A stretch of 64,000 nucleotides of DNA from Haplodiscus bocki (lineage: Eukaryota), in assembly GCA_965655095.1 (NCBI GenBank), contig OZ296659.1, positions 30,566,001 through 30,630,000 on the forward strand, in the 5' to 3' direction. This document shows, in pieces, positions 1 through 64,000 of this stretch. Each line of letters starts with the position of its first letter. The first letter of the stretch is position 1. The position numbers and the translations under genes are program-made. The notes under the pieces are model-generated. The model searched no databases. It saw nothing but the letters and a program-made list of their open reading frames with translations, and was not told the DNA's origin.

Positions 1-3000
1 CACCTGTATGTCCTTTCGCGAACTCTCAATATTCAAAAACAATATTCTAAGAAGTTTTTTCAAGGACACAAACCCAGAGTTTTGTTCCTGATATCAAAAA
101 TCTGAATAGAAACCAACCTGCCTAAAATATTGGGGGTATTTGATGTGTCCTGGTGTCAAGAATACTTTTACCCTAAAACTTTTTGAGTGTTTTTTCTTCC
201 AACGACTGTCTTCTTTAAAGATGAATATCTAAAGGCGCAAAAACGGTGATGAGTTTTTATGTTGATCTGCTAACAATATGTGAATCTAGTGCACCTTGTT
301 ATCTCTGTTTTTAATGAACTACACTTGACTCTGAAGGCAAAGTCCGGAAGAAATTCCTTGATAACTCAAGTGAGGTTTCATTTGATTTCAAAAACTAAAA
401 ATTAGAGATTTTTTGGTACTCCAGTCTGCCATCGTAAACAGGACAAACCCTATTCCCACAAACTTGTCCATATTTTGGTCATCTCGAACCATTTTGAACG
501 AACATCGCCCTTTTGTCTTTGATTTTTTCCATCAATTTTTTCTTCAAAACATATATTTTGTTGAAAGATTTTGAGGAACAATTTTGTTGTTTGCATTCCT
601 TGTGTCCCAAATCTGGCAGACCGAACCGTCCAAAATAAGGCAAGATATCCAATTTTTTTGCTCTTTGAAAACATCGTCAAAATCAAACGCTTGTTTGCTC
701 TCCAGGCTCATCTCAATTGACAGTCTTTCCACCGTTTAAAGGTTATCCAATAGATTTAGAGCATATCTTGCCTTCTGCGCTGAGAAAATGAATAACCTAA
801 AAGAAACAAATTTTTGAGACTCGGTCTTTCCATAATTAACACAACATTTTACTCGCTCTTACAAGCGTTTTTTTTCCTTCAATTAGATATTCGACAGTTT
901 TTTAGCTAAAAAACTGGTTGGCAGCAACTTTTGTCGACCTGTCTTTAACTTTTCACTCAGCACGATTGATAGAACCTACAAAGACATGTATTTTACCGTG
1001 ACTTGTTGCAAGTTTCAAACTATGTTCACTCGAAGAAAAGACTGCATGTCGTTTCACAAGGTCCTATTACTCAAAAAAACTAATCTGAGAAGTTATTTGA
1101 TGACACGAAGGGACAGTTTTGTTCCGAATAGCGGCACTCTGAATAGCGACTAACCTGCTTAAAATTTTGGGGATACTCAAGTGTCATGGTTTTCAGGCTT
1201 AAGTTACCCGAAACCTACTTATGTGGTTTTTCATTCACGGACTGTCTGTTTCCTCAGAAAAAATGGATTACTTCAAAGCAATGTTGCTGCTGGGTTTTCC
1301 TTTTGAGCTGCTAGCACACTGGAAAAGTGTTGCAACTTATTTTCTCTATTTCTAATCAGTTACCTCTGACTCTGATAAGATTGTCTAGAAAAGATTCATT
1401 GAGGAATCAGTCAATATTTACAATACAATTAGGAGCCTGGTTGTTAAAGTTTTAGTGGTATTGCTGCCTGTCTTTTTAATCAAGACCATCGGTTTTTCCA
1501 ACAAAATCCTTAGGTTTTCGGTTAATTGAAAAGATTTTGAAAGCTGTATACCCTATTGTGTCTGATTTATTTTCTCATTCAAAACTTGCAATTTTTGGGA
1601 CGATTTCGAAAAATAAAATTGTGTTGTGCATTCCTTTCGTTCACACAATGGTAGACCAAACTGCCCAGAAAATCCAACTTGTCCTAACTGTTGAGCTCAG
1701 AAAACATGTCCAAAACTACGACTTGAGTGTTTCAAAGGCGTATCCCAATTGACTGTGTTTTACAATAAAAAAATATCCATTAGATATAAAGCAGTTATCA
1801 CTCATTGCACCCGGATGATGATCGTCTCCAAAAAAAAACAAAAACTGCAGATATGGTTTCCCTCAAGTAACACACAACTTTACTCTTCACTTATTAGATG
1901 GTTTCTTTTCATCAAAACGTCCTTCGACGGTTATTTTGCCGGGAAAAATCATTGCAATAACTTCTTCTGACGTGTGTTTGACTTCATAGTAAGCATAAAC
2001 GATGGAATTTACAAGAACGTGCAAATCACGGCGATTGTTGCAAGTTTTAGACTTTGATCCCCCAAAAACGCCTGTAGATCGTTTCTCAAATTCTCAAGGT
2101 TCAAAAGTCACATTCTAGGAAGTTTTTTGACGACAAAAAGAAAAGTTCTGTTCCCAAATTCGCCACCCTGATTGGAGACAAAACTGCCCGAAAGTTTGCG
2201 GGTAATGATGTTTCATGGCAATCAGGTTGAAGTTCTTCGAAACCTACCTATGTGTTTTCTCATTCACGGACTATCGTTTTCTTCAGAGAAGAAAGGATTA
2301 CTTCAAAGCAATGTTGCTGATGGATTCTTCTTTTCAGCTGCTAGCATAGTTGAAAGTTATTGCAAACTCATATCTATATTTTCAATCATTTACCTCTGAC
2401 TGTGATAAGATTATCTGGAGAAGTTTCATCGAGAAATGAATTGACAGTCACAAAACATTCAGGACGCTGATTGTTAAAGGAACAGTGGTATGCTGCCTGC
2501 CTTTGTAAACATGACCATCGATTTGTCCCACAAAATCCTTAGAAATTTGGGGAATTCAAAAGATTCTGAAAGCTCTGGTCCGTATTGTCTTTGATTTATT
2601 CCGTCAATTTCTCATTGGGAACTTGTGATTTTTTGGAGAAAAGCGAGGAATAAAAATTTGGCTTGCATTCCTGGCATTCACAATATGGTAGACCGAACGG
2701 CCCAGAAAGTCCAAAGTGTTTAAATTACTAATCTTCAAAAACATGTTTCAAAACTACGACTTGAGTGTTTTCAAAGCATATCTCATTTGACTGTCTTCTG
2801 CAATTAAAGGATATCCTTTAGATTTAAAGTAGTTCTCGATCCTTGCGCCGAGACGACAACCAGCCTCAAAAAAAAGGAAACAAAAAAAGCAAGTTTCAAA
2901 CTCTGATCCCTCAAAAAATCACCTGTATGTCCTTTCGCGAACTCTCAATATTCAAAAACAATATTCTAAGAAGTTTTTTTAAGGACACAAACCCAGAGTT

Positions 3001-6000
3001 TTGTTCCTAATATCAAAAATCTGAATAGAAACAAACCTGCCTAAAAATTTGGGGGTTTTTGATGTGTCCTGGTGTCAAGAATACTTTTCCCCTAAAACTT
3101 TTTGAGTGTTTCTTCTTCCCACGACTGTCTTCTCTAAAGAGAGGAAAATCTAAAAGCAAAAATGGTGATGAGTTCTTTTGTTGATCTGCTAACAATATGT
3201 GAATCTAGTGCAACTTCTTATCTCTGTTTATAATGAACTACACTTGACTCTGAAAGCAAAGTCCGGAAAAAAATCCTTGATAACTGAAGTGAGGTTTCAT
3301 TTGATTTCAAAAACTAAAAATTAGAGTTTTTTTGGTACTCCAGTCTGCCATCGTAAACAGGACAAACCCTATTCCCACAAACTTGTCCATATTTTATTCA
3401 TCTCGAACCATTTTGAACGAACATCGCCCTTTTGTCTTTGATTTTTTCCATCAATTTTTTCTTCAAAACATATTTTTTGTGGCATGATTTTGAGGAACAA
3501 TTATGTTGTTTGCATCCCTCGCATCCAAAATCTGGCAGACCGAACCGCCCGAAAAAGATCAAGATATCCATTTTTTTTGCTCATCGAAAACATCGTCCAA
3601 ATCAAACGCTTGCTTGCTCTCCAGGCTCATCTCAATTGACAGTCTTCCACCGTTGAAAGGTTATCCAATAATTTTAGAGCATATCTTGCACCCTGCGCTG
3701 AGAAGATGAATAACCTAAAAGAAACAAAATTTTCAGAGTGGGTCTTTCCATAATTAACACAACATTTTACTCGCTCTTACAAGCGTTTTTTTTCCTTCAA
3801 TTAGATATTCGACAGTTTTTTAGCTAAAAAACTGGTTGGCAGCAACTTTTGTCGACCTGTCTTTAATTTTTCAGTCAGCACGATTGATAGAACATACAAA
3901 GACATGCAATTTGCCGTGAATTGTGGCAAGTTTCAAACTCTGTTCACTCGAAGAAAAAATGGCTGTATGTCGTTTCTCGAAGTCTTAATACTCAAAAAAC
4001 GTAATCTAAGAAGTTATTTGATGACAAAGGGGGAGAGTTTTGTTCCTAATAGCGAGCGGCAATCTGAATAGAGACAAACCTGCCGAAAAAGTTTCGGGCT
4101 ACTCATGTGTCATGATTTTCAGGCTTAATTTACTCGTAATTTACCTATGTGTTTCTTAATCGCGGACTGTCTTTTTCGTGAAAAAAGAGGATTACTTCAA
4201 AGCAATGTTGCTGCTGGGTTTTCCTTTTGAGCTGCTAGCACACTGGAAAAGTGTTGCAACTTATTTTCTCTATTTCTAATCAGTTACCTCTGACTCTGAT
4301 AAGATTGTCTAGAAAAGATTCATTGAGGAATCAGTCGATATTTACAATACAATTAGGAGCCTGGTTGTTAAAGTTTTAGTGGTATTGCTGCCTGTCTTTT
4401 TAATCAATACCATCGGTTTTTCCAACAAAATCCTTAGGTATTCGGTCAATTGAAAAGATTTTGAAAGCTGTATACCCTATTGTGTCTGATTTCTTTTCTC
4501 ATTCAAAACTTGCAATTTTTGGGACGATTTCGAAAAATAAAATTGTGTTGTGCATTCCTTTCGTTCACACAATGGTAGACCAAACTGCCCAGAAAATCCA
4601 ACTTGTCCAAACTGTTGAGCTCAGAAAACATGTCCAAAACTACGACTTGAGTGTTTCAAAGGCGTATCCCAATTGACTGTGTTTTACAATAAAAAAATAT
4701 CCATTAGATATAAAGCAGTTATCACTCATTGCACCCGGATGATGATCGTCTCCAAAAAAAACAAAAACTGCAGATATGGTTTCCCTCAAGTAACACACAA
4801 CTTTACTCTTCACTTATTAGATGGTTTCTTTTCATCAAAACGTCCTTCGACGGTTATTTTGCCGGGAAAAATCATTGCAATAACTTCTTCTGACGTGTGT
4901 TTGACTTCATAGTAAGCATAAACGATGGAATTTACAAGAACGTGCAAATCACGGCGATTGTTGCAAGTTTTAGACTTTGATCCCCCAAAAACGCCTGTAG
5001 ATCGTTTCTCAAATTCTCAAGGTTCAAAAGTCACATTCTAGGAAGTTTTTTGACGACAAAAAGAAAAGTTCTGTTCCCAAATTCGCCACCCTGATTGGAG
5101 ACAAAACTGCCCGAAAGTTTGCGGGTAATGATGTTTCATGGCATTCAGGTTGAAGTTCTTCGAAACCTACCTATGTGTTTTTTCATTCACGGACTATCGT
5201 TTTCTTCAGAGAAGAAAGGATTACTTCAAAGCAATGTTGCTGATGGATTCTTCTTTTCAGCTGCTAGCAAAGTTGAAAGTTATTGCAAACTCATATCTAT
5301 ATTTTCAATCATTTACCTCTGACTGTGATAAGATTATCTGGAGAAGTTTCATCGAGAAATCAATTGACAGTCACAAAACATTCAGGACGCTGATTGTTAA
5401 AGGAACAGTGGTATGCTGCCTGCCTTTGTAAACATGACCATCGATTTGTCCCACAAAATCCTTAGAAATTTGGTGAATTCAAAAGATTTTGAAAGCTCTG
5501 GTCCCTATTGTCTGTGATTTATTCCATCAATTTCTCAATGGGAACTTGTGATTTATTGGAAAAAAGCGAGGAATAAAAATGTGGCCTGCATTCCTCGCAT
5601 TCACAATGTCGTAGACCGAACGGACCAGAAAGTCCAAATTGTTTAAAATGCTGATCTTCAAAAACATGTTTCAAAACTACGGCTTGAGTGTTTCCAAGGC
5701 AAACCTTAATTGACTGTCTTCTACATTTAAAGGATATCCATTAGACTTAAAGCAGTTCTCGCTCCTTGCACCGGGATGACGATCAAGCTAAAAAAAAGAA
5801 AACAAAAAATGCAAGTTTCAAACTCTGATCCCTCAAAAAATCACCGTGTATGTGGTTTCTCGAGATCTCAAGATTCAAACACAATATTCTAAGAAGATTT
5901 TTAATGACGAAAAAAAAGAGTTCTAACCCTAATATCGGAAATCTGAATAGAGACAAACTTGCCTAGGATTTTGGGGGTTTTTGATGTGTCTTGGTGTTCA

Positions 6001-9000
6001 GAATACTTTTCCGCGAAAACTAATTGAGCGTTTTTTCTTTCACGGAGTGTCTTTTTCAAAGAAAGGAATATTTAGAGGCAATGATGGTGATGAGTTCTTC
6101 TGTTGATCTCCTAACAATATGGAAATCTAGTGCAACATGTTATCTTTGTTTCTATTGAACTACATGTGAAACCGAAAGAATAGTCGGGAAAAAATTCATC
6201 GACAACGCAAATGACGTTTCATTTGAATTCAATAAACTAAAGATTAAAGTTTTTTTGGTATTCCAGCCTGCCATCGTAAACAGGACAAACCCTATTTCCC
6301 ACAAACGTCTTCGAATTTCCGTCATCTCGAACCTTTTTCAACGAACGTTGCCCTTTTGTCTTTGATTTATTCCATCACATTTTTAATCAAAACATATGTT
6401 TTGGTGAACGTTTTTGAGGAACAATTATGTTGCTTGCATTCCTTTCTTCCGAAATCTGGCAGACCGAACCTCCCAAAATAATGCAAGATCTGCATTTTTT
6501 TTGCTCTTCGGAAACATCATCCAAGGCAAACGCTTCTTTCCTCTCCAGGCACGTCTCAAAGGACAGTGTTCCATCTTTCAAAGGTTATCCAACAGATTTA
6601 GAGCACGTCTTGCTCCCTGCGCTGAAAAAATGAGTAAACTAAAAAAACAGAAATTTTCAGAGTGGGTTTTGCCATAACTAACACAACAATTTATTCACTC
6701 TCACCAGGGGCTTTTTTTCCTTCCATTAGATATTCGACAGTTCCTTAGTTGGAAAATTTGTTGGCAGCAAGTTTTATCGACGTGTCTTTAACTTTATAGG
6801 AAGCACGATTGATAGAACCTACAAAGACGTGCATTTTACCGTGACTTGTTGCAAATTTCAATTTTTGTTCACTCGAAGAAAAGCCTGTATGTCGTTTTGT
6901 CAAGGCCCTAATACTCTAAAATTTTAATCTAAGAAGTTATTTGATGACGGGAAGGGAGAGTTTTGTTCCTAATAGCGGCACTCTGAACAGAGACAAACCT
7001 GCCGAAAATCTTAGGGGTACTCATGTGTCATGGTATTCAAGCTTAATTTACCCGAAAACTACCTCTATGTTTTTTTCACGGACTGTCTTTCTCCTTCAAA
7101 AAACATTTTATTTAATTTCAGAAATTTAAAAGTTAAGATTTTTTGGAACTCTAGCTTGCTATTGTAGTAAGCAAGACAAACCCTTTCAAACCCTATTTCC
7201 CACAAACATCTTCAGATTTCGGTCATCTCGAACGGTTTATCAAAAACGTCACCGTATTGTCTTTGATTTCTTCCATCAAATACATATGATCAATACATAT
7301 GATTTGTTGAAATATTTTGAGGAACAATTATGTGGTTTGCAACCCTCGCATCCAAAATCTGGTAAAGTAAACCGCCCAAAAAATGCAACTTCTATGTTTT
7401 TTGCTCTTCGAAAATATCATCCAAACCAAATACTTGATTGTTCTCCAGGCACATTTCAATTGACAATCTTCTACCGTTGAAAGGTTATCCAATAGACTTA
7501 GAGCAGATCCTGCACCCTGCGCTGAGAAGATGAATAACCTTAAAAAAACAAAAACTTCAGTACCAGCGGTTTTTTTCCTTCAAGTACATTTTCGTCAGTT
7601 CCTTTGCTGGAAAACACGCTGGCAGCAAGTTTTGTTGACGTGTCTTTAACAATTGCAGGAAGCACGACTGCGAGAACTTACAAAGACGTGCAATTGACAG
7701 TGACTTGTTGCAAATTTCAAACTCTCTTTCCTTGGACAAAAAATACCCTGATGTCGTTCATCAGGGTCTCATTACTCAAAAAACCTGTTCTATGAAAAAA
7801 TTTAATGCAGGAAGGGAGAGTTCTGATCCTAATATCGGTACTCTGAATAAAGACAAACCTGCAGAAATTTTTGGAAGTAATCATGTGTCATGGTATTCAA
7901 GCTTAAATTACCCGAAAACTACCTGTATGTTTTGTTTTCACGGACTTTTTTTCCTTCAAAAAGACAGAATGTCTTTTTTTTAGAGAAGAGGAATATTTTA
8001 AAGAATTCTTGCTTACGGTTTCTCCTTTTCAGCTGTTAGCATAATGGAAAGTTATTGCAACCTATATTCTTTTTTTTGATTCAATTAGCTCTGACCCTGA
8101 TAGGATTGTCTAGAAAATTTTCATCGAGAAAACAGTTGACTTTTACAATACCTTTAGGAGGCTGATTGTTAAAGATACAGTGGTATTGTTGCTTGCATTT
8201 GTAAACATCACAATCGTTTTTCCCACAAAAACTTTAGATAGTCGGTCATTTAAAAAGATTTAAAAATCTGTTCTTCTCTCTCTTTGATTGATTCCAACAT
8301 TGGTCATAATTGGTGTTTTCTTGAAAAAATTCGCGGAACAAAGATGTGGTGTTCATTCTTCGCATCCGGGATCTGGTAGAACGAACTACAAAATGCAACT
8401 TGTCCAACTTTTTGCTCTTCGAAAACATCTCCCAAAACTACAACTTGATTGTTCTCCAGGCACAGCTCAAATGACTGTCTTCTACGATTAAAGTATAGCC
8501 GTTAGATTTGAAGCAGTTCTCGCTCCTTGCGCCGGGATGATGATCAATCTAAGAAAAGCAAAAATTGCAGTTGGGGTTTTCCCCAATGAGCACAAGACTT
8601 TAGTTTACTTTTATTAGATTGTTTCGCTTTATCGAGACGTTCTTCGACGGTTAATTTGCTTGAAAAATTCGTTGCAGTAACATCTTTTGATGTGTGTTTG
8701 ACTTCACAGGAAGCACGACTGAGGGGACTTGCAACAACTTGCGATTTACGGTGAATTGTTGCAAGTTTCAAACTCTGATCTCTCGCAAAATCACCTGTAT
8801 GTCGTTTGTTAAGGCCTCAAAACTCAGAAATCATAATTTAAGAAGTTCTTTGATGACAAGAAGGGAGAATTTTCTGCCTAATGTCGACACTCTGACTCAA
8901 GTGTGGCAGTATGGTCCAAAACAAATTCATCATTAACGCAATTGACATTTTTTTTTAAATCCGAAGAGCTAAATATTAAAGATTTAGCAGTACTGTTACC

Positions 9001-12000
9001 TGCCATCGTGAAGAATATTAGCCCTTTTTCCCACAAACTTCTTCAAGTTTCGTTCATCTCGAACAATTTTTTAAAAAAGTCGCCTTATTTTCGTTGGTCT
9101 ATTCCATCAAACTATCATTCAAAACTAATGGTTTTTTGAAATAATTTGATGAACAGTTATATGGTTTGCACTCCTCGCAACAAAAATCTGGTAGACCGAA
9201 CCGCCCATAAATATGCAACTTTTGCATTTTTTTTACTTTTCGAAAACCTCTTCCACAACTGCAACTTTATTATTTTCCAGGTGTATCTCAAATAACAGTC
9301 TTCTACATTTGAAATGCTATCCATTAGACTTAGAGCAGATCTTGCTCACTGCGATAGAAAAAAGAGCAACACAGAAAAAGAAAAACTTCACAGTGAGTTT
9401 TCCCCACTTCTAATACAACAATTTATTCGATCTTGCCAGTGGTATTCTTTCCATCAGGTAGATCTTCGACAGTTCCTTTGCTGGAAACTTTGCTTGCAGC
9501 AAATTTTGTCTACGTCTCTTTAACTTTTTAGGAAGCACAACCGATGGATTATACGAGGACGTGCGACTTACGGTGATAAGTTGCAAGTTGCAAACTCTGA
9601 TCCCTCGAAAAGTCACCTGTATGTCATTTCGCAAGGTCTCCGAACTCAAAAATCCTATTTTAGGTTGCTATTTGATGGCAGGGAAGGAGAGTTCTGTTCC
9701 CTTTATCGGCACTCTGAATAGAGGCAAACCTGCCCAAAGTTTTGGTTGTATTGATGTGTCATGGTGCTCAGAATAATTTCCCCCGATAAGTAACTGTGTG
9801 TTGTTTCTTTCACGGACTGTCTTCTTCATAGAGAGGAATATATAGAGGCAATAATGGTGATGAGTTCTTTTGTTGATTTGTTAACAATATGGAAAACTAG
9901 TGCAACTTGTTATCTCTGTTTCTATTGAACTGTACTTGACTCCGAAAGCAAAGTCCGGAAAAAATTCATGATTTACGCAAGTGACGTTTCATTTGAATTC
10001 AAAAAGCTAAAAGTTAAAGTTTCCATGGTACTCTAGCCTGCCATCTTAAACAGGACGAATCCTTTTTCCCACAAATGTCTTCAAATTTCGGTCATCTCGA
10101 TCCATTTTCAACGAACGTCGCCCTTTTGTCTTTGATTTATTCCATCAAAGTTTTAATCGAAACATATGTTTTGTTGAACGATTTTCAGGAACAATTATGT
10201 TGTTTGCATTCCTCGCATCCGAACTCTGACAGACCGAAGCGCCCAAAATAATGCAAGATATCCAATTTTTTTGCTCTTCGAAGACATGATCCAAATCAAA
10301 CGCTTGTTTGCTCTCCAGACCCATCTCAATTGACAGTCTTCTACCGTTGAAAGTAGTAGTATAGAAAGGGAAGTATTTTCCCCGAATACTACCTATGTGG
10401 TTTTTCTTCAAACGAATGTCTTTTTTCCATGGAGAAGGGGAATAGTTCAAAGCATTTTTGCTGATGGTTTCTCTTTCTGAGCTGCTAGCATAATGAAAAG
10501 TAATTGCAACCTAATTTCTCTTCTTTTAATCAATTACCTCTGACTCTGATAGGATTGTCTGAAAGAATTTCATCGAAGATCAATTGACATTTACAATACC
10601 TTTAGGAGGCTGATTGTTAAAGATACAGTGGTATTGTTGCTTGGCTTTGTAAACATAACGATGGTTTTTCCCGAAAATCCTCCGGAATTCTGTCATTTAA
10701 GAAGATTTTGAAAGCTATTCTCCCTATTGTTTTTGATTTATTCCATCAATTTCCTCTTCAGGACTTGTGATTTGTTAAAAACATTCGAGGAACAAAAAAG
10801 TAGTTTTCATTTCTCGCATCCAGGATCTGGTAGACCGAACTACCCAAAAATGCAACCTGTCAAACTTTTTGCTCTTCGAAAAAATCTCTCAAATGTACAA
10901 CTGGATTGTTCTCCAGGAACAACTCAATTGACAGTCTTGTATCACTGAAAATTTATTTATTAGACTTAGAGCATCCTGCATACTGCGCCGAAGAGATGAT
11001 TAACTTAAAAAAACGAAAATTTCAGAGTGAATTTTTGCCTAACTGACACATCAATTTACTCGCTCTTGCCAGTGGTTTTCTTTCCATTAAGTAGATAAGC
11101 GACAGTTCCTTTACTGGAAATCTTGTTTGCAGCAAGGTATGACTTCATCTTTTTTGACATTTTCGGAAGCACAACCGATAGAATATACGAGGACGAGCAA
11201 TTTACGGTGATTTGTTGCAAATTGCAAACTCTGATCCCTCGAAAATTCAGCTGTATGTCTTTTCGCCAGGTCTCAAAACTTAAAAATCCCATTCTATGAA
11301 GTTATTTGTTGACAAGGAGGGACAATTCTCTTACTAATATCGGCACTCCGAAAAGAGACAAAACTGCCGGAATTTTTGGGGGTATGGATATGTAATGGTA
11401 TTCAGGCTCATTTTCCCCGAATACTACGTATGTGTTTTTTCTTCGAATGAAAGTCTTTGTTCCAAAGAAAAGAGGAATATTTCAAAGCTTTGTTGCTGAT
11501 GCGTTCCTTTTCCAGCTGCTAGCATAAGTGAAAGGTATTGAACTTCTTTTATGTATTTTAAAGGAAATAAATTTGACTCTGATAAGATTGTCCAGAAAAA
11601 CTTCAGCGAGAGATCAACTGAAATTTACAATACAATTAAGAGGCTGAATGTTAAAGATACAATCGATGAAAAAAGATGTGGTGTGCATTCAAAAAGAAAG
11701 GACTATTTTAAAGCAATGTTGTTGATGGGTTCTTGTTTTCAGCTGCTAACATAACGGAAAGTTAATGCAACCTATTTTCCCTATTTTAATTCAATTACAT
11801 TTGAATCTGATAGGATTGTCTCGAAAAGTTTCCTTGAGGACTTTACTGACATTTACAAATTATTCGGGAGGCTGATTGTTAAAGGTACAGTGGTATGTTG
11901 CCTGCCTTTGTAATTTTGACCATCGATTATTCCCACAAAATCCTTAGATATTCGGTTGTATAAAAAGATTTGGAAATTTTTAAAGCTCTCCTCCCTATTT

Positions 12001-13070
12001 TGTTTGATTTTTTCCATCAATTTGTCATTCGAAACTTGTAATTTGTTGGACAATTTCGAGGAAAAAAAATGTGGTGTGCATTCCTCGCATTCACAATATT
12101 GTAGTCCAAGTGCCCAGAAAATGCAACTCGTCCAACTTCTTGATCTTCGGAAAACATGTTCCAAAGCTACGACTTGATTGTTTTCAAGGCATTTCTCAAT
12201 TGACTTTTTTTACAATTAAAAGTAAATCCATTAGACTTGAAACAATTCTAGCTTTTGCGCTGGGATGATGATCGACTTCAAAAAAAAGAGAAACTCCAGA
12301 CTGAGTTTTCCGCAATGATTACACAACATTCCTCAATTATTAGATGGTTTCCTTTTATCAAGACGTCTTTCGACGGTTATTTTGCTGTGGAAATTCTTTG
12401 CAATAACTTCTTCTGAGGTGTGTCTGACTTCACAGGAAGCACGATTGAAAGGATCTTTAAAAACGTGCATTTCACGGTGATTTGTTGCAAGTTTCAAAGT
12501 CTGATCTCTCGAAAAATCACCTGTATGTAGTTTCCCAATTTCTCTTGGTTTAGAAACCATAATCTAGGAATTTTTTTGATGAAGAAAATGAAGAGTTCTG
12601 TTCCTAATATTGGAACTCCGAATACAGACAAACCAGCGCAAAACTTTGGGAGATTTGATGTGTCTTATCCTTCAGACTCATATTCTCCGAAAGATAACTG
12701 TGTGTAGTTTCTTTCACGGTCTGTCCTCGGTAAAAAGAAGATTTTCCCAAAGCAAGGTTGTTAATAAGTTCTTCAGTTGAGCTGCTAGTAATATGGAAAA
12801 CTATTGCGACTTTTTACCTCTAAATTTTTGAATTACACTTGACTCTGATAGGATAGTCCGAAAATGTCACGGATAACGCAATTGGCTTTTTATTTAGAGT
12901 AGGAAAATTATCTTTTGAAGGTTTAGTGGTACTCCAGCCGGCCAACGCAAACAAAACAAACTCTATTTCCCACAAAGTCTTTTGATATTCGGTCTTTCGG
13001 TTTTTGAAGAAAGTCTCCCTATTGTTTTTGATTTATTCCATCAAACAATCAATCAAAACATATGATATAT
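1..13070. repeat. Complex satellite array: ~0.85-1.05 kb diverged monomers with a ~2.92 kb three-monomer higher-order repeat in the left half
   Basis: Sequence at 1 (cacctgtatgtcctttcgcgaactctc) recurs at 2920 and, diverged, at ~5842. Near-identical ORFs lie at 1537/4461 and 2172/5095. The marker ttgcaagtttcaaactctg recurs at about 1010, 2040, 2890, 3930, 4965, 5810, 6855, 7710, 8760, 9585, 11220 and 12490. Confidence 0.95.
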
Positions 13071-13074
13071 TTCG

Positions 13075-13900
13075 TTTGGACTTCCGAAAAAGTGTCAAAG
13101 GCGTACATCATCTATTCATCTTTGTTTGATTCACGTACTCGACTTGATTGGTTTTTTGACAAAACCCTCATATGGGTAAAACTTTTTCAGGTTCATCACG
13201 AAAACAGAGTCATTGTGAACAGAATGTACCCGGATTGAAAACCTGGTTTCGGTGGCTGACCGCAAGGTTCTGTTTCGGGGCCAATCTTGTTCATGGATCT
13301 GTCAAATCGTTACCCCAAGCTGTTTTGTCCTTAATACAACTGTCTGCGGGCGATGCTAATTCACACGAAACGATCGACAAAAAACAGTCAGAGAATGCTC
13401 CTTAAAAGGACCTGTATATTTGGCTCTATTCAAGATGACTTGCCGATACTTTGACGGTGAAATATTCAGCTTAGTCTTCAAAGCTATGGTTCGCCCTCGT
13501 CTGGATTGTGCTATTCAAGTCTGGTACATTACACTGAAAAAAATGCGGATTTTTTGAATTTGTCCAGAGCCGTGCTATAAGATTTTTGGAAATGCTAATA
13601 TGAATGTCGTGTCACGAGAAACTGAAGATGCTAGATATACCGAGAATTGAATATAGAAGACAACGAGGCAGAACAGTTCAAGTAAACAATGTTCTGATCA
13701 ACCTGTACAACTCAACTGCGCGTGGAGGACTTCTACAGTCAAACTCGAGACACTAGGGGACATTCTCAGAAGCTGCTGGTTCAGAAAGCCGGAATACAAG
13801 TCCGGAAACGATCATTCGCGGTAGTCGCTTCCAGCGACTGGAATTCGTTGCCTAGAAATGTTGTAGAGAGCCCAAACCTTTGAAGCCTTCAAGTCTAACC
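13075..13900 (+). mobile_element. Decayed CR1-type LINE, RT and 3' end fragment
   Basis: Broken-frame motifs: LDFRK, QGSVSGPILF (PQGSVLGP-like), FKAMVRPRLDCAIQVW, VQSRA, EYRRQRG, and TRGHSQKLLVQKAG...SDWNSLPRNVVESP, the typical CR1 ORF2 C-terminus (TRGH...WNxLP..VV). Confidence 0.85.
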
Positions 13901-14898
13901 TTGACATTTTGACGGCTCAGAAATTTTGACACCAACAGATTCACCTGATGGAGATGAATAAACACGTACGAGCTGGTCGAAGAGGTACGTACCTGGAACC
14001 ATATTACCTGAACTGAACTGCTCTAGTTTTCTCTCGAATTTTGTTAGGATGAAGACGTAATTGAAAGTAGAAGGAAACTGGCAAGTCATGAAATTGCACT
14101 TTTGAGTCTACTGAGCATTTATATGTGATCCGTGGTCGGCCCTCATCGGAGCCTCGCGTGAGGCTCTAAATGTCCATGGTGGATTTGTTTTCTTTGGAAA
14201 ATTATGGCCTGTCGGACAAAAACTCGGTGAAATGTTTTGTTCCTAAGTTTTAGTGACACAACCGCGGACGTTTTGGTAGAAGGACTTTGTGGTACGATGT
14301 TTACTGCCTGAGAGTCATCAGTGCAATAGTTTTTGGTGTGTGAATATGCAAACATACTTTTCGTAAATAGAACCGTTCCGTCCGCATCTGGGACCTCTGA
14401 TGCTCGTTCTGAAACTAGGAAAAACGTGGAAATTTCGAATTTTAATGCCGACATACTGAACAGTTTCAACAGTAGTTCGTTGTGTCAAAGTGAAAAAAAA
14501 ACAATTTCTCTGGAATAGTCAATCAAGGGATATCAGTAATTTCGAAAGTTAACGCCGTCGAGGAGTGATCCTGCTCTGTTAGTCATAATTCTTTGCGTTA
14601 CAGAGGTGCAAAGCAAATCAATTGCCTGATAGGAACAGGTGTGGGTTCGGTTGATTTTTCGACAAGAATCAAGTATAAAACATTAAACTCCATGCAACAT
14701 GTAGTAGTAAAAGATCAAATTGCAAATTTAATTTTTCAGTGAGATTGCTCATTATGCGCTGTTACTGTATTCGGGTCCGCTTTTTATATTTTGGAGAGTC
14801 CCCTCTGATGGTGCTATTTGTATTATTATGTATATTAAAAAGTTAATAAATAGTTTTTCAGTTTATTGCATGTCAGAGGCAGCAGTTATGGCCTCTTA

Positions 14899-15470
14899 AT
14901 GGTTTTTATTCTCGGAGCAAGCAGTCTTCATCACGCGACCGAAGCCTGGAAACGGTGTAAACGACGACATCTATTCGATTCGAACAATATTGCAATCCCT
15001 GGACTGCTTTTAAATCGACAGAGCAGAGCCCAGCACAAACTCGTCCAGGTAATCCAAAACGAAATCTCAGCAGACGAAGGTTTTATTTTGTGACACGACG
15101 CCATAAACAACTCCATCGGGAAGCACACAGTCGACTCACGTCCCCCCTGTCCCCTGAAGAACTGGTATCAGAACTCAAAAACCTTAAAGGTCTGTGCGGC
15201 ATCGTCTACTGTCAGCGGTCGGGTACCAAAAATATCTACAGCTACCTGGCAGAAACCGGTATCCCAGTCCTCAATCTTCTGAAAGATCTCCTTTCGAAGC
15301 GGAAGTAGAAAGACCAGAAGCTACTCGCGAAATACCAGGAACTCCATCAAGACTACAGACTTGAAATAAAATCCCTTACGTTCCTGAGAAGTTACGGTGG
15401 TGATAGCCGTCTGATCAGAAACAAGAGACAGCGACTCTCCAAAACCAGAAGAGACAAAGGACTCAAGTGA
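14899..15470 (+). pseudogene. LINE upstream ORF0, SGNH/GDSL-esterase-like, ~190 codons with 2 stops and 1 frameshift
   Basis: Reconstructed across frames: MVFILGASSL...AIPGL...GFIL*HDAINNS...[fs]PLSPEELVSEL...GIVYCQRSG...KRK*KDQKLLAKYQELHQ...RNKRQRLSKTRRDKGLK*. Motif order resembles SGNH blocks I, II, III and V. Confidence 0.5.
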
Positions 15471-15566
15471 GGCTAAGGTAAATAGTTTCCTTCCTTGTTT
15501 CTCCCAGCCTTCTTTTGCTGGTGTCTGGGATTAATTTCCCGGGCTAAGGTAAAAGAAACTACAATC

Positions 15567-16467
15567 ATGGTGAGAAAATGCAAGACGTGTAAAAACAACA
15601 TTGCTGCCTCGGAAAAAACCTATTGTTGCGTGGGCTGCAACCAGCACATGCATCTTACCACCGAATGCACAGCTCTCTCAAACGTTGCCATCAACGGAAT
15701 CAAGGAACTCGGTAACAATTGCATGCTCATGTGCAACACTTGCCTTGACAATGGAGAACGAGACGTGTTCATTAGATGCAGAGCACAAACGAAGGTCGAG
15801 TCCGTAATCTCAGACTTGAAAATCGATGAAAAGCTCTCCAATCTGGAAAATAAGTTCTCCGAACTTGTCGACTCGAAACTTGCAAATCTAATTTCGAAGT
15901 CATGTGACAAAATTGAACAAAACTATCCTAAAGTGACAGCCGAAACGCTCGAGAAAGCTGCCTCCGTGGTAACTTCCTAAAACTCCAAAACAAAAGTGAA
16001 ATCTGAAGATTTCAACATCTCAGCAAGCTTCAGAATACAAGGGATCGCTGAAGATCCCGAGAAAACTGTCGGTGAGAATCTTGTCCGAACCACCGAAAAA
16101 GTCAAAAATATCCTACAATCCTTCAATGTCAATACCGAAATCACTTCAATGAAGCGACTTGGAAAAATTGACAAAACAAGAATCAAACCAAGGAGCCTTC
16201 TTGTTACGGTCCGGAATGAGTACGGTAAGAAGCTAATCATGGCGAAGAGCGTGGAAAACCGCGAAGTCTTAACGGAAGAGTCCATCTACTTCCTTCATCA
16301 AAGACGTCATCAAAGAGAATCAAGTGCTGAAAAAGAGAAAAGAACTTCTCGATGAAGGCGTTCCTCGTGAGAAACTAAAAATTTTCAACTTTGAATTATT
16401 CAATGATGGTAAAAAGGTAGCGATGGACGCAACCGAGCTCCCCCCCAGGGAGCAAAGTTCATTTTGA
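15567..16467 (+). pseudogene. LINE ORF1 (N-terminal PHD finger, coiled coil, C-terminal nucleic-acid-binding region), with an in-frame stop at 15978 and a frameshift at ~16290
   Basis: CKTC...CVGC..HMH...C...CNTC PHD pattern. ORFs 15495 and 15996 share a frame. The C-terminus ENQVLKKRKELLDEG...KIFNFELFNDGKK ends in TGA at 16465-16467. Confidence 0.85.
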
Positions 16468-19317
16468 CTAGACAATGTAAGTTTACTACTTTTAAACGCT
16501 CGAAGGCTCCTAAACTACGAACGTAGACTCAAACTCAGAAACGCCATTCTTGTTCAAAAGTATAACATAATCTGTATCACTTGAAGCTGGCTCACTTCAG
16601 ACATTAACTCGGCGGAGCTCCTCATGAGTGACTTCACCATCGATCGGGCAGACAGACCCTCTACATCCGGCAAACCCTCTCCTCATGGTGGTGTGCTCAT
16701 CGCCATCAGGAACACTTACTATTCTGAATTCATTTTTGCCAATCTCCCCGAATGTTGCCTTCAATGCACAATAAGGATTTCAGGAGAAGACATTGTGATA
16801 AGGGTCTTCTACTCGCCCCCACATGGTAGCCCATACAGATACTCCATAGACGATTTCGTAAATCTGATCAGGGGAACCCCAAAAGGAAAACCAGTCATAA
16901 TCTGTGGTGACATCAATTTCACCGACACAAACTGGGAAACTCGAACCAGCACCGACTCATTCGAACAAGCTGTGATTGACATACTCGATGACCTAATGTA
17001 TGATCAATCGATCAATTTTCCCACCTGTGGCTCGCGAACTCTTGATGTTGCCTTTTTCTCCAACTGCACCGTAACGGCTGCGGTAGACGAGAACTTCAAT
17101 GAGATTTACAACTGCTCAGAGCATCTTGCCATCAGACTGACAATTGAGAGACTGACTTGTTCTGAAAAGATCTTCATAGAAAACTTCAGAAGCTTCGGGT
17201 CAGCCGACTTCAGCAGCCTGCGTGACCACCTCTGCCGGAACCCATTTTCCCCCACTTGTTTTTCCAACATCGACAACACGTGCCTCGAACTATACCAACA
17301 TTTTGATCGAGCCATTGACATGTTCGTCCCAACCCGTACGAGACATCGCCAGAATTTGCCCCCTCTCCCCCCCGGATAACCTCCGAATCTTCTCACCTGT
17401 TGAAGAAAATGCAAACCCAGAAATGGTTACTAGCAGCTAAACCTACCAGCTACAGGCGGAACAAAATAGTCGAACTAGAGAACCTAGTTTCCAGGTCATG
17501 TGAAGAAGACAGAGTTCATTACCAGGAGAAACTGTTCAACACGCGCGACACTGGTAGAATTTTCAAGCCTTTAAAGTGTCTCAAAAAGACAGCCAGTCTT
17601 CCGTTATCAATACAATTCAGAAATGAAAGTACTCAAAGTGCCTTCAGAAAAGCGGAACTGTTCAACGAATACTTCCATTCAGTCTTCGCTCCAAAGGTGG
17701 ACTACAACTTGAACAACATCCCAGTGAGCAATGTTTCCCTAACAAATTTCAGCATTTCAAAAGCCAAATTACTGAGCATTATCTCCGATCTTGACGTAAG
17801 CAAAACGCGAGGCCCAAATGGCTATCCGCCTTCCTTCTTTGTTAATTCTGGCCAAGGTATGATTCATGCTCTTCATCTCTTGCTCAAAAACAAAAAGATT
17901 GCGAAAGATTCCCAAATGCTAGAAGCGCGGTGTTGTTTCGCCCATTCATAAGAAAGGCGAAAAATTCCTCGTGGAAAACTATAAACCAATATCACTGCTA
18001 GACATTGACAGCAAAATTCTAGAAAAATGCTTGTATTCGCCACTCTACGAGCACTTTGTTACCTCCCTGAGCTCACGCCAACATGGTTTCGTTCGCCAGA
18101 AATCGACAATCACGAACATGCTCGCTTTCCTCCAAGCTGTCTACAAAGCCCTCGATAAGGATCAACACAGTGATGTCGTAGCTTTTTACACAGATTTCAG
18201 TAAGGCTTTCGACAAAGTATCCCATTACCTTCTGTTGTGCAAAGTAGCAAGTCTAGGCGTAAATGGTTGTTTGCTCAAACTTCTCCATGATTATCTCTCC
18301 GACCGAAAGCAAAGTGTGCGCGTTGACAACGTCAGGTCTCGGCCAAAGGACATAACTAGCGGTGTCCCCCAAGGGTCTATCTTGGGACCACTTCTGTACT
18401 GTTTTTTTATAAATGACCTCCCAGAAGCCCTAGCTTTCAGCGACTCATACCTTTTTGCAGATGACCTCAATTTTCTTTCCGTAAACCTAACAGAACTCCA
18501 AGTGCAAACCGATCTTCAATCACTTGAAATATGGGTGAGTAAGAATCGAATGGCTCTAGCAACGGACAAATGTGCTAAACTGACATTCCGAGGGAAGGAC
18601 ACAATTTTCAAACTCTTCGGAGAACCCCTGAAAACCGAAGCCAACGTAAGAGATTTAGGTATTACGTTGACCAGCGATCTCACGTGGAACATGCACATAT
18701 CAAAAAAAGTAGCGAAAGCAAACAGTGTTCTCTACTTACTAAGAAGAAATGTCTCTCAATCTGTAGGTGCTCGAATCAAACTCGGACTCTATAAATCCCT
18801 AGTCTTACCCATTCTTCTCTATGGTATCCAATGCATTCACCTGTCAAAAGCGTCAATGATCTTTCTTGAAAAACTCCAGAAAAGAGCCGTTAAGTGGATA
18901 TGCGGAACAGGAAAATATGGACAACAACTTCGCTTTCTGAACATTCTGCCGTTGCCTATGCACATCCAAATTTTGAACCTGCTTACCTTGTCAAACTTTC
19001 GTACCAACTTTTGTACCAGCAACCCCACAACTGTGACTCTTTGACAGAGTCAAACTGCGCCCTCAAGAAGCAAAGAAGTCTTCAAGCTTCCCAAAACTAG
19101 AACTGAAAAAGCGAGGAACGAATTCGTGTTCAGAACTTCCCGTCTGGGAAACAGAGTAAGTCAACACGCAAACTTCGAGGAACCTGTTGGACTGAAAAGA
19201 CGTCTGATCAAGCTATTTTGGAGGGTCGTGGAAGCTACCTACGACGAACTCAACTCCTGCACCTGGCTGATTGAGTGCGACTGCCAGAACTGCAGGGAAA
19301 AGTGGACAATTTTCTAA
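16468..19317 (+). pseudogene. LINE ORF2 (apurinic-type endonuclease + reverse transcriptase + C-terminal Cys motif), fragmented
   Basis: Starts LDNVSLLLLNARRL in frame with ORF 16624-17379 (APE). Continues in 17400-17951, 17971-19044 (RT, YLFADD) and 19126-19317 (CTWLIECDCQNC). Stop at 16582 and several frameshifts. Confidence 0.93.
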
Positions 19318-19566
19318 ACTCAACTCGGGATCAAACTCCCCTCAGTTTACTGTAAAGCCTCAACAACAACAACAATATATCTACATCTATTTACTGTTAT
19401 TTCCACATTTGTTTTATTATATAATGGTATTCCTTATAATTGGTTCTCATCAGAGAAATTAAATTCTTCTTCTCTTCTTTTATTAGTATACAAAAAAGTT
19501 AAAATTTTCATTGGATAAATGCTTTTATCATGTTTCAACGTCTGTTTTCTTTTAAGATTAATATTA

Positions 19567-19899
19567 ATGAGGAAAAACAAAAACTCTGGTGCCCTGGGCA
19601 TTGAAGAAGCGGCCGGAAAATCAGTTTGTTCAATTGGCGAGTTGACTCGATGTGATGGCTCGGCTAAAGTTGAGATGGGCAAGACGATAGTGATCGCAGG
19701 AATTCACGGACCCAATGAAGCCAGAGGAAGCCAGCAGCAGTACAGCAGTCTGTTGATTGACGTCAAAGTTTACGGGCTCACTAGTGAACCGTGGGAGAAA
19801 GAGAAAATGAGCCACATTGAGAAGATTCTGGGGAATTGTTTTGAGAGCATGATTGATTTGACGGTTTACCCAAGACTAGCTATCACCTTAACTTTCCAG
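19567..19899 (+). CDS. EXOSC5: Exosome complex component RRP46, exon 1
   Basis: RNase PH-like N-half (ELTRCDGSAKVEMGKTIVIAGIHGP...YPRLAITLTFQ). Donor CAG|gttgct at 19900, phase 0. Confidence 0.88.
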
Positions 19900-20289
19900 G
19901 TTGCTCGTTGATACAAAATGTTTTAACGACCGACGAAATATTTTTTTCGACCAAGTATTACATGTATAGTTTTTTTCTACCTCAAAAAGTCCTCATTACA
20001 CTTTCAACCAAGCAAGTAGCATGTCACAGTCTTCGGTCTTTTTTCCCGATCCGTTCACAGCTAACCCAAAATCCTACTTTTTGAACCAAATGAAGAGGGA
20101 GTGTCCTAGGCTCGCCCCTGAGACCTTTGGCGCCACCGTTGCATGCTCTACTGACTGTACCATGGGAGCTTGAAAATCAGTTAAACCATTTTTTTACACT
20201 GACCGAATTCTTAAGAGCATTTTAATATCTTTGATAGAATAAACGCTTCTACGATCAGGAAAGTTTACCTAGTGATACATGGAAGTCAT

Positions 20290-22125
20290 GGACTATCTGG
20301 TGGAGATGCGAATGACTGACGCCGGTGCCTTGTAAATTTTGGTCAGTTGCCGACAAACCTCTGTAACGCCCTTGTCAAATCTCGACGTTCAGCTGTCGAT
20401 AACCTCCGTGATGGTCGTCTGACGCCCTACAACGGCTGTCGTCTCAACTCCCGGAGTACGCCCAATAGGTGTAAAACAAATTCTGAGACGCATCATCGTA
20501 ACAATTATTCTTAGTTGTATCAGCAACGATTTTCAGGTTTTAGGCCAAAACAGACAGCTTTGTCGGTCAAAAGTGTGGCATTGAACATGCCATACAGACT
20601 CCACGATAATTTTCATCGAACGGAAAACGAGGCGATTCTTTTAGTCTACGCGGAAAACGCCGTCAACAGTCTGAACAGAAACCTGGCTGTGCGGAAAATC
20701 GAAAAAACCTGTCCGAAAAATTTATACGCTAACGGTAAAACAGATTAGTTCAGAGAAGGAGCATTTGAAGGAGATCCTATGGCAATGTATGGGTTAGCTT
20801 TATTGCCCCTCATGGATCAACCTAAAGGAAACGATGTGACCCGGACTTGGTAAAACGCAGTAAGAAGCCTCGAATCAATTCGGAGTTTACATTAGCAGTT
20901 GCAACTCCACAGAACCATATTCGGAGATAACATCGTTTGATGCCACCTGATATCTAATAATCTTTGCACACAAAAGGAACAGCTCATGTTCAGTGACGTA
21001 GATATGGAAGTACTTGAGGGATGACGTGTAATTGGCCACGTTTTTGGATCAATGCAGTCGTGGAAAACATTCCAGTTAAAGAAATTAGCGGACTATAGTA
21101 AGTTATTGACAAACTCACGCAACACGCAAAAATAATCCATCAAAATGTTCATCATGCATCCAAAGGTGTTCAGCATAAGCTGATGTTTCTCGCACACAAC
21201 ACCAGAACTGAGAAGAACTCTCCAAAACACGAAATCGATGATCAAACAATGACTGATACCGAACCTTACCGGCCGTGGCCATATAACAGCTGCGAAGTCT
21301 TCTCTCTGCTGTTGAACAATGGTGGCTTGAATATCCTGCCGCCGGATTCTAGGAGCAAAAACTTGGACTAGCCGAAGTTTTTTTTCATCACATTCAGTTA
21401 TAGCGACCTCATTCCTGTCGAAGCAAAGCAGTGTATAACAGTACACTGGAGCCAAAACGGAAAATGATTTGCAGACGTCGAAAATCAGCGCATTAACACG
21501 AGCTTGACAAAAGTCCACGATAAACTGTCTCACTAGTTTCGAAAAAAAAGGAGAATCACCATGGCTCCCTGACTTGTTCCTGACGCGATATGGCGGCAGG
21601 CGCACCAAATCTGAGTTTTGTAAATGTATCGCGCTGAAATACCCCTGGGAGCCAAGGAACATAACCTCGAAATGTCACTATGAAAACATTTAACCATTCC
21701 CTGCGTTGTGGAAGGGCAGTTTACACCCACATGCGACATGACGAGATACATTTGTGAAAAGCATGAAAGACGTGTGCTATGACGTCTAAGTGAAGCAAAA
21801 ACTCCAGACATTGGAAGGGGAATCTTTCAAGTCAACATGTACTTGAGATGAAGCTGGCCTCGACATTCAAGCAAGTCGTTTCTGGGAGGCCTAATTTTGC
21901 AGAACCTACTTCAACGTCAAAATCTTCAATCCAGTGAGAACGTCTTGTACGAAAGCTATTAAAAATGCCTACAAATTTCATGAGTCACTGAAAAAGCTGA
22001 CGTTTGAACAAAGAATACTAGATGTAGAAAGTAGCGTCTTCAATCTGCGAGTATTTGCAGTCACAGGAGGCGGAGGCGCTTCTGCCTCCAAGTTTATCTC
22101 TAAAGTCCAAAATTATCTCTAAAGT
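20290..22125 (+). mobile_element. Decayed CRE-like non-LTR retrotransposon (RT + zinc knuckle + restriction-like endonuclease) in the EXOSC5 intron
   Basis: Broken-frame motifs PGVRPIGVKQILRRII, LVYAENAVNSLNR, EGDPMAMYG, GGLNI, EKKGESPWL, NHSLRCG...MRHDEI, LDIQASRFW, YFNVKIFNP, HESLKK...ILDVE...VFAVTGG: the order typical of CRE-clade RLE elements. Confidence 0.8.
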
Positions 22126-23561
22126 TGCATTGTTATTCATCGAGGAAGGCCAGGATATCTACTGTGATGCGATAGGCTACGACCGGACGAAAATTAATTT
22201 TGCTCTCTACGCATTTCCAATTTTTTAAGGGGGTGCCGCTCGGTTGGACGACAGAATTTCGAAGAAACGTCGATTTCCACTGGAGTTTGGGAAGGATGGG
22301 GATTGCTGTCGTGATTTTTCTGGACGAGCATTCAATGTTGTTTTTCTTTTTTCCTGAGTGTTCCATGTAATGAAATATGCGATACGATAAACTAATTCAT
22401 ACTTTCTCCACTTGCTGATGTCTTAGATGTCTTTTGCTTAATTTATGGGACCGTTAATGACTCTGGAAGGAGGATCTACAGCTTGTTGCTAAGTGATGCC
22501 TGTTTTTCTGAATGTCCATACTATATCACGGGTTCCTCAATGTTTTTTCCCCACGAATGCTGGCTTCACAATTATTGGCCCTCGAATATGTCTTTTTGAA
22601 TGTACGCCCTTTTCGCCAGAGAAATTTTTATTTTCAAGTACTCGGTTTTACGCCTTCGTCAATATGATAGACTTTTTGAGAATAAGTGTAGAAATTTTGG
22701 CGAATTCAACTTCGACCAATTAACTCGGTATTGACGACTTCAGTTTTCCGCCAAAATATGCTGGCACAAAAAGTGTACTGTACTTCCTTCCCATTGGTAC
22801 ACTGATTTTTCAGACGTGTGTAGTATCAGTTGAAAACGTCGAAAATTATGAGGTGAATTGTAAAATTCAGTGCTCGCTGGGGAAATCCAGGAGGCGGAAT
22901 GGCCTACGTTCGTCAGAGGGCTACAGAGTTTTTTTTTAAAACCAAGCAGCAACATCTGTCGCTAGGGGGCTATGCCGAAAGTCCTATTTCGATTTTTTTC
23001 GAAGACTTTTACCCTTTGTCGCTTTCCGACGCTCAAATGCTTTTTCAGCCATTGGATTTCATTTCTGCTTTTTCCGTTGGAGTTTTTGCTAGGTTTGCGT
23101 AATTTGCGAGTTTTATTTCCAATGTAAAGAGACATGCCTTGGAAATTGTTTCGGCTATTGATTCGATAAATATAACATCCAACTTGTATAAATTGAACGG
23201 TAGGCGCAGCTTACATATTTTTATATCAGTCAAATACCACATAGTAGACAGAGCTATCTAAATTAAACCTGATAATTTTTTTCATATCTCAAATACTCTA
23301 AAGTGGTTAGTTTACGTTTTTTTGAACTGCTCGCCAATTCTCCTTGCCATCTGCTATGCTAATCATTTTTAAATTGGTACAAAAAAGCAATTTCCTGAAT
23401 TTTGAATGATTGTTGAAAAAATGTCAAAATTGTTTGTTTTTATTTAGTCGGCGTTTTTATGAATTAAACTGCCCGATTATTACAGTGACTCTTATTTTCT
23501 TAAGCCTCACTGCTAAAAGATCAGTTTGTATTTTAACTTTTTGGTATCCCTGCTACCTAAT

Positions 23562-23612
23562 GGGTGGGACAAATGGGTTCGGCGTCCACAGGAGGCGGGT
23601 TCGAATCCTTGT
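23562..23612 (+). mobile_element. tRNA-derived SINE head / tRNA-like remnant
   Basis: A-box-like TGGGACAAATGG and perfect B box GGTTCGAATCC at 23598-23608; no full cloverleaf. Confidence 0.45.
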
Positions 23613-24445
23613 ATAAGTTGTTTTTACCTACCAAAAATATATCAACTACCTACATGTTGAGCTTTTGATCCAATTTATTTTTTTTCGCGATAACCCCCTT
23701 ATACACGGACTGAAACTGTTCTCACCACCGAAAAGCTCCCCACCTCATAAAGTACGCTGAGCTTTATGTGTAGCCTTCTGGGAGTCTTTAACGCCGGGAA
23801 AATTAGCTAACTTGGTGATTTTCGCCTTTTTGGGCTGCAAATCAGCTTTCTCTGTGGTATGTCTCACTGAATTGATATGGAAAAGCAATTTCAATTAAAT
23901 TTGAAATTGTTTTGAAACAGGCAACAGAATTTACGTCGAATTTTTTGGAATTTATCGCTTCTTTTTGCCCAGCAAAGCTGCTTTATAGCTACTTCTTCTT
24001 GATATTTTAACTAAACGCCTAACATTTAGTACATTCAACTCATTTGAAAAAGGACGCCGTTCCATATTTCGTGGAAACGCTTTCGTTCCAAAAATCTGAT
24101 GTTGTTGCCATTCTGGGAACTAGCTGTTTACCCTTGACAGACTTTTGGAATCTTGGGCTTGGATATTGGAGGCCCGCCAGGGGCCTATTTTTCTGTAAAC
24201 CAAAATTATGCTCCCAATTTTTGTCTGGTAAAGACATGCCAAAAAATTCGAGGTAGCCCCCTTCATTGGTCAAATAACCAACTCTCGAATATCCTCGAAC
24301 TTTCGCCAAATTGCACTGTGGCTGGTAAATAACCGCCTACTTCGAATTTACGCCAGCATGAGCAAATTGATTAGATGTAGGACGGTGCATTGTTTAAATA
24401 AAATAAGATGATAGAACTCAACCGTACTCTCGGCCAATCGATACC

Positions 24446-25592
24446 GGTGGCATGACAAAAGACCCAAGCCCGAAATACCTAAACCCAAAATTACCAAAGT
24501 CCCAAAATACCCAAGATTGAAATAGCCATACCTATTAAATACTTGGCAGCTTCAGGACGCCTCTAATAACTTAAATTTATTGATGTGTTAAAATTTTGGT
24601 TGTGTCAGAATAAAAGATGCGAGACAAAACCGCCAATTTTAGAGTGGGACAAAACCGAGGATTGTGAAAACGCGACACAATCGGCTATTTTCAAAATAGA
24701 GAATAAAGCGCCAATCTGTAATAATACAGGTCGCCAGTTTAGGTCTGTCACCAAAAGAACTATCACTGCAACTGAAATACCCCTACACAAAACAACTTAT
24801 TTTAGTTTTTGCGGCATAGTTTTTTTCTGATTTTTTCTGGTAAACGAAAAATATTGGACGGGTACTACCAATTTGGGTATATAATAAAAGAGGGTTTCAT
24901 GAAAATCTTTTTTGGCTTTTGCGAAAATTTAGTTGCCGAAAAAATTGAAATAATTTGCATTTAGGTAGTGGTATCTCAGTTTCTATTAGTAATTCGTAAT
25001 AAAATGGATAATTACATTTTACCCTGAACAGAAAAACAGCCACGATGGTCAAAAAATTGGGTAAACACGGGGTGTACCCCACAAAATTTTCGGCACTCTT
25101 AGACAAAATTGCTATTGACCTCACAAAATTGTCGGCATTGTGAGACAAATTTGTGATTTCGCCACAAAATTTTCAACAGTGAGCGACAAAATTGTATTCC
25201 CCCCCCCCCCAAAAGATTCTAAATTTTTGGTAATCTGGGAAAATTCAAATTTGAAAATGGCGAGTTTTTGAAGTTGATGCTAGATGTAATAATTTTGTGC
25301 AGTGTGTTTATAATGGCGTATAGAAGTTTATTGTAAGAATCAATAATATGTAACATCATAATTAAGATATCAATTAAGTAATTATGCAACGTTCAATTAT
25401 TTTGGGTACTTTTAATGTTAAGACGCTTTTAATTATTTAATTGGTATTGTTGTTTCAATTTTGGGGATTTTGAGACATTGGGTATTTTGGTCTTGGGTAT
25501 TTTGGACTTCGGGTGTTTTGGCCTTGGGTATTTTAGGATGTTGGGTACTTTGGGCTTGAGTCTTTTGGGCTCGGGTATTTTGGGGTGGAACC
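24446..25592. mobile_element. Non-autonomous Mutator/foldback-like DNA transposon (MITE) with subrepeat-containing TIRs
   Basis: 24446-24540 and 25433-25592 are inverted copies built from ~15-bp CCCAAAATACCCAAG-like units. Ends are GGT...ACC. Flanks atcgatacc (24437-24445) and ttcaatacc (25593-25601) match 7/9, like a decayed 9-bp TSD. Confidence 0.7.
25080..25200. repeat. Three ~41-bp tandem units inside the MITE
   Basis: cacaaaatt(t/g)tc...gacaaa(a/t)ttg repeated three times, followed by a poly-C run. Confidence 0.7.
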
Positions 25593-26029
25593 TTCAATAC
25601 CCTCGATTGAACGGCCAAAAATTGCTAGGACGCCGACACAACTGGCGGTAAGTTGAGGGGTTACTGTATTCAGTTTGACTTGTGTTGAAGTAAACATCAC
25701 AGCCCCTAACTGCGAAGGTTTTGAGTCTTACGGGTGGCGCCGTTCGTGGTTGTTCATTTTCTCGGAATGTTTTTAGTACTCATATGCTGTTGAATTTGAG
25801 TTGATATCTGGATTGCCAGTCTCTTGAAGAGGATTACCCTTCTCTCAGTTTTTAATTGAGGAACTTATGCCCAATTTTTGCGAATTCGTCAGTTGTTGTC
25901 ATTTTTTTACTCGAATTTACAAAAGTTACGTTTTTGAATTCCAAAGTGAAATGATTGGGGATCTTTTCTTTGACCCCCACTGAATAATGAATCGCCGTCA
26001 CCGAATCTGAGAGGAAAAGTGTTTCGAAA

Positions 26030-26650
26030 GTCTCAAGATTTCAACTGGGCCTGATGAGCTTTCAAGTAAATTAATGGAGTAGACTTCGTAGTTTTGGTAC
26101 CACCAGTGACAATATCAAAAAATCGATGCTCACAGACTGGAGTGTTCACTACTCCGTCGAGAATAGTTGGTCATTCCGTTTTTCAAGCAAGAAGTTTTGG
26201 GTGATTATCGGCCCATTTGATTGCTGCCTCATTTGTCGAAAGTTTTCAAGCGTTTGATCAACATTTTTCAGCTAAGTGGAAAAGTTCGAATCCTGAAGTG
26301 TGATTATTGTGATTCCTCAAGAATTATAACAACGTTGTTGCAATTACGTGTGTGGTAGAGAATTAAGATTTCTATCAAATGACAACATCCTGCTACACAA
26401 TGTTCATATAATTTTAACAGAGATTAGTAAGCACTCGCTTTGGAAGGGCCGATGGGGTGTCTCATTGAATTCTATTCAAATTCTAGAAAAGAATAGGCAT
26501 AGGTTAATCAAGAGGCATCATCATCTATGAAGTCAACGTGTGGTGGTCCGCAGAGATCAATCCTAGGACCGTTTTTTTTGTGCATAATTTATATCATCGC
26601 TTTACCCAGTTTTGATGTCCTGAATGACGCTTTGCGCTGATTCCACCACT
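26030..26650 (+). mobile_element. Heavily decayed LINE RT fragment
   Basis: STGPDEL, VIPFFK, DYRPI*LLPHLSKVFK and CGGPQRSILGPFF in broken frames, in the expected order. Confidence 0.65.
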
Positions 26651-28045
26651 ACTGAAAAATTGCCTTAATGTGATGTTTCATCGGCAAATCGAAACATTCA
26701 AAAAGTCGATAAGTGGATGAGACCAAATAAAGTCAATTGCAATGTTGACAGATCGAAAACTGTAATTTTGGCGTCTAGTCTGCCAAACTTTTTGAACTTT
26801 GGATAGCACAAAATGTTGTTCCACTTCAATGAATATCTTATGGTAATAATTAATTTTCCACGATTTCAACCAAATCAGGGAGAAACTGTTGATTTCTAAC
26901 CATATTGACTTGAAACAAGAATTTTCGCCACACAATCACACTATTCACTGTTCTACTATTAAACATGTTAATCCTGTGGTTTAGTGAGGAGTCCTGGATT
27001 GTGACTCTACTTCGTTCTCGAGCTTGAGTCCGTCTCAAGATACTGGAACGTTTTGCTAGGTCCGTCTGCGTCCTGCTGAAATTAGCCAATCTTACCGATG
27101 TTATGGTATGTAAGCAAGGCTTTGACTGAGCTGTATCCAATCAGAGCACTTTTAACGCGTTTGTATTAGTTTCTGAAACAACCTGAAGTGAGATGTGACC
27201 TGCAAAGTAACTGAATTGTTAGATAAACTTAACACAAGAGCTACCTGACTGTTAATTCTTACACTTTCAAGTTTCCAATGGTGCTTTAAGTGTCTCATAA
27301 TTTTTTCAGGATTTTCATCAGAGGTAATCAAGATCTAATTGGCTGCTATACAGGAAACTGAATTAGCACTAAGCTGGTGGTCCACGTGCACCAACGGAAC
27401 TTATATGTAGTCATTGTACAGGGTAAAATGGGCCTAACACACCTTCTCCTGTACGGTGCCCACTGGTGACACTAATTGGGTATGAAGGAGGGTGAAACTT
27501 TTGTGCTCTTCACATTAGGGTCGAGTGATTTCTTTTGAGTTGCCAGAGGGCACCAGATGGCGTTCGGTAGGAAATTTGGCGTCAAGGGAGGCTTTGACTA
27601 TCACACAGGAAAACTTTGGTGGGATTGGGATCATTCGTTTTTATGTTGTTTTTGTAATGATTCTTTTATCCCACTCCTAAGGTGAAAAAAGTTGACATGG
27701 CGTTGAATTTTGATTAAATTTATGTCGAGGCGTCCGTAGAGCGGGCATGTGACCTTGGAGTTTTTTTGTGTTCTTTATGAGTTTATATTTTCTTTCTTAT
27801 GTATATCAGATGACAGATAGTTTAAATTATGATTTTTGATGAATTACTATAATATGAATCAATCAGCCGTTTAATGTTCTAACTCACGCGCGATTAAGCT
27901 TTAAATGATCAGAAAGGAGTTCGCGTTCGAAGGGGCGGGGCTTAAATTTGTTCCTACTGTTGGAAGAATAAAGAAAACTACCCGAATTGGGTTTTCACTA
28001 TATCACTTTCATTTTCTCATGCAAACTAATTCTGTGTTGTTTCAG

Positions 28046-28423
28046 ATCCTACAAGATTTCGGATCTGTCCTTGCTTGCTGTATTAATGCCGGTTGTCTGG
28101 CTCTCATAGATTCCGGCCTCTCAATGCATTTCGTTGTAGCTGCTACAAACTGCTCCTTATCTTCCAATCATGAAGTACATCTTAACAAACCTCGCCCAAA
28201 GCAACACAGACTGATAATAAAGACAGGAGACAGCGACACTCAACTGGACAAAGAACTTACTTTGGCTTTCACCAACGAGAAACCTAGTCGGCTAATTACG
28301 TCATACAGTGTCGGAAATTTCACTCCGAGCGAGTTTGAACAGTGCCGAAAAGATTCGAGCCAGAATGTTATTAGATGGTTTGAAATGTACAGAAATTGTT
28401 TGAAAAGCGAACTTAGTTTATGA
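28046..28423 (+). CDS. EXOSC5: Exosome complex component RRP46, exon 2 (total ~236 aa)
   Basis: Branch ctaat plus tgtgttgtttcag| acceptor. ILQDFGSVLACCINAGCLALIDSG matches the RRP46 (D.GS.LA.C.NA.C.AL.D.G) motif. Joins exon 1 in phase 0 across an 8146-nt intron. Confidence 0.9.
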   Translation: MLQDFGSVLACCINAGCLALIDSGLSMHFVVAATNCSLSSNHEVHLNKPRPKQHRLIIKTGDSDTQLDKELTLAFTNEKPSRLITSYSVGNFTPSEFEQCRKDSSQNVIRWFEMYRNCLKSELSL

Positions 28424-29324
28424 TAGCTACGTTTTGAGGATGATATATGGATATGTTTTTTTTAGTAATGAAGACATTCTCTTTTTTGTTTTATTTCGAT
28501 TTTGCGTTCCTGACTCTCCACAGGATTGGCTTTTTAAAATCTGTTTCGTTTCCCATGAAATAATCAGGCTTGTCCCAAAATACTTCATCTCTTTTTGCTC
28601 GCTCCCATCCCAACTCCCCACCTGCGTTAAAGTTTCTTTTTAGTAAAATTTTCTGGCTAGAAAGTTGAGTAATTGGAAAAAGATTTTTTTGACGCATGGG
28701 CGATCAATAATTTCGTGTTTCTTTGAGAAACAACCGTTGCATTTCGCACGGTAATACATGGAAAATTTGAAATGTGCTCGATCGTGGAGCATTGCATGAA
28801 CAAAATTGATTTGTACTAGTGGATTTGCATGGATCAACAATTACGAAAAATCCTGCCAGCTTAATCGTTGTTTCCAACTCCGTGTCGCCTTATAAATTGA
28901 TTCTATCATGATGATCATAGCATCTTGAACAAAAAAAAGGAAAATGGTGAAATCTAATTAAATATAGTAGTAAAATTTAGATGGTGAATAAATATAGCCT
29001 TTTTTGATGTTTTTCATTCCATTGAATTTGCTTCAAACAGCCAGCCTTGTTTGAAAAAATCAAATCTATGCTTGTATGTTTAGGAACTCGGAAATTTATA
29101 ACTTTCGAACTACTAATGCTGTCACGCGGTTTTTTTTGCTGTCAAACGAGCTTTTCGTATGACCTTTTACTTAGAAAATATCCGTACGACCGTCGAAAAT
29201 TCAAAAAACTTTTCACAACGCAGCAAAGCTGCGTGTGAGTAAAGGGTGACCCTATAGACCATCATTGTACCGGTGAATTTTTCTTGTATAGTATCTTGAA
29301 TATTTTTGTTACCCGGTGATATGC

Positions 29325-30931
29325 TTATAATGGGTTAAAACTTGGAAAATTTTGAGTCTTTTCCATTTTGCACGAACACAGAATAAAGGTGAAGAAGGGA
29401 CCTTACGGACCAATCAGCGAGTGATATACCGCAAATTCAAAATTGATCTAGTTTTTTTATGAATCTTCTTTGAAGATACTTTTACTCTAATAAACACTGG
29501 TAGTAGGAACGGCCGAGAAGTTAATTGTTGAAAGTATTCAATTCAGGCTGTGCAAAAGCATAGGATTTTGTTAATTTTATAAACATGGAAATTACTTCCA
29601 TTTGCTTTTCCAACTTGGGTACAATGATTAGTAGGAAGTAGCTAGTAGTGGGGTCACTGGCCAAGTTAAAGTGGGGTTAAAGTTTTGAATTTTATCGGCG
29701 CTGGTTTCCGTGCAATGGTATGGGCATTTCCAAGCTGTGGGAATGTAGGGACTCACAAAATTCGTGTAAATATGGAGATAATTCCAACTTGTGTAAAGGG
29801 GTAAAAGAGGATAGGCTAAGTAGTCGGAGTGAACGGCGAAAATAAAGTTGGGACAGTTTTGAATTTCTAATCGGTTAGTATCCGGAGAGAGTGTGCCTAT
29901 TCGCAGGCTCTAGGAATGCAACGAATTACAAAACTCGCTGGAACAAGATTATTCCAACTTGGGTATAGCGGTTGGGGAACAAGGATTAAATAGTGGTAGT
30001 GACCGGACAATTAAATTTTTTCCTGAACACTTCCATGATTATCTTCTCTCGATCGGGTTCACGTGTTCTGTTGAATTAAAACGAGCTGACAGTAGAGGGC
30101 AAAGTTTCGATAAAAGGTCATTGGTTGCTTACATCAAAGGTCAACTTCCGTCATCCTGTTGTGATCAGCATAACGATTTTTCTAATTTGACGGTCTCAGC
30201 TTCACAGTGAAGATGTTTCAAAATCTTTTAAAAATTTTCCATTCATTGAATCATTTCGAGAAGAGTCCCCATCATAGCTAAAATAGTTTGTTTTCTGCAA
30301 AGTTTGTGGGCTAGTCCTGCGATTCTTACATTTGAGTTAGACGTTGCTATTATTCAATTTTATTCATATTGTCAAATTCGCGTTTCTGAAATTTTTCGAG
30401 CTGGTTCGCTTAATCAATCGAATAAATAGTTCGCTACGGGGCATAATTACTCGTTCCAGATCTTTTGATGCAAACACAACGAATTGAAAATTTTTAATTG
30501 GGTTGGGATGTCAGATTACATATTTGTTGGTTTGTTATGCGTCGACAACATTTACGAAGTTCCGTGGTACCCTCCTGAAGATTCCGACTCAAGGTGCCAA
30601 TCAAAACGGACCTCAGTGGGAGGAAATGCAACTAATAGTGCTATCGTATTTCAACAATTTATGTCGAAATATCACCCGGATGATGATGGCATTGTGCTTT
30701 TACATTCCGCAGTGTCAGATGACCTTTTATCGGAGAAGGCTTTGAATGAGCTGAAGCGTTTAAATATTTCACTCACTTGGTCAAGTTTTATCAAGGGTCA
30801 TATCTTGAGTGAGTCTGTCTGCATTGTGGCTTCGAAATCCGGGTCTAGAACTATTGTACACGACCCAGGGACGATTCCGGAAATCAGTTTCCAGAAACTT
30901 CCGGATGTTGATTGGAACCGAGTGAAATTAT
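29325..30931 (+). repeat. Internally deleted tandem duplicate of 30928-34027
   Basis: 29325-30009 matches 30928-31612, and 30007-30931 matches 33094-34027. Junction microhomologies are TTAT and ACA. Confidence 0.95.
30007..30210 (+). pseudogene. MEPCE: MEPCE 3' fragment (duplicate)
   Basis: TIKFFPEHFHDYL...NLTVSASQ* is nearly identical to the end of 32260-33297; the 5' part was removed by a 1484-bp deletion. Confidence 0.9.
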
Positions 30932-30933
30932 AA
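30508..30933 (+). pseudogene. KHK: Truncated ketohexokinase copy (N-terminal 141 aa)
   Basis: Near-identical to KHK residues 1-141 (3 aa differences). The TAA stop is created exactly at the duplication junction. Lacks the C-terminal GAGD catalytic motif. Confidence 0.88.
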
Positions 30934-32259
30934 TGGGTTAAAACTTGGAAAATTTTGAGTCTTTTCCATTTTGCATGAACACAGAATAAAGGTGAAGAAG
31001 GGACCTTACGGACCAATCAGCGAGTGATATACCGCAAATTCAAAATTGATCTAGTTTTTTTATGAATCTTCTTTGAAGATACTTTTACTCTAATAAACAC
31101 TGGTAGTAGGAACGGCCGAGAAGTTAATTGTTGAAAGTATTCAATTCAGGCTGTGCAAAAGCATAGGATTTTGTTAATTTTATAAACATGGAAATTACTT
31201 CCATTTGCTTTTCCTACTTGGGTACAATGATTAGTAGGAAGTAGCTAGTAGTGGGGTCACTGGCCAAGTTAAAGTGGGGTTAAAGTTTTGAATTTTATCG
31301 GCGCTGGTTTCCGTGCAATGGTATGGGCATTTCCAAGCTGTGGGAATGTAGGGACTCACAAAATTCGTGTAAATATGGAGATAATTCCAACTTGTGTAAA
31401 GGGGTAAAAGAGGATAGGCTAAGTAGTCGGAGTGAACGGCGAAAATAAAGTTGGGACAGTTTTGAATTTCTAATCGGTTAGTATCCGGAGAGAGTGTGCC
31501 TATTCGCAGGCTCTAGGAATGCAACGAATTACAAAACTCGCTGGAACAAGATTATTCCAACTTGGGTATAGCGGTTGGGGAACAAGGATTAAATAGTGGT
31601 AGTGACCGGACAGGTTTTCAATTCTGATCCGAAGTAGTATTCTGGCACGATCCTGGTATCTCTGATGAATTTTTCGTTGAAGTATGCCATGGGTGGCCAT
31701 CTTTCCTCGATTGAGATAAATGCTCTGAAATAAAAGTTTGGTCAAAACATCTCAGAATTCAGCATTGCAAGTTATGTTGCTCTTATTGCGCTGAGAGATG
31801 GCTGTTGAAAACTTTGAGAGATGGCTGTTGAAAACTTTCTAAAAACAAAGTGGTGGCATCAAAACTGAAAACGATGTGGAAGTTGAACGGGTCAAGTGCT
31901 TTGAATTGTTTTAACGCTATTTGCTTCGCTGCATATTCGGTTCTTTGACATACAACTTTTGGTTCAATGCTGCCTCTATACTAGAGGGAAGCTTTATTTG
32001 AATATTGATAGAATTCGCTCGCTCTATTGGAGGGCGGAAGTGTTCGAAGGAATACGCCACGGAAAAACATGTAAATGCCGGCGGTGACGCTGAATGAGAG
32101 TAGATTTATCCGGTTTTGTTATTCGAAAAACCGCAAACGTTTTTTGGGCCTTCATTTCTTTGTATCCCAGCATCTAAAATGATAATGGCTAACTTGGGAG
32201 TTCGTCGTTCTGCAATTTGGTCGTTTTTTAGAAATTGCTTTCTATGACTTGTATTTGTG

Positions 32260-33297
32260 ATGAAGCGAAGAGTTGATATCGAATCTGAAGAGATCCTAGA
32301 ACAACAAAGTCCTTCCTCAGAACAAAATGTGAATGGTACGAACAAAAAGAAGAAAAAAGTGTTCCCCTATGGCAATTACGATCAATATTACGGATACAGG
32401 AACCCTTCAAAATGTGATGATCCCAGACTTCTTTTCATTCCCAAGTGCTGGATCAAACACAAAGCCATTCTCGACATTGGATGCAATACCGGACATTTGA
32501 CCTTATCTTTAGCCAGATCGCATCGGCCTGCAAAAATAGATGCCATCGATATCGATGATCGATTAGTTGGAATCGCTAGACGTAATATTGTTTATTATCA
32601 AAATAAATGTGTCAAGTCTGTCGATTCCAATATCAATAACAATGAGGTAGCTGAATCAGTTGCGAAAGATTCTGAACCCAAGAATGATTTTCAGTTCGAT
32701 TCTATTTCTGCTAAAAACCAGAGAAAACATGGAAGGTCTGATCATGCATTCAACAGTAATGGGTCGTGCAATTTAAGGGGCAGTGCACTTGCTGACGTAG
32801 AAGAAGAAATCGACTGTAAACCTATCCGAGATATTGTAAAATTTACATGCTCTAATTACGCCTTGAAAAGCGATGACTTGCTTGACATGTGCAAAGAAGA
32901 ATATGACGTCATTATGATGCTATCTGTTTCGAAATGGATTCATTTAAATTTTGGCGATGAGTCACTTCGACGTTGCTTTCAGAGAATTTTCCGTCAACTT
33001 CGCCAAAATGGAATCTTTCTTTTAGAGCCACAACCTTTCGACTCGTATCGGAAAAAGAAAAATTTGACTCCCCAAATAGCTATTATTTACCCAACAATTA
33101 AATTTTTTCCTGAACACTTCCATGATTATCTCATCTCGATCGGGTTCACCTGGTCTGTTGAATTAAAACGAGCTGACATTAGAGGGCAAAGTTTCGATAA
33201 AAGGTCATTGGTTGCTTACATCAAAGGTCAACTTCCGTCATCTTGTTGTGATCAGCATAACGATTTTTCTAATTTGACGGTCTCAGCTTCACAGTGA
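32260..33297 (+). CDS. MEPCE: 7SK snRNA methylphosphate capping enzyme (Bin3 family), intronless, 345 aa
   Basis: FPYGNYDQYYGYRNP..DPRL, ILDIGCNTGHLTL (SAM motif I), DAIDID, YDVIMMLSVSKWIHLNFGD, LEPQPFDSYRKK: Bin3 domain signature. Confidence 0.93.
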   Translation: MKRRVDIESEEILEQQSPSSEQNVNGTNKKKKKVFPYGNYDQYYGYRNPSKCDDPRLLFIPKCWIKHKAILDIGCNTGHLTLSLARSHRPAKIDAIDIDDRLVGIARRNIVYYQNKCVKSVDSNINNNEVAESVAKDSEPKNDFQFDSISAKNQRKHGRSDHAFNSNGSCNLRGSALADVEEEIDCKPIRDIVKFTCSNYALKSDDLLDMCKEEYDVIMMLSVSKWIHLNFGDESLRRCFQRIFRQLRQNGIFLLEPQPFDSYRKKKNLTPQIAIIYPTIKFFPEHFHDYLISIGFTWSVELKRADIRGQSFDKRSLVAYIKGQLPSSCCDQHNDFSNLTVSASQ

Positions 33298-33603
33298 AGA
33301 TGTTTCAAAATCTGTTGAAAATTTTCCATTCATTGAATCATTTCGAGAAGAGTCGCCATCATAGCTAAAATAGTTTGTTTTCTGCAAAGTTTGCGTTTTA
33401 TGTGGCCTAGTCCTGCGATTCTTACATTTGAGTTAGACGTTGCTATTATTCAATTTTATTCATATTGTCAAATTCGCGTTTCTGAAATATTTCGAACTGG
33501 TTCGCTTAATCAGTCGAATAAATAGTTCGCCACGGGGCATAATTACTCGTTCCAGATCTTCTGATGCAAACACAACGAATTGAAAATTTTTAATTGGGTT
33601 GGA

Positions 33604-34581
33604 ATGTCAGATTACATATTTGTTGGTTTGTTATGCGTCGACAACATTTACGAAGTTCCGTGGTACCCTCCTGAAGATTCCGACACAAGGTGCCAATCAA
33701 AACGGACTTCAGTGGGAGGAAATGCAACTAATAGTGCTATCGTATTTCAACAATTTATGTCGAAATATCACCCGGATGATGATGGCATTGTGCTTTTACA
33801 TTCCGCAGTGTCAGATGACCTTTTATCGGAGAAGGCTTTGAATGAGCTGAAGCGTTTAAATATTTCACTCACTTGGTCAAGTTTTATCAAGGGTCATATC
33901 TTGAGTGAGTCTGTCTGCATTGTGGCTTCGAAATCCGGGTCTAGAACTATTGTACACCACCCAGGGACGATTCCGGAAATCAGTTTACAGAAACTTCCGG
34001 ATGTTGATTGGAACCGAGTGAAATTATTTCACTTCGAAGGTCGAAATCCAACGAAAGATTTCAACGGGATATCCAAAGTTTATGCCTTGGTTGAATCTGT
34101 GTTAGAGAAGAAGCAGAAAGAAAAACTCAACATTTTTGTTTCTTTGGAAGTTGAAAAATCTCCCGATCGACATATTGGAGTTCAAAAATTGCTGGAACTG
34201 AAGACGGATATGACAATAATCGCGAAAGATTTTGTAATGGGCGTCGGCTTTTATAAAACTGCTGAAAACTTTCTGAAAGATTGGATTGCGAAGGTGGCCT
34301 CCGAGTACGTTGTCGTTACTTGGGGAATGGAGGGAAGCTATGGGTTCGATAACACGACCGGGAATGAAGCGAAAAATATCATTCATGTACCTGCCAATAT
34401 TACCCCGGAGTCCGATGCTGCGGTTGATTCCCTTGGAGCCGGGGATACTTACAATGCGGCCTTGTGTTACAAGATGTTGAATGGATCGCCTTTAGAAGAC
34501 AGTATGAAGTTTGCAGCATTAGTTGCCTCGATTAAATGCAAACAAGTTGGATTGGCAAACTTGAAGTTACCCGGTGTTTAA
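33604..34581 (+). CDS. KHK: Ketohexokinase (PfkB/ribokinase family), intronless, 325 aa
   Basis: VGLLCVD...YPPEDSD.RC, GGNATN, GSRTIVH, FHFEGRN, SLEVEK, VTWGMEGS, VDSLGAGDTYNAA, KCKQVG: KHK-specific motifs. Confidence 0.92.
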   Translation: MSDYIFVGLLCVDNIYEVPWYPPEDSDTRCQSKRTSVGGNATNSAIVFQQFMSKYHPDDDGIVLLHSAVSDDLLSEKALNELKRLNISLTWSSFIKGHILSESVCIVASKSGSRTIVHHPGTIPEISLQKLPDVDWNRVKLFHFEGRNPTKDFNGISKVYALVESVLEKKQKEKLNIFVSLEVEKSPDRHIGVQKLLELKTDMTIIAKDFVMGVGFYKTAENFLKDWIAKVASEYVVVTWGMEGSYGFDNTTGNEAKNIIHVPANITPESDAAVDSLGAGDTYNAALCYKMLNGSPLEDSMKFAALVASIKCKQVGLANLKLPGV

Positions 34582-34868
34582 ATTGGTGTCTCTGTGATAT
34601 TTCCGGGAATATAGAGAAGTGAAAATGAACGATTCGTAAGACTGACATGTGGCGAGAACGGCCGTTAAGGTGCTACGAAACGATTGAAAAACGAGATGAA
34701 TTGCTTCAAATCTATTTGTGAAAAATGCATTGAATGAAATTCATGAACGAATTCAATTATGCAATGTCTGATTTTATTTTTGTTCAAACTACGAATTATT
34801 ATCATACTAGCTAGCAAGGACTGGTTCTTTTCAGAGCAAAATTTTAATCAAGTTTGATTTTGGTTATC

Positions 34869-35007
34869 ATGGCGAGAGGCTACGACTTAACCTGGTTGTT
34901 CTGTGACCACTGTTTCGAGAAGTTGTGCCCTTCTGAAACCGAATTCAAGTTTTACTTCACTAACTGTGGTCACAGATATTGCAAGAAATCTGTAAAAGCT
35001 TTACTAG
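34869..35007 (+). CDS. RNF212: RNF212/Zip3-family RING finger protein, exon 1
   Basis: WLFCDHCF...FYFTNCGHRYC resembles the RNF212/ZHP-3 N-terminal RING. Donor G|gtatga, phase 1. Confidence 0.7.
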
Positions 35008-35842
35008 GTATGAAACAAAATTTTCATTCAACTTTTTTGTGCTTTGAAGCTCCGAATCAAGTTCACCTTGCGCACCATCGTGTATTTACCGATCAATTTT
35101 CATTTCTCTTTGATTTCTATGGATTATCTGATGATAGTTTAAAAATAACTGTTCAAGATAAATTTTTGTGTACCATGTTAAAATGTAGCCAAAGGATTAT
35201 TGAACAATATTCAGTTTCGTTTCAAGAAAGTAGTGCAATGCGATGAATTGCTGCGCCAAAAAATGAAGTGTTAAACACGATAGATGTTTTTGAAGTTTTT
35301 ATGGATCTTTCGACTACTCTACCCTTTAATTATTTTCCGCCCAAATGTGATATGGAAAGAAAAATCATCCACTCAAACGGTGCATTTTTTCTGCGTTTTC
35401 TTGCCAATTGTCCGGGCTCAATCGTCAAAATGCCCAGATTCTGAATTTGAAAATTTTTCATCACCGAATTATAGCAAAGTTGCCGTAGAATCCGACAAAT
35501 AGTAAGATTTTTCAAATACGTACAAAATTTGTTTTTTGAAAAAAAAACATGAATTTTTCAAGATGGAGAAAATATGGGAATTTCGCTGTAAAATGCGTAT
35601 AAAATGATATCATTCCTTGAGAATGTCTTTTCTACCTTAATTGTGAGGTTTTATTGCAAAAAATCAGAATTTGAAAAATTAAAATATATGAATGAAGAGT
35701 ATTTTTTGAAAAAAAAAGCGTTTTCATCCCTTCAAAAGGCATCTTTAACAAAATTGGAGGTCGAAAAAAATGTCGGTGATTGCCCGCCCTCTTGTAAATT
35801 ATACTCAACTCTGCTATAATGTTTTCCTGTTTGTTCAACAAG

Positions 35843-36199
35843 GACGAGAAGGCTCTGTAACCGGCAGCTCAAAATCCAATCAGACTGCTTCGGCGAGAGT
35901 GATTATGCAATGTTTCGTTTGTGCCACTAATTGTCAAGTAATCCAAATCACAAACCAAAACTTCCAAGCATCTCCTATGGCGCAGTTATGTGAGAACATT
36001 GAGTTGGTCAAGAATCGAATGTTCGAAGAGTTGCGCAAGTTGTTTCTCGAAATGAGAGCTGTCGACTGTCAATTGTTTCATTTGCGATTCAAACTTGAAA
36101 CTGTAATGCAAGAGTTGGACGAGGAGCGAAATGTAAGTCAAGTCTTTAGGACTCAGGCCGAGAAAATGGAAGAAGCTTTGAAGAATCACAAACAAAGGG
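35843..36199 (+). CDS. RNF212: RNF212/Zip3-family protein, exon 2 (RING end CFVC + coiled coil)
   Basis: The caag| acceptor keeps phase 1. QCFVCATNCQVIQI completes the RING and a heptad-rich helix follows. Donor G|gttggt. Confidence 0.68.
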
Positions 36200-36683
36200 G
36201 TTGGTATTTTGTTAAGCTGGCAACGCCAGATTATTACGATTGACGTTTTTTTTGACGCACTCAATAATTTACTTGAGCCTGTGTTCGGACGCAAGTTTTT
36301 GATTAGCTGTCAATCATCCACTTCAATTCAGCTGCTTGGAAAATCTTGAAGTCACAGACCTTCATTTTTATACATTATGCAGAAATATTTCAATTTAACT
36401 TCGCATTTTAGACAGATTTTTCTCAACTTCGAATTTTATAGATTTTTTTAGCAAATGAGGTTTCCAAAAGCGATTTTGTTCAACGTAATTGATTGGCTAA
36501 AGATTTATTGTTGGATGATGTCGTGCTGCCAGCTTTTCGAAGCTATGCTTCGCTTCATGCACATTTGCGAATTGAGAGAAGCAAGCGTATTACGGTCGAC
36601 GTGCCCCTTTTTTCGACTCAGTAAAAACGAGATTTTTCCGAAATTCTGAAACCTTCCAAGATTTGAAAATTTTCATTTGAAAT

Positions 36684-36746
36684 GGGTTCGAAGCCGCAAC
36701 TTGTGATTCCGGAAGCGTTGGGACTACCGATTGCGCCACCTAATCC
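36684..36746 (-). mobile_element. tRNA-derived SINE head / tRNA pseudogene
   Basis: Minus strand reads GGTGGCGCAATCGGTAG...GCGGCTTCGAACCC: A box and near-perfect B box at tRNA spacing. Confidence 0.55.
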
Positions 36747-39700
36747 GGAGAGATTGCGGACATTACTCGTATACTTTACGACTGCGTTTCTTGCGGATTT
36801 TTTTCTGAAATTTTAATCTAATATGATTTCCTAGATGCTGGCATTGCGATTGTGACCGTTTTATAACTTATTTGGATCTTACTAGTTGCATTTTTTATCG
36901 GTGAAAAAGGCTGCATTTTTCAGATTTCTCGAAAAATCGTTTTGTTGTTGGATATGCTTCTACATGCGTCAATTGTTAAAACCGTTTTCGTCACTGACTA
37001 GTGATCGGATGGAGCCAATCCAGCACTGATTCAGTTACTCGTGCAGTTGTTCCGCGGCGTAGATTGGAAAGTCTGCTTTCAGATGTTAATGCGGAAACGT
37101 TTGACTTGAAGGTGAATCATTTAAGAGCGTTGAAGAGAACCATAAGATCGTTTCTATCTGTGACCGTTAGTGGTGTTTACTCCATCTAGTGCTGTTGCAT
37201 TAAATTACCTTGTAGAGGTTTTGCGGAGTTGCTTGGATATTCTGTTTCATGGTTACATTGCGAAAAATTTCGAATATTTGAAAACTTGGAGTTTTTTTCG
37301 TTGTTCGTTATGATAGATAATATCATTGATAAATGGTTGTATTGGGTCCATCTGCTGCTGCTTTAACTGTTTGAAAGCCTTTGAACTTTACGGAATGGCT
37401 CGGAGTGTTTATATTGTATTTTTTCCTATAAGTCTTGAGTTGTTTTGAAAAACCGATGTTTTTCTATAGCTAAATAAAACAAATGTCTTCTTTGAGCATC
37501 TGTCGGATGGGGATGATCCATCGCTAGTTCAAACAGCCACCACGGTCTAAACGTGCTATGAAGTAACTTGATTGTCGTCTATAGTTCTTTCGCGAGAAAT
37601 TTTAACTTTAAATTGAAGATGGTTTTTCTTTCTTTGCTTGCTAGAATCGTTTTTGTCAATAATTGTTAAGCGGATTAGGCAGCTCCTGCATTTCTCCAAC
37701 TGCTTGCGGCCTAGAGCTGTTGTAAGTCAGCTTGGATAGTCTGCTTTCTTATTTAATATTGCAAACAAATTCCATTTGAAATTGAAGATGTTTTCACTTG
37801 CGTTGTTCGTGAAATATGGTTTTCTTACAACAGTTTTGCGTACGCTTTGGTGGCTTTAAATATTCCCTTTTGGGACTTTAATTAAAGATACAGGAAGTAT
37901 TTTTTGTACTTTTGGTTTTGAGAATTTTAGCTTGTATTTGAGAAATCTAAGGCTCTTTCTCGCGTCGGTCGTGTTTTTTTCTGGCCAGCTGTTTGATTGC
38001 CCCTTTGAGTTGTGCTGCGATTCCCCTTTGCTGCGAAGTTTTGCGAACCAGCAGAGGCTAATGATTTCGAATTTTGTCCTGCTCAATGTCTGACGTTTCG
38101 AATGGAAAATTCAAGAGCTTTTATCTTGAGGGTTTTGTCGAAAGATTGCTTCTTGGTGGTTTTTCGTCAGATTGTGGGCCTCCAACGCCTCAAGAGTTAA
38201 TGGAGTATCAGAGATTTTCTTTCGTGAAGTTCCGCTTGTCACCTTTTCCAAGAACACATTTTAGCACAATTGCTGCGCTGTTCTGTCATTTTGCTGACTG
38301 AGGCGTTTCTTGACGCTGTACTATTTTCATTCAGGTCGCACCGCTCCTATTGCGCAGTTATCTTTTTTATTCGGAATGCAACAATAGCACGTTTTTAAGA
38401 CAGAGGAAATCTGATGTTTTCATCAAGAGTTGTGTATTAAGTATGTGTGCGAAAGTTGTGTCAGTCAGTTGAAATCTTTTTTCGGTTGCTTTCTCGGTGT
38501 TCTGAATTCTTTTTCCTGTAGGAAGTTGTACCGCAAGTGTCGGCGAAAAACAGCTTCGCTTCTGTGTTACACTTTCCACTAATTAGTGCTATGAAATAAG
38601 AGCCTTTTTTCCGAACGATTTAAAAGTTGCGTCGGTTGTTCACAAACACGGTTGTTGAAATTTTCTGGGAAATTGGACTTCGCTTGCTTGCTTGGTTGGC
38701 GGGCATCTTTGCGAAAGCGGCGATTAAATAAGTGAAGAGCAACTGAACCGGAAGAAATTTAATAGTGACCTAAGGGCTTATTTGGATTGCTTCGTTTCGG
38801 TTAGTTGAGTCGACAGTAAATATTGTTGCGTCTTTTCGAAAGTTGGTTTTTCGGAAGCGACAGATTCCATCACGGCAATCCAGTGCTGATTCGAGAGACC
38901 GCAATTGGGCACTTGGTTGGGAAAAAAAGCAGAGATGTGCCGTTTCATTCTTTTCTTGCGAAATATCCTGACCTGCACTCTGATAATGGAAGCCTTTTTG
39001 TTTGTTTTTCAGCGTTCTTTTCAGGGACTACCGATTCGATTAGGGTGCTCATTCGAAACCGCGTAAAGTAGAATTTGAGGAGAAGCCGGAAGGACCGCCT
39101 TCAAACATTCCAGGTGTTACTTCTTAAGGCAATCCAACGCTTTTTCAAAAGCAATCAATGTGTGAGGTCCGCGAAGTATGGTTTTACTATGGAACTCGAA
39201 TTTTTTTGGTTCAATATTTACCCATCCGATTACAGCTGTCCACTGATCAATTGTAAGTTTGAATATGTGCAATCTGTTGAGAAGCCTGAATGCCCCGATT
39301 TATACCTTCCTCGTGAAATTTCTTGAGTTTTAGTTTGAGTTCCGAAAACATTTTATTTACGTCCTTCTCAGAATTGTTTGTCTCGAAGACTACCCAGTCG
39401 ATTTCGACCATCCAGTCCTCAATTGAAAGAAGGCAATGTATGGACTTGCGAAGGAGTCAGGATATTCTATATCGAACCTTTGTTACCAAATTTCCTGAGT
39501 TTTTGTTGAGACAACTTCAAAATTTTACAACATCTTCGTCCAAAGATGCTTTTCTCGCAGACTATTGGTTTAACTGAGGGCATTCGGTCGCCACTCAGAA
39601 GCTCAGAATTTGGAAAATGCAGAGAAGCAGGAATGGCCTGTTTCCTTCATTTGATACTTTTTACATGAAGTCTTTCAACTTGTTATAAGTATTTCGATTA

Positions 39701-40874
39701 TGTATAGATTGTCTTCTTTGCTGCTATGAAAGACTATGGGTCGCATTGGAACAATCCGGCGCGTATTCAAAACCTTGTGTCGTAGAAATTCTGCTGGGAC
39801 TGAAGATCTCCTGTACCCAGCTTTTCACGCAAAGTTTTTTGACTTGTAGTTTGAATTTAGAAAATATTTTACTTACCTATTTTTCCAATATAGGTTTTAC
39901 CTAGACTATGGGTGAAATTTCGGCCATCCAGTGATCTTTCAAAAGCCCTCATTATGGGGATTCTTCGACGAAACAGGGATGTACTGTTCTTCTCGTTTCA
40001 CTCGAATTAATTTGACGATCACTTGCATCTGTTTTAAGTTGTTTTTTTTTCTCAAAGATTGTTGACTGGATTGCGGCCATGCGGTGTTCATTTGACAGCC
40101 TGGAAAATGCAGAGTCTACGAAGAAGCATGATAATGCTGTTTCATATGATTAATATTTTAAACATGATTATTTTGACGTTTTTTAGTTTGAATAAAAAAT
40201 TAAATGCGTGTTTTTTCAAAGTTGTCTCTCTCAAACACTTCCGTTTGAATTGTGGCTCATTGAAAAACTTACATTGTCTAGAGTTTTCAGTGAAACTGGA
40301 GTTACCCAAGTAATACTTTTTACTCAAAATTTTTTGACTAAAGGTTTTACTCTCGATTATCGGTTGGCCATCCATTTGTTAATTTGAATCCTTATAATTA
40401 GGATTGATTTTGAGCAGCTATATTTTCCATCTGCTTTCCAGGGAACCGTAATTGCTTCTATGAAAGTTTTCAGAGAATCAATTGAATGGTTTTTGTCGAT
40501 CGGCAGTTCTTGGATGCCATTTCTTACCTTCGTCGCAAGTGTATGCGACGCCCACCTTCGCCTCTGTGTAAGAAAATGTGGCGTATATATGTTGTTTTAC
40601 CGCACCAAATCTTTTTACGCATTAAGTGAAAGCCTGATATCGCTTGCTTTTACTTTCTTCATCGCTGTTGTCACGCTGAGTTAGCGAAAGAAGCAAATGA
40701 AATTCGGGGCGATAAAAAAATCTATCCAAGTTTATTTTTGGAACGTCCTAGATGTTAAATTCTTTCTTTCCGGCTACTTCACCTAAGCTAGTAAATGTCG
40801 CTATCTACTTCATGTAATCTAACTTTTTTTGTGAAAATTTATTGTTAGAGTTTTGCCCTTCACATTGATTACAG

Positions 40875-40983
40875 CAGCAAGCAACGAAGTGAAAATTGAA
40901 GAGTGGCAGCGAAAATACCAAATAGCAGTAACTGAGTTGTCCAAAGTCAAGAGATCTTTGCTGAACACTTCCCAGAACTCCGG
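40875..40983 (+). CDS. RNF212: RNF212/Zip3-family protein, exon 3 (coiled coil)
   Basis: ttacag| acceptor in phase 1; ASNEVKIEEWQRKYQIAVTELSKVKRSL; donor GG|gttcgt in phase 2. Confidence 0.6.
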
Positions 40984-41232
40984 GTTCGTATTTCGTTGCA
41001 AAATTTTGTTGAATGCAACAGTAAACGCAGTTGGCAATGCGACGGTATTCCATAAAAGTTGTTCTTTTCTATAGCATTCATGTACTCGCCTTTAAAAGTT
41101 TCGGATCGGACGAAATTGAATTCAAAGTAACTTATGGGTTTCAAAATACCTAAATTATGGCCAAATTAAGGATGTCCATGCGTTCCAACAAATTTAATCA
41201 GATGAATGAGAATGTATGATTGCCTTTTGCAG

Positions 41233-41539
41233 ACTTCATCGAGAAATTAGACAAGGAGAAAGATTAGTTGGTGTGGCAGCGCCTTTAAATGCACCCTTAC
41301 AAGCACCCGTCGCTTCTGTAGTATCAAGAATTGGAGAAAGTGAAACTGGATCTGCCAGAGCGCGTACTCCAAATGCACCGCGACATAACACGGAGAATCA
41401 GTTGAATGAAACCAGGGCCTCCTTTTTGTCTAACCCACATGGTAGTGCTAGGGGAGGTGAAGCAGGATCCTCGAGTAGCCGAAGTAGAAATATAGATTAT
41501 AAAAAGCGACTAGAAAACTTCTTCAGTTCTGCAAACTGA
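41233..41539 (+). CDS. RNF212: RNF212/Zip3-family protein, exon 4 (S/P/R-rich disordered tail; total 303 aa)
   Basis: ttttgcag| acceptor in phase 2. The four exons sum to 912 nt as an open frame ending TGA. Confidence 0.6.
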
Positions 41540-41892
41540 GTTACTTTGCCCTAAAAATCAAATACATTCTGCTTTGGAATTTAAGCGCTACATTTTATAC
41601 TTTTTATAGGATAGGAGTTTTAAGCTTCTTAAGAAGCAGCATTGTCAGATAGTTCTGGCTGCTGCAAAAGTTTCGGCATTTTTTGAGCTATGTTTACTGA
41701 TGACTGTTTATAAAAATTTTAATGTTTTCCTTGCCAATACTTAATTCGTATTTGTTCAGTCTAGATTTTTAAATATTAATGTAGTCACGCCTCAATCTGT
41801 ATGTTAACTTGAAAGGTCTTTTCAGATGAGATATAGTATTGGTGATTAATCAGTTTCCAGTCAAAAGTCTTTCCAAAAGGTATGGTGTGAGA

Positions 41893-42084
41893 ATGTTCAA
41901 ACTGAGTCGATGTGCCGATACTGGTAATCTGGAATGGGTTGTTAAGGAAAATGGGGATGATAATATGGAAGAAGAAATTGCACTTTCTACGTATGGTGAC
42001 ATGCTACATGATAAGGAAAGAAATGACAAATATGACGAAGCAATACAAAATGCAGTTTCTTCGCTGAAGATGGCCGGACAAAAA
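41893..42084 (+). CDS. PRMT7: Protein arginine N-methyltransferase 7, exon 1
   Basis: TGNLEW...EEIALSTYGDMLHDKERNDKY...AV...GQK matches the PRMT7 N-terminus. Probable GC donor AAA|gcaagt. Confidence 0.9.
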
Positions 42085-42249
42085 GCAAGTAAATAACCTC
42101 TACCTTTTCTGCTGTCACATGGGCAGTTTTCAGCAAATCTACAACAGGACAAAAAACAGCCCTTTCCTCTAATTTGATTTTCCAAAAAGCGGCGGCTTTT
42201 GGATTTTTCAGCCTATCAGTTTTCCGATGCAAGTAACAAAACCGGAAAT

Positions 42250-43800
42250 AGACTTTACCAATTCAATTTATACTGGAAAGAGCTGTCCAAAGACGCCTTG
42301 ATGCAAAGAATTCAGCGGAAAGTTCTTGTTGAAAAATGTTTGATTTTGGAAAAAATTGTCACATGTCGTAGTTGCGAAGGAAAACGAATATAGAATGTTA
42401 GCGTCCAATGATTTTACAAGTAGAAGCAGGCTTTGAGTCCTTGATAAAAGAAATCCAGAGAGGTTTCTTTAGAAAATTGAGTATGAATATCGAAAAAAAT
42501 TGATACTAAGGACATTTTTGGGCTGTTCAGCTCATCACGATTCCGATGCAAGTGACGAAACCTGACATTTACAGGAGGATACCTTTTAAAAAGTTGAAAA
42601 ATCGATTGAAACATTTCTAGTTGAGGACTGTCGTTGTGTAAGACATTATTGATTGAAAAATCCGGTAGTTGTGGACAAATTCTCTTCGAATGTCGAGAAG
42701 TAAGTACTAATGCAATTTTCGGCTTTTTCGGTCTCTTGAGAAATTTAATGCAATGCACAAAATCCCAGATTGTAGTGTTGAAGATCCTTTTAAGATATGC
42801 AAAAAAAACTCTCGACTCAGACGATAATTGGAGACAACCAAACCGTTAGTTTGAGAGAAAGTTGATTTTGGTAATTTAGATAAGTCAAGGCTGATGGCAA
42901 CTATTGGCTTGTTCGGCATTTCAGGATTCCATTGGAATGATCGAAATCGGATTTTTTGCGTTGAATTCTTTTCGGCAAGTTTGAAATTACTCATTGGGGC
43001 TTTGGAGAACGAAATCAAGCCGGTGGCTTTGGAGGAATGCGAGTTTGAAGCTCGCGAAAATTAACTAATGCAAGTTTTTTTTTCGGCGTTTCCGGGCTGA
43101 GAATTCGCATGCATTGATCCAAATAGTCGTTTGAATGACTTTCAGCAAGTTGAAAGCATATTTAAGTTGTTGACAGGCCAAATCAAACCGAGGGGTTTGG
43201 AGAATGCTGAAGGTCGAGAAAAGTGCGTACTGAAGTCAACTTTCGCGTTGTTCGATCTATCAGGATTGTAATGCAATGATAAAGACCAAGCTGTTCTGTG
43301 TTGAATGCTCTTTAATAAGTGGAAAACTGTCGATTGAGGCATTTTAGGCAGAATTTCAGGCAGTAGTCTGGGGAAGTTGTGAGGTAAAAATTGAGAGTAG
43401 TCATTACTACTGCCAATTTTTGGTATTTCGGTCTATCAGCATTCCTATGTAGAGCGGAAATTCCACATATTGAGTGTTGATTGACCCTTCTACGTGTCAA
43501 AAGCTGTTAGTTGAGACAGTGACAAGGCATCCAGCAGGCAGAGTTACAAAAGAATGTCAAAACCTCAGCATTTCGACTGAAGGTATTGAGGATCAGGCGG
43601 AAAAGTATTCGTGCTCAGTTGTTTTTGTTCTTTTGGAACCCGACAGAGACCATGTTATGTTTATAAGAAGTTTTCTCCCAAGTTTTGCCAATAGTTCATT
43701 GTTTAGTTCTTCTAATCGTATTGATTAGTTTGTTTATGGAGTTTTTCAAAGAAAACTTTTCCTCAAGTTTTTGGATTGTTGCTCAAGTCAAGCTGTTTGA
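42250..43800 (-). mobile_element. Ancient decayed APE-RT LINE in PRMT7 intron 1
   Basis: Minus-strand traces parallel the 16.5-18 kb ORF2 in order: RLILNTFS, ADRP, YSQFLPHNF/PDYCLKFCL, FRSF, TSRH. Very degenerate. Confidence 0.4.
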
Positions 43801-43942
43801 TATTGCCGAAAAAATTCATATTCGAGATGTTTTAGCAGAAGAAGCTAAAACAACTTCAAGAAAAGAAAATAGATCCTTCTGGTGCGTTGAAGTTATTTTT
43901 TCAGTCGTAGTTTTTAAAAAAACGCGAAATACTTCAAGGCGG

Positions 43943-44010
43943 GTCCTAGTGGGTATCGAACCCGAATCGTTGTAGTTTGACGCCCCTCTCGCCTCTTTCG
44001 ATTCATCACT
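43943..44010 (-). mobile_element. Possible tRNA-derived SINE remnant
   Basis: B box GGTTCGATACC on the minus strand (43952-43962); the A box is weak. Confidence 0.3.
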
Positions 44011-44750
44011 TCACTAAGGAAGCCAGGTGGTACCTCAGTTGAGTTGATGCTTTGACGCAGGCGGAATTGCAAGCGAATGGAGAAAAAAGTCAACATACTG
44101 AGGGAATGATTTTCTTTACCCAATATATTACGCCGGAAAAATATTGGGACGGGATTTTTTTGCTTTCCAACTGTTAGAAAATGCGTTTTTTAGGGAAGCT
44201 ACCTTTTAGTATGTCTGCAGCACTTTTTATATTTTTTCTCATTCAAAAGTTTTCACTTTTTTGAAAGAAACGTAACTTTTCGTCGAGAAAAATTTTATGA
44301 AATTTCGCGTTTCTTCAAACATTCCGCGGAATATTTACCACATTTTCCTATTTTTAAATAGATCAAGTTTTTCGAAAAATTTTCTTCAATTAAACCCTAT
44401 TTTTGATTTAACTGGTTGTAGAATAATTTAACCCCAATTGAACCGCTGGACAATTTTGCGACCTTCAGAAAAACTGAAATAATTCGCAGCTGATAATGTG
44501 CCAACTACTTTTTTCTGGTAGGTGAACAATAGTGCTTTGAAAGGTCTGTTTTGATCTGGTGGATACCTTCAGCCGCCTTCTCCATAATTTTTTTTGCTGT
44601 GGCCGCTTCGCACCTATTCGGCGTTGCGGTGGCCCGTTATGTAGGGTTGGTAACAACAGCGAATTTTGGGTTCCTACGGACAAGGCATAATAGGTATGGT
44701 CTGATTCAAGGTTGTACTGTCCTGGGGCAACCATATTGGAAAGAAATGTC

Positions 44751-45165
44751 TGTCACGATACCAATCATACATAGTACATCAAACTTTTCGCTCTACCCAA
44801 AAAGAACAAACATGGACCTATGACAACTCTGACCCTTTTGCAGAACAGCACGATGCTAAGCGTGTTTAGTGAGCGACAGAAGCACAACGCGGAAAAACAG
44901 CCTAGCAGAAAACTCCTCCTCAGAGTAACGCTCGAGAAAATATCTGACTTCTCGATTCTCTTGACGTCAGTCGTTTAAAGTATGATAGTTCCTCTTACTT
45001 TTCTGCCTCCCTCAAGAGATTTTTTGGAGAGAACATTGTAGCACTCTTCTGTAATACAGAGAAATGCTAAGCCGTAGAAGTGACTTTCGTTAATACTACG
45101 CCTTCTCACATAACTAACATAAAAATATTCGACATGATATGACATTGCCATATGACATGGTGACA
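44751..45165 (-). mobile_element. LTR-like segment (415 bp)
   Basis: Bounded by inverted TGTCAC...GTGACA and lies just downstream of a minus-strand gag-like remnant. No TSD or partner LTR seen; orientation is inferred from the gag. Confidence 0.45.
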
Positions 45166-45175
45166 GGAGAGGGCC

Positions 45176-45233
45176 GGTGTCATAGTATGGTGACCACGGT
45201 GGTGTCATAGTATGGTGACCACGGTGGTGTCAT
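45176..45233. repeat. Perfect 25-bp tandem repeat (2.3 copies)
   Basis: ggtgtcatagtatggtgaccacggt twice, plus ggtgtcat. Confidence 0.95.
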
Positions 45234-45239
45234 CTGAAT

Positions 45240-46300
45240 CCGCTTTTTTGAAGGAATTAACTGCGGTATCGGATTATGTTGCTGAACATTGTTCTGGGTC
45301 GAGTATAGGGTGCTTGTTAAAGGAGGAGGTTGGCAATTCCGAGGACGAAACCAACTATATGGAGCTGCCTGTCTTTTTACAAACCCGACAATAGCGTTGT
45401 GATGATTGAGTATGTCGCTGACTCTGATTGCTGGGTTGAGATTTTTGCCTTTTAATGTTGTTGTTTTTGCGCCAGTTGTGATTGTTTCTAAGCCCATTTT
45501 GCTGATTTTTGCAATTTTGGTTGTTTCCACAAGAATTCAACTGGAGATTTTTGTTGTGATTTTGCTGGCGATTTTGTTGCTTTTGGTTAGTAAGTCGAGT
45601 TAGATTGTTCTCGTCCGCTGATTGAGGGCAGGTTGCAATTGCTTACTCAAGTTTTGGAGTATCTTGCGCTTGAGAGTGCTTGGATGCCAGTTAAAAGACC
45701 TTTACTGGTTTTGGAACTAACTTCATTGAAGTCGTTGCCATCATTTTCTGTGCACAACTTGTCAATTATCTTACTGGCGTCTTTTGAATACAAATCTTCT
45801 TTTGTTGTCTCTTCTGGTAGTGTCAGCAGACTTCCCAATTCCGTAGGAATGACGTCTATGAATGATTCTCTGACAAGTTTGTTGCACTCTTGTGATGTAT
45901 CCTCTGCCGCAACAACTGGTCGTCTACCTTCAGCTGCACTTGGTTCTCTAATTTCGTAAGCTTCCAAGGCCAATCGCTGGAGACAGGAGGAAGTCCTGAA
46001 CATTCTTTTCTGATGGTTTCAATATGCGCGCCGTGAAGAGAAGTTTTTGCAGTTGGACACGTTTTTCGGTGCACAATCCAGTAACTGTCTCCTCGTGTAG
46101 CTGCGGGCTTCTGCTCAAAACCTGTCAGAATACCTCCCAGATGAAGATATTGATATCGGCCTCCTGTAGTGCCAGCAGTTTGAATGAAGCTTTCGAGCTG
46201 GCGAAGGGAATTCGGTGAAATTTGAGATCTCTTTTTCCGCGCCCTTGAAGGGTTGCAAACTAACAAAGCGTTGGATCGCAGCTCTTGATGATTTTTGGCA
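45240..46300 (-). mobile_element. Gypsy-like gag remnant
   Basis: PFKGAEKEISNFTEF[fs]LRQLESFIQTAG...YQYLHLGG (capsid-start-like), then an N/Q-rich linker and YCRVCKKTG (decayed zinc knuckle). Confidence 0.5.
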
Positions 46301-47959
46301 GAGAGCTACTGGACAACATCTTGTGGAGTGGAGCATTTCTGAGCATCATAGGTAAAGATATCGAGTGCATGAGCAGTTCACTTGTATAGATTTGTTAGAG
46401 TTTTTGCCGGAAAATGAATTTCTCAACTGCAGACGTTAAAGTGCCGCTTTGAACTCTAATGCTGTTCGAGTTGGACAAATTAACAACAGACTGTGAAAAA
46501 TTTAGCATGCTAAAAAATATAAGTTTGTGGAGAACTGATTCGGAATTTGAAAAAATGGTTGGCTGTTTTACAGCAGCGCTAGATCATTTGGGCTTTAAGG
46601 TCGAAATGGTGCAATTGGCAAGTGTACATTTAGAAACACACGTAGTGAGAGGATTACTTTCCTTCCATATTTGTATGGATGGAAATGAAACCCTTTGCAA
46701 TGACTGGAAGTTTTTGCGATTTTTTTCCAAATGTCTATTCAGAGCATTTTTCGAATCTCGAACTGCATATTTTGGAAACTTCTTCGAATTGATATTTTTT
46801 GGCTCCGAAAAATTTGAAAATCTGTGAATTTTGGAGTTGAGCATGGTTACAGCAGGTTGCAGTAATTTTTCATTTTCAGGTATCTTGTTTTATATGGAAA
46901 GAAAAGTTATTCAATGGCTGGTGGTGTTTTTCTGTTTTTTTTTTCGGACGCATTCTGCCAATTTAGAGTTCTCACTAAGAGTTCGTTCACTCCTATTGAT
47001 CATTTGTGCACTTCATATTCATAACTATCTTTCACTGTTACCACGATAAGCAAATTTCCATGCAGCAGTTGTTTCTATTTTGCCAAATTATATAATGAGA
47101 CTACTTACTATAGCAGTTCTTCACAACAATCTGTTTTTCTTGCCATGGAGTAGGTTTTTTGGAAATAAAATTCGTAATTTTGAAGTTTGACGGCGTATTG
47201 TTCATTTTTTATTATACTTAAACTCCAAAGTTGCCGTAGAAGGCCATTACTATACCAGTTTTTCTCAAAATTTGTTGTCCTCGCATGAATTCAGGGCTTT
47301 TGTTTACTAAAATTCAGGGAAAAGTTACATTGTTTTTTGAGTTTAAGGCAAACTTTCTTTTTTTTGACATTTTTGGGTTCAAATTACATTTTTAGAAACG
47401 TTAGTTCCCTAGTTTGTGATACAAAAATTATCCCAGAGTTTGCCGGGCGTCTTATTATTTTTCGTCGAAAAAATTATTACGTAAAAAATATTCAATTCAG
47501 TACTGGGCGTCGGCTGTTTTTTCTTTCCTGAAATCGCCCATGACCTTCAGACTTTATTGCACAGCCATTAGTACCTTGTTTAATACAAATATATGGCGTC
47601 ACCATGGTTACGAAGCCAAAGATGGCGGGTTCGCATCCTGCTATCCGCCATTTTTTTCTACTTATTTCCAAATACTCGTTAACCCATTCTTATTTTGTAA
47701 TACCAGAAAGCAGATTTTTTTCGACAAAATTGAGGGTTTTTTGATAAGTAGGCTTTTTTTCTCGAAAATTATCCATTTACCAATTTAACTGAAGCAAATC
47801 GGCATTTCTGATTTTTCAATAAATTGAAAAATTGATTTTCCAAATAAAGCCGAAAAAAGTGGAAAGTTTATAAATCGGTCAAAAAATTCAACTAAAATTG
47901 TATTTGAACTTTTTTTCAGTTTTTCGGTATTAGTTTTTTTCACTACCCTAGTTTCTCCG

Positions 47960-49800
47960 GGGTCAGAAAAGGAGATGTCACTTCGAAGATACTTCTACTG
48001 GAACATGTTCTGTGATCCCCAGCTTGAGAGAATACCGAAAAGCGCAATTATTATTGAATTTCCTCTAAGTTGCAACTCACTTTTCTCCAACAATACAAAG
48101 CTCAATTCTTTCATTTAGGTCTCAATCCCAATCGTTCTTCTTGTAGAAGAGCACTCTTTTAAAAAGTCGGTGGTTTTATGCCTGGCGTCACAAACCCCGT
48201 AGTCCGGAAATTCTGAAAAATGCCATCGTTTTTGATAAATCTCATTGTCCGAACTGAATTTTCTCAGCAACTCCAGGTTCATCAATTGAAAGTGTTACTC
48301 CTGTAGAGGAGGATTCAATTAAAAAACCATTGATATTGATCCTTGCATCAAATTTTTTATAGTCGAAAATCTTCAGAAAATTGTTTTTGAAAATGATTCA
48401 TCTCGATTATCGAAATGGTGTTTCTCCGTAACTACAGATTTGATTTTCTTCATGAGGGTCACAATCGAAAACCTTACAGCTAGAAAATAGGACTGAGTTG
48501 GAATTTTAGTCAGTTGGTTCTTTGCATCGATGTTCGGACAGTCCCGAAAATCTAAGGGTGTTTTTTTGTTGACTTATGTTGAAATTCAAACTCATATTTC
48601 TCTGTAGCTACAGGCTCAATTTCTTCCAGGGTCTCAATCGAATGCTCGAAACTTGTTAAGTATTATTCAATTTCATTCTTATCTTCGCTTCAGTTTTCTG
48701 GTAGTCCGAATCTTCCAATTGTGCTAATGATTTTGATACATCTCCCTATTCAGTCTCATATTTCTCTCTAACTACACGCTTATTTTTCCGTCAAGGTCTC
48801 ACCCGATCATTTTTTATACTTTACTTGCGGCGGAGAATTGGATTTAGAAGTTGCTTTTTGTGCTCCTTGGATTAGAATTGTGATAGTCCGAAAATTCAAA
48901 TGCGCTATCAGTTTTGATTCATCACCAGATGCAAACTCTCTTCTCTGTAACTACCAGTCTAATTTCCTTTATGAAAATCTGAATCGGCAGACTTTTAGTT
49001 GCAGATGTAATTTGGCTTCTAAGAGCAGAGATTTTTTTGTTTGTCTTGGAATATGGTTAGTTCAAGAATGCCAACCAACTAATGATTTTGACAAATTCCA
49101 TTTATTAGTTCTCCATAACCTCTGACTTGACTTTTGGCTGCAAGATTTCAATCTCTGGTTTTTTTGGTAGACTACTCAGTTTGATCATTATTGAATTCGT
49201 TCCTTGCGCCGCAATCCTGATAGTCCGAGAATGTCAAAAATGCTCCCAATATTGAAAGATCGCTTCATTCAAAGTCATGTATCTCCTTAACTACCGGCTT
49301 GATTTATTTCACCCAATGTCGCAATCGAAAACTCCCTATTCTTGGAGGAATTGTGAATTGAAATACTATGAAGCCTGATCCTGCATTGAATTCGTTGTTT
49401 TGAAATCCCCAGAAGTTCTTATAATCTAATAATCTGGACTCGATCTGATACATCTCGATTTTCAAACTCGGTTTTGTCCAAAAATACTGAATTGAGTTCT
49501 TTCTTCAAGGTCTCCATCTTCAGTTTTCTACTTTTGCTGGATAATTCCATTAAAAAGAGTTTTTTTTATGCATTCTGGTCTGAGTGACCAGAATTGAGAG
49601 AAATTGCTGTTAGTCTTGACATGCCTCAATAATCCCTCTATTTCTTCAACTCTGCCTCTTTCGTTTTTCCTTCAACTTGTCAGTCGATAGCTTTTTACTT
49701 GAAGCAAACTGTTCCTTCCTAAAAGTTTTGAAATTTGATTTTTACATCGGACTTGGGGTCTTCATTGACCAAAATGGCAAAAGTTCTATTAGTGTTGAAT
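47960..49800. repeat. Decayed tandem repeat, units alternating ~160 and ~180 bp
   Basis: A tagtccgaaaat-like marker recurs at ~48200, 48360, 48540, 48702, 48884, 49038 and 49221; ctgtaactac-like motifs recur with it. Confidence 0.7.
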
Positions 49801-50199
49801 TATCTTGACATTCCAACTCGACCTTCTCGAAAACAACATTTTTGAATTCGTCTATCGATGTCTGAATTGGCGGTGAATCTTTTTGAATGTTTCTTAGATG
49901 GAACAATTTCTGACTGTGTCCCTTAGGTTGGAATGTTGATAAGCTGAACATGCAAAAAGTTTCAATTCTTCAATTAATGTTGTTAGTATGTCGATTTTCA
50001 AGCTGATTAATGTTAAAGCAATCGGGTTGAATTCTTTCAATAAGGTATCCATGGAGATGCTTTCGGTCATTTTTGGCTTAGTTTTAAAAATTTGTTGTTG
50101 GTTCGACAGTTTTTTACCCGCCACAAGACGGAAAATATCGCAGTGCTACTGCGCTTTTTGTTCAAAATTCGTCGAGTTTGAAGATCAGCTCTGTTTCAG

Positions 50200-50260
50200 G
50201 TGCATTGTGTTGATATCGGGACAGGCACTGGATTGTTGGCAGTATTTGCTCTGAGAGCAG
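50200..50260 (+). CDS. PRMT7: PRMT7 exon 2 (SAM-binding motif I)
   Basis: ctgtttcag|GTG CAT TGT GTT GAT ATC GGG ACA GGC ACT GGA = VHCVDIGTGTGLLAVFALRAG. Donor G|gtttga, phase 1. Confidence 0.9.
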
Positions 50261-51127
50261 GTTTGAAAAACCTTCGAATATGTTCCACATTAACTGTGAA
50301 TAGAAACCTGTTAATCGGTACGCAGCTGGTCTTGCTTGTGAGCTTGAATTTTAGAGTAACTTGAGATATTTTGCATTTTTGATTGTTTGTTTTTGCAAGT
50401 AATTGAGAAATATTAGACAGTTTACGATAAAAATGCATAATTAATATCAATCAAAAATTTTGAAATTTACCAACCCGGCTTACTAGCTGAAATTGAAAAT
50501 TCCTCCGTAAAAGAAGATAAAAGCCGAAGAAAATTGAACGGTTTTTTGGTTATAAGCAGCAGCTTGTATTCAAGGAAATACGGCGTGTATTCCGGTAATT
50601 GTTATTGGATATATAAAAGTGAAGCCAACCCGTGCATTATTGTATACAATTTTTTTGTATAACATGTAGTCGTATAAGTGTCGTATAACGTATATTAGTA
50701 TAAGTAAAATTAAGTATAAAAATTGTTAATCTCGTATAAATTGGGAACTTCGGACTTACTCAATAATGACCACTACGCGGAACCAATTTGCAAAATATGA
50801 TGTCTATGGTGAGATATTAACACGCCAATGAAGTAGTTCAACATGAGAGCTAGGAACTAATCGAATATGAAAGGATATCTTGAATTTTCGTTGAAATATG
50901 AGAAAACCTACTTGATCTTCGCAAATTTTAAAGTATTTAACGAATCAACAATTTTTTTAAACTTCATGTGTTTCAGATGGTCTTGTAATCGTATGTTCGT
51001 GTATCGTATAAGCCTAATGTATATTTTTTTCGTATAACGTGTACAACACACTGAAGCCAACACAGGTTTCTCTTTCTCCAACAAAATGATTTTGTTCGTA
51101 TTATATAACATGTCATTCATTTTTCAG

Positions 51128-52968
51128 GCGCTGATCGCATTTCGGCTTTCGAATCTTTTGCACCAATGTGCAAAATTGCTGAACAAGTCTTCGAAGATAA
51201 TTCGATTGATGTCTCCAAAATTAATTTGGTCAACCAGTCTTCTAGGAACTACAAAGGGCGTGACCTGAATGTGGAAAATTCTATAAACTTGATAGTTTCG
51301 GAAATTTTTGATACAGAACTTATTGGAGAAGGGTGTTTGGACACTTTCATTCACGCTTTCAAGGACTTGGCTCGGACTTCTAACAGACGCCCAATTATGG
51401 TTCCATGGGGCGCTACAGTTTATGCTGTTCCAATAAAATCGAAGTTTATTGAATCGTTTATAGATATAAAGAGTGGAGTTTTTGGCTTTGCTTCCGAATA
51501 CGATGAGCTAACAAGCTGCCGTGGTTTGGCCTCACCGTTTGAAATACACTTTTCCTGCGTCGAGAATTTTGAAACAGATTTTGTCCAAGTTTCTGATCCA
51601 GTAGAACTAAATCATTTCAATTTTGAGCAGTTGGGCAAGGAGAACTTACATGAAGTTGTTGAAGCGAAGTTCATGTCCACGTATACTGGTTCAATCAAAG
51701 CGGTACTCATGTTTTGGTGTTTGCATTTAGACCATGAAGTTCCTGCTTTGGATTTATCTACCGCACCAAAGTTGATCAAAACGTCCCATTTCGATGAGCG
51801 GCATGTGCAGCAATGGCGTGAGCATTGGGTTCAGGGCATCTATCCTGTAAAAGAGTTGGATGTTTCGGCTGGTAAATGTTATAACCTCAAGGGTTGTCAT
51901 GATGAGTACACTTTTTGGTTCGAGATAACGGAAGATGTCGTTGATTCTACTGGAAAATCTGCCGCAAAAGATTCTTACGAGCCACCATCTTGTTCATGTG
52001 GAATGCATGTAGGCTTGAATAGAAATCGGATCTATATACTGAATGATCAGTATTATGCCCATAAAGTAAAGAAAGCGTTGTCTAGCATACCAGATTTCCC
52101 TCATAAAGCAATCCTAATTACTGGCAATTTCAATTTAACCCTAATGAAACTTGTTTCGGAGATGAATCCGTCTGAAATTATCTGTGAAGAAACCAGTAGT
52201 GTATGCTTCAGGACCTTACGCAAGCTGATTAAAAGTTGCAACCTTACGGATAAAATACGACTTGTGACCTCATTTAATGAAGATATCAATGCTGACGTTG
52301 TTATTGGAGAGCCTTTCTATATGTCAAGTTTACTCCCATGGCACCATGCATTCATGTTCCTTGAAGTTTCTCGAAAATTGAGACAAAATCAAACTGACCT
52401 GATAACGATTCCCGCACGTGGTTGTATCAAATGTGCGTTGATCAGAACTGCCCATTTGCACCGTTTGAGGGCTCCGGTTCCGAGTGTTCGTGGAGTTAAT
52501 TTAAACGCATTCAACAAACTTGTAATTCCCATGGCTGATAAATGTTTCACCAACTTGGAATCGCATTACTTATTTCAGTATGAAACATACTTCATTTCGA
52601 GACCGTTGAAACTAATGGACTTCGTTTTTTGTGGCATTGACAACTCGGATGCCGTGAATCATCTTGAGCGAGATATTATATTTGAAAAAGATTTTACTTT
52701 TGATGCAACTGGCAATTGGAGGGATTCGAATGCAATTGTTTTTTGGATGGAATACCACCTTGGTGCTGATGAATCAAGGGGGTGTGAGGATGTTTATGAT
52801 GAAGGACCAATCATGGAAGATGCTTGCAGAACGGAGCAATCATCAGGGCCAAATGTAGTTAAATGGAGTCCTGGACACAAGCAAGCTGTTGCTTTCATTC
52901 AACCACGATTACATCAGGGGTTTAGCATTTTAATCGATGGAACTACTACTGAAGTTAATCTTCTTTGA
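51128..52968 (+). CDS. PRMT7: PRMT7 exon 3 (total ~697 aa, tandem PRMT modules)
   Basis: ttttcag| acceptor in phase 1; VSEIFDTELIGEG double-E loop, WREHWVQ loop, CSCGMH zinc site, GEPFY..LLPWH second module. Confidence 0.95.
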
Positions 52969-55937
52969 GTTTCGAATGTAACTTTTCCAAAATTATATAT
53001 TTTTTGTTAAAATGAGAATTTGGAATTGCTCAGAATGGGCTAAATCGGTAACTAAATGCATGGATCAAGCGCAAAAATCATATCTACGGTATCTATCTCT
53101 AACATTTCAATCATCAGTGGGCTTCATGCAAAAACTGCCGAGCATGTATCACGCTCAATTGACATGATCTGCCTCAAACAAAATGACCGACTGCCATCGG
53201 ACGTTTTCCAACCAACTTTGTTAAATGTTGCCACCTTCTACAATTTCTTTGAAATTTTTTTGCCCATATTTGAATATGGAAGGAAAATCATCCACTCAAC
53301 GCGAACGTTTTTTAGTTTTCGCTTCCATATTTTATATGGAAAGGAAAATTATTCAATGAAAAGTGGTGCTTTTCGTTTTTCAAACGCATTTTGCCAATTT
53401 AATGAGAATTTGTTCATGTCCCAGATTTGTGTCATGCCCTCTGCGTTTGTTGAATTTGAAACGTTATATCTCAGAGAGTATTGGTTGGAGCGCTGTCGTT
53501 TTTTGAAAATCTGTATGGCAAGATTACAGTTGACCATGTCCCAAATTTTCAGTGTCCTAATTTTTTTCGCCGAGAAGTTATTGGCGAAAATAAACAGAAA
53601 ACGCCGAAAATTTTTTAAGGACAAATCGTCGAATTTGACTTGCATCAGTACCATACGCATACGATGGGTTCATATTTTAGTGGAATTGGCGCGAAATCAA
53701 CTCTTTTGATAACCTTCTGATTTGACAAATTTTCGGAATTTTTTCAGTGGATTTTCAAAAATTTTTCAAAGATCAAAAAATTCAGGATTTTCGGCAATTT
53801 CAACACCTACCCGGAGTGAAAGTACCTTGGTTGGTTTGAATATTCTTATGAACGATTTCAGTGGACGAGTAGACCTTATGGTGCGTCAGGAGAATCTTCG
53901 CTGTTTTTTTCAGCGGTGTTCCAGTGGAAAATTTTTCGAAAAAGCCGAAAATTCCATGTTCTCCGGTCCTTTTACCACTGGAAATGGCGTGATCGGTTTT
54001 TTGTCATACGTTGGTTGAGGCTGGTGAGACCACTAGAGAATTAGCTGATCAGGGAAATATTCGAGTTTTTTTTGGCTATGTTTCAGCGCAAAAGTTATCA
54101 AAGTCGGTTTTCATTGTCATTTTAAGTAGAGTTTGTGTCATTTGAGTTTCTACAACGGTCAAGAACTGCAACGTTACTTCTGCTTCGGAAAACGTGTCCG
54201 CGAATCATCATGGAGCTTGGATGATTTTTTGGGGGATGTAAATAAAATCTTGCTGAAAGTTTAATGAAAACTGTCGAGAACTTTTATTTTTCGTGTAAAT
54301 GTTCATGTTTTCTCTCGGTCCTCTTATTGTTTTCTGTAGTTCAGTGTGGCATTCTAACGTTGTGCCAAAGGTCATAATTGCTAGACAGAGGGTTTCTTGG
54401 GGAAACTGCATTTCTTCCTACGGCGAATGATTGCAATAAATGCCAGGAAGGTCTGCTTTTTCGCGGAGTACTCCTTTGATCCCGGTGCGACAGATTTTAG
54501 CACCGAATCAGCTACGCTTACGGAGAGTCTTTCAACAAGCGCATCGCCTATCTTTGGTGTGTCTTTTGCCTTTCGCCAGTCTAGCGCAAAACATTTTGCG
54601 CCTATGTTTTTCAGTGTTTTTTTTCGAAGTGTTTGGGACATCAATCGGGATTTTTTTTTGAAAAGTGACAAAAATATGAGCGTTCGTGATACATCTCGTT
54701 ATAATTTTTGGCTAATCAACTCAAGAATACGCCGGGCTACCTTTTTGCCGAAAGAATTCCGATTGACTTTCTCCCTCATTGGTATCTCTGCCGAAACAGC
54801 GTGAATATTTGGAAACTCTTACAACTAAATGGGTAAGTCAGCTACTCTAGTACATCCAGGCACTGACTTAGAGTCCTCTAAGCTACACGAATGAAGTGTG
54901 ATATTTGCCGACTGCTTTCGACCGGTAATCGAAAGTTCCGAAAAATGATTGGTAAGAAGTAGGTTTTTTGCGTTTACATGAAGCCGGTAGTTAGCAAATG
55001 TCATCACATCGTCAGAATTTACTTCCGCTCCTTTCTGTGTCGTGATTGAATTCATATCAACTTAAGTTTTGCGCTAATCCATCCAATGGGCTTACTGTAC
55101 AGTAAGGAATGGATAAAAAAATTGTTATTACCAAGTTGCAACGTTCATTGTATCCTTTTCAGCTAGCGTTCAACCACTGTGCCTTTTCTGAGAAGCATTT
55201 GGAATGCTCTTGTTTTTTTTTGGTGCATATAATCGAAGCTCAGGCGCGATGCTCGTTGCGGCTATTTTTGTCTTTATTTCCCCCTCATATTTGGTATATG
55301 GAAGGGAAATTATGGGCTCAAAATTCATGTTTTTTATAAGCTTGGATTTTGCTAATTGTGCGATGAAGCAAAAATCCACGTTGAAGTTTTCTATTTCGTC
55401 ATTTTTGTTGAAGTTGCTGCCGAATTCGTTTAATATTCTTTCTCATGTTTTTTCTCATATGTACCTTTTTTCGCCTGAATTTTTTTTCAAAATCGGTAAA
55501 GCTGGCAAATTTGTTGCAGAATTTTTCAAAAATGCCTTTTTTCAATTAAATTGAGTTTTTGCAAAATAAATCAGAATTTTGTTAATTTGGAAAAGCTAGA
55601 AAATTCTGCGAAGAAAGAATATTTATCAGTAAAAACGCTTTCTAGCTTCTAAAAAGCATGTTTGTAAAAATTAGAGGATGGGACATATGCTGGTGGTACC
55701 TGGAAGTCTTATTTATGATTTTTTTCAAATAAAAACCTAAATATTTGTCGGAAAAATGCATTTACAAGAAATATTACCATTTTACCCAGATTATAAAGTA
55801 AATTTGTACAATTCGGTGGTGAAGCAAACTTTGGTAAAAAGCCGAGTATTACAATGACTCGTTTTTTTTCGATGATATTATGTCCAAAATGTATTACTAA
55901 ACTTTTGTGGCAAACCCTAAATGACCCTTTCTCGGTG

Positions 55938-56010
55938 AGGCCACGGTGGTCTTGAGGGTAGGGCAAAAAATTTTTGAGCCATAGATACGGGTTCGAGACT
56001 GGGTGAAGTC
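55938..56010 (+). mobile_element. tRNA-derived SINE head
   Basis: A-box-like TGGTCTTGAGG (55947) and B box GGTTCGAGACT (55990), followed by a T run. Confidence 0.45.
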
Positions 56011-56534
56011 CATTTTTTGGTTTCTACCCTCCCCCGCCCGAATTTTATGAAAACCCTTTCTATATTTTGACCCTTGCGGACGGTGCAGACTTAGCGTTGC
56101 GGGTTTGTTTTTAGATAGAGATGATTTGTCCAGTATAACACATCGTCGAAGTTTACTTTTTGGGTTGGAAAAGAATCAAGCAATTGAGGTGGAATCATTT
56201 GAATCATGTTTGGATTCGGGTCATCCAAATCTCAGAAGAAAACGTTTGTAACTTTTTTGCGCAATTTCAGTTTCAGAAGTGTTCATTTTGTTTTGAAAAT
56301 ATCTTGAAGAAAACGTGTTTTATGTGCAAATTAAAGCTCCGATTCATTTAAAAATAAAAACAGCCATTGGCAGATATTGATCAACAAAACTTAAGTTTGT
56401 TGTTGGCATTTTTGAATGAAAAATCTTCCATAATTAAGAGTGATGACAAAGAACCCTAGAGTGGCAAAAGTTTGTTCATGAAGCAGAGAACCACAATTTC
56501 AAAAATTTTTGTAAATACATCAAAAATTTTGTAG

Positions 56535-56724
56535 GTTCAACATCTTGGACACAGTAGAGCGTTTGTGTGAGCGGATATCTTCAAGTGAGATTTTGGAGGA
56601 CAGACGCGATGCTGTGAGAGGACTGAAAGGACTATCAAAGAAGTACAGAGTTCACGTGGGCGCTCAAGGCTTGCCAGTTCTTGCTGAAGTACTGCGGAGA
56701 GATCAGAATGACAACGAGATTCTG
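56535..56724 (+). CDS. USO1: General vesicular transport factor p115, internal 5' exon
   Basis: ttttgtag| acceptor. DTVERLCERISSSEILEDRRDAVRGLKGLSKKYRVHVG is p115 homology region 1. Donor CTG|gttggt, phase 0. The upstream start exon was not located. Confidence 0.9.
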
Positions 56725-57159
56725 GTTGGTTGAATTAGGATACATTTTAAAATTGGCTTTTACGGGCTCTGGAATGAGATTTGATTCCTCAGTTAATTGG
56801 TTTTTCTAGTACAAGTCTATTAGTATGTGTGATGTGCGACTGGAACAGTAGTTTGAGGATCAAATGATAGACGAAGAATTGGAAATATTTGACCTATGGA
56901 AGATATTAATGCCAATTTTTCAGAGGCGCGTTTAATTTATGCTACTTCTGCAGTTTGAGTGGTAGATAATTACTTAAATTTAGTTTTCCTGGTGATGAAA
57001 TTTGGGGAGAACTTTGGCTCAACTGTATTCTATTTTACATTATAAGTTTTCGTATTGTAATATAGCATAATGATTTCGATGATGTTGCTACTAATGATCG
57101 TATTTTTGACAGATGATGCATCCGATTTTACTACGGTGAAATCATCAACCTTGTTTTAG

Positions 57160-60100
57160 TTACTCACTGTGGACACTTTGTATAACGCGATGAGTGATGA
57201 AGAAATCGAGGGTTACGAAGAATCTGTGGCGTCGGAAGATGAAGGTGGCCGTGAAGCCGAGACAACAGGTTCGACCCCGAAAGACCTCGGTGTGCAGCTA
57301 TCAGAAATGTTCCTCAAAGAACGTGAGGTACTATCCCATCTTTTAACCGCCCTGGAGGACTTCGATTTCCAACTACGTTGGGGAATTGTTCGCTTATTTC
57401 ACCTTTTATTGGAAAATGCCCAGAAAAAAGTTCAGGACATTGTACTTACTTCGCCTACGGCTGTGTCAAAAATTATAGATCTGCTTTCAGACCCTCGAGA
57501 GGTTATCAGAAACGAAGCCATCATTTTGCTGATTTTTCTTGCCCATCATAATTCGTCTATACAAAAAATATTAGCGTTTGAAGGCGTCTTCGACAAATTA
57601 TTACAAATTATCGAATCTGAAGGTTTCAGCGATGGATTGATTGTTGTCGAAGACTGTGTTCGTTTAATTCACGAACTGCTTCAAGACAATGTTTCAAATC
57701 TGAATTTTTTCCTGGAGGGAGGGTTCACTGTACATATCTCGAAATTTTTCAATTTCTCTTGCGGCCAAGATATTACATGGGGTAGTCAGAAAGTTAATAA
57801 CGTTATCGAGATGTTGAAATTGGTCAAAGTACTAGCTGGACCGTACAACCCTCAACAGACGACGTCATCGTTTCAGAAAGCCCTTTTCAAACATGGAGTT
57901 CTGAACAAAATTGCAGTCATTGTTGTGTCTTCTGGCTTGCCTCCAAAGGTGCTTTCCGAATCTGTAGTTTGTGTGGGCAATATAATTGCCAATAACAGAA
58001 CAAATCAAAACTTTTTTGAAAATGTCATGACATTGCAATCTCCTCCGAAACCTATTCTTCTGTCATTACTGATATCGATGGTAAATGAAAAACAGCAACT
58101 TCCTTTGAGAACTGCGGTCTTGTATTGTTTCCATAGTTACCTCTTGGGCAATAGCGACAAGCAAGCTGACATCGTCAACACTTTGTTGCCTTCCAAAGTT
58201 GACGTAACCAATGTAACTTCTGGCCAACTTCTCTGCAGAGGTTTATTCAGTCGCGATTCAGTTAGCAATTGGTTATGTTCGGTGGCCCTATCTTACGCCT
58301 TAAACGATACATTGCGGGAAAAACTTTTGAGAGTACAGCTGGCAACAAGCATCGGTCATGCTCCGGTGACCTTGATTCAACATGCAGTTTCTGTCCTGAC
58401 AAATAATGACTCATCTGCGCAGACTAAAATTGGTATCATGATTTTGTTATGTAACTGGTTGCATAATTGTCCGGCCGCTGTAACAGCCCTGCTGAAAATA
58501 TCATCAACTATGTCATTTTTCATATCGCAATTGTGCGATGCTTCTGTATATTCTAAAGATGGTAATAATTTATCAAGGGGCTTGGCTGCGTTCCTTCTGG
58601 GAATTTGTCTAGTTTACAACGAAGATGACAAATCTGTGTGTGAATTTGACCGTAAAGGCATCTTGCATATAATTGAAAAGCGAATGGGACTGGAGATGTA
58701 TAAAAAGAATATTTGTCTCGTATCAATGTCAGAGAGCTTTAACAAGAATTCACAGAAAGTTTTCATGGATATTGCATCGTCTGAGAACCTTTTGCTGGAG
58801 TTTGAGATTGTAGGCCTGTTTAAAACGCTTGAATCAAAAATTCTGGAAGCTTTGGTTGGGCGGACATCTGAAAACGATCAACAGATTGAAAAGTTGAGAT
58901 CTGAAATTTCTGGGTACAAAGAAGCGCTGAAGAAACAAGATGATGCAATTAAAAGCAAAGATGATTTCACAAATGAACTTACGCAACGTTTGGAAGCGTT
59001 GACAAATGAAAATGAAGGCTTAAAGTACCAGATTAACGTCATATCAACCGCCACACCTGTTGTGCAGAGCTCAGTACCTCAGTTGCAACAAGTAACCGGA
59101 GTGCATGGGGTATCTTTTTATGGAAACCCAAATGCAGCCCCTGTGGGTTATAATACTGAGTACATGAATGGGTACTACCCTCAGGTTGCCGATATGGCAT
59201 CAGGCAATCATATCACGAATACACCTGCTTTGAGCTCCTGCAATGAACTTGCTAAGACTAGTCAAGTGACTGAACCAAGTGAGCAACAAATTTGGGAATC
59301 TGATGTGTATAAGTCGCTATTGGAAGAAAAGCAAAAACTCACAGCCCAGGTTTCACAATTGTTTGACGAAATGAACAAATTGGATAAACGCAATTTGGAA
59401 CTGACTTCTCAAACGACGTCACTCAATGAACAAATTGCAACTTTAAGCGTTGAAGGCGAAAAGGCCAAGTGGTATGACATGCAGTATCCTGTTTTGCAGC
59501 AGCAATATGAACAGATTTATAATAAATTCTGCGACTTACAGTCTAGTTTCACGCAACATTTTGACCCCGAGCAGAAGTTACAGCAACTTCAGAATAGACT
59601 GAACGAGTGTGAAAATGCTAATGGGCAATGGGCCCAGGAAAACGAGTACCTAAAAGTGCAATTATCGTCTGAAGCTCAACGAGCCAATGAGATCGCTACC
59701 AACGCCGATGCCTTAACAGCTCAAGTTGAAGATCTCCATGCTAGAATTTCCAGTCTGCAAGCGGAGAAAAATTCGACTGAAAACACACCATCAGAACCTT
59801 GCGCCAATGGCTACAAAGACTATCCAATACCGAACAATCAAACTAGCGTCGGAGAACTGTCATTAAATATTGAAGCACTTCAAATCAATACTACAGACTC
59901 AAGTTGCACGTCTGCACAGCTTGCTTCCGAGTTGACTAAATACAAAACACAGAACGAAAGTTTAATGCAAGAGCTTTCTGACTTGAAGTCAGAGCAAGAC
60001 GATTTGCTGGTGCTTCTTGCAGATCAGGACTCGAAACTGAAAGTGATGAAGAAAAAATTGAAAGATTTCGGCGAAAGTGTCGGAAGTGATTTTTCGGATT

Positions 60101-60219
60101 ATGACATCAACGGAAGCGAAGAAGATGGTTATAACGATGAGCAGTTTAATGGTAACTTGAAGAACGATAAGTATTCCCTTCATCAGACTGATTCTTCCAG
60201 CAGTTCTAGTGAAGGTTAA
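57160..60219 (+). CDS. USO1: General vesicular transport factor p115, large terminal exon
   Basis: ttgttttag| acceptor in phase 0. Armadillo head (DPREVIRNEA, IQKILAFEGVF, IVVEDC, LLRVQLAT), long coiled coil, EQDDLLVLLADQD and an acidic tail. Confidence 0.96.
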   Translation, partial: LLTVDTLYNAMSDEEIEGYEESVASEDEGGREAETTGSTPKDLGVQLSEMFLKEREVLSHLLTALEDFDFQLRWGIVRLFHLLLENAQKKVQDIVLTSPTAVSKIIDLLSDPREVIRNEAIILLIFLAHHNSSIQKILAFEGVFDKLLQIIESEGFSDGLIVVEDCVRLIHELLQDNVSNLNFFLEGGFTVHISKFFNFSCGQDITWGSQKVNNVIEMLKLVKVLAGPYNPQQTTSSFQKALFKHGVLNKIAVIVVSSGLPPKVLSESVVCVGNIIANNRTNQNFFENVMTLQSPPKPILLSLLISMVNEKQQLPLRTAVLYCFHSYLLGNSDKQADIVNTLLPSKVDVTNVTSGQLLCRGLFSRDSVSNWLCSVALSYALNDTLREKLLRVQLATSIGHAPVTLIQHAVSVLTNNDSSAQTKIGIMILLCNWLHNCPAAVTALLKISSTMSFFISQLCDASVYSKDGNNLSRGLAAFLLGICLVYNEDDKSVCEFDRKGILHIIEKRMGLEMYKKNICLVSMSESFNKNSQKVFMDIASSENLLLEFEIVGLFKTLESKILEALVGRTSENDQQIEKLRSEISGYKEALKKQDDAIKSKDDFTNELTQRLEALTNENEGLKYQINVISTATPVVQSSVPQLQQVTGVHGVSFYGNPNAAPVGYNTEYMNGYYPQVADMASGNHITNTPALSSCNELAKTSQVTEPSEQQIWESDVYKSLLEEKQKLTAQVSQLFDEMNKLDKRNLELTSQTTSLNEQIATLSVEGEKAKWYDMQYPVLQQQYEQIYNKFCDLQSSFTQHFDPEQKLQQLQNRLNECENANGQWAQENEYLKVQLSSEAQRANEIATNADALTAQVEDLHARISSLQAEKNSTENTPSEPCANGYKDYPIPNNQTSVGELSLNIEALQINTTDSSCTSAQLASELTKYKTQNESLMQELSDLKSEQDDLLVLLADQDSKLKVMKKKLKDFGESVGSDFSDYDINGSEEDGYNDEQFNGNLKNDKYSLHQTDSSSSSSEG

Positions 60220-63200
60220 TTAATGTAAAAGTTCTAATGTAAATTTCTAATTGGACCGCTCACCCCTTTTGGACTTTTTTGACATTTTTCTCCAAAAAAC
60301 TGACTCAACAAACGGCCGAGTTGCACCTTTCATTACCTTATCTAGTAAACCGTTTATCTTGCTGACAAAAAAGACTTTTGTGCCAAAATTGAGAATGAAA
60401 ACGTGATCTAACTGTTTTGAAAGGGAAAATTTTCATTTGAGTAAAAATACTTGTCTTTTCTGCGACTCTAATCAGTTTGAAAAGTGAATAAATCAGTACA
60501 AGAGTTTCATTGGGATTGAATTACTTGAATTTCTAAGTGGTGAAACATACGAAGTCTTAATTTTCCTCGTGGAAAATCATCCAATGCAATTTAGTCGAAG
60601 CCTTGCACCTTCTTCCGAAAGAAATAGTTCAGCATGTGACAGTTTTTTGCACACGGGAAAAACCCAATGAAATTTAAAAAATCCGGGGTTTTTCATTCAA
60701 AAAGTGCAACTAACCAATAAAGTGTTTTTTGGCCTAGCATCGTTTTCCCAACAAAGTAAAACTCGATTTACGCAAATCAAAAGTTTCATTAGAACTTTCG
60801 GAAATTATCAACAACACACGAGGTTTCTCATATTACGCTTATAAAGAAAAATGCGTGGGTCTTTTTGATTTTGGTTCCTCAGAATGTTGTTGAGTCATAA
60901 TGACTTCCCGGAACATGCGTTTTATCGTCATCGGTTAGTGCTGTCGGAAATTATTAACAAAAAATGCATTAATTGCTTTCTCACTTATTTCAGTTAGTAC
61001 AAGTAAATAAGCTGTGAGAAAAACCGTCGTTTTCCACATAACTAACGAATTTCACTTGTTAAAGCTTTTGAAATTGCTGGAATCAAAGCAAAATTCACTT
61101 GTTTGTTTCATAATCACGAAACACCTTTATTTGTGCTCAGAAATATTGTTTTCTGAAATGTTTTTCCTGTTTCTTTGGTAAATTTGAAGTTCTGCAAACC
61201 ATAGGAAATCTTTCTTAAAGACAGAAATTTGTTTTGATCGGTGATCAGCCTATAATTTGGGATAGGTTTGTTCGAATCCAAAACTGTTGTTTGAAGTTGA
61301 GCCAAAGTTGTACATAAAGATACTTTTGCTGAGATTGAGACCTTTTCTTACTTGATTCGAGTGGGTCTGGCTTGGGAAAATTCAAGAGATGAGTTCGGTT
61401 AATCATTTTTTTCACATAAGCCTTCCAACGTTTCGAAACCTACAATAAGTTAACCGAACTGGAACAACATCATAATTTTTAATTTCAAGATAACAATACA
61501 AATGCCTTGTGAGCGGGACTAAAATTGTGTGACCACAATGAGAAGTAATTGTATTTCTACATATTTCAAATGAGATTCTTTCAGTTTCTAATTCGAAACT
61601 GGCTAGTGCCTTCAAGAATAATGAAGTCGCAGAGATAAGAGATAATCAGCCATCTGAAGTTCAGTTAACTCAAAACCATTTTCTCTCATTGCTAGTTTCA
61701 AAATCATCACAACATGTTGCAGGAGAAAATACGATGTGAATTTTCTGAGGGTTTTTTTACATTACTTCAGAAGGCCTTCTTTAACAAAAATATGGTATTG
61801 TAACGGAACTCAAACATTTACAGCGATGTAAAAAATTGAGTTTTTAAATTTCTGCCTTTTAAAAATAACAAATAAGGTGTGCTCAATCTATCAGACACAA
61901 TAGGGCATAAAAGCTTTTGAACCTGGTTAGTTTTTCATTCATTTTCTGCCAATAGTCGGGGGAAATTATTCTAAGTAAGTTTTCGATACCTTTTTCTCAA
62001 CAAAGCAAATGGTTTTTTCAACTAAACAGATTTCAAAGGTTATCTCCAAACTTTTTGTAAGATTATTATTCCAAATTCAATGAAAAATGTATGAGAAGCA
62101 AAGGTATGAAGCCACCCGATAATTTCTCAAACTGAAGATTCAATCAATTGAGGAGAGAACTTTAGTTTCTTAGGCTGAACTTCATCGACAAGTCCCCTTC
62201 AGGCAAACAATAGACAACATGCATTATCTTAGCATCTGATAAACTATCATCGCACTCTTTAGGTATCCGGCACCATCCAGTTTGTCGAAAACCTCTCTTT
62301 TGGCTTTGGGCTGCAACAAATTCTTGTAGTTGATCGTCCAATTCATACGGGTCAATAGTGAAAACATCCATATCCTAATTTCTCATTACTGCGCCGAATC
62401 GACCGCTGAACGATACCAGTAAGAATTTCTACCATCTCAGACTTCAGCTCATCACACAATAATTTAGATTGGAAAGTTAATCCCCCATTTGATGCACATG
62501 AACAGCCACACGGTTGTTGTTTACCTCCAATGTTGTCACAAATTTGCCCGAACAGACATTTTTCAGATACCATCCTTTTCGCATTACCAAATTCTTCCTG
62601 ACAAACGAAAACCACGAAAAATCTTCATTATGCGTTATAACTTGTGCAAGGAAGTCATAACTCTGGAGTTTAATTCAGAAGTGGAACTTAAGGTTGGTTA
62701 GCTTGCAGCAGCGCTGTTTTGCTTCCACTGATGAATCCTCTAAAGCGAGGATTCAAAATTGAAATTTAAGTTCCAGGTATTGAAGACGGAAAGTACTGGA
62801 AGTGTTTTACTTTCATCAAAGGTGCCTGTAAACACGTTAGCAGTTTTGGTTCTTGCCGTCAGTCCGAGAGTTATGAAACAACCGTAATGACTTGTTTTCA
62901 GTTGTCGCTTGTTGGATGTTTTAACATTAGTAAAGTAGCGGACTACATCTCGATACTTTTCCGCACCAGTGAACAACAATATCATTTATGAATTGCTGAT
63001 TTTGCCTTTAAACTAATGCATTCGAAATTGGAGAAAAATCCAAACGAACTTCTGCAATAGAGAAATACGGCGTGGAAGCATACTCTTTCCAATGTTACTT
63101 CTGGTATTTCGTTCCAGTCCCTTATAGATTATCTTCTCATTGATCTGCTCGGAACCTCCCGCAAGTTAAGAGTCCCTTTAATTTTTGGCTTTTGCGAAAC

Positions 63201-64000
63201 TTACAGAACTTCTGGAAAGCTAAAAACATTTTAGTACTGGCTAATCCATTCACAGCCTCTTTGTTAACATATAAACTTTGTCCGTATTGATATTTTCTTG
63301 ATCATTATTTAACAAGAAAGAAAGGTGAAGAAATTCAGTTTTTGTTTCCACAACTCCGTTTTAGATTTAATAATTGGCCATTTGTGTTCGTAATTGAGGA
63401 GCCGAGGTATTTCAAACCGCACTTTCATCTCTTCCTTTTCGCCCGGAGGTGAATATTACAGAATAGTTCGGAACAAACCAAGGATTTTTCATCAGATGTG
63501 AATTTTGAGATCTTCACACCACTCATTCCAGCAGTAGAAAACAGCATTTTTTTATTCTCTCGAGATTTTTGGATAAGTTTCTTGCAACAAACTTTGAACT
63601 GGACCACAGCACATGATGTGTTTTTAATCCTCCAAAACGAAAACATTTCAAAGCAATAACTCGCTTGTTTAACAGAGTATCAGTTAAGTAAAGATTACAA
63701 GAAAGTCTCAGTGGCAATTTTCTGTTTCCTCTCGTTTTAGTCAAAAATTACCTGATTACCTCCTACAAGCGTCAAATTGTTTCGAATCTTTCAAGTGAGA
63801 TCGCTGAATCGAGAAGCGTTGTTTCTTTCAAGAAAATTATCTGTTTGTAAGCTGAGTTTTTATAGAAGTCAGTTCTAGAAAAACTTTGGTATTAGGCAAC
63901 TTGCTCTTGCCTAAAGATCGATTAGCATCAGTTCGAGTTTGAAGTTCAGTAACCTCCTGGTGTGTGGCCCTGACCACCTAGACGTGGACCGCTGAACAGT

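Follow-up and report, generated by a model that had tools for sequence, protein, structure and literature searches.

It has long been an open question how LINEs translate their second open reading frame (ORF2), and experiments have answered it for only a few elements: L1, SART1 and the 2A-bearing LINEs. These make ORF2 at a low level from one RNA by unconventional means, as proposed here, and the 2A StopGo elements of the CR1/L2/Ingi groups also share a viral-type recoding with our proposal (PMC5972666, PMC3708506). Their ORF2p is a separate protein, begun at an AUG or released through peptide skipping (same sources), whereas the junction described below lacks an AUG, a spacer stop and a 2A motif, and its predicted product is a fusion.

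The Group 3 non-LTR retrotransposons of Paramecium likewise have ORF1 and ORF2 in a shared frame that a stop interrupts, and Guerin et al. (2017, PMC5405496), working from consensus sequences, devoted a single sentence to the suggestion of translational read-through. That clade is ciliate-specific, and the portion of the paper used here states no context motif or test, whereas the clade described here is CR1-like, comes from an animal and keeps an already known motif unchanged over 25 families. CR1/L2-lineage LINEs with a type IIC ORF1 (Metcalfe and Casane 2014, PMC4120745) have the same ORF1 architecture as our element and likewise an ORF2 of APE and RT without RNase H and a microsatellite tail; the terms "readthrough," "read-through" and "stop codon" are absent from the main text of that paper. 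We found no paper on UGA-CUA readthrough in LINEs in the full-text literature, a scope outside which Repbase entries and most subscription journals lie, so that in-frame stops of CR1 elements may have been remarked on before. The one-line Paramecium suggestion is the only precedent that we found in print.

Type II readthrough has UGA-CUA as its motif (described in PMC3159437). The alphavirus replicase and vertebrate AQP4, OPRL1, OPRK1, MAPK10 and MDH1 have the same stop and the same +4 to +6 context as the LINE junction, and the type II readthrough genes also share with it six invariant first letters, a seventh that is mostly G and an in-frame extension under purifying selection (PMC3159437, PMC4132726). 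Among the vertebrate UGA-CUAG genes, it is the six leading letters that are universally conserved, and 12 nt on the 3' side are enough, without structure (according to PMC4132726). Unlike the type II systems, the LINE junction would gate an entire 950-aa replicase, and readthrough is here something we infer from sequence; unlike the alphaviruses, it has no 3' stem-loop that we could find. Gammaretroviral Gag-Pol (type III) likewise joins a structural protein and a polymerase in one frame through a leaky stop, but with UAG-G and a pseudoknot (PMC3159437, PMC4132726), whereas the LINE clade has UGA-CUA without structure. With no protease domain detected that could cut it, the LINE fusion would, unlike Gag-Pol, stay whole.

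The LINE copy in the window and its proteins

The features of the LINE copy in the window, that is, the whole stretch of 64,000 nucleotides analysed, are collected in Table 1.

Table 1 Features of the LINE copy, in positions of the window
Feature	Position	Strand	Basis or remark
CR1-like LINE, near full-length, ~4.5 kb, dead copy	14837..19377	+	96-97% alignment to other genomic copies; alignment limits ~14832-14843 to 19372-19378
ORF1, broken in this copy	15567..16467	+	303 aa when intact; TAA at 15978, frameshift near 16296-16302
TGA-CTA junction: ORF1 stop and ORF2 codon 1, candidate readthrough signal	16465..16470	+	G at 16471
ORF2, APE endonuclease and reverse transcriptase, broken in this copy	16468..19317	+	~947 codons when intact; TGA at 16582, further frameshifts
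ATG-TAA, out of frame, overlapped by a donor-like hexamer (GTAAGT)	16475..16480	+	window family only, not conserved in the clade (junctions of 22 families)
Asn, ORF2 codon 10	16495..16497	+	aligned with Asn14 of L1 endonuclease (profiles of 1vyb/8sp5)
ORF2 codon 39, TGA here, Glu in other copies	16582..16584	+	aligned to L1 Glu43
First in-frame ATG of ORF2, codon 53	16624..16626	+	3' of both catalytic motifs
Reverse transcriptase domain RVT_1	17944..18660	+	Pfam PF00078, E 6e-29
Short 3' UTR, (AAC)n tail at its end	19318..19377	+	sequence

Profiles, a structure model and Foldseek give ORF1 the layout PHD finger, coiled coil, L1-ORF1p-like RRM-CTD and short disordered tail, which in the predicted ORF1p structure follows the folded CTD. 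The profile matches were to L1 ORF1p (2yko, E 2e-4) and to the Pygopus PHD, whereas Pfam gave no match over the cut-off; a protein search with ORF1 returned 44 relatives. An N-terminal PHD with L1-like coiled coil, RRM and CTD fits type IIC in the type table of PMC4120745. Four intact ORF2s matched Pfam PF03372, PF14529 and PF00078, and no Pfam match to RNase H was obtained in them; a match to the L1 endonuclease was also obtained. Most related families carry, after a short 3' UTR (~30-60 nt in most), a microsatellite tail of (AAC)n, (TAC)n, (TAA)n, (TTA)n or (CT)n. The element is a CR1/L2-lineage APE-type LINE by its APE-RT ORF2, type IIC ORF1 and tandem-repeat tail, where the labels CR1-like and L2-like are our assumption from architecture and resemblance, the trees having been built without named reference elements.

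The earlier note had proposed that ORF1 is joined in frame to ORF2 through TGA at 16465-16467, followed by CTA GAC AAT GTA AGT TTA CTA CTT TTA AAC GCT, and this reading of the letters is exact. Its statement that no in-frame ATG occurs until 16624, behind essential endonuclease motifs, was borne out for the residues that match L1 Asn14 and Glu43. It had also asked for the junction to be compared across genomic copies. We fetched 30 of the 40 copies listed for the window family; all 30 have TGA at the junction and 27 have TGACTAG. The copies are 94-97% identical, so that this count says little on its own; what goes beyond chance is that 25 diverged families keep the junction unchanged. ORF1 is open up to the TGA in 10/30 copies (302-303 aa), and ORF2 of L003 and L006 runs uninterrupted for 577 codons, as far as the locus extends. 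As the intact copies run open to it, the junction TGA is the true end of ORF1.

A decayed LINE on the minus strand, with an in-frame TGA at 43617-43615, had been offered as weak extra support, which we could not confirm. Its context is TGA-GCA, and between 38 and 48 kb neither tblastn nor HMM searches matched ORF1, APE or RT, apart from a chance-level ORF1 match at 46.2 kb. Its look-alikes in the genome are not LINE-coding, and for lack of any LINE-coding match we rejected this candidate at 43.6 kb as support.

The TGA-CTA junction across the clade

In-frame TGA-CTA is the commonest junction in 25/25 clade families sampled in the genome, namely 21 families with representatives, the L099 family, and L265, L268 and L281. 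A further member, L167, lies on a contig that starts after the junction. The clade has a support of 0.998 (FastTree), a median ORF2 identity of 29% and a root-to-tip distance of ~1.5 substitutions per site. Since all 25 families descend from a single ancestor, they represent the long upkeep of one signal and not 25 origins. In the 21 representatives, the positions T, G, A, C, T and A are fixed, whereas each of the 12 positions on the 5' side and the 12 on the 3' side of the hexamer varies. The earlier note had put up for testing whether TGACTAG is invariant; the TGA-CTA part of it stood in all 25 families, but the seventh base is G in 11/21 and otherwise T, C or A. CTA accounts for 16% of the Leu codons in clade ORF2s, and at each of five further conserved Leu columns 5-6 codons are in use. 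Because those columns vary in this way, TGA-CTA points to a nucleotide signal and not to a requirement for Leu.

The spacing from the stop to the catalytic Glu ranges from 38 to 48 codons across families, always in frame. This Glu, equivalent to L1 Glu43, is found in 21/21 families and the equivalent of L1 Asn14 in 20/21. Absence of a conserved in-frame ATG before the catalytic Asn had also been expected, which holds in 18/21 representatives and fails in the other three; 16/21 have none before the Glu, and in the remaining five an ATG lies at codons 8-21, in three of them already before the Asn. The codons right after the stop are under purifying selection, as the substitution pattern shows; in the closest family pair, pN is 0.13 and pS 0.53 over the first 52 ORF2 codons. 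The earlier note had named a sense codon at the junction or a change of frame as evidence against its proposal. The usual junction is nowhere a sense codon, and the frame is unchanged in every family. The L099 copy looked like an exception and was rejected as such, being a 5'-deleted copy; among seven other copies of its family, the junction reads TGA-CTA in four and TGA-CAA, TGG-CTA and GGA-CTC in one each.

Proposed readthrough and other candidate routes into ORF2

Judging from this pattern of conservation, programmed readthrough of the ORF1 stop codon is very probably how the clade obtains its endonuclease-reverse transcriptase, in the form of an ORF1p-ORF2p fusion. Most ribosomes would stop at UGA and release ORF1p, and a few percent would insert an amino acid at UGA and go on into ORF2. 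It is the primary context (CUA, often CUAG), with no 3' hairpin involved, that would make the stop leaky. Within the fusion, ORF2p would sit at the end of an ORF1p subunit, on its disordered tail, and this subunit could enter trimers with free ORF1p bound to the same RNA; this would give a low ORF2p:ORF1p ratio and an enzyme tethered to the RNP, like Gag-Pol.

The junction has the conserved UGA-CUA of a type II site (UGA-CUA/CGG) and an in-frame downstream region under purifying selection without a start of its own; the 3' stimulatory RNA structure, usual in viruses and absent in mammalian CUAG genes, was not found. Six fixed letters without structure are the pattern of the vertebrate UGA-CUAG genes, which supports readthrough. 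A downstream stimulatory stem-loop, which the earlier note had suggested looking for, was not detectable by 90-nt sliding z-scores, long-range duplexes compared with 14 control offsets, or synonymous-codon shuffles over 201 nt. The mean z over the 90 nt after the stop was 0.12 +/- 0.25 (22 families), long-range duplexes showed no excess over the control offsets, and single outliers (L100, z -5.1; L078, z -4.0) have counterparts at control offsets too. The efficiency of readthrough may be low, since the junction has no 3' structure, which is usual at efficient type II sites, and bare UGA-CUA gave ~2% in cells (as given in PMC3159437).

Among the alternatives, an AUG-less termination-reinitiation survives best, though we regard it as improbable. 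Ribosomes would stop at UGA and restart at or just after CUA, making free ORF2p in an extreme form of the L1/SART1 coupling. The codon after the stop never varies, which might be expected of a start site, and Alisch is said to have reported in 2006 that L1 ORF2 translation is independent of AUG, which we count in favour of such a restart. CUA, however, is to our knowledge no recognised start codon. Reinitiation needs neither UGA over UAA or UAG nor a fixed frame, and both are invariant in 25/25 families; CAA-CUA in another lineage (see below) is expected for readthrough only. ORF2 of L1 and of SART1 is translated by termination-reinitiation (PMC5972666, PMC3708506), but SART1 requires an AUG and a downstream structure, both absent at the clade junction, where no overlapping stop-start AUG of the SART1 type was found.

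The exclusive use of UGA could also reflect a dedicated decoding, by selenocysteine insertion or by a host code that lets UGA act as a sense codon depending on its context. We consider this highly unlikely. The junction lies in a variable linker and not at a Cys or Trp position. Searches of 10 loci at gathering thresholds gave no Rfam match, SECIS included (one locus, L003, lacks its 3' end), and the 3' UTRs are mostly too short to speak for selenocysteine. A changed code is opposed by the conserved Trp, which is TGG in 20/20, by four families in which ORF2 itself ends at TGA, there followed by T or A and never C, and by TGA as the end of 4/6 long non-LINE ORFs of the window.

A-to-I editing, by which UGA would become UIG and be read as UGG (Trp) in a fraction of transcripts, is more doubtful still. 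TGG-CTA does occur in one old copy, L258. The RNA from which ORF2p was translated is the preferred template of LINEs, so editing would leave TGG copies. However, only 1 of 145 junction stops examined is TGG, against 139 TGA, and the other five (two TTA and one each of CGA, AGA and GGA) are as decay predicts; moreover, the site has no duplex. In four public contig sets (one study, type unknown), compared with an intact copy, the six junction letters showed no variant and no joints. Least credible of all is removal of the stop by a small intron or trans-splicing with TTTTGACTAG as acceptor. The window-family junction is acceptor-like, with a phase-compatible GT ~60 nt to its 5' side and GTAAGT just 3', but the AG is missing in 10/21 families (seventh base T, C or A), the contig sets, whose type is unknown, hold no joints, and every fetched window-family copy retains the segment, though spliced RNA would template new copies.

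Other LINE lineages and wider meaning

If readthrough operates as proposed, RNP assembly and cis preference would find a simple structural explanation in the fusion of ORF2p to ORF1p, and transposition would be sensitive to the termination efficiency of the host. In that case, annotation of ORF2 from its first ATG would truncate the endonuclease and label intact elements as broken.

On balance, and with less confidence than for the clade itself, we lean towards a broader view. Animal LINEs of the CR1/L2 group would widely use stop-codon readthrough as a third, so far overlooked way to make ORF2, and the replicase would be an uncleaved ORF1p-ORF2p fusion in an ORF1p trimer, a LINE counterpart of Gag-Pol. 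The signal would be an invariant UGA-CUA over a deep clade, UGA-CAA-CUA where another lineage arrived at readthrough again, and UGA-C among many animals that are not related.

The second lineage is the L120/L124 family, which lies outside the clade, groups in the tree with L2-like elements from metagenomes and is likely a separate lineage of L2 type. Its junction is TGA-CAA-CTA in 11/11 copies. This fits the CAR-YYA (type I) motif, with UGA as the stop, unlike the UAG of tobamoviruses; CAR-YYA, the other classic motif, works after UGA too (as stated in PMC4132726).

For comparison, we used 57 LINE families from metagenome contigs, none of which match families of this genome. TGA-C occurs in 10 of the 14 families in which 120 or more codons upstream are open in frame, and in 3 of the 43 others (Fisher p 5e-6, the families not being independent). 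The in-frame junctions of other organisms are looser, with CTC, CTG, CTT, CGC and CGT contexts, and 4/14 in the metagenome set are TGA-A/T or TAG-G.

Junction of the window LINE

In the window LINE, the sequence around the ORF1 stop reads AGT TCA TTT TGA CTA GAC AAT GTA AGT TTA CTA CTT TTA AAC GCT. When we re-read the window, the letters, the frame and the ATG position given for this junction in the earlier note proved exact. The copy itself is dead: ORF1 contains a TAA, there are frameshifts, and a TGA replaces the catalytic Glu.

Features of the window and their coordinates
Feature	Position	Details
Degenerate tandem array	1-13100	nested periods ~1.0 and 2.9 kb; units 68-90% identical
LINE	14837-19377	~4.5 kb; (AAC)n at end
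Junction TGA	16465-16467	ORF1 stop
TGA replacing Glu	16582	
First in-frame ATG of ORF2	16624	
Local duplications	29325-34027	685 bp at 99.7% and 954 bp at 96%; surround Bin3-type methyltransferase and PfkB kinase ORFs
Minus-strand element	43.6 kb	
PRMT-like host ORF	51109-52968	uninterrupted, 619 codons
Uso1/p115 host ORF	57160-60219	uninterrupted, 1019 codons

The PRMT-like and Uso1/p115 genes are apparently intron-poor, within a genome of 1.5 Gb. The minus-strand element had been cited as a decayed LINE in extra support of readthrough. It gave no ORF1, APE or RT match (tblastn, HMM), and its look-alikes elsewhere are without long ORFs, so this support falls away.

A search of the own genome for the window LINE listed 40 copies of 94-97% identity, and 30 were fetched. 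TGA stands at the junction in all 30. The full TGACTAG is present in 27, and the remaining three carry TGA-CAG (after a 1-nt deletion), TGA-CAA and TGA-CCA. Across families it is the hexamer TGA-CTA that stays constant, and the seventh base varies. Ten copies have an intact ORF1 of 302-303 codons, starting at MVRK and ending at the junction TGA, with ORF2 continuing in that frame. Copies L012-L014 and L016 lie in tandem with 3.84 kb spacing at C3:24.30-24.32 Mb, probably a segmental amplification.

ORF1 of this family combines a PHD finger, a coiled coil and an L1-ORF1p-like RRM-CTD, with profile matches to 2yko (E 2e-4) and the Pygopus PHD. In the AlphaFold model (mean pLDDT 78), the last 10 residues are predicted to form a disordered C-terminal tail, and the best Foldseek matches are L1 ORF1p. 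The domain set equals type IIC of Metcalfe and Casane, which occurs in CR1 and L2 lineages (PMC4120745). ORF2 consists of APE and RT and has no RNase H. Its codons 10 and 39 align to Asn14 and Glu43 of the L1 endonuclease (numbers counted off the alignment). Both are catalytic residues; a product begun at codon 53, the first in-frame ATG, would lack them. We label the element CR1-like from its architecture and general resemblance; the trees are built from unnamed elements.

Conservation across 25 families

Four endonuclease protein queries and Pfam PF03372 were searched, with up to 150 matches listed for each. We fetched 140 loci by score tier and open-frame length, ignoring the junction, and 8 more from a DNA search; families are clusters at 80% DNA identity, plus later additions. 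Among them, 25 families form one clade (support 0.998) with a median pairwise ORF2 identity of 29% and a root-to-tip distance of ~1.5 substitutions per site.

Every letter of TGA-CTA is found in 21/21 family representatives, and all 12 positions on either side are variable. The next base is G in 11, T in 4, C in 3 and A in 3. The L099 family and three further families also carry TGA-CTA. As each representative was chosen for carrying its family's commonest junction, the relevant count is per family, 25/25. In the ORF2s of the clade, 16% of Leu codons are CTA and five other conserved Leu columns each use 5-6 codons, and hence third positions elsewhere are saturated. The stop lies 38-48 codons from the catalytic Glu, always in frame. 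No in-frame ATG precedes this Glu in 16/21 representatives; the other five have one at codons 8, 9, 10, 21 and 21. In three of these five it is upstream of the Asn, directly before it in two and variable between copies in the third. For the closest family pair, pN is 0.13 vs a pS of 0.53 over the first 52 ORF2 codons.

The junction is absent from the other LINE groups of this genome, namely single-ORF elements, which we take to be Ingi-like, and groups with upstream ATGs. TGA-CTA is a real, strongly conserved feature. One young Ingi-like family (L112-L114, L119, L123, L128) has open frames up to ~1570 codons and repeated zinc-finger-like segments ahead of the endonuclease. L119 contains a 2A-like GDIEENPG motif, so this genome may also harbour StopGo recoding of the viral type.

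Probable readthrough and its alternatives

The sequences show the frame, the hexamer, the lack of a usable AUG and selection. Judged from these sequences, programmed readthrough at the junction is highly probable. Ribosomes would read through UGA at a few percent to give an ORF1p-X-ORF2p fusion, which may tether ORF2p to the ORF1p trimer. UGA-CUA is a type II readthrough motif (PMC3159437). Among vertebrate genes with UGA-CUAG, it is the first six letters that are conserved in every case; 12 nt 3' are enough, and conserved structure is absent (PMC4132726). The earlier note had suggested a stimulatory stem-loop downstream. We found no 3' structure in the 90 nt after the stop (mean z 0.12 +/- 0.25), the duplex energy did not improve on 14 control offsets, and the synonymous-shuffle z was -0.5 +/- 0.3 vs -0.7 at the control. 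The LINE junctions differ here from the alphavirus cassette, which has 3' structure. Bare UGA-CUA of Sindbis virus gives 2% in cells (PMC3159437); hence, readthrough at the LINE junction may also be low, and a low level would suit a LINE.

Non-AUG reinitiation after the UGA is unlikely, as it leaves the fixed frame, the fixed UGA and the alternative CAR-YYA context unexplained. Decoding of UGA as selenocysteine or under a changed code is more doubtful still: 10 loci gave no Rfam match, a conserved Trp is TGG in 20/20, and four families end ORF2 with a TGA whose next base is T or A. LINEs show cis preference, and therefore editing or splicing should leave marks in new copies. The 145 junctions comprise 139 TGA, 2 TTA and one each of TGG, CGA, AGA and GGA, which makes A-to-I editing of the stop very improbable. 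Removal of the stop by splicing is the least credible, since an AG acceptor is absent in 10/21 families.

L1 and SART1 use termination-reinitiation, as the earlier note stated, and LINEs also use 2A StopGo (PMC5972666, PMC3708506). The available text of the Atkins review yielded no LINE readthrough. For Paramecium Group 3 LINEs, a single sentence of Guerin et al. 2017 (PMC5405496) suggests read-through, and their Table S3 has the entry 'in-frame stop'. In the openly accessible full-text literature searched, we found nothing on UGA-CUA in LINEs. Signal and element type are known; their clade-wide pairing is new to this literature.

A second lineage and metagenome LINEs

Outside the clade, the L120/L124 family clusters with two metagenome elements (support 1.0) that we take to be L2-like, and is itself likely L2-type. 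All 11 copies (L120, L124, L231-L239) have ORF1 in frame and TGA-CAA-CTA, and no Met precedes the catalytic Glu. CAA-CUA matches CAR-YYA, the tobamovirus-type readthrough motif (PMC3159437), which after UGA in the OPRL1 context gives ~15% readthrough (PMC4132726).

Of 160 loci confirmed in metagenome contigs, we took the best 80. After removal of 6 with no stop ahead of the contig start and of 7 matching families of the own genome (L151, L153-L157, L199), 57 families remained. Of the 14 families whose in-frame sequence immediately upstream is open for at least 120 codons, 10 have TGA-C (CTA 3, CTC 3, CTG, CTT, CGC, CGT); the other four have TGA-A/T (2) and TAG-G (2). Among the remaining 43 families, TGA-C occurs in 3, two of them truncated at the contig start. 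The difference has a Fisher p of 5e-6, related families not being independent. The RRM-CTD pattern was recognised by eye in many upstream frames, and the ORF1 profile located ORF1 in frame for 3/14.

Two metagenome groups (L198/L201/L209 and L212/L213/L215) have ORF1 in frame across TAG-G, a type III-like context, and the L201 group has no ATG ahead of the catalytic Glu. In the related CR1-like elements L164 and L226, an upstream ORF of 293 codons is joined in frame through TGA-AGT or TGA-TGT, an atypical context, and likewise no ATG lies ahead of this Glu.

What the first reader, a model, noticed from the sequence alone, without database searches (positions are those of the whole stretch)
32260..41900. 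Candidate trans-spliced operon: MEPCE-KHK-RNF212L-PRMT7 (possibly EXOSC5 to USO1)
Seen: six functionally unrelated genes all lie on the + strand. Stop-to-ATG gaps are only 306 nt (MEPCE-KHK), 287 nt (KHK-RNF212L) and 353 nt (RNF212L-PRMT7) and show no recognisable TE, while the large introns of this cluster are 4.7-8.1 kb and packed with TEs. Each ATG is preceded by an acceptor-like site with no obvious donor: cgttccag (33555), ttcttttcag (34834), tcttttcag (41825) / gtttccag (41860), also ttttcttttaag (19556) and gttttttag (32231). An AATAAA (33517-33522) sits ~33 nt before the KHK acceptor, as expected if 3' cleavage and trans-splicing are coupled. Known: SL-resolved operons occur in nematodes, tunicates and flatworms. 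Inference: polycistronic transcription resolved by spliced-leader trans-splicing.
Basis: partly seen in the sequence, partly recalled or inferred. Interest (0 to 1): 0.8.

Follow-up and report, generated by a model that had tools for sequence, protein, structure and literature searches.

The report
Candidate acoel operon, RNA untested
Four to six unrelated housekeeping genes sit head-to-tail in an acoel worm genome, each with a conserved splice-acceptor site just before its start codon; this fits spliced-leader trans-splicing and perhaps an operon, but no RNA data could be reached to test co-transcription.

Summary
MEPCE (Bin3), a ketohexokinase-like PfkB kinase, an RNF212-like RING gene and PRMT7 lie on the + strand. 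EXOSC5 lies upstream and USO1 downstream. The stop-to-ATG gaps are 306, 287 and 353 nt, and every listed acceptor and the AATAAA are at the stated coordinates.

The genome is an acoel. [quoted passage not shown]

New here:
- A related acoel keeps the same gene order and strand.
- That species keeps an acceptor just upstream of each ATG in all five genes.
- The KHK block TTCCAGAT..ATGCAAAC is invariant in three species.

Against the operon reading:
- In that relative only the MEPCE-KHK gap stays short (219 nt). The other two gaps are 1.7 and 1.9 kb and repeat-laden.
- C. macropyga and a further species have none of the other cluster genes within 10 kb of MEPCE.
- The AATAAA is not conserved.

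The decisive test failed. All four sequencing runs that hold the region are DNA, and protein look-ups returned only genomic contigs. SL acceptors are therefore plausible, but polycistronic transcription is untested (about 0.45). If true, it is a new member of a known kind. First-stage notes flag similar candidates elsewhere in this genome.

The parts
19545..19556 (+). Acceptor-like site ttttcttttaAG, 10 nt upstream of the EXOSC5 ATG (19567)
   Evidence: The relative has catattttAG 9 nt upstream of its ATG.
19567..19899 (+). EXOSC5-like exon 1 (RNase_PH). Exon 2 is about 28038-28423, after an 8.1-kb intron.
   Evidence: Pfam. Homology to L002. Exon ends are inferred.
29325..31612 (+). Polymorphic tandem duplication. 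The 685-bp units 29325-30009 and 30928-31612 are 99.7% identical. They flank a 96% copy (29988-30931) of the MEPCE 3' end + spacer + KHK 5' half.
   Evidence: Absent in contig L001 and present as extra units in L004.
32224..32231 (+). Acceptor-like site ttttttAG, 28 nt upstream of the MEPCE ATG
   Evidence: The relative has tttttcAG, also 28 nt upstream of its ATG.
32260..33297 (+). MEPCE/Bin3 methyltransferase gene, single exon
   Evidence: Pfam Bin3 8e-31. 47% identical to C. macropyga 7SK capping enzyme-like.
33517..33522 (+). AATAAA, 33 nt before the KHK acceptor
   Evidence: Kept in the paralogous copy but absent from the relative's spacer.
33550..33571 (+). KHK acceptor TTCCAG|AT plus the conserved leader ATGCAAAC, which starts a short uORF. 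The AG ends at 33555.
   Evidence: Invariant 8-mers in three species at the same distance from the ATG.
33604..34581 (+). Ketohexokinase-like PfkB kinase gene, single exon
   Evidence: Pfam PfkB. Homologues. A frameshift allele at 34121 occurs in another haplotype.
34825..34834 (+). Acceptor ttcttttcAG, 34 nt upstream of the RNF212L ATG
   Evidence: The relative has ttttctttttcAG 45 nt upstream of its ATG.
34869..41539 (+). RNF212-like RING gene. Exon 1 is 34869-35009, an exon lies at about 40874-40985, and the last exon is about 41233-41539.
   Evidence: Weak zf-RING_5 hit. Exons match L002. Boundaries are inferred.
41817..41825 (+). Acceptor tcttttcAG|AT, 67 nt upstream of the PRMT7 ATG. A second site, gtttccAG, ends at 41860.
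   Evidence: TTTTCAGAT is kept in the relative 57 nt upstream of its ATG.
41893..52968 (+). PRMT7 gene. Exon 1 is 41893 to about 42097, and the large last exon ends at 52968.
   Evidence: Pfam PRMT_C. Homology to L002/L003.
56536..60219 (+). USO1/p115 gene, internal exon plus large exon. The first coding exon was not located.
   Evidence: Pfam.. 84% match to L003.

Best explanation
This is a conserved, co-oriented cluster of housekeeping genes in an acoel worm genome. Each gene carries a functional 3' splice acceptor 10-67 nt upstream of its start codon. The most likely reading is that these are spliced-leader (SL) trans-splice acceptors.

I infer that transcription starts upstream of MEPCE and runs through KHK, and probably on into RNF212L and PRMT7. 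The upstream mRNA would be cleaved and polyadenylated, and the SL would be spliced onto the next acceptor a short distance downstream. That would yield capped monocistronic mRNAs, as in flatworm, nematode and tunicate operons.

Shown: gene identities, order, strand and gap sizes; single-copy state of two gaps; conservation of order and of the acceptors in a second species.

Inferred: that the acceptors take the SL, and that there is one promoter.
For: - Gaps of 306, 287 and 353 nt between six co-oriented unrelated genes. They sit in a genome whose introns here are 5.9-8.1 kb and hold high-copy repeats.
- The stop-to-acceptor distance is only 253-285 nt, and this must also hold the upstream 3' UTR.
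- An acceptor sits upstream of the ATG in all five genes in the window and in the related species. The rest of each spacer is unalignable.
- TTCCAGAT..ATGCAAAC is invariant in three species.
- A 9-10 nt leader behind the EXOSC5 acceptor in both species requires a spliced-on 5' exon.
- Gene order and strand EXOSC5>MEPCE>KHK>RNF212L>PRMT7 are kept in the relative at 56-82% protein identity. MEPCE-KHK is only 219 nt apart there.
- SL trans-splicing affects 30.2% of genes in the acoel S. roscoffensis (PMC9911081).
- In the flatworm M. lignano, operon gaps peak near 100 bp once repeats are subtracted, and repeats commonly inflate them (PMC8629364).
Against: - There is no RNA evidence of any kind. 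All four runs are DNA, and no transcript-derived protein or contig was found.
- In the relative, the KHK-RNF212L and RNF212L-PRMT7 gaps are 1725 and 1935 nt.
- None of the other cluster genes lies within 10 kb of MEPCE in C. macropyga or a fourth species.
- The AATAAA next to the KHK acceptor is not conserved, and the other two gaps have no canonical signal.
- In haplotype L004, about 3.2 kb of duplicated units lie between the intact MEPCE and the full-length KHK copy.
- Most SL-trans-spliced genes in other animals are monocistronic, so SL acceptors alone do not make an operon.
Confidence: 0.45

Rival explanations
1. The genes are independent and closely packed. Each has its own compact promoter in the gap or overlapping the upstream 3' UTR, and each is SL-trans-spliced as a monocistronic transcript, with a short outron removed at the conserved acceptor.
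For: - SL trans-splicing is common in acoels, and most SL genes elsewhere are not in operons.
- Two of the three gaps are 1.7-1.9 kb in the relative, so tight spacing is not required.
- None of the other cluster genes lies within 10 kb of MEPCE in C. macropyga.
- An ATTGG (reverse CCAAT) 9-mer, TCTATTGGA, lies about 190-240 nt upstream of the MEPCE ATG in both species. This shows promoter-like motifs can sit close to these genes.
- The duplicated unit carrying spacer + KHK 5' half is repeated in L004.
Against: - Only about 15 nt lie between the expected MEPCE cleavage site (after AATAAA at 33517) and the KHK acceptor.
- No conserved blocks other than the acceptor-proximal ones were found in the three gaps.
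- Three consecutive ~300-nt gaps are unusual beside multi-kb, TE-filled introns.
Confidence: 0.33
2. The acceptors are ordinary cis-splice acceptors of 5'-UTR introns. Each gene, or several genes sharing one leader exon, starts with a non-coding exon further upstream, and no SL is involved.
For: - Known donors of this locus are weak (GTTGCT, GTATGA, GTTCGT). 'No obvious donor' therefore cannot be judged from sequence.
- A first-stage note on another piece of this genome raises a shared leader exon as an alternative (s1-376630).
Against: - For KHK the whole leader exon, intron and promoter would have to fit in 258 nt or lie inside MEPCE.
- SL trans-splicing is documented for acoels, and follow-up notes report SL-headed LINEs in this genome.
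Confidence: 0.15
3. The layout is chance. The acceptor-like motifs are AT/pyrimidine-rich noise, and the short gaps have no functional meaning.
For: A single acceptor-like site occurs within 70 nt of a random position with p = 0.12-0.29.
Against: - All five sites recur in a second species at similar or identical distance, and the KHK site in a third.
- Six genes on one strand has p of about 0.03.
Confidence: 0.05

Closest known systems
SL-resolved operons of the flatworm Macrostomum lignano (PMC8629364) and of nematodes and tunicates
   Same: - Co-oriented, functionally unrelated, mostly conserved housekeeping genes.
- Gaps of a few hundred nt.
- An acceptor just upstream of each downstream ORF.
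- Gaps inflated by repeats in one species.
- A host lineage that trans-splices about 30% of its genes.
   Different: - No RNA evidence here for SL addition or a polycistronic precursor.
- The host is an acoel (Xenacoelomorpha). My literature searches found SL trans-splicing for this group but no description of operons.
- There is no sign of a specialised SL2-type leader or a U-rich element.
SL trans-splicing in the acoel Symsagittifera roscoffensis (PMC9911081)
   Same: - Same animal order.
- 30.2% of genes are trans-spliced.
- Gene boundaries in that annotation were split using SL and poly(A) peaks, which implies that closely abutting SL genes exist.
   Different: - That paper does not mention operons.
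- Its 32-nt SL is not present in this window, as expected for an SL gene located elsewhere.
- The window's species is not identified.

Membership tests
SL trans-splicing-resolved eukaryotic operon | The host organism performs SL trans-splicing | not testable with these tools
   Published for the acoel S. roscoffensis. Earlier follow-up notes report an SL RNA gene and SL-headed LINEs in this genome. I confirmed only the acoel affinity.
SL trans-splicing-resolved eukaryotic operon | Two or more co-oriented genes with short intercistronic distances | tested here: met
   Gaps are 306, 287 and 353 nt stop-to-ATG. In the relative the gaps are 219, 1725 and 1935 nt, and the long ones are repeat-laden.
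SL trans-splicing-resolved eukaryotic operon | A 3' splice acceptor upstream of each downstream ORF without a cis donor | tested here: inconclusive
   Acceptors are present and conserved across species. Absence of a cis donor cannot be judged, because known donors here are weak.
SL trans-splicing-resolved eukaryotic operon | SL sequence on the mature mRNAs of the downstream genes | not testable with these tools
   No RNA run holds the region. Runs X1-X4 are DNA.
SL trans-splicing-resolved eukaryotic operon | A single promoter and a polycistronic precursor spanning the gaps | not testable with these tools
   No RNA, CAGE or chromatin data are available. Only genomic contigs were retrieved.
SL trans-splicing-resolved eukaryotic operon | Gene linkage maintained in related species (typical, not strictly defining) | tested here: inconclusive
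   Order and strand are kept in one related acoel. None of the other cluster genes lies within +-10 kb of MEPCE in C. macropyga or a fourth species.

The most novel reading that the evidence does not exclude
This would be a true polycistronic transcription unit of at least MEPCE-KHK, and possibly four to six genes, resolved by SL trans-splicing. It would be an operon documented gene by gene in Xenacoelomorpha, kept in at least two acoel species. The KHK cistron would additionally carry a conserved upstream ORF immediately behind the trans-splice site.
Probability: 0.4. Interest if true: 0.5.

Novelty: new member of a known kind. Interest (0 to 1): 0.35.

Why it matters
If confirmed, it would add acoels to the animal groups that package unrelated genes into SL-resolved operons. 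That bears on how often operons arise once SL trans-splicing exists. It also affects gene annotation in these large, repeat-rich genomes, where fused or split models are a risk.

It is not surprising to a specialist. SL trans-splicing is already published for an acoel, and operons accompany it in most SL-using animals. First-stage notes flag the same pattern at many other places in this genome, so a single genome-wide RNA analysis would settle all of them at once.

Tried and rejected
1. Reads: the only runs holding the region (X1-X4) show flat ~35-45x depth over exons, spacers and intron, and thousands-fold depth over repeats. They are therefore DNA and give no 5' leaders, joints or polycistronic evidence.

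2. Transcript contigs by exact-protein and cluster look-ups for MEPCE, KHK and PRMT7: only ENA genomic contigs came back, and no Logan RNA assemblies. Word searches with MEPCE, KHK and the KHK N-terminus gave no transcript-derived acoel proteins. The one short hit, L009, contains the sequence upstream of the acceptor, so it is not an SL-spliced mRNA.

3. The published S. roscoffensis SL is not in the window, whole or as its first 17 nt. This is uninformative for the claim.

4. AATAAA-acceptor coupling as evidence is rejected as a general feature. It occurs at one gap only and is not conserved.

5. Deep synteny is rejected. None of the other cluster genes lies within 10 kb of MEPCE in C. macropyga or species C.

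6. KHK as a horizontally acquired gene hitch-hiking on MEPCE: the tree puts the acoel pair on a very long branch outside both the animal KHK clade and the bacterial PfkB clade, so this is undecided.

7. ncRNA or tRNA genes in the gaps: none found.

8. Bacterial-type promoter and terminator scans were not used, because they do not apply to an animal genome.
Full report
**What is there.**
The window is AT-rich animal DNA (36-44% GC).
- Bin3/MEPCE at 32260-33297.
- A PfkB kinase at 33604-34581. Its best named relatives are vertebrate ketohexokinases at 27-30% identity.
- A RING exon at 34869-35009 (weak zf-RING_5 hit).
- An RNase_PH exon (EXOSC5-like) at 19567-19899.
- PRMT7 (PRMT_C) ending at 52968.
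- USO1/p115 at 57169-60219.

All are on the + strand. MEPCE and KHK are single exons. The stop-to-ATG gaps are 306, 287 and 353 nt. Every acceptor-like site and the AATAAA sit at the coordinates given.

**Which organism.**
The best named relative of the MEPCE protein is the 7SK capping enzyme of the acoel Convolutriloba macropyga (47% identity). Closer unnamed relatives sit on long ENA contigs. Earlier follow-up notes of this scan also call this genome an acoel with an SL RNA gene and SL-headed LINEs. I did not test those notes.

SL trans-splicing is published for the acoel Symsagittifera roscoffensis, where 30.2% of genes are trans-spliced. That paper never uses the word operon. My searches found no paper describing operons in Xenacoelomorpha.

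**The decisive test could not be done.**
The only public runs that hold the region (X1-X4, one study) cover exons, spacers and intron at an even 35-45x. They cover an intronic repeat at 2000-5000x. They are DNA, not RNA.

Exact-protein and cluster look-ups for MEPCE, KHK and PRMT7 returned only genomic ENA contigs. Three word searches found no transcript-derived acoel proteins.

What the DNA reads do show is that the MEPCE-KHK and KHK-RNF212L gaps are single-copy, while the RNF212L intron holds high-copy repeats.

**Comparative evidence.**
A related acoel (loci L002 and L003) keeps the order and strand EXOSC5>MEPCE>KHK>RNF212L>PRMT7. Protein identities to the window:

| Gene | Identity |
|---|---|
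| MEPCE | 63% |
| KHK | 67% |
| PRMT7 | 56% |
| EXOSC5 exon 2 | 82% |

The spacers are essentially unalignable between the two species. Yet each gene keeps a strong acceptor just upstream of its ATG:

| Gene | Window: acceptor and leader length | Relative: acceptor and leader length |
|---|---|---|
| EXOSC5 | cttttAAG, 10 nt | attttAG, 9 nt |
| MEPCE | ttttttAG, 28 nt | tttttcAG, 28 nt |
| KHK | TTCCAG, 48 nt | TTCCAG, 49 nt |
| RNF212L | ttcttttcAG, 34 nt | ttctttttcAG, 45 nt |
| PRMT7 | tcttttcAG, 67 nt | cattttcAG, 57 nt |

For KHK the block TTCCAGAT..ATGCAAAC is invariant in three species, including a short contig from a further species (L009). It begins a short upstream ORF. These are the only positionally conserved 8-mers in that spacer.

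A random 70-nt stretch holds an acceptor-like site with p = 0.12-0.29. Five out of five sites, twice over, is unlikely to be noise. A leader of only 9-10 nt behind the EXOSC5 acceptor needs an exon spliced onto it. I take these sites to be real acceptors.

**What weakens the operon reading.**
- In the relative only MEPCE-KHK stays tight (219 nt). KHK-RNF212L is 1725 nt and RNF212L-PRMT7 is 1935 nt (about 1590 nt in L003). Both are filled with dispersed repeats and a polymorphic 347-bp insertion. In M. lignano, repeats likewise inflate operon gaps. This is therefore compatible with an operon, but it removes 'short gaps are conserved' as an argument.
- In C. macropyga and a fourth species MEPCE is also intronless with an acceptor near the ATG. 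KHK, RNF212L, PRMT7 and EXOSC5 are not within 10 kb of it.
- The AATAAA 33 nt before the KHK acceptor has no counterpart in the relative. The other two gaps have no canonical signal.
- EXOSC5 ends 3.8 kb before MEPCE. The stretch upstream of MEPCE shares a reverse-CCAAT 9-mer with the relative about 190-240 nt from the ATG. If there is an operon, it more likely begins at MEPCE.
- Known cis donors at this locus are weak (GTTGCT, GTTCGT). The absence of obvious donors in the gaps therefore proves little.

**Structural variation at the locus.**
Upstream of MEPCE the window carries a tandem duplication. Two 685-bp units, 99.7% identical, flank a 96% copy of the MEPCE 3' end, the spacer and the KHK 5' half.
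- Contig L001, from the same ENA sample, lacks this duplication.
- Contig L004, also from that sample, has two extra units between the intact MEPCE and the full-length KHK copy. They push MEPCE and KHK about 3.5 kb apart.
- L004 also has a 1-bp deletion at 34121 that shifts the KHK frame. The same deletion is seen in contigs of runs X2 and X4.

The deletion of the MEPCE 5' part from the extra units lies between 22-bp direct repeats (31591-31612 and 33074-33095). This fits repeat-mediated loss. The changes are at the DNA level and are not retrocopies of a dicistronic RNA.

**Verdict.**
Given the published biology of acoels, they are most simply SL acceptors.

Whether the genes share one promoter is untested. 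I put about 0.45 on an SL-resolved operon covering at least MEPCE-KHK. I put about 0.33 on independently transcribed SL genes, about 0.15 on cis-spliced leader exons, and about 0.05 on chance.

If true, it is a new member of a known kind. A single RNA data set would settle this candidate and the many similar ones that first-stage notes report elsewhere in this genome.

Noticed in passing
window 29325-31612; L001; L004: A polymorphic tandem array holds a 1.6-kb unit: the upstream region of MEPCE, the MEPCE 3' end, the spacer and the KHK 5' half. The window has one extra unit upstream of MEPCE. L001 has none. L004 has two extra units between MEPCE and KHK. The MEPCE 5' part was lost from the extra units between 22-bp direct repeats (31591-31612 and 33074-33095).
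   Followed up: partly
window 34121: A 1-bp deletion in an A-run shifts the KHK reading frame in contig L004. It is also carried by contigs of runs X2 and X4, so a disrupted KHK allele appears to segregate in the sampled animals.
   Followed up: partly
window 33564-33593: A short upstream ORF starting ATGCAAAC (M-Q-T...) lies 8 nt behind the KHK acceptor. Its first eight bases are invariant in three acoel species. The uORF has 9 codons here and 4 in the other two species. ATGCAAAC also resembles the octamer motif ATGCAAAT.
   Followed up: partly
window 32244-32276: An out-of-frame upstream ATG lies between the MEPCE acceptor (32231) and the main ATG (32260). It opens a 10-codon ORF that overlaps the start codon.
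   Followed up: no
window 14837-14853 and 14866-19400: A + strand LINE (endonuclease and RT ORFs) ends under 200 nt upstream of the EXOSC5 acceptor. Just before its first ORF lies AAAAAGTTAATAAATAG, followed by tttttcag. This 17-mer is 3 mismatches from the 3' half of the published S. roscoffensis SL. The 5' half of the SL is absent, so this may be chance.
   Followed up: no
window 33604-34581: The KHK-like protein sits on a very long branch outside both the animal ketohexokinase clade and the bacterial PfkB clade. No C. macropyga orthologue appeared in the search. Its origin (fast-evolving animal gene or acquired gene) is undecided.
   Followed up: partly
window 35294-35794: A stretch in the first RNF212L intron has read-contig depth of 2000-5000x, against about 40x for the flanks. 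Many alternative joints are seen. It is a very high-copy repeat family.
   Followed up: no
window 1500-5450: A roughly 2.9-kb unit is repeated in tandem (near-identical ORFs at 1537-2399 and 4461-5322). The first 14 kb of the window contain no recognisable host gene.
   Followed up: no
L002 15582-15928: A 347-bp insertion is present in L002 but absent in L003, in the RNF212L-PRMT7 gap of the related species. It contains a tRNA-like stretch, suggesting a SINE-type insertion polymorphism.
   Followed up: no
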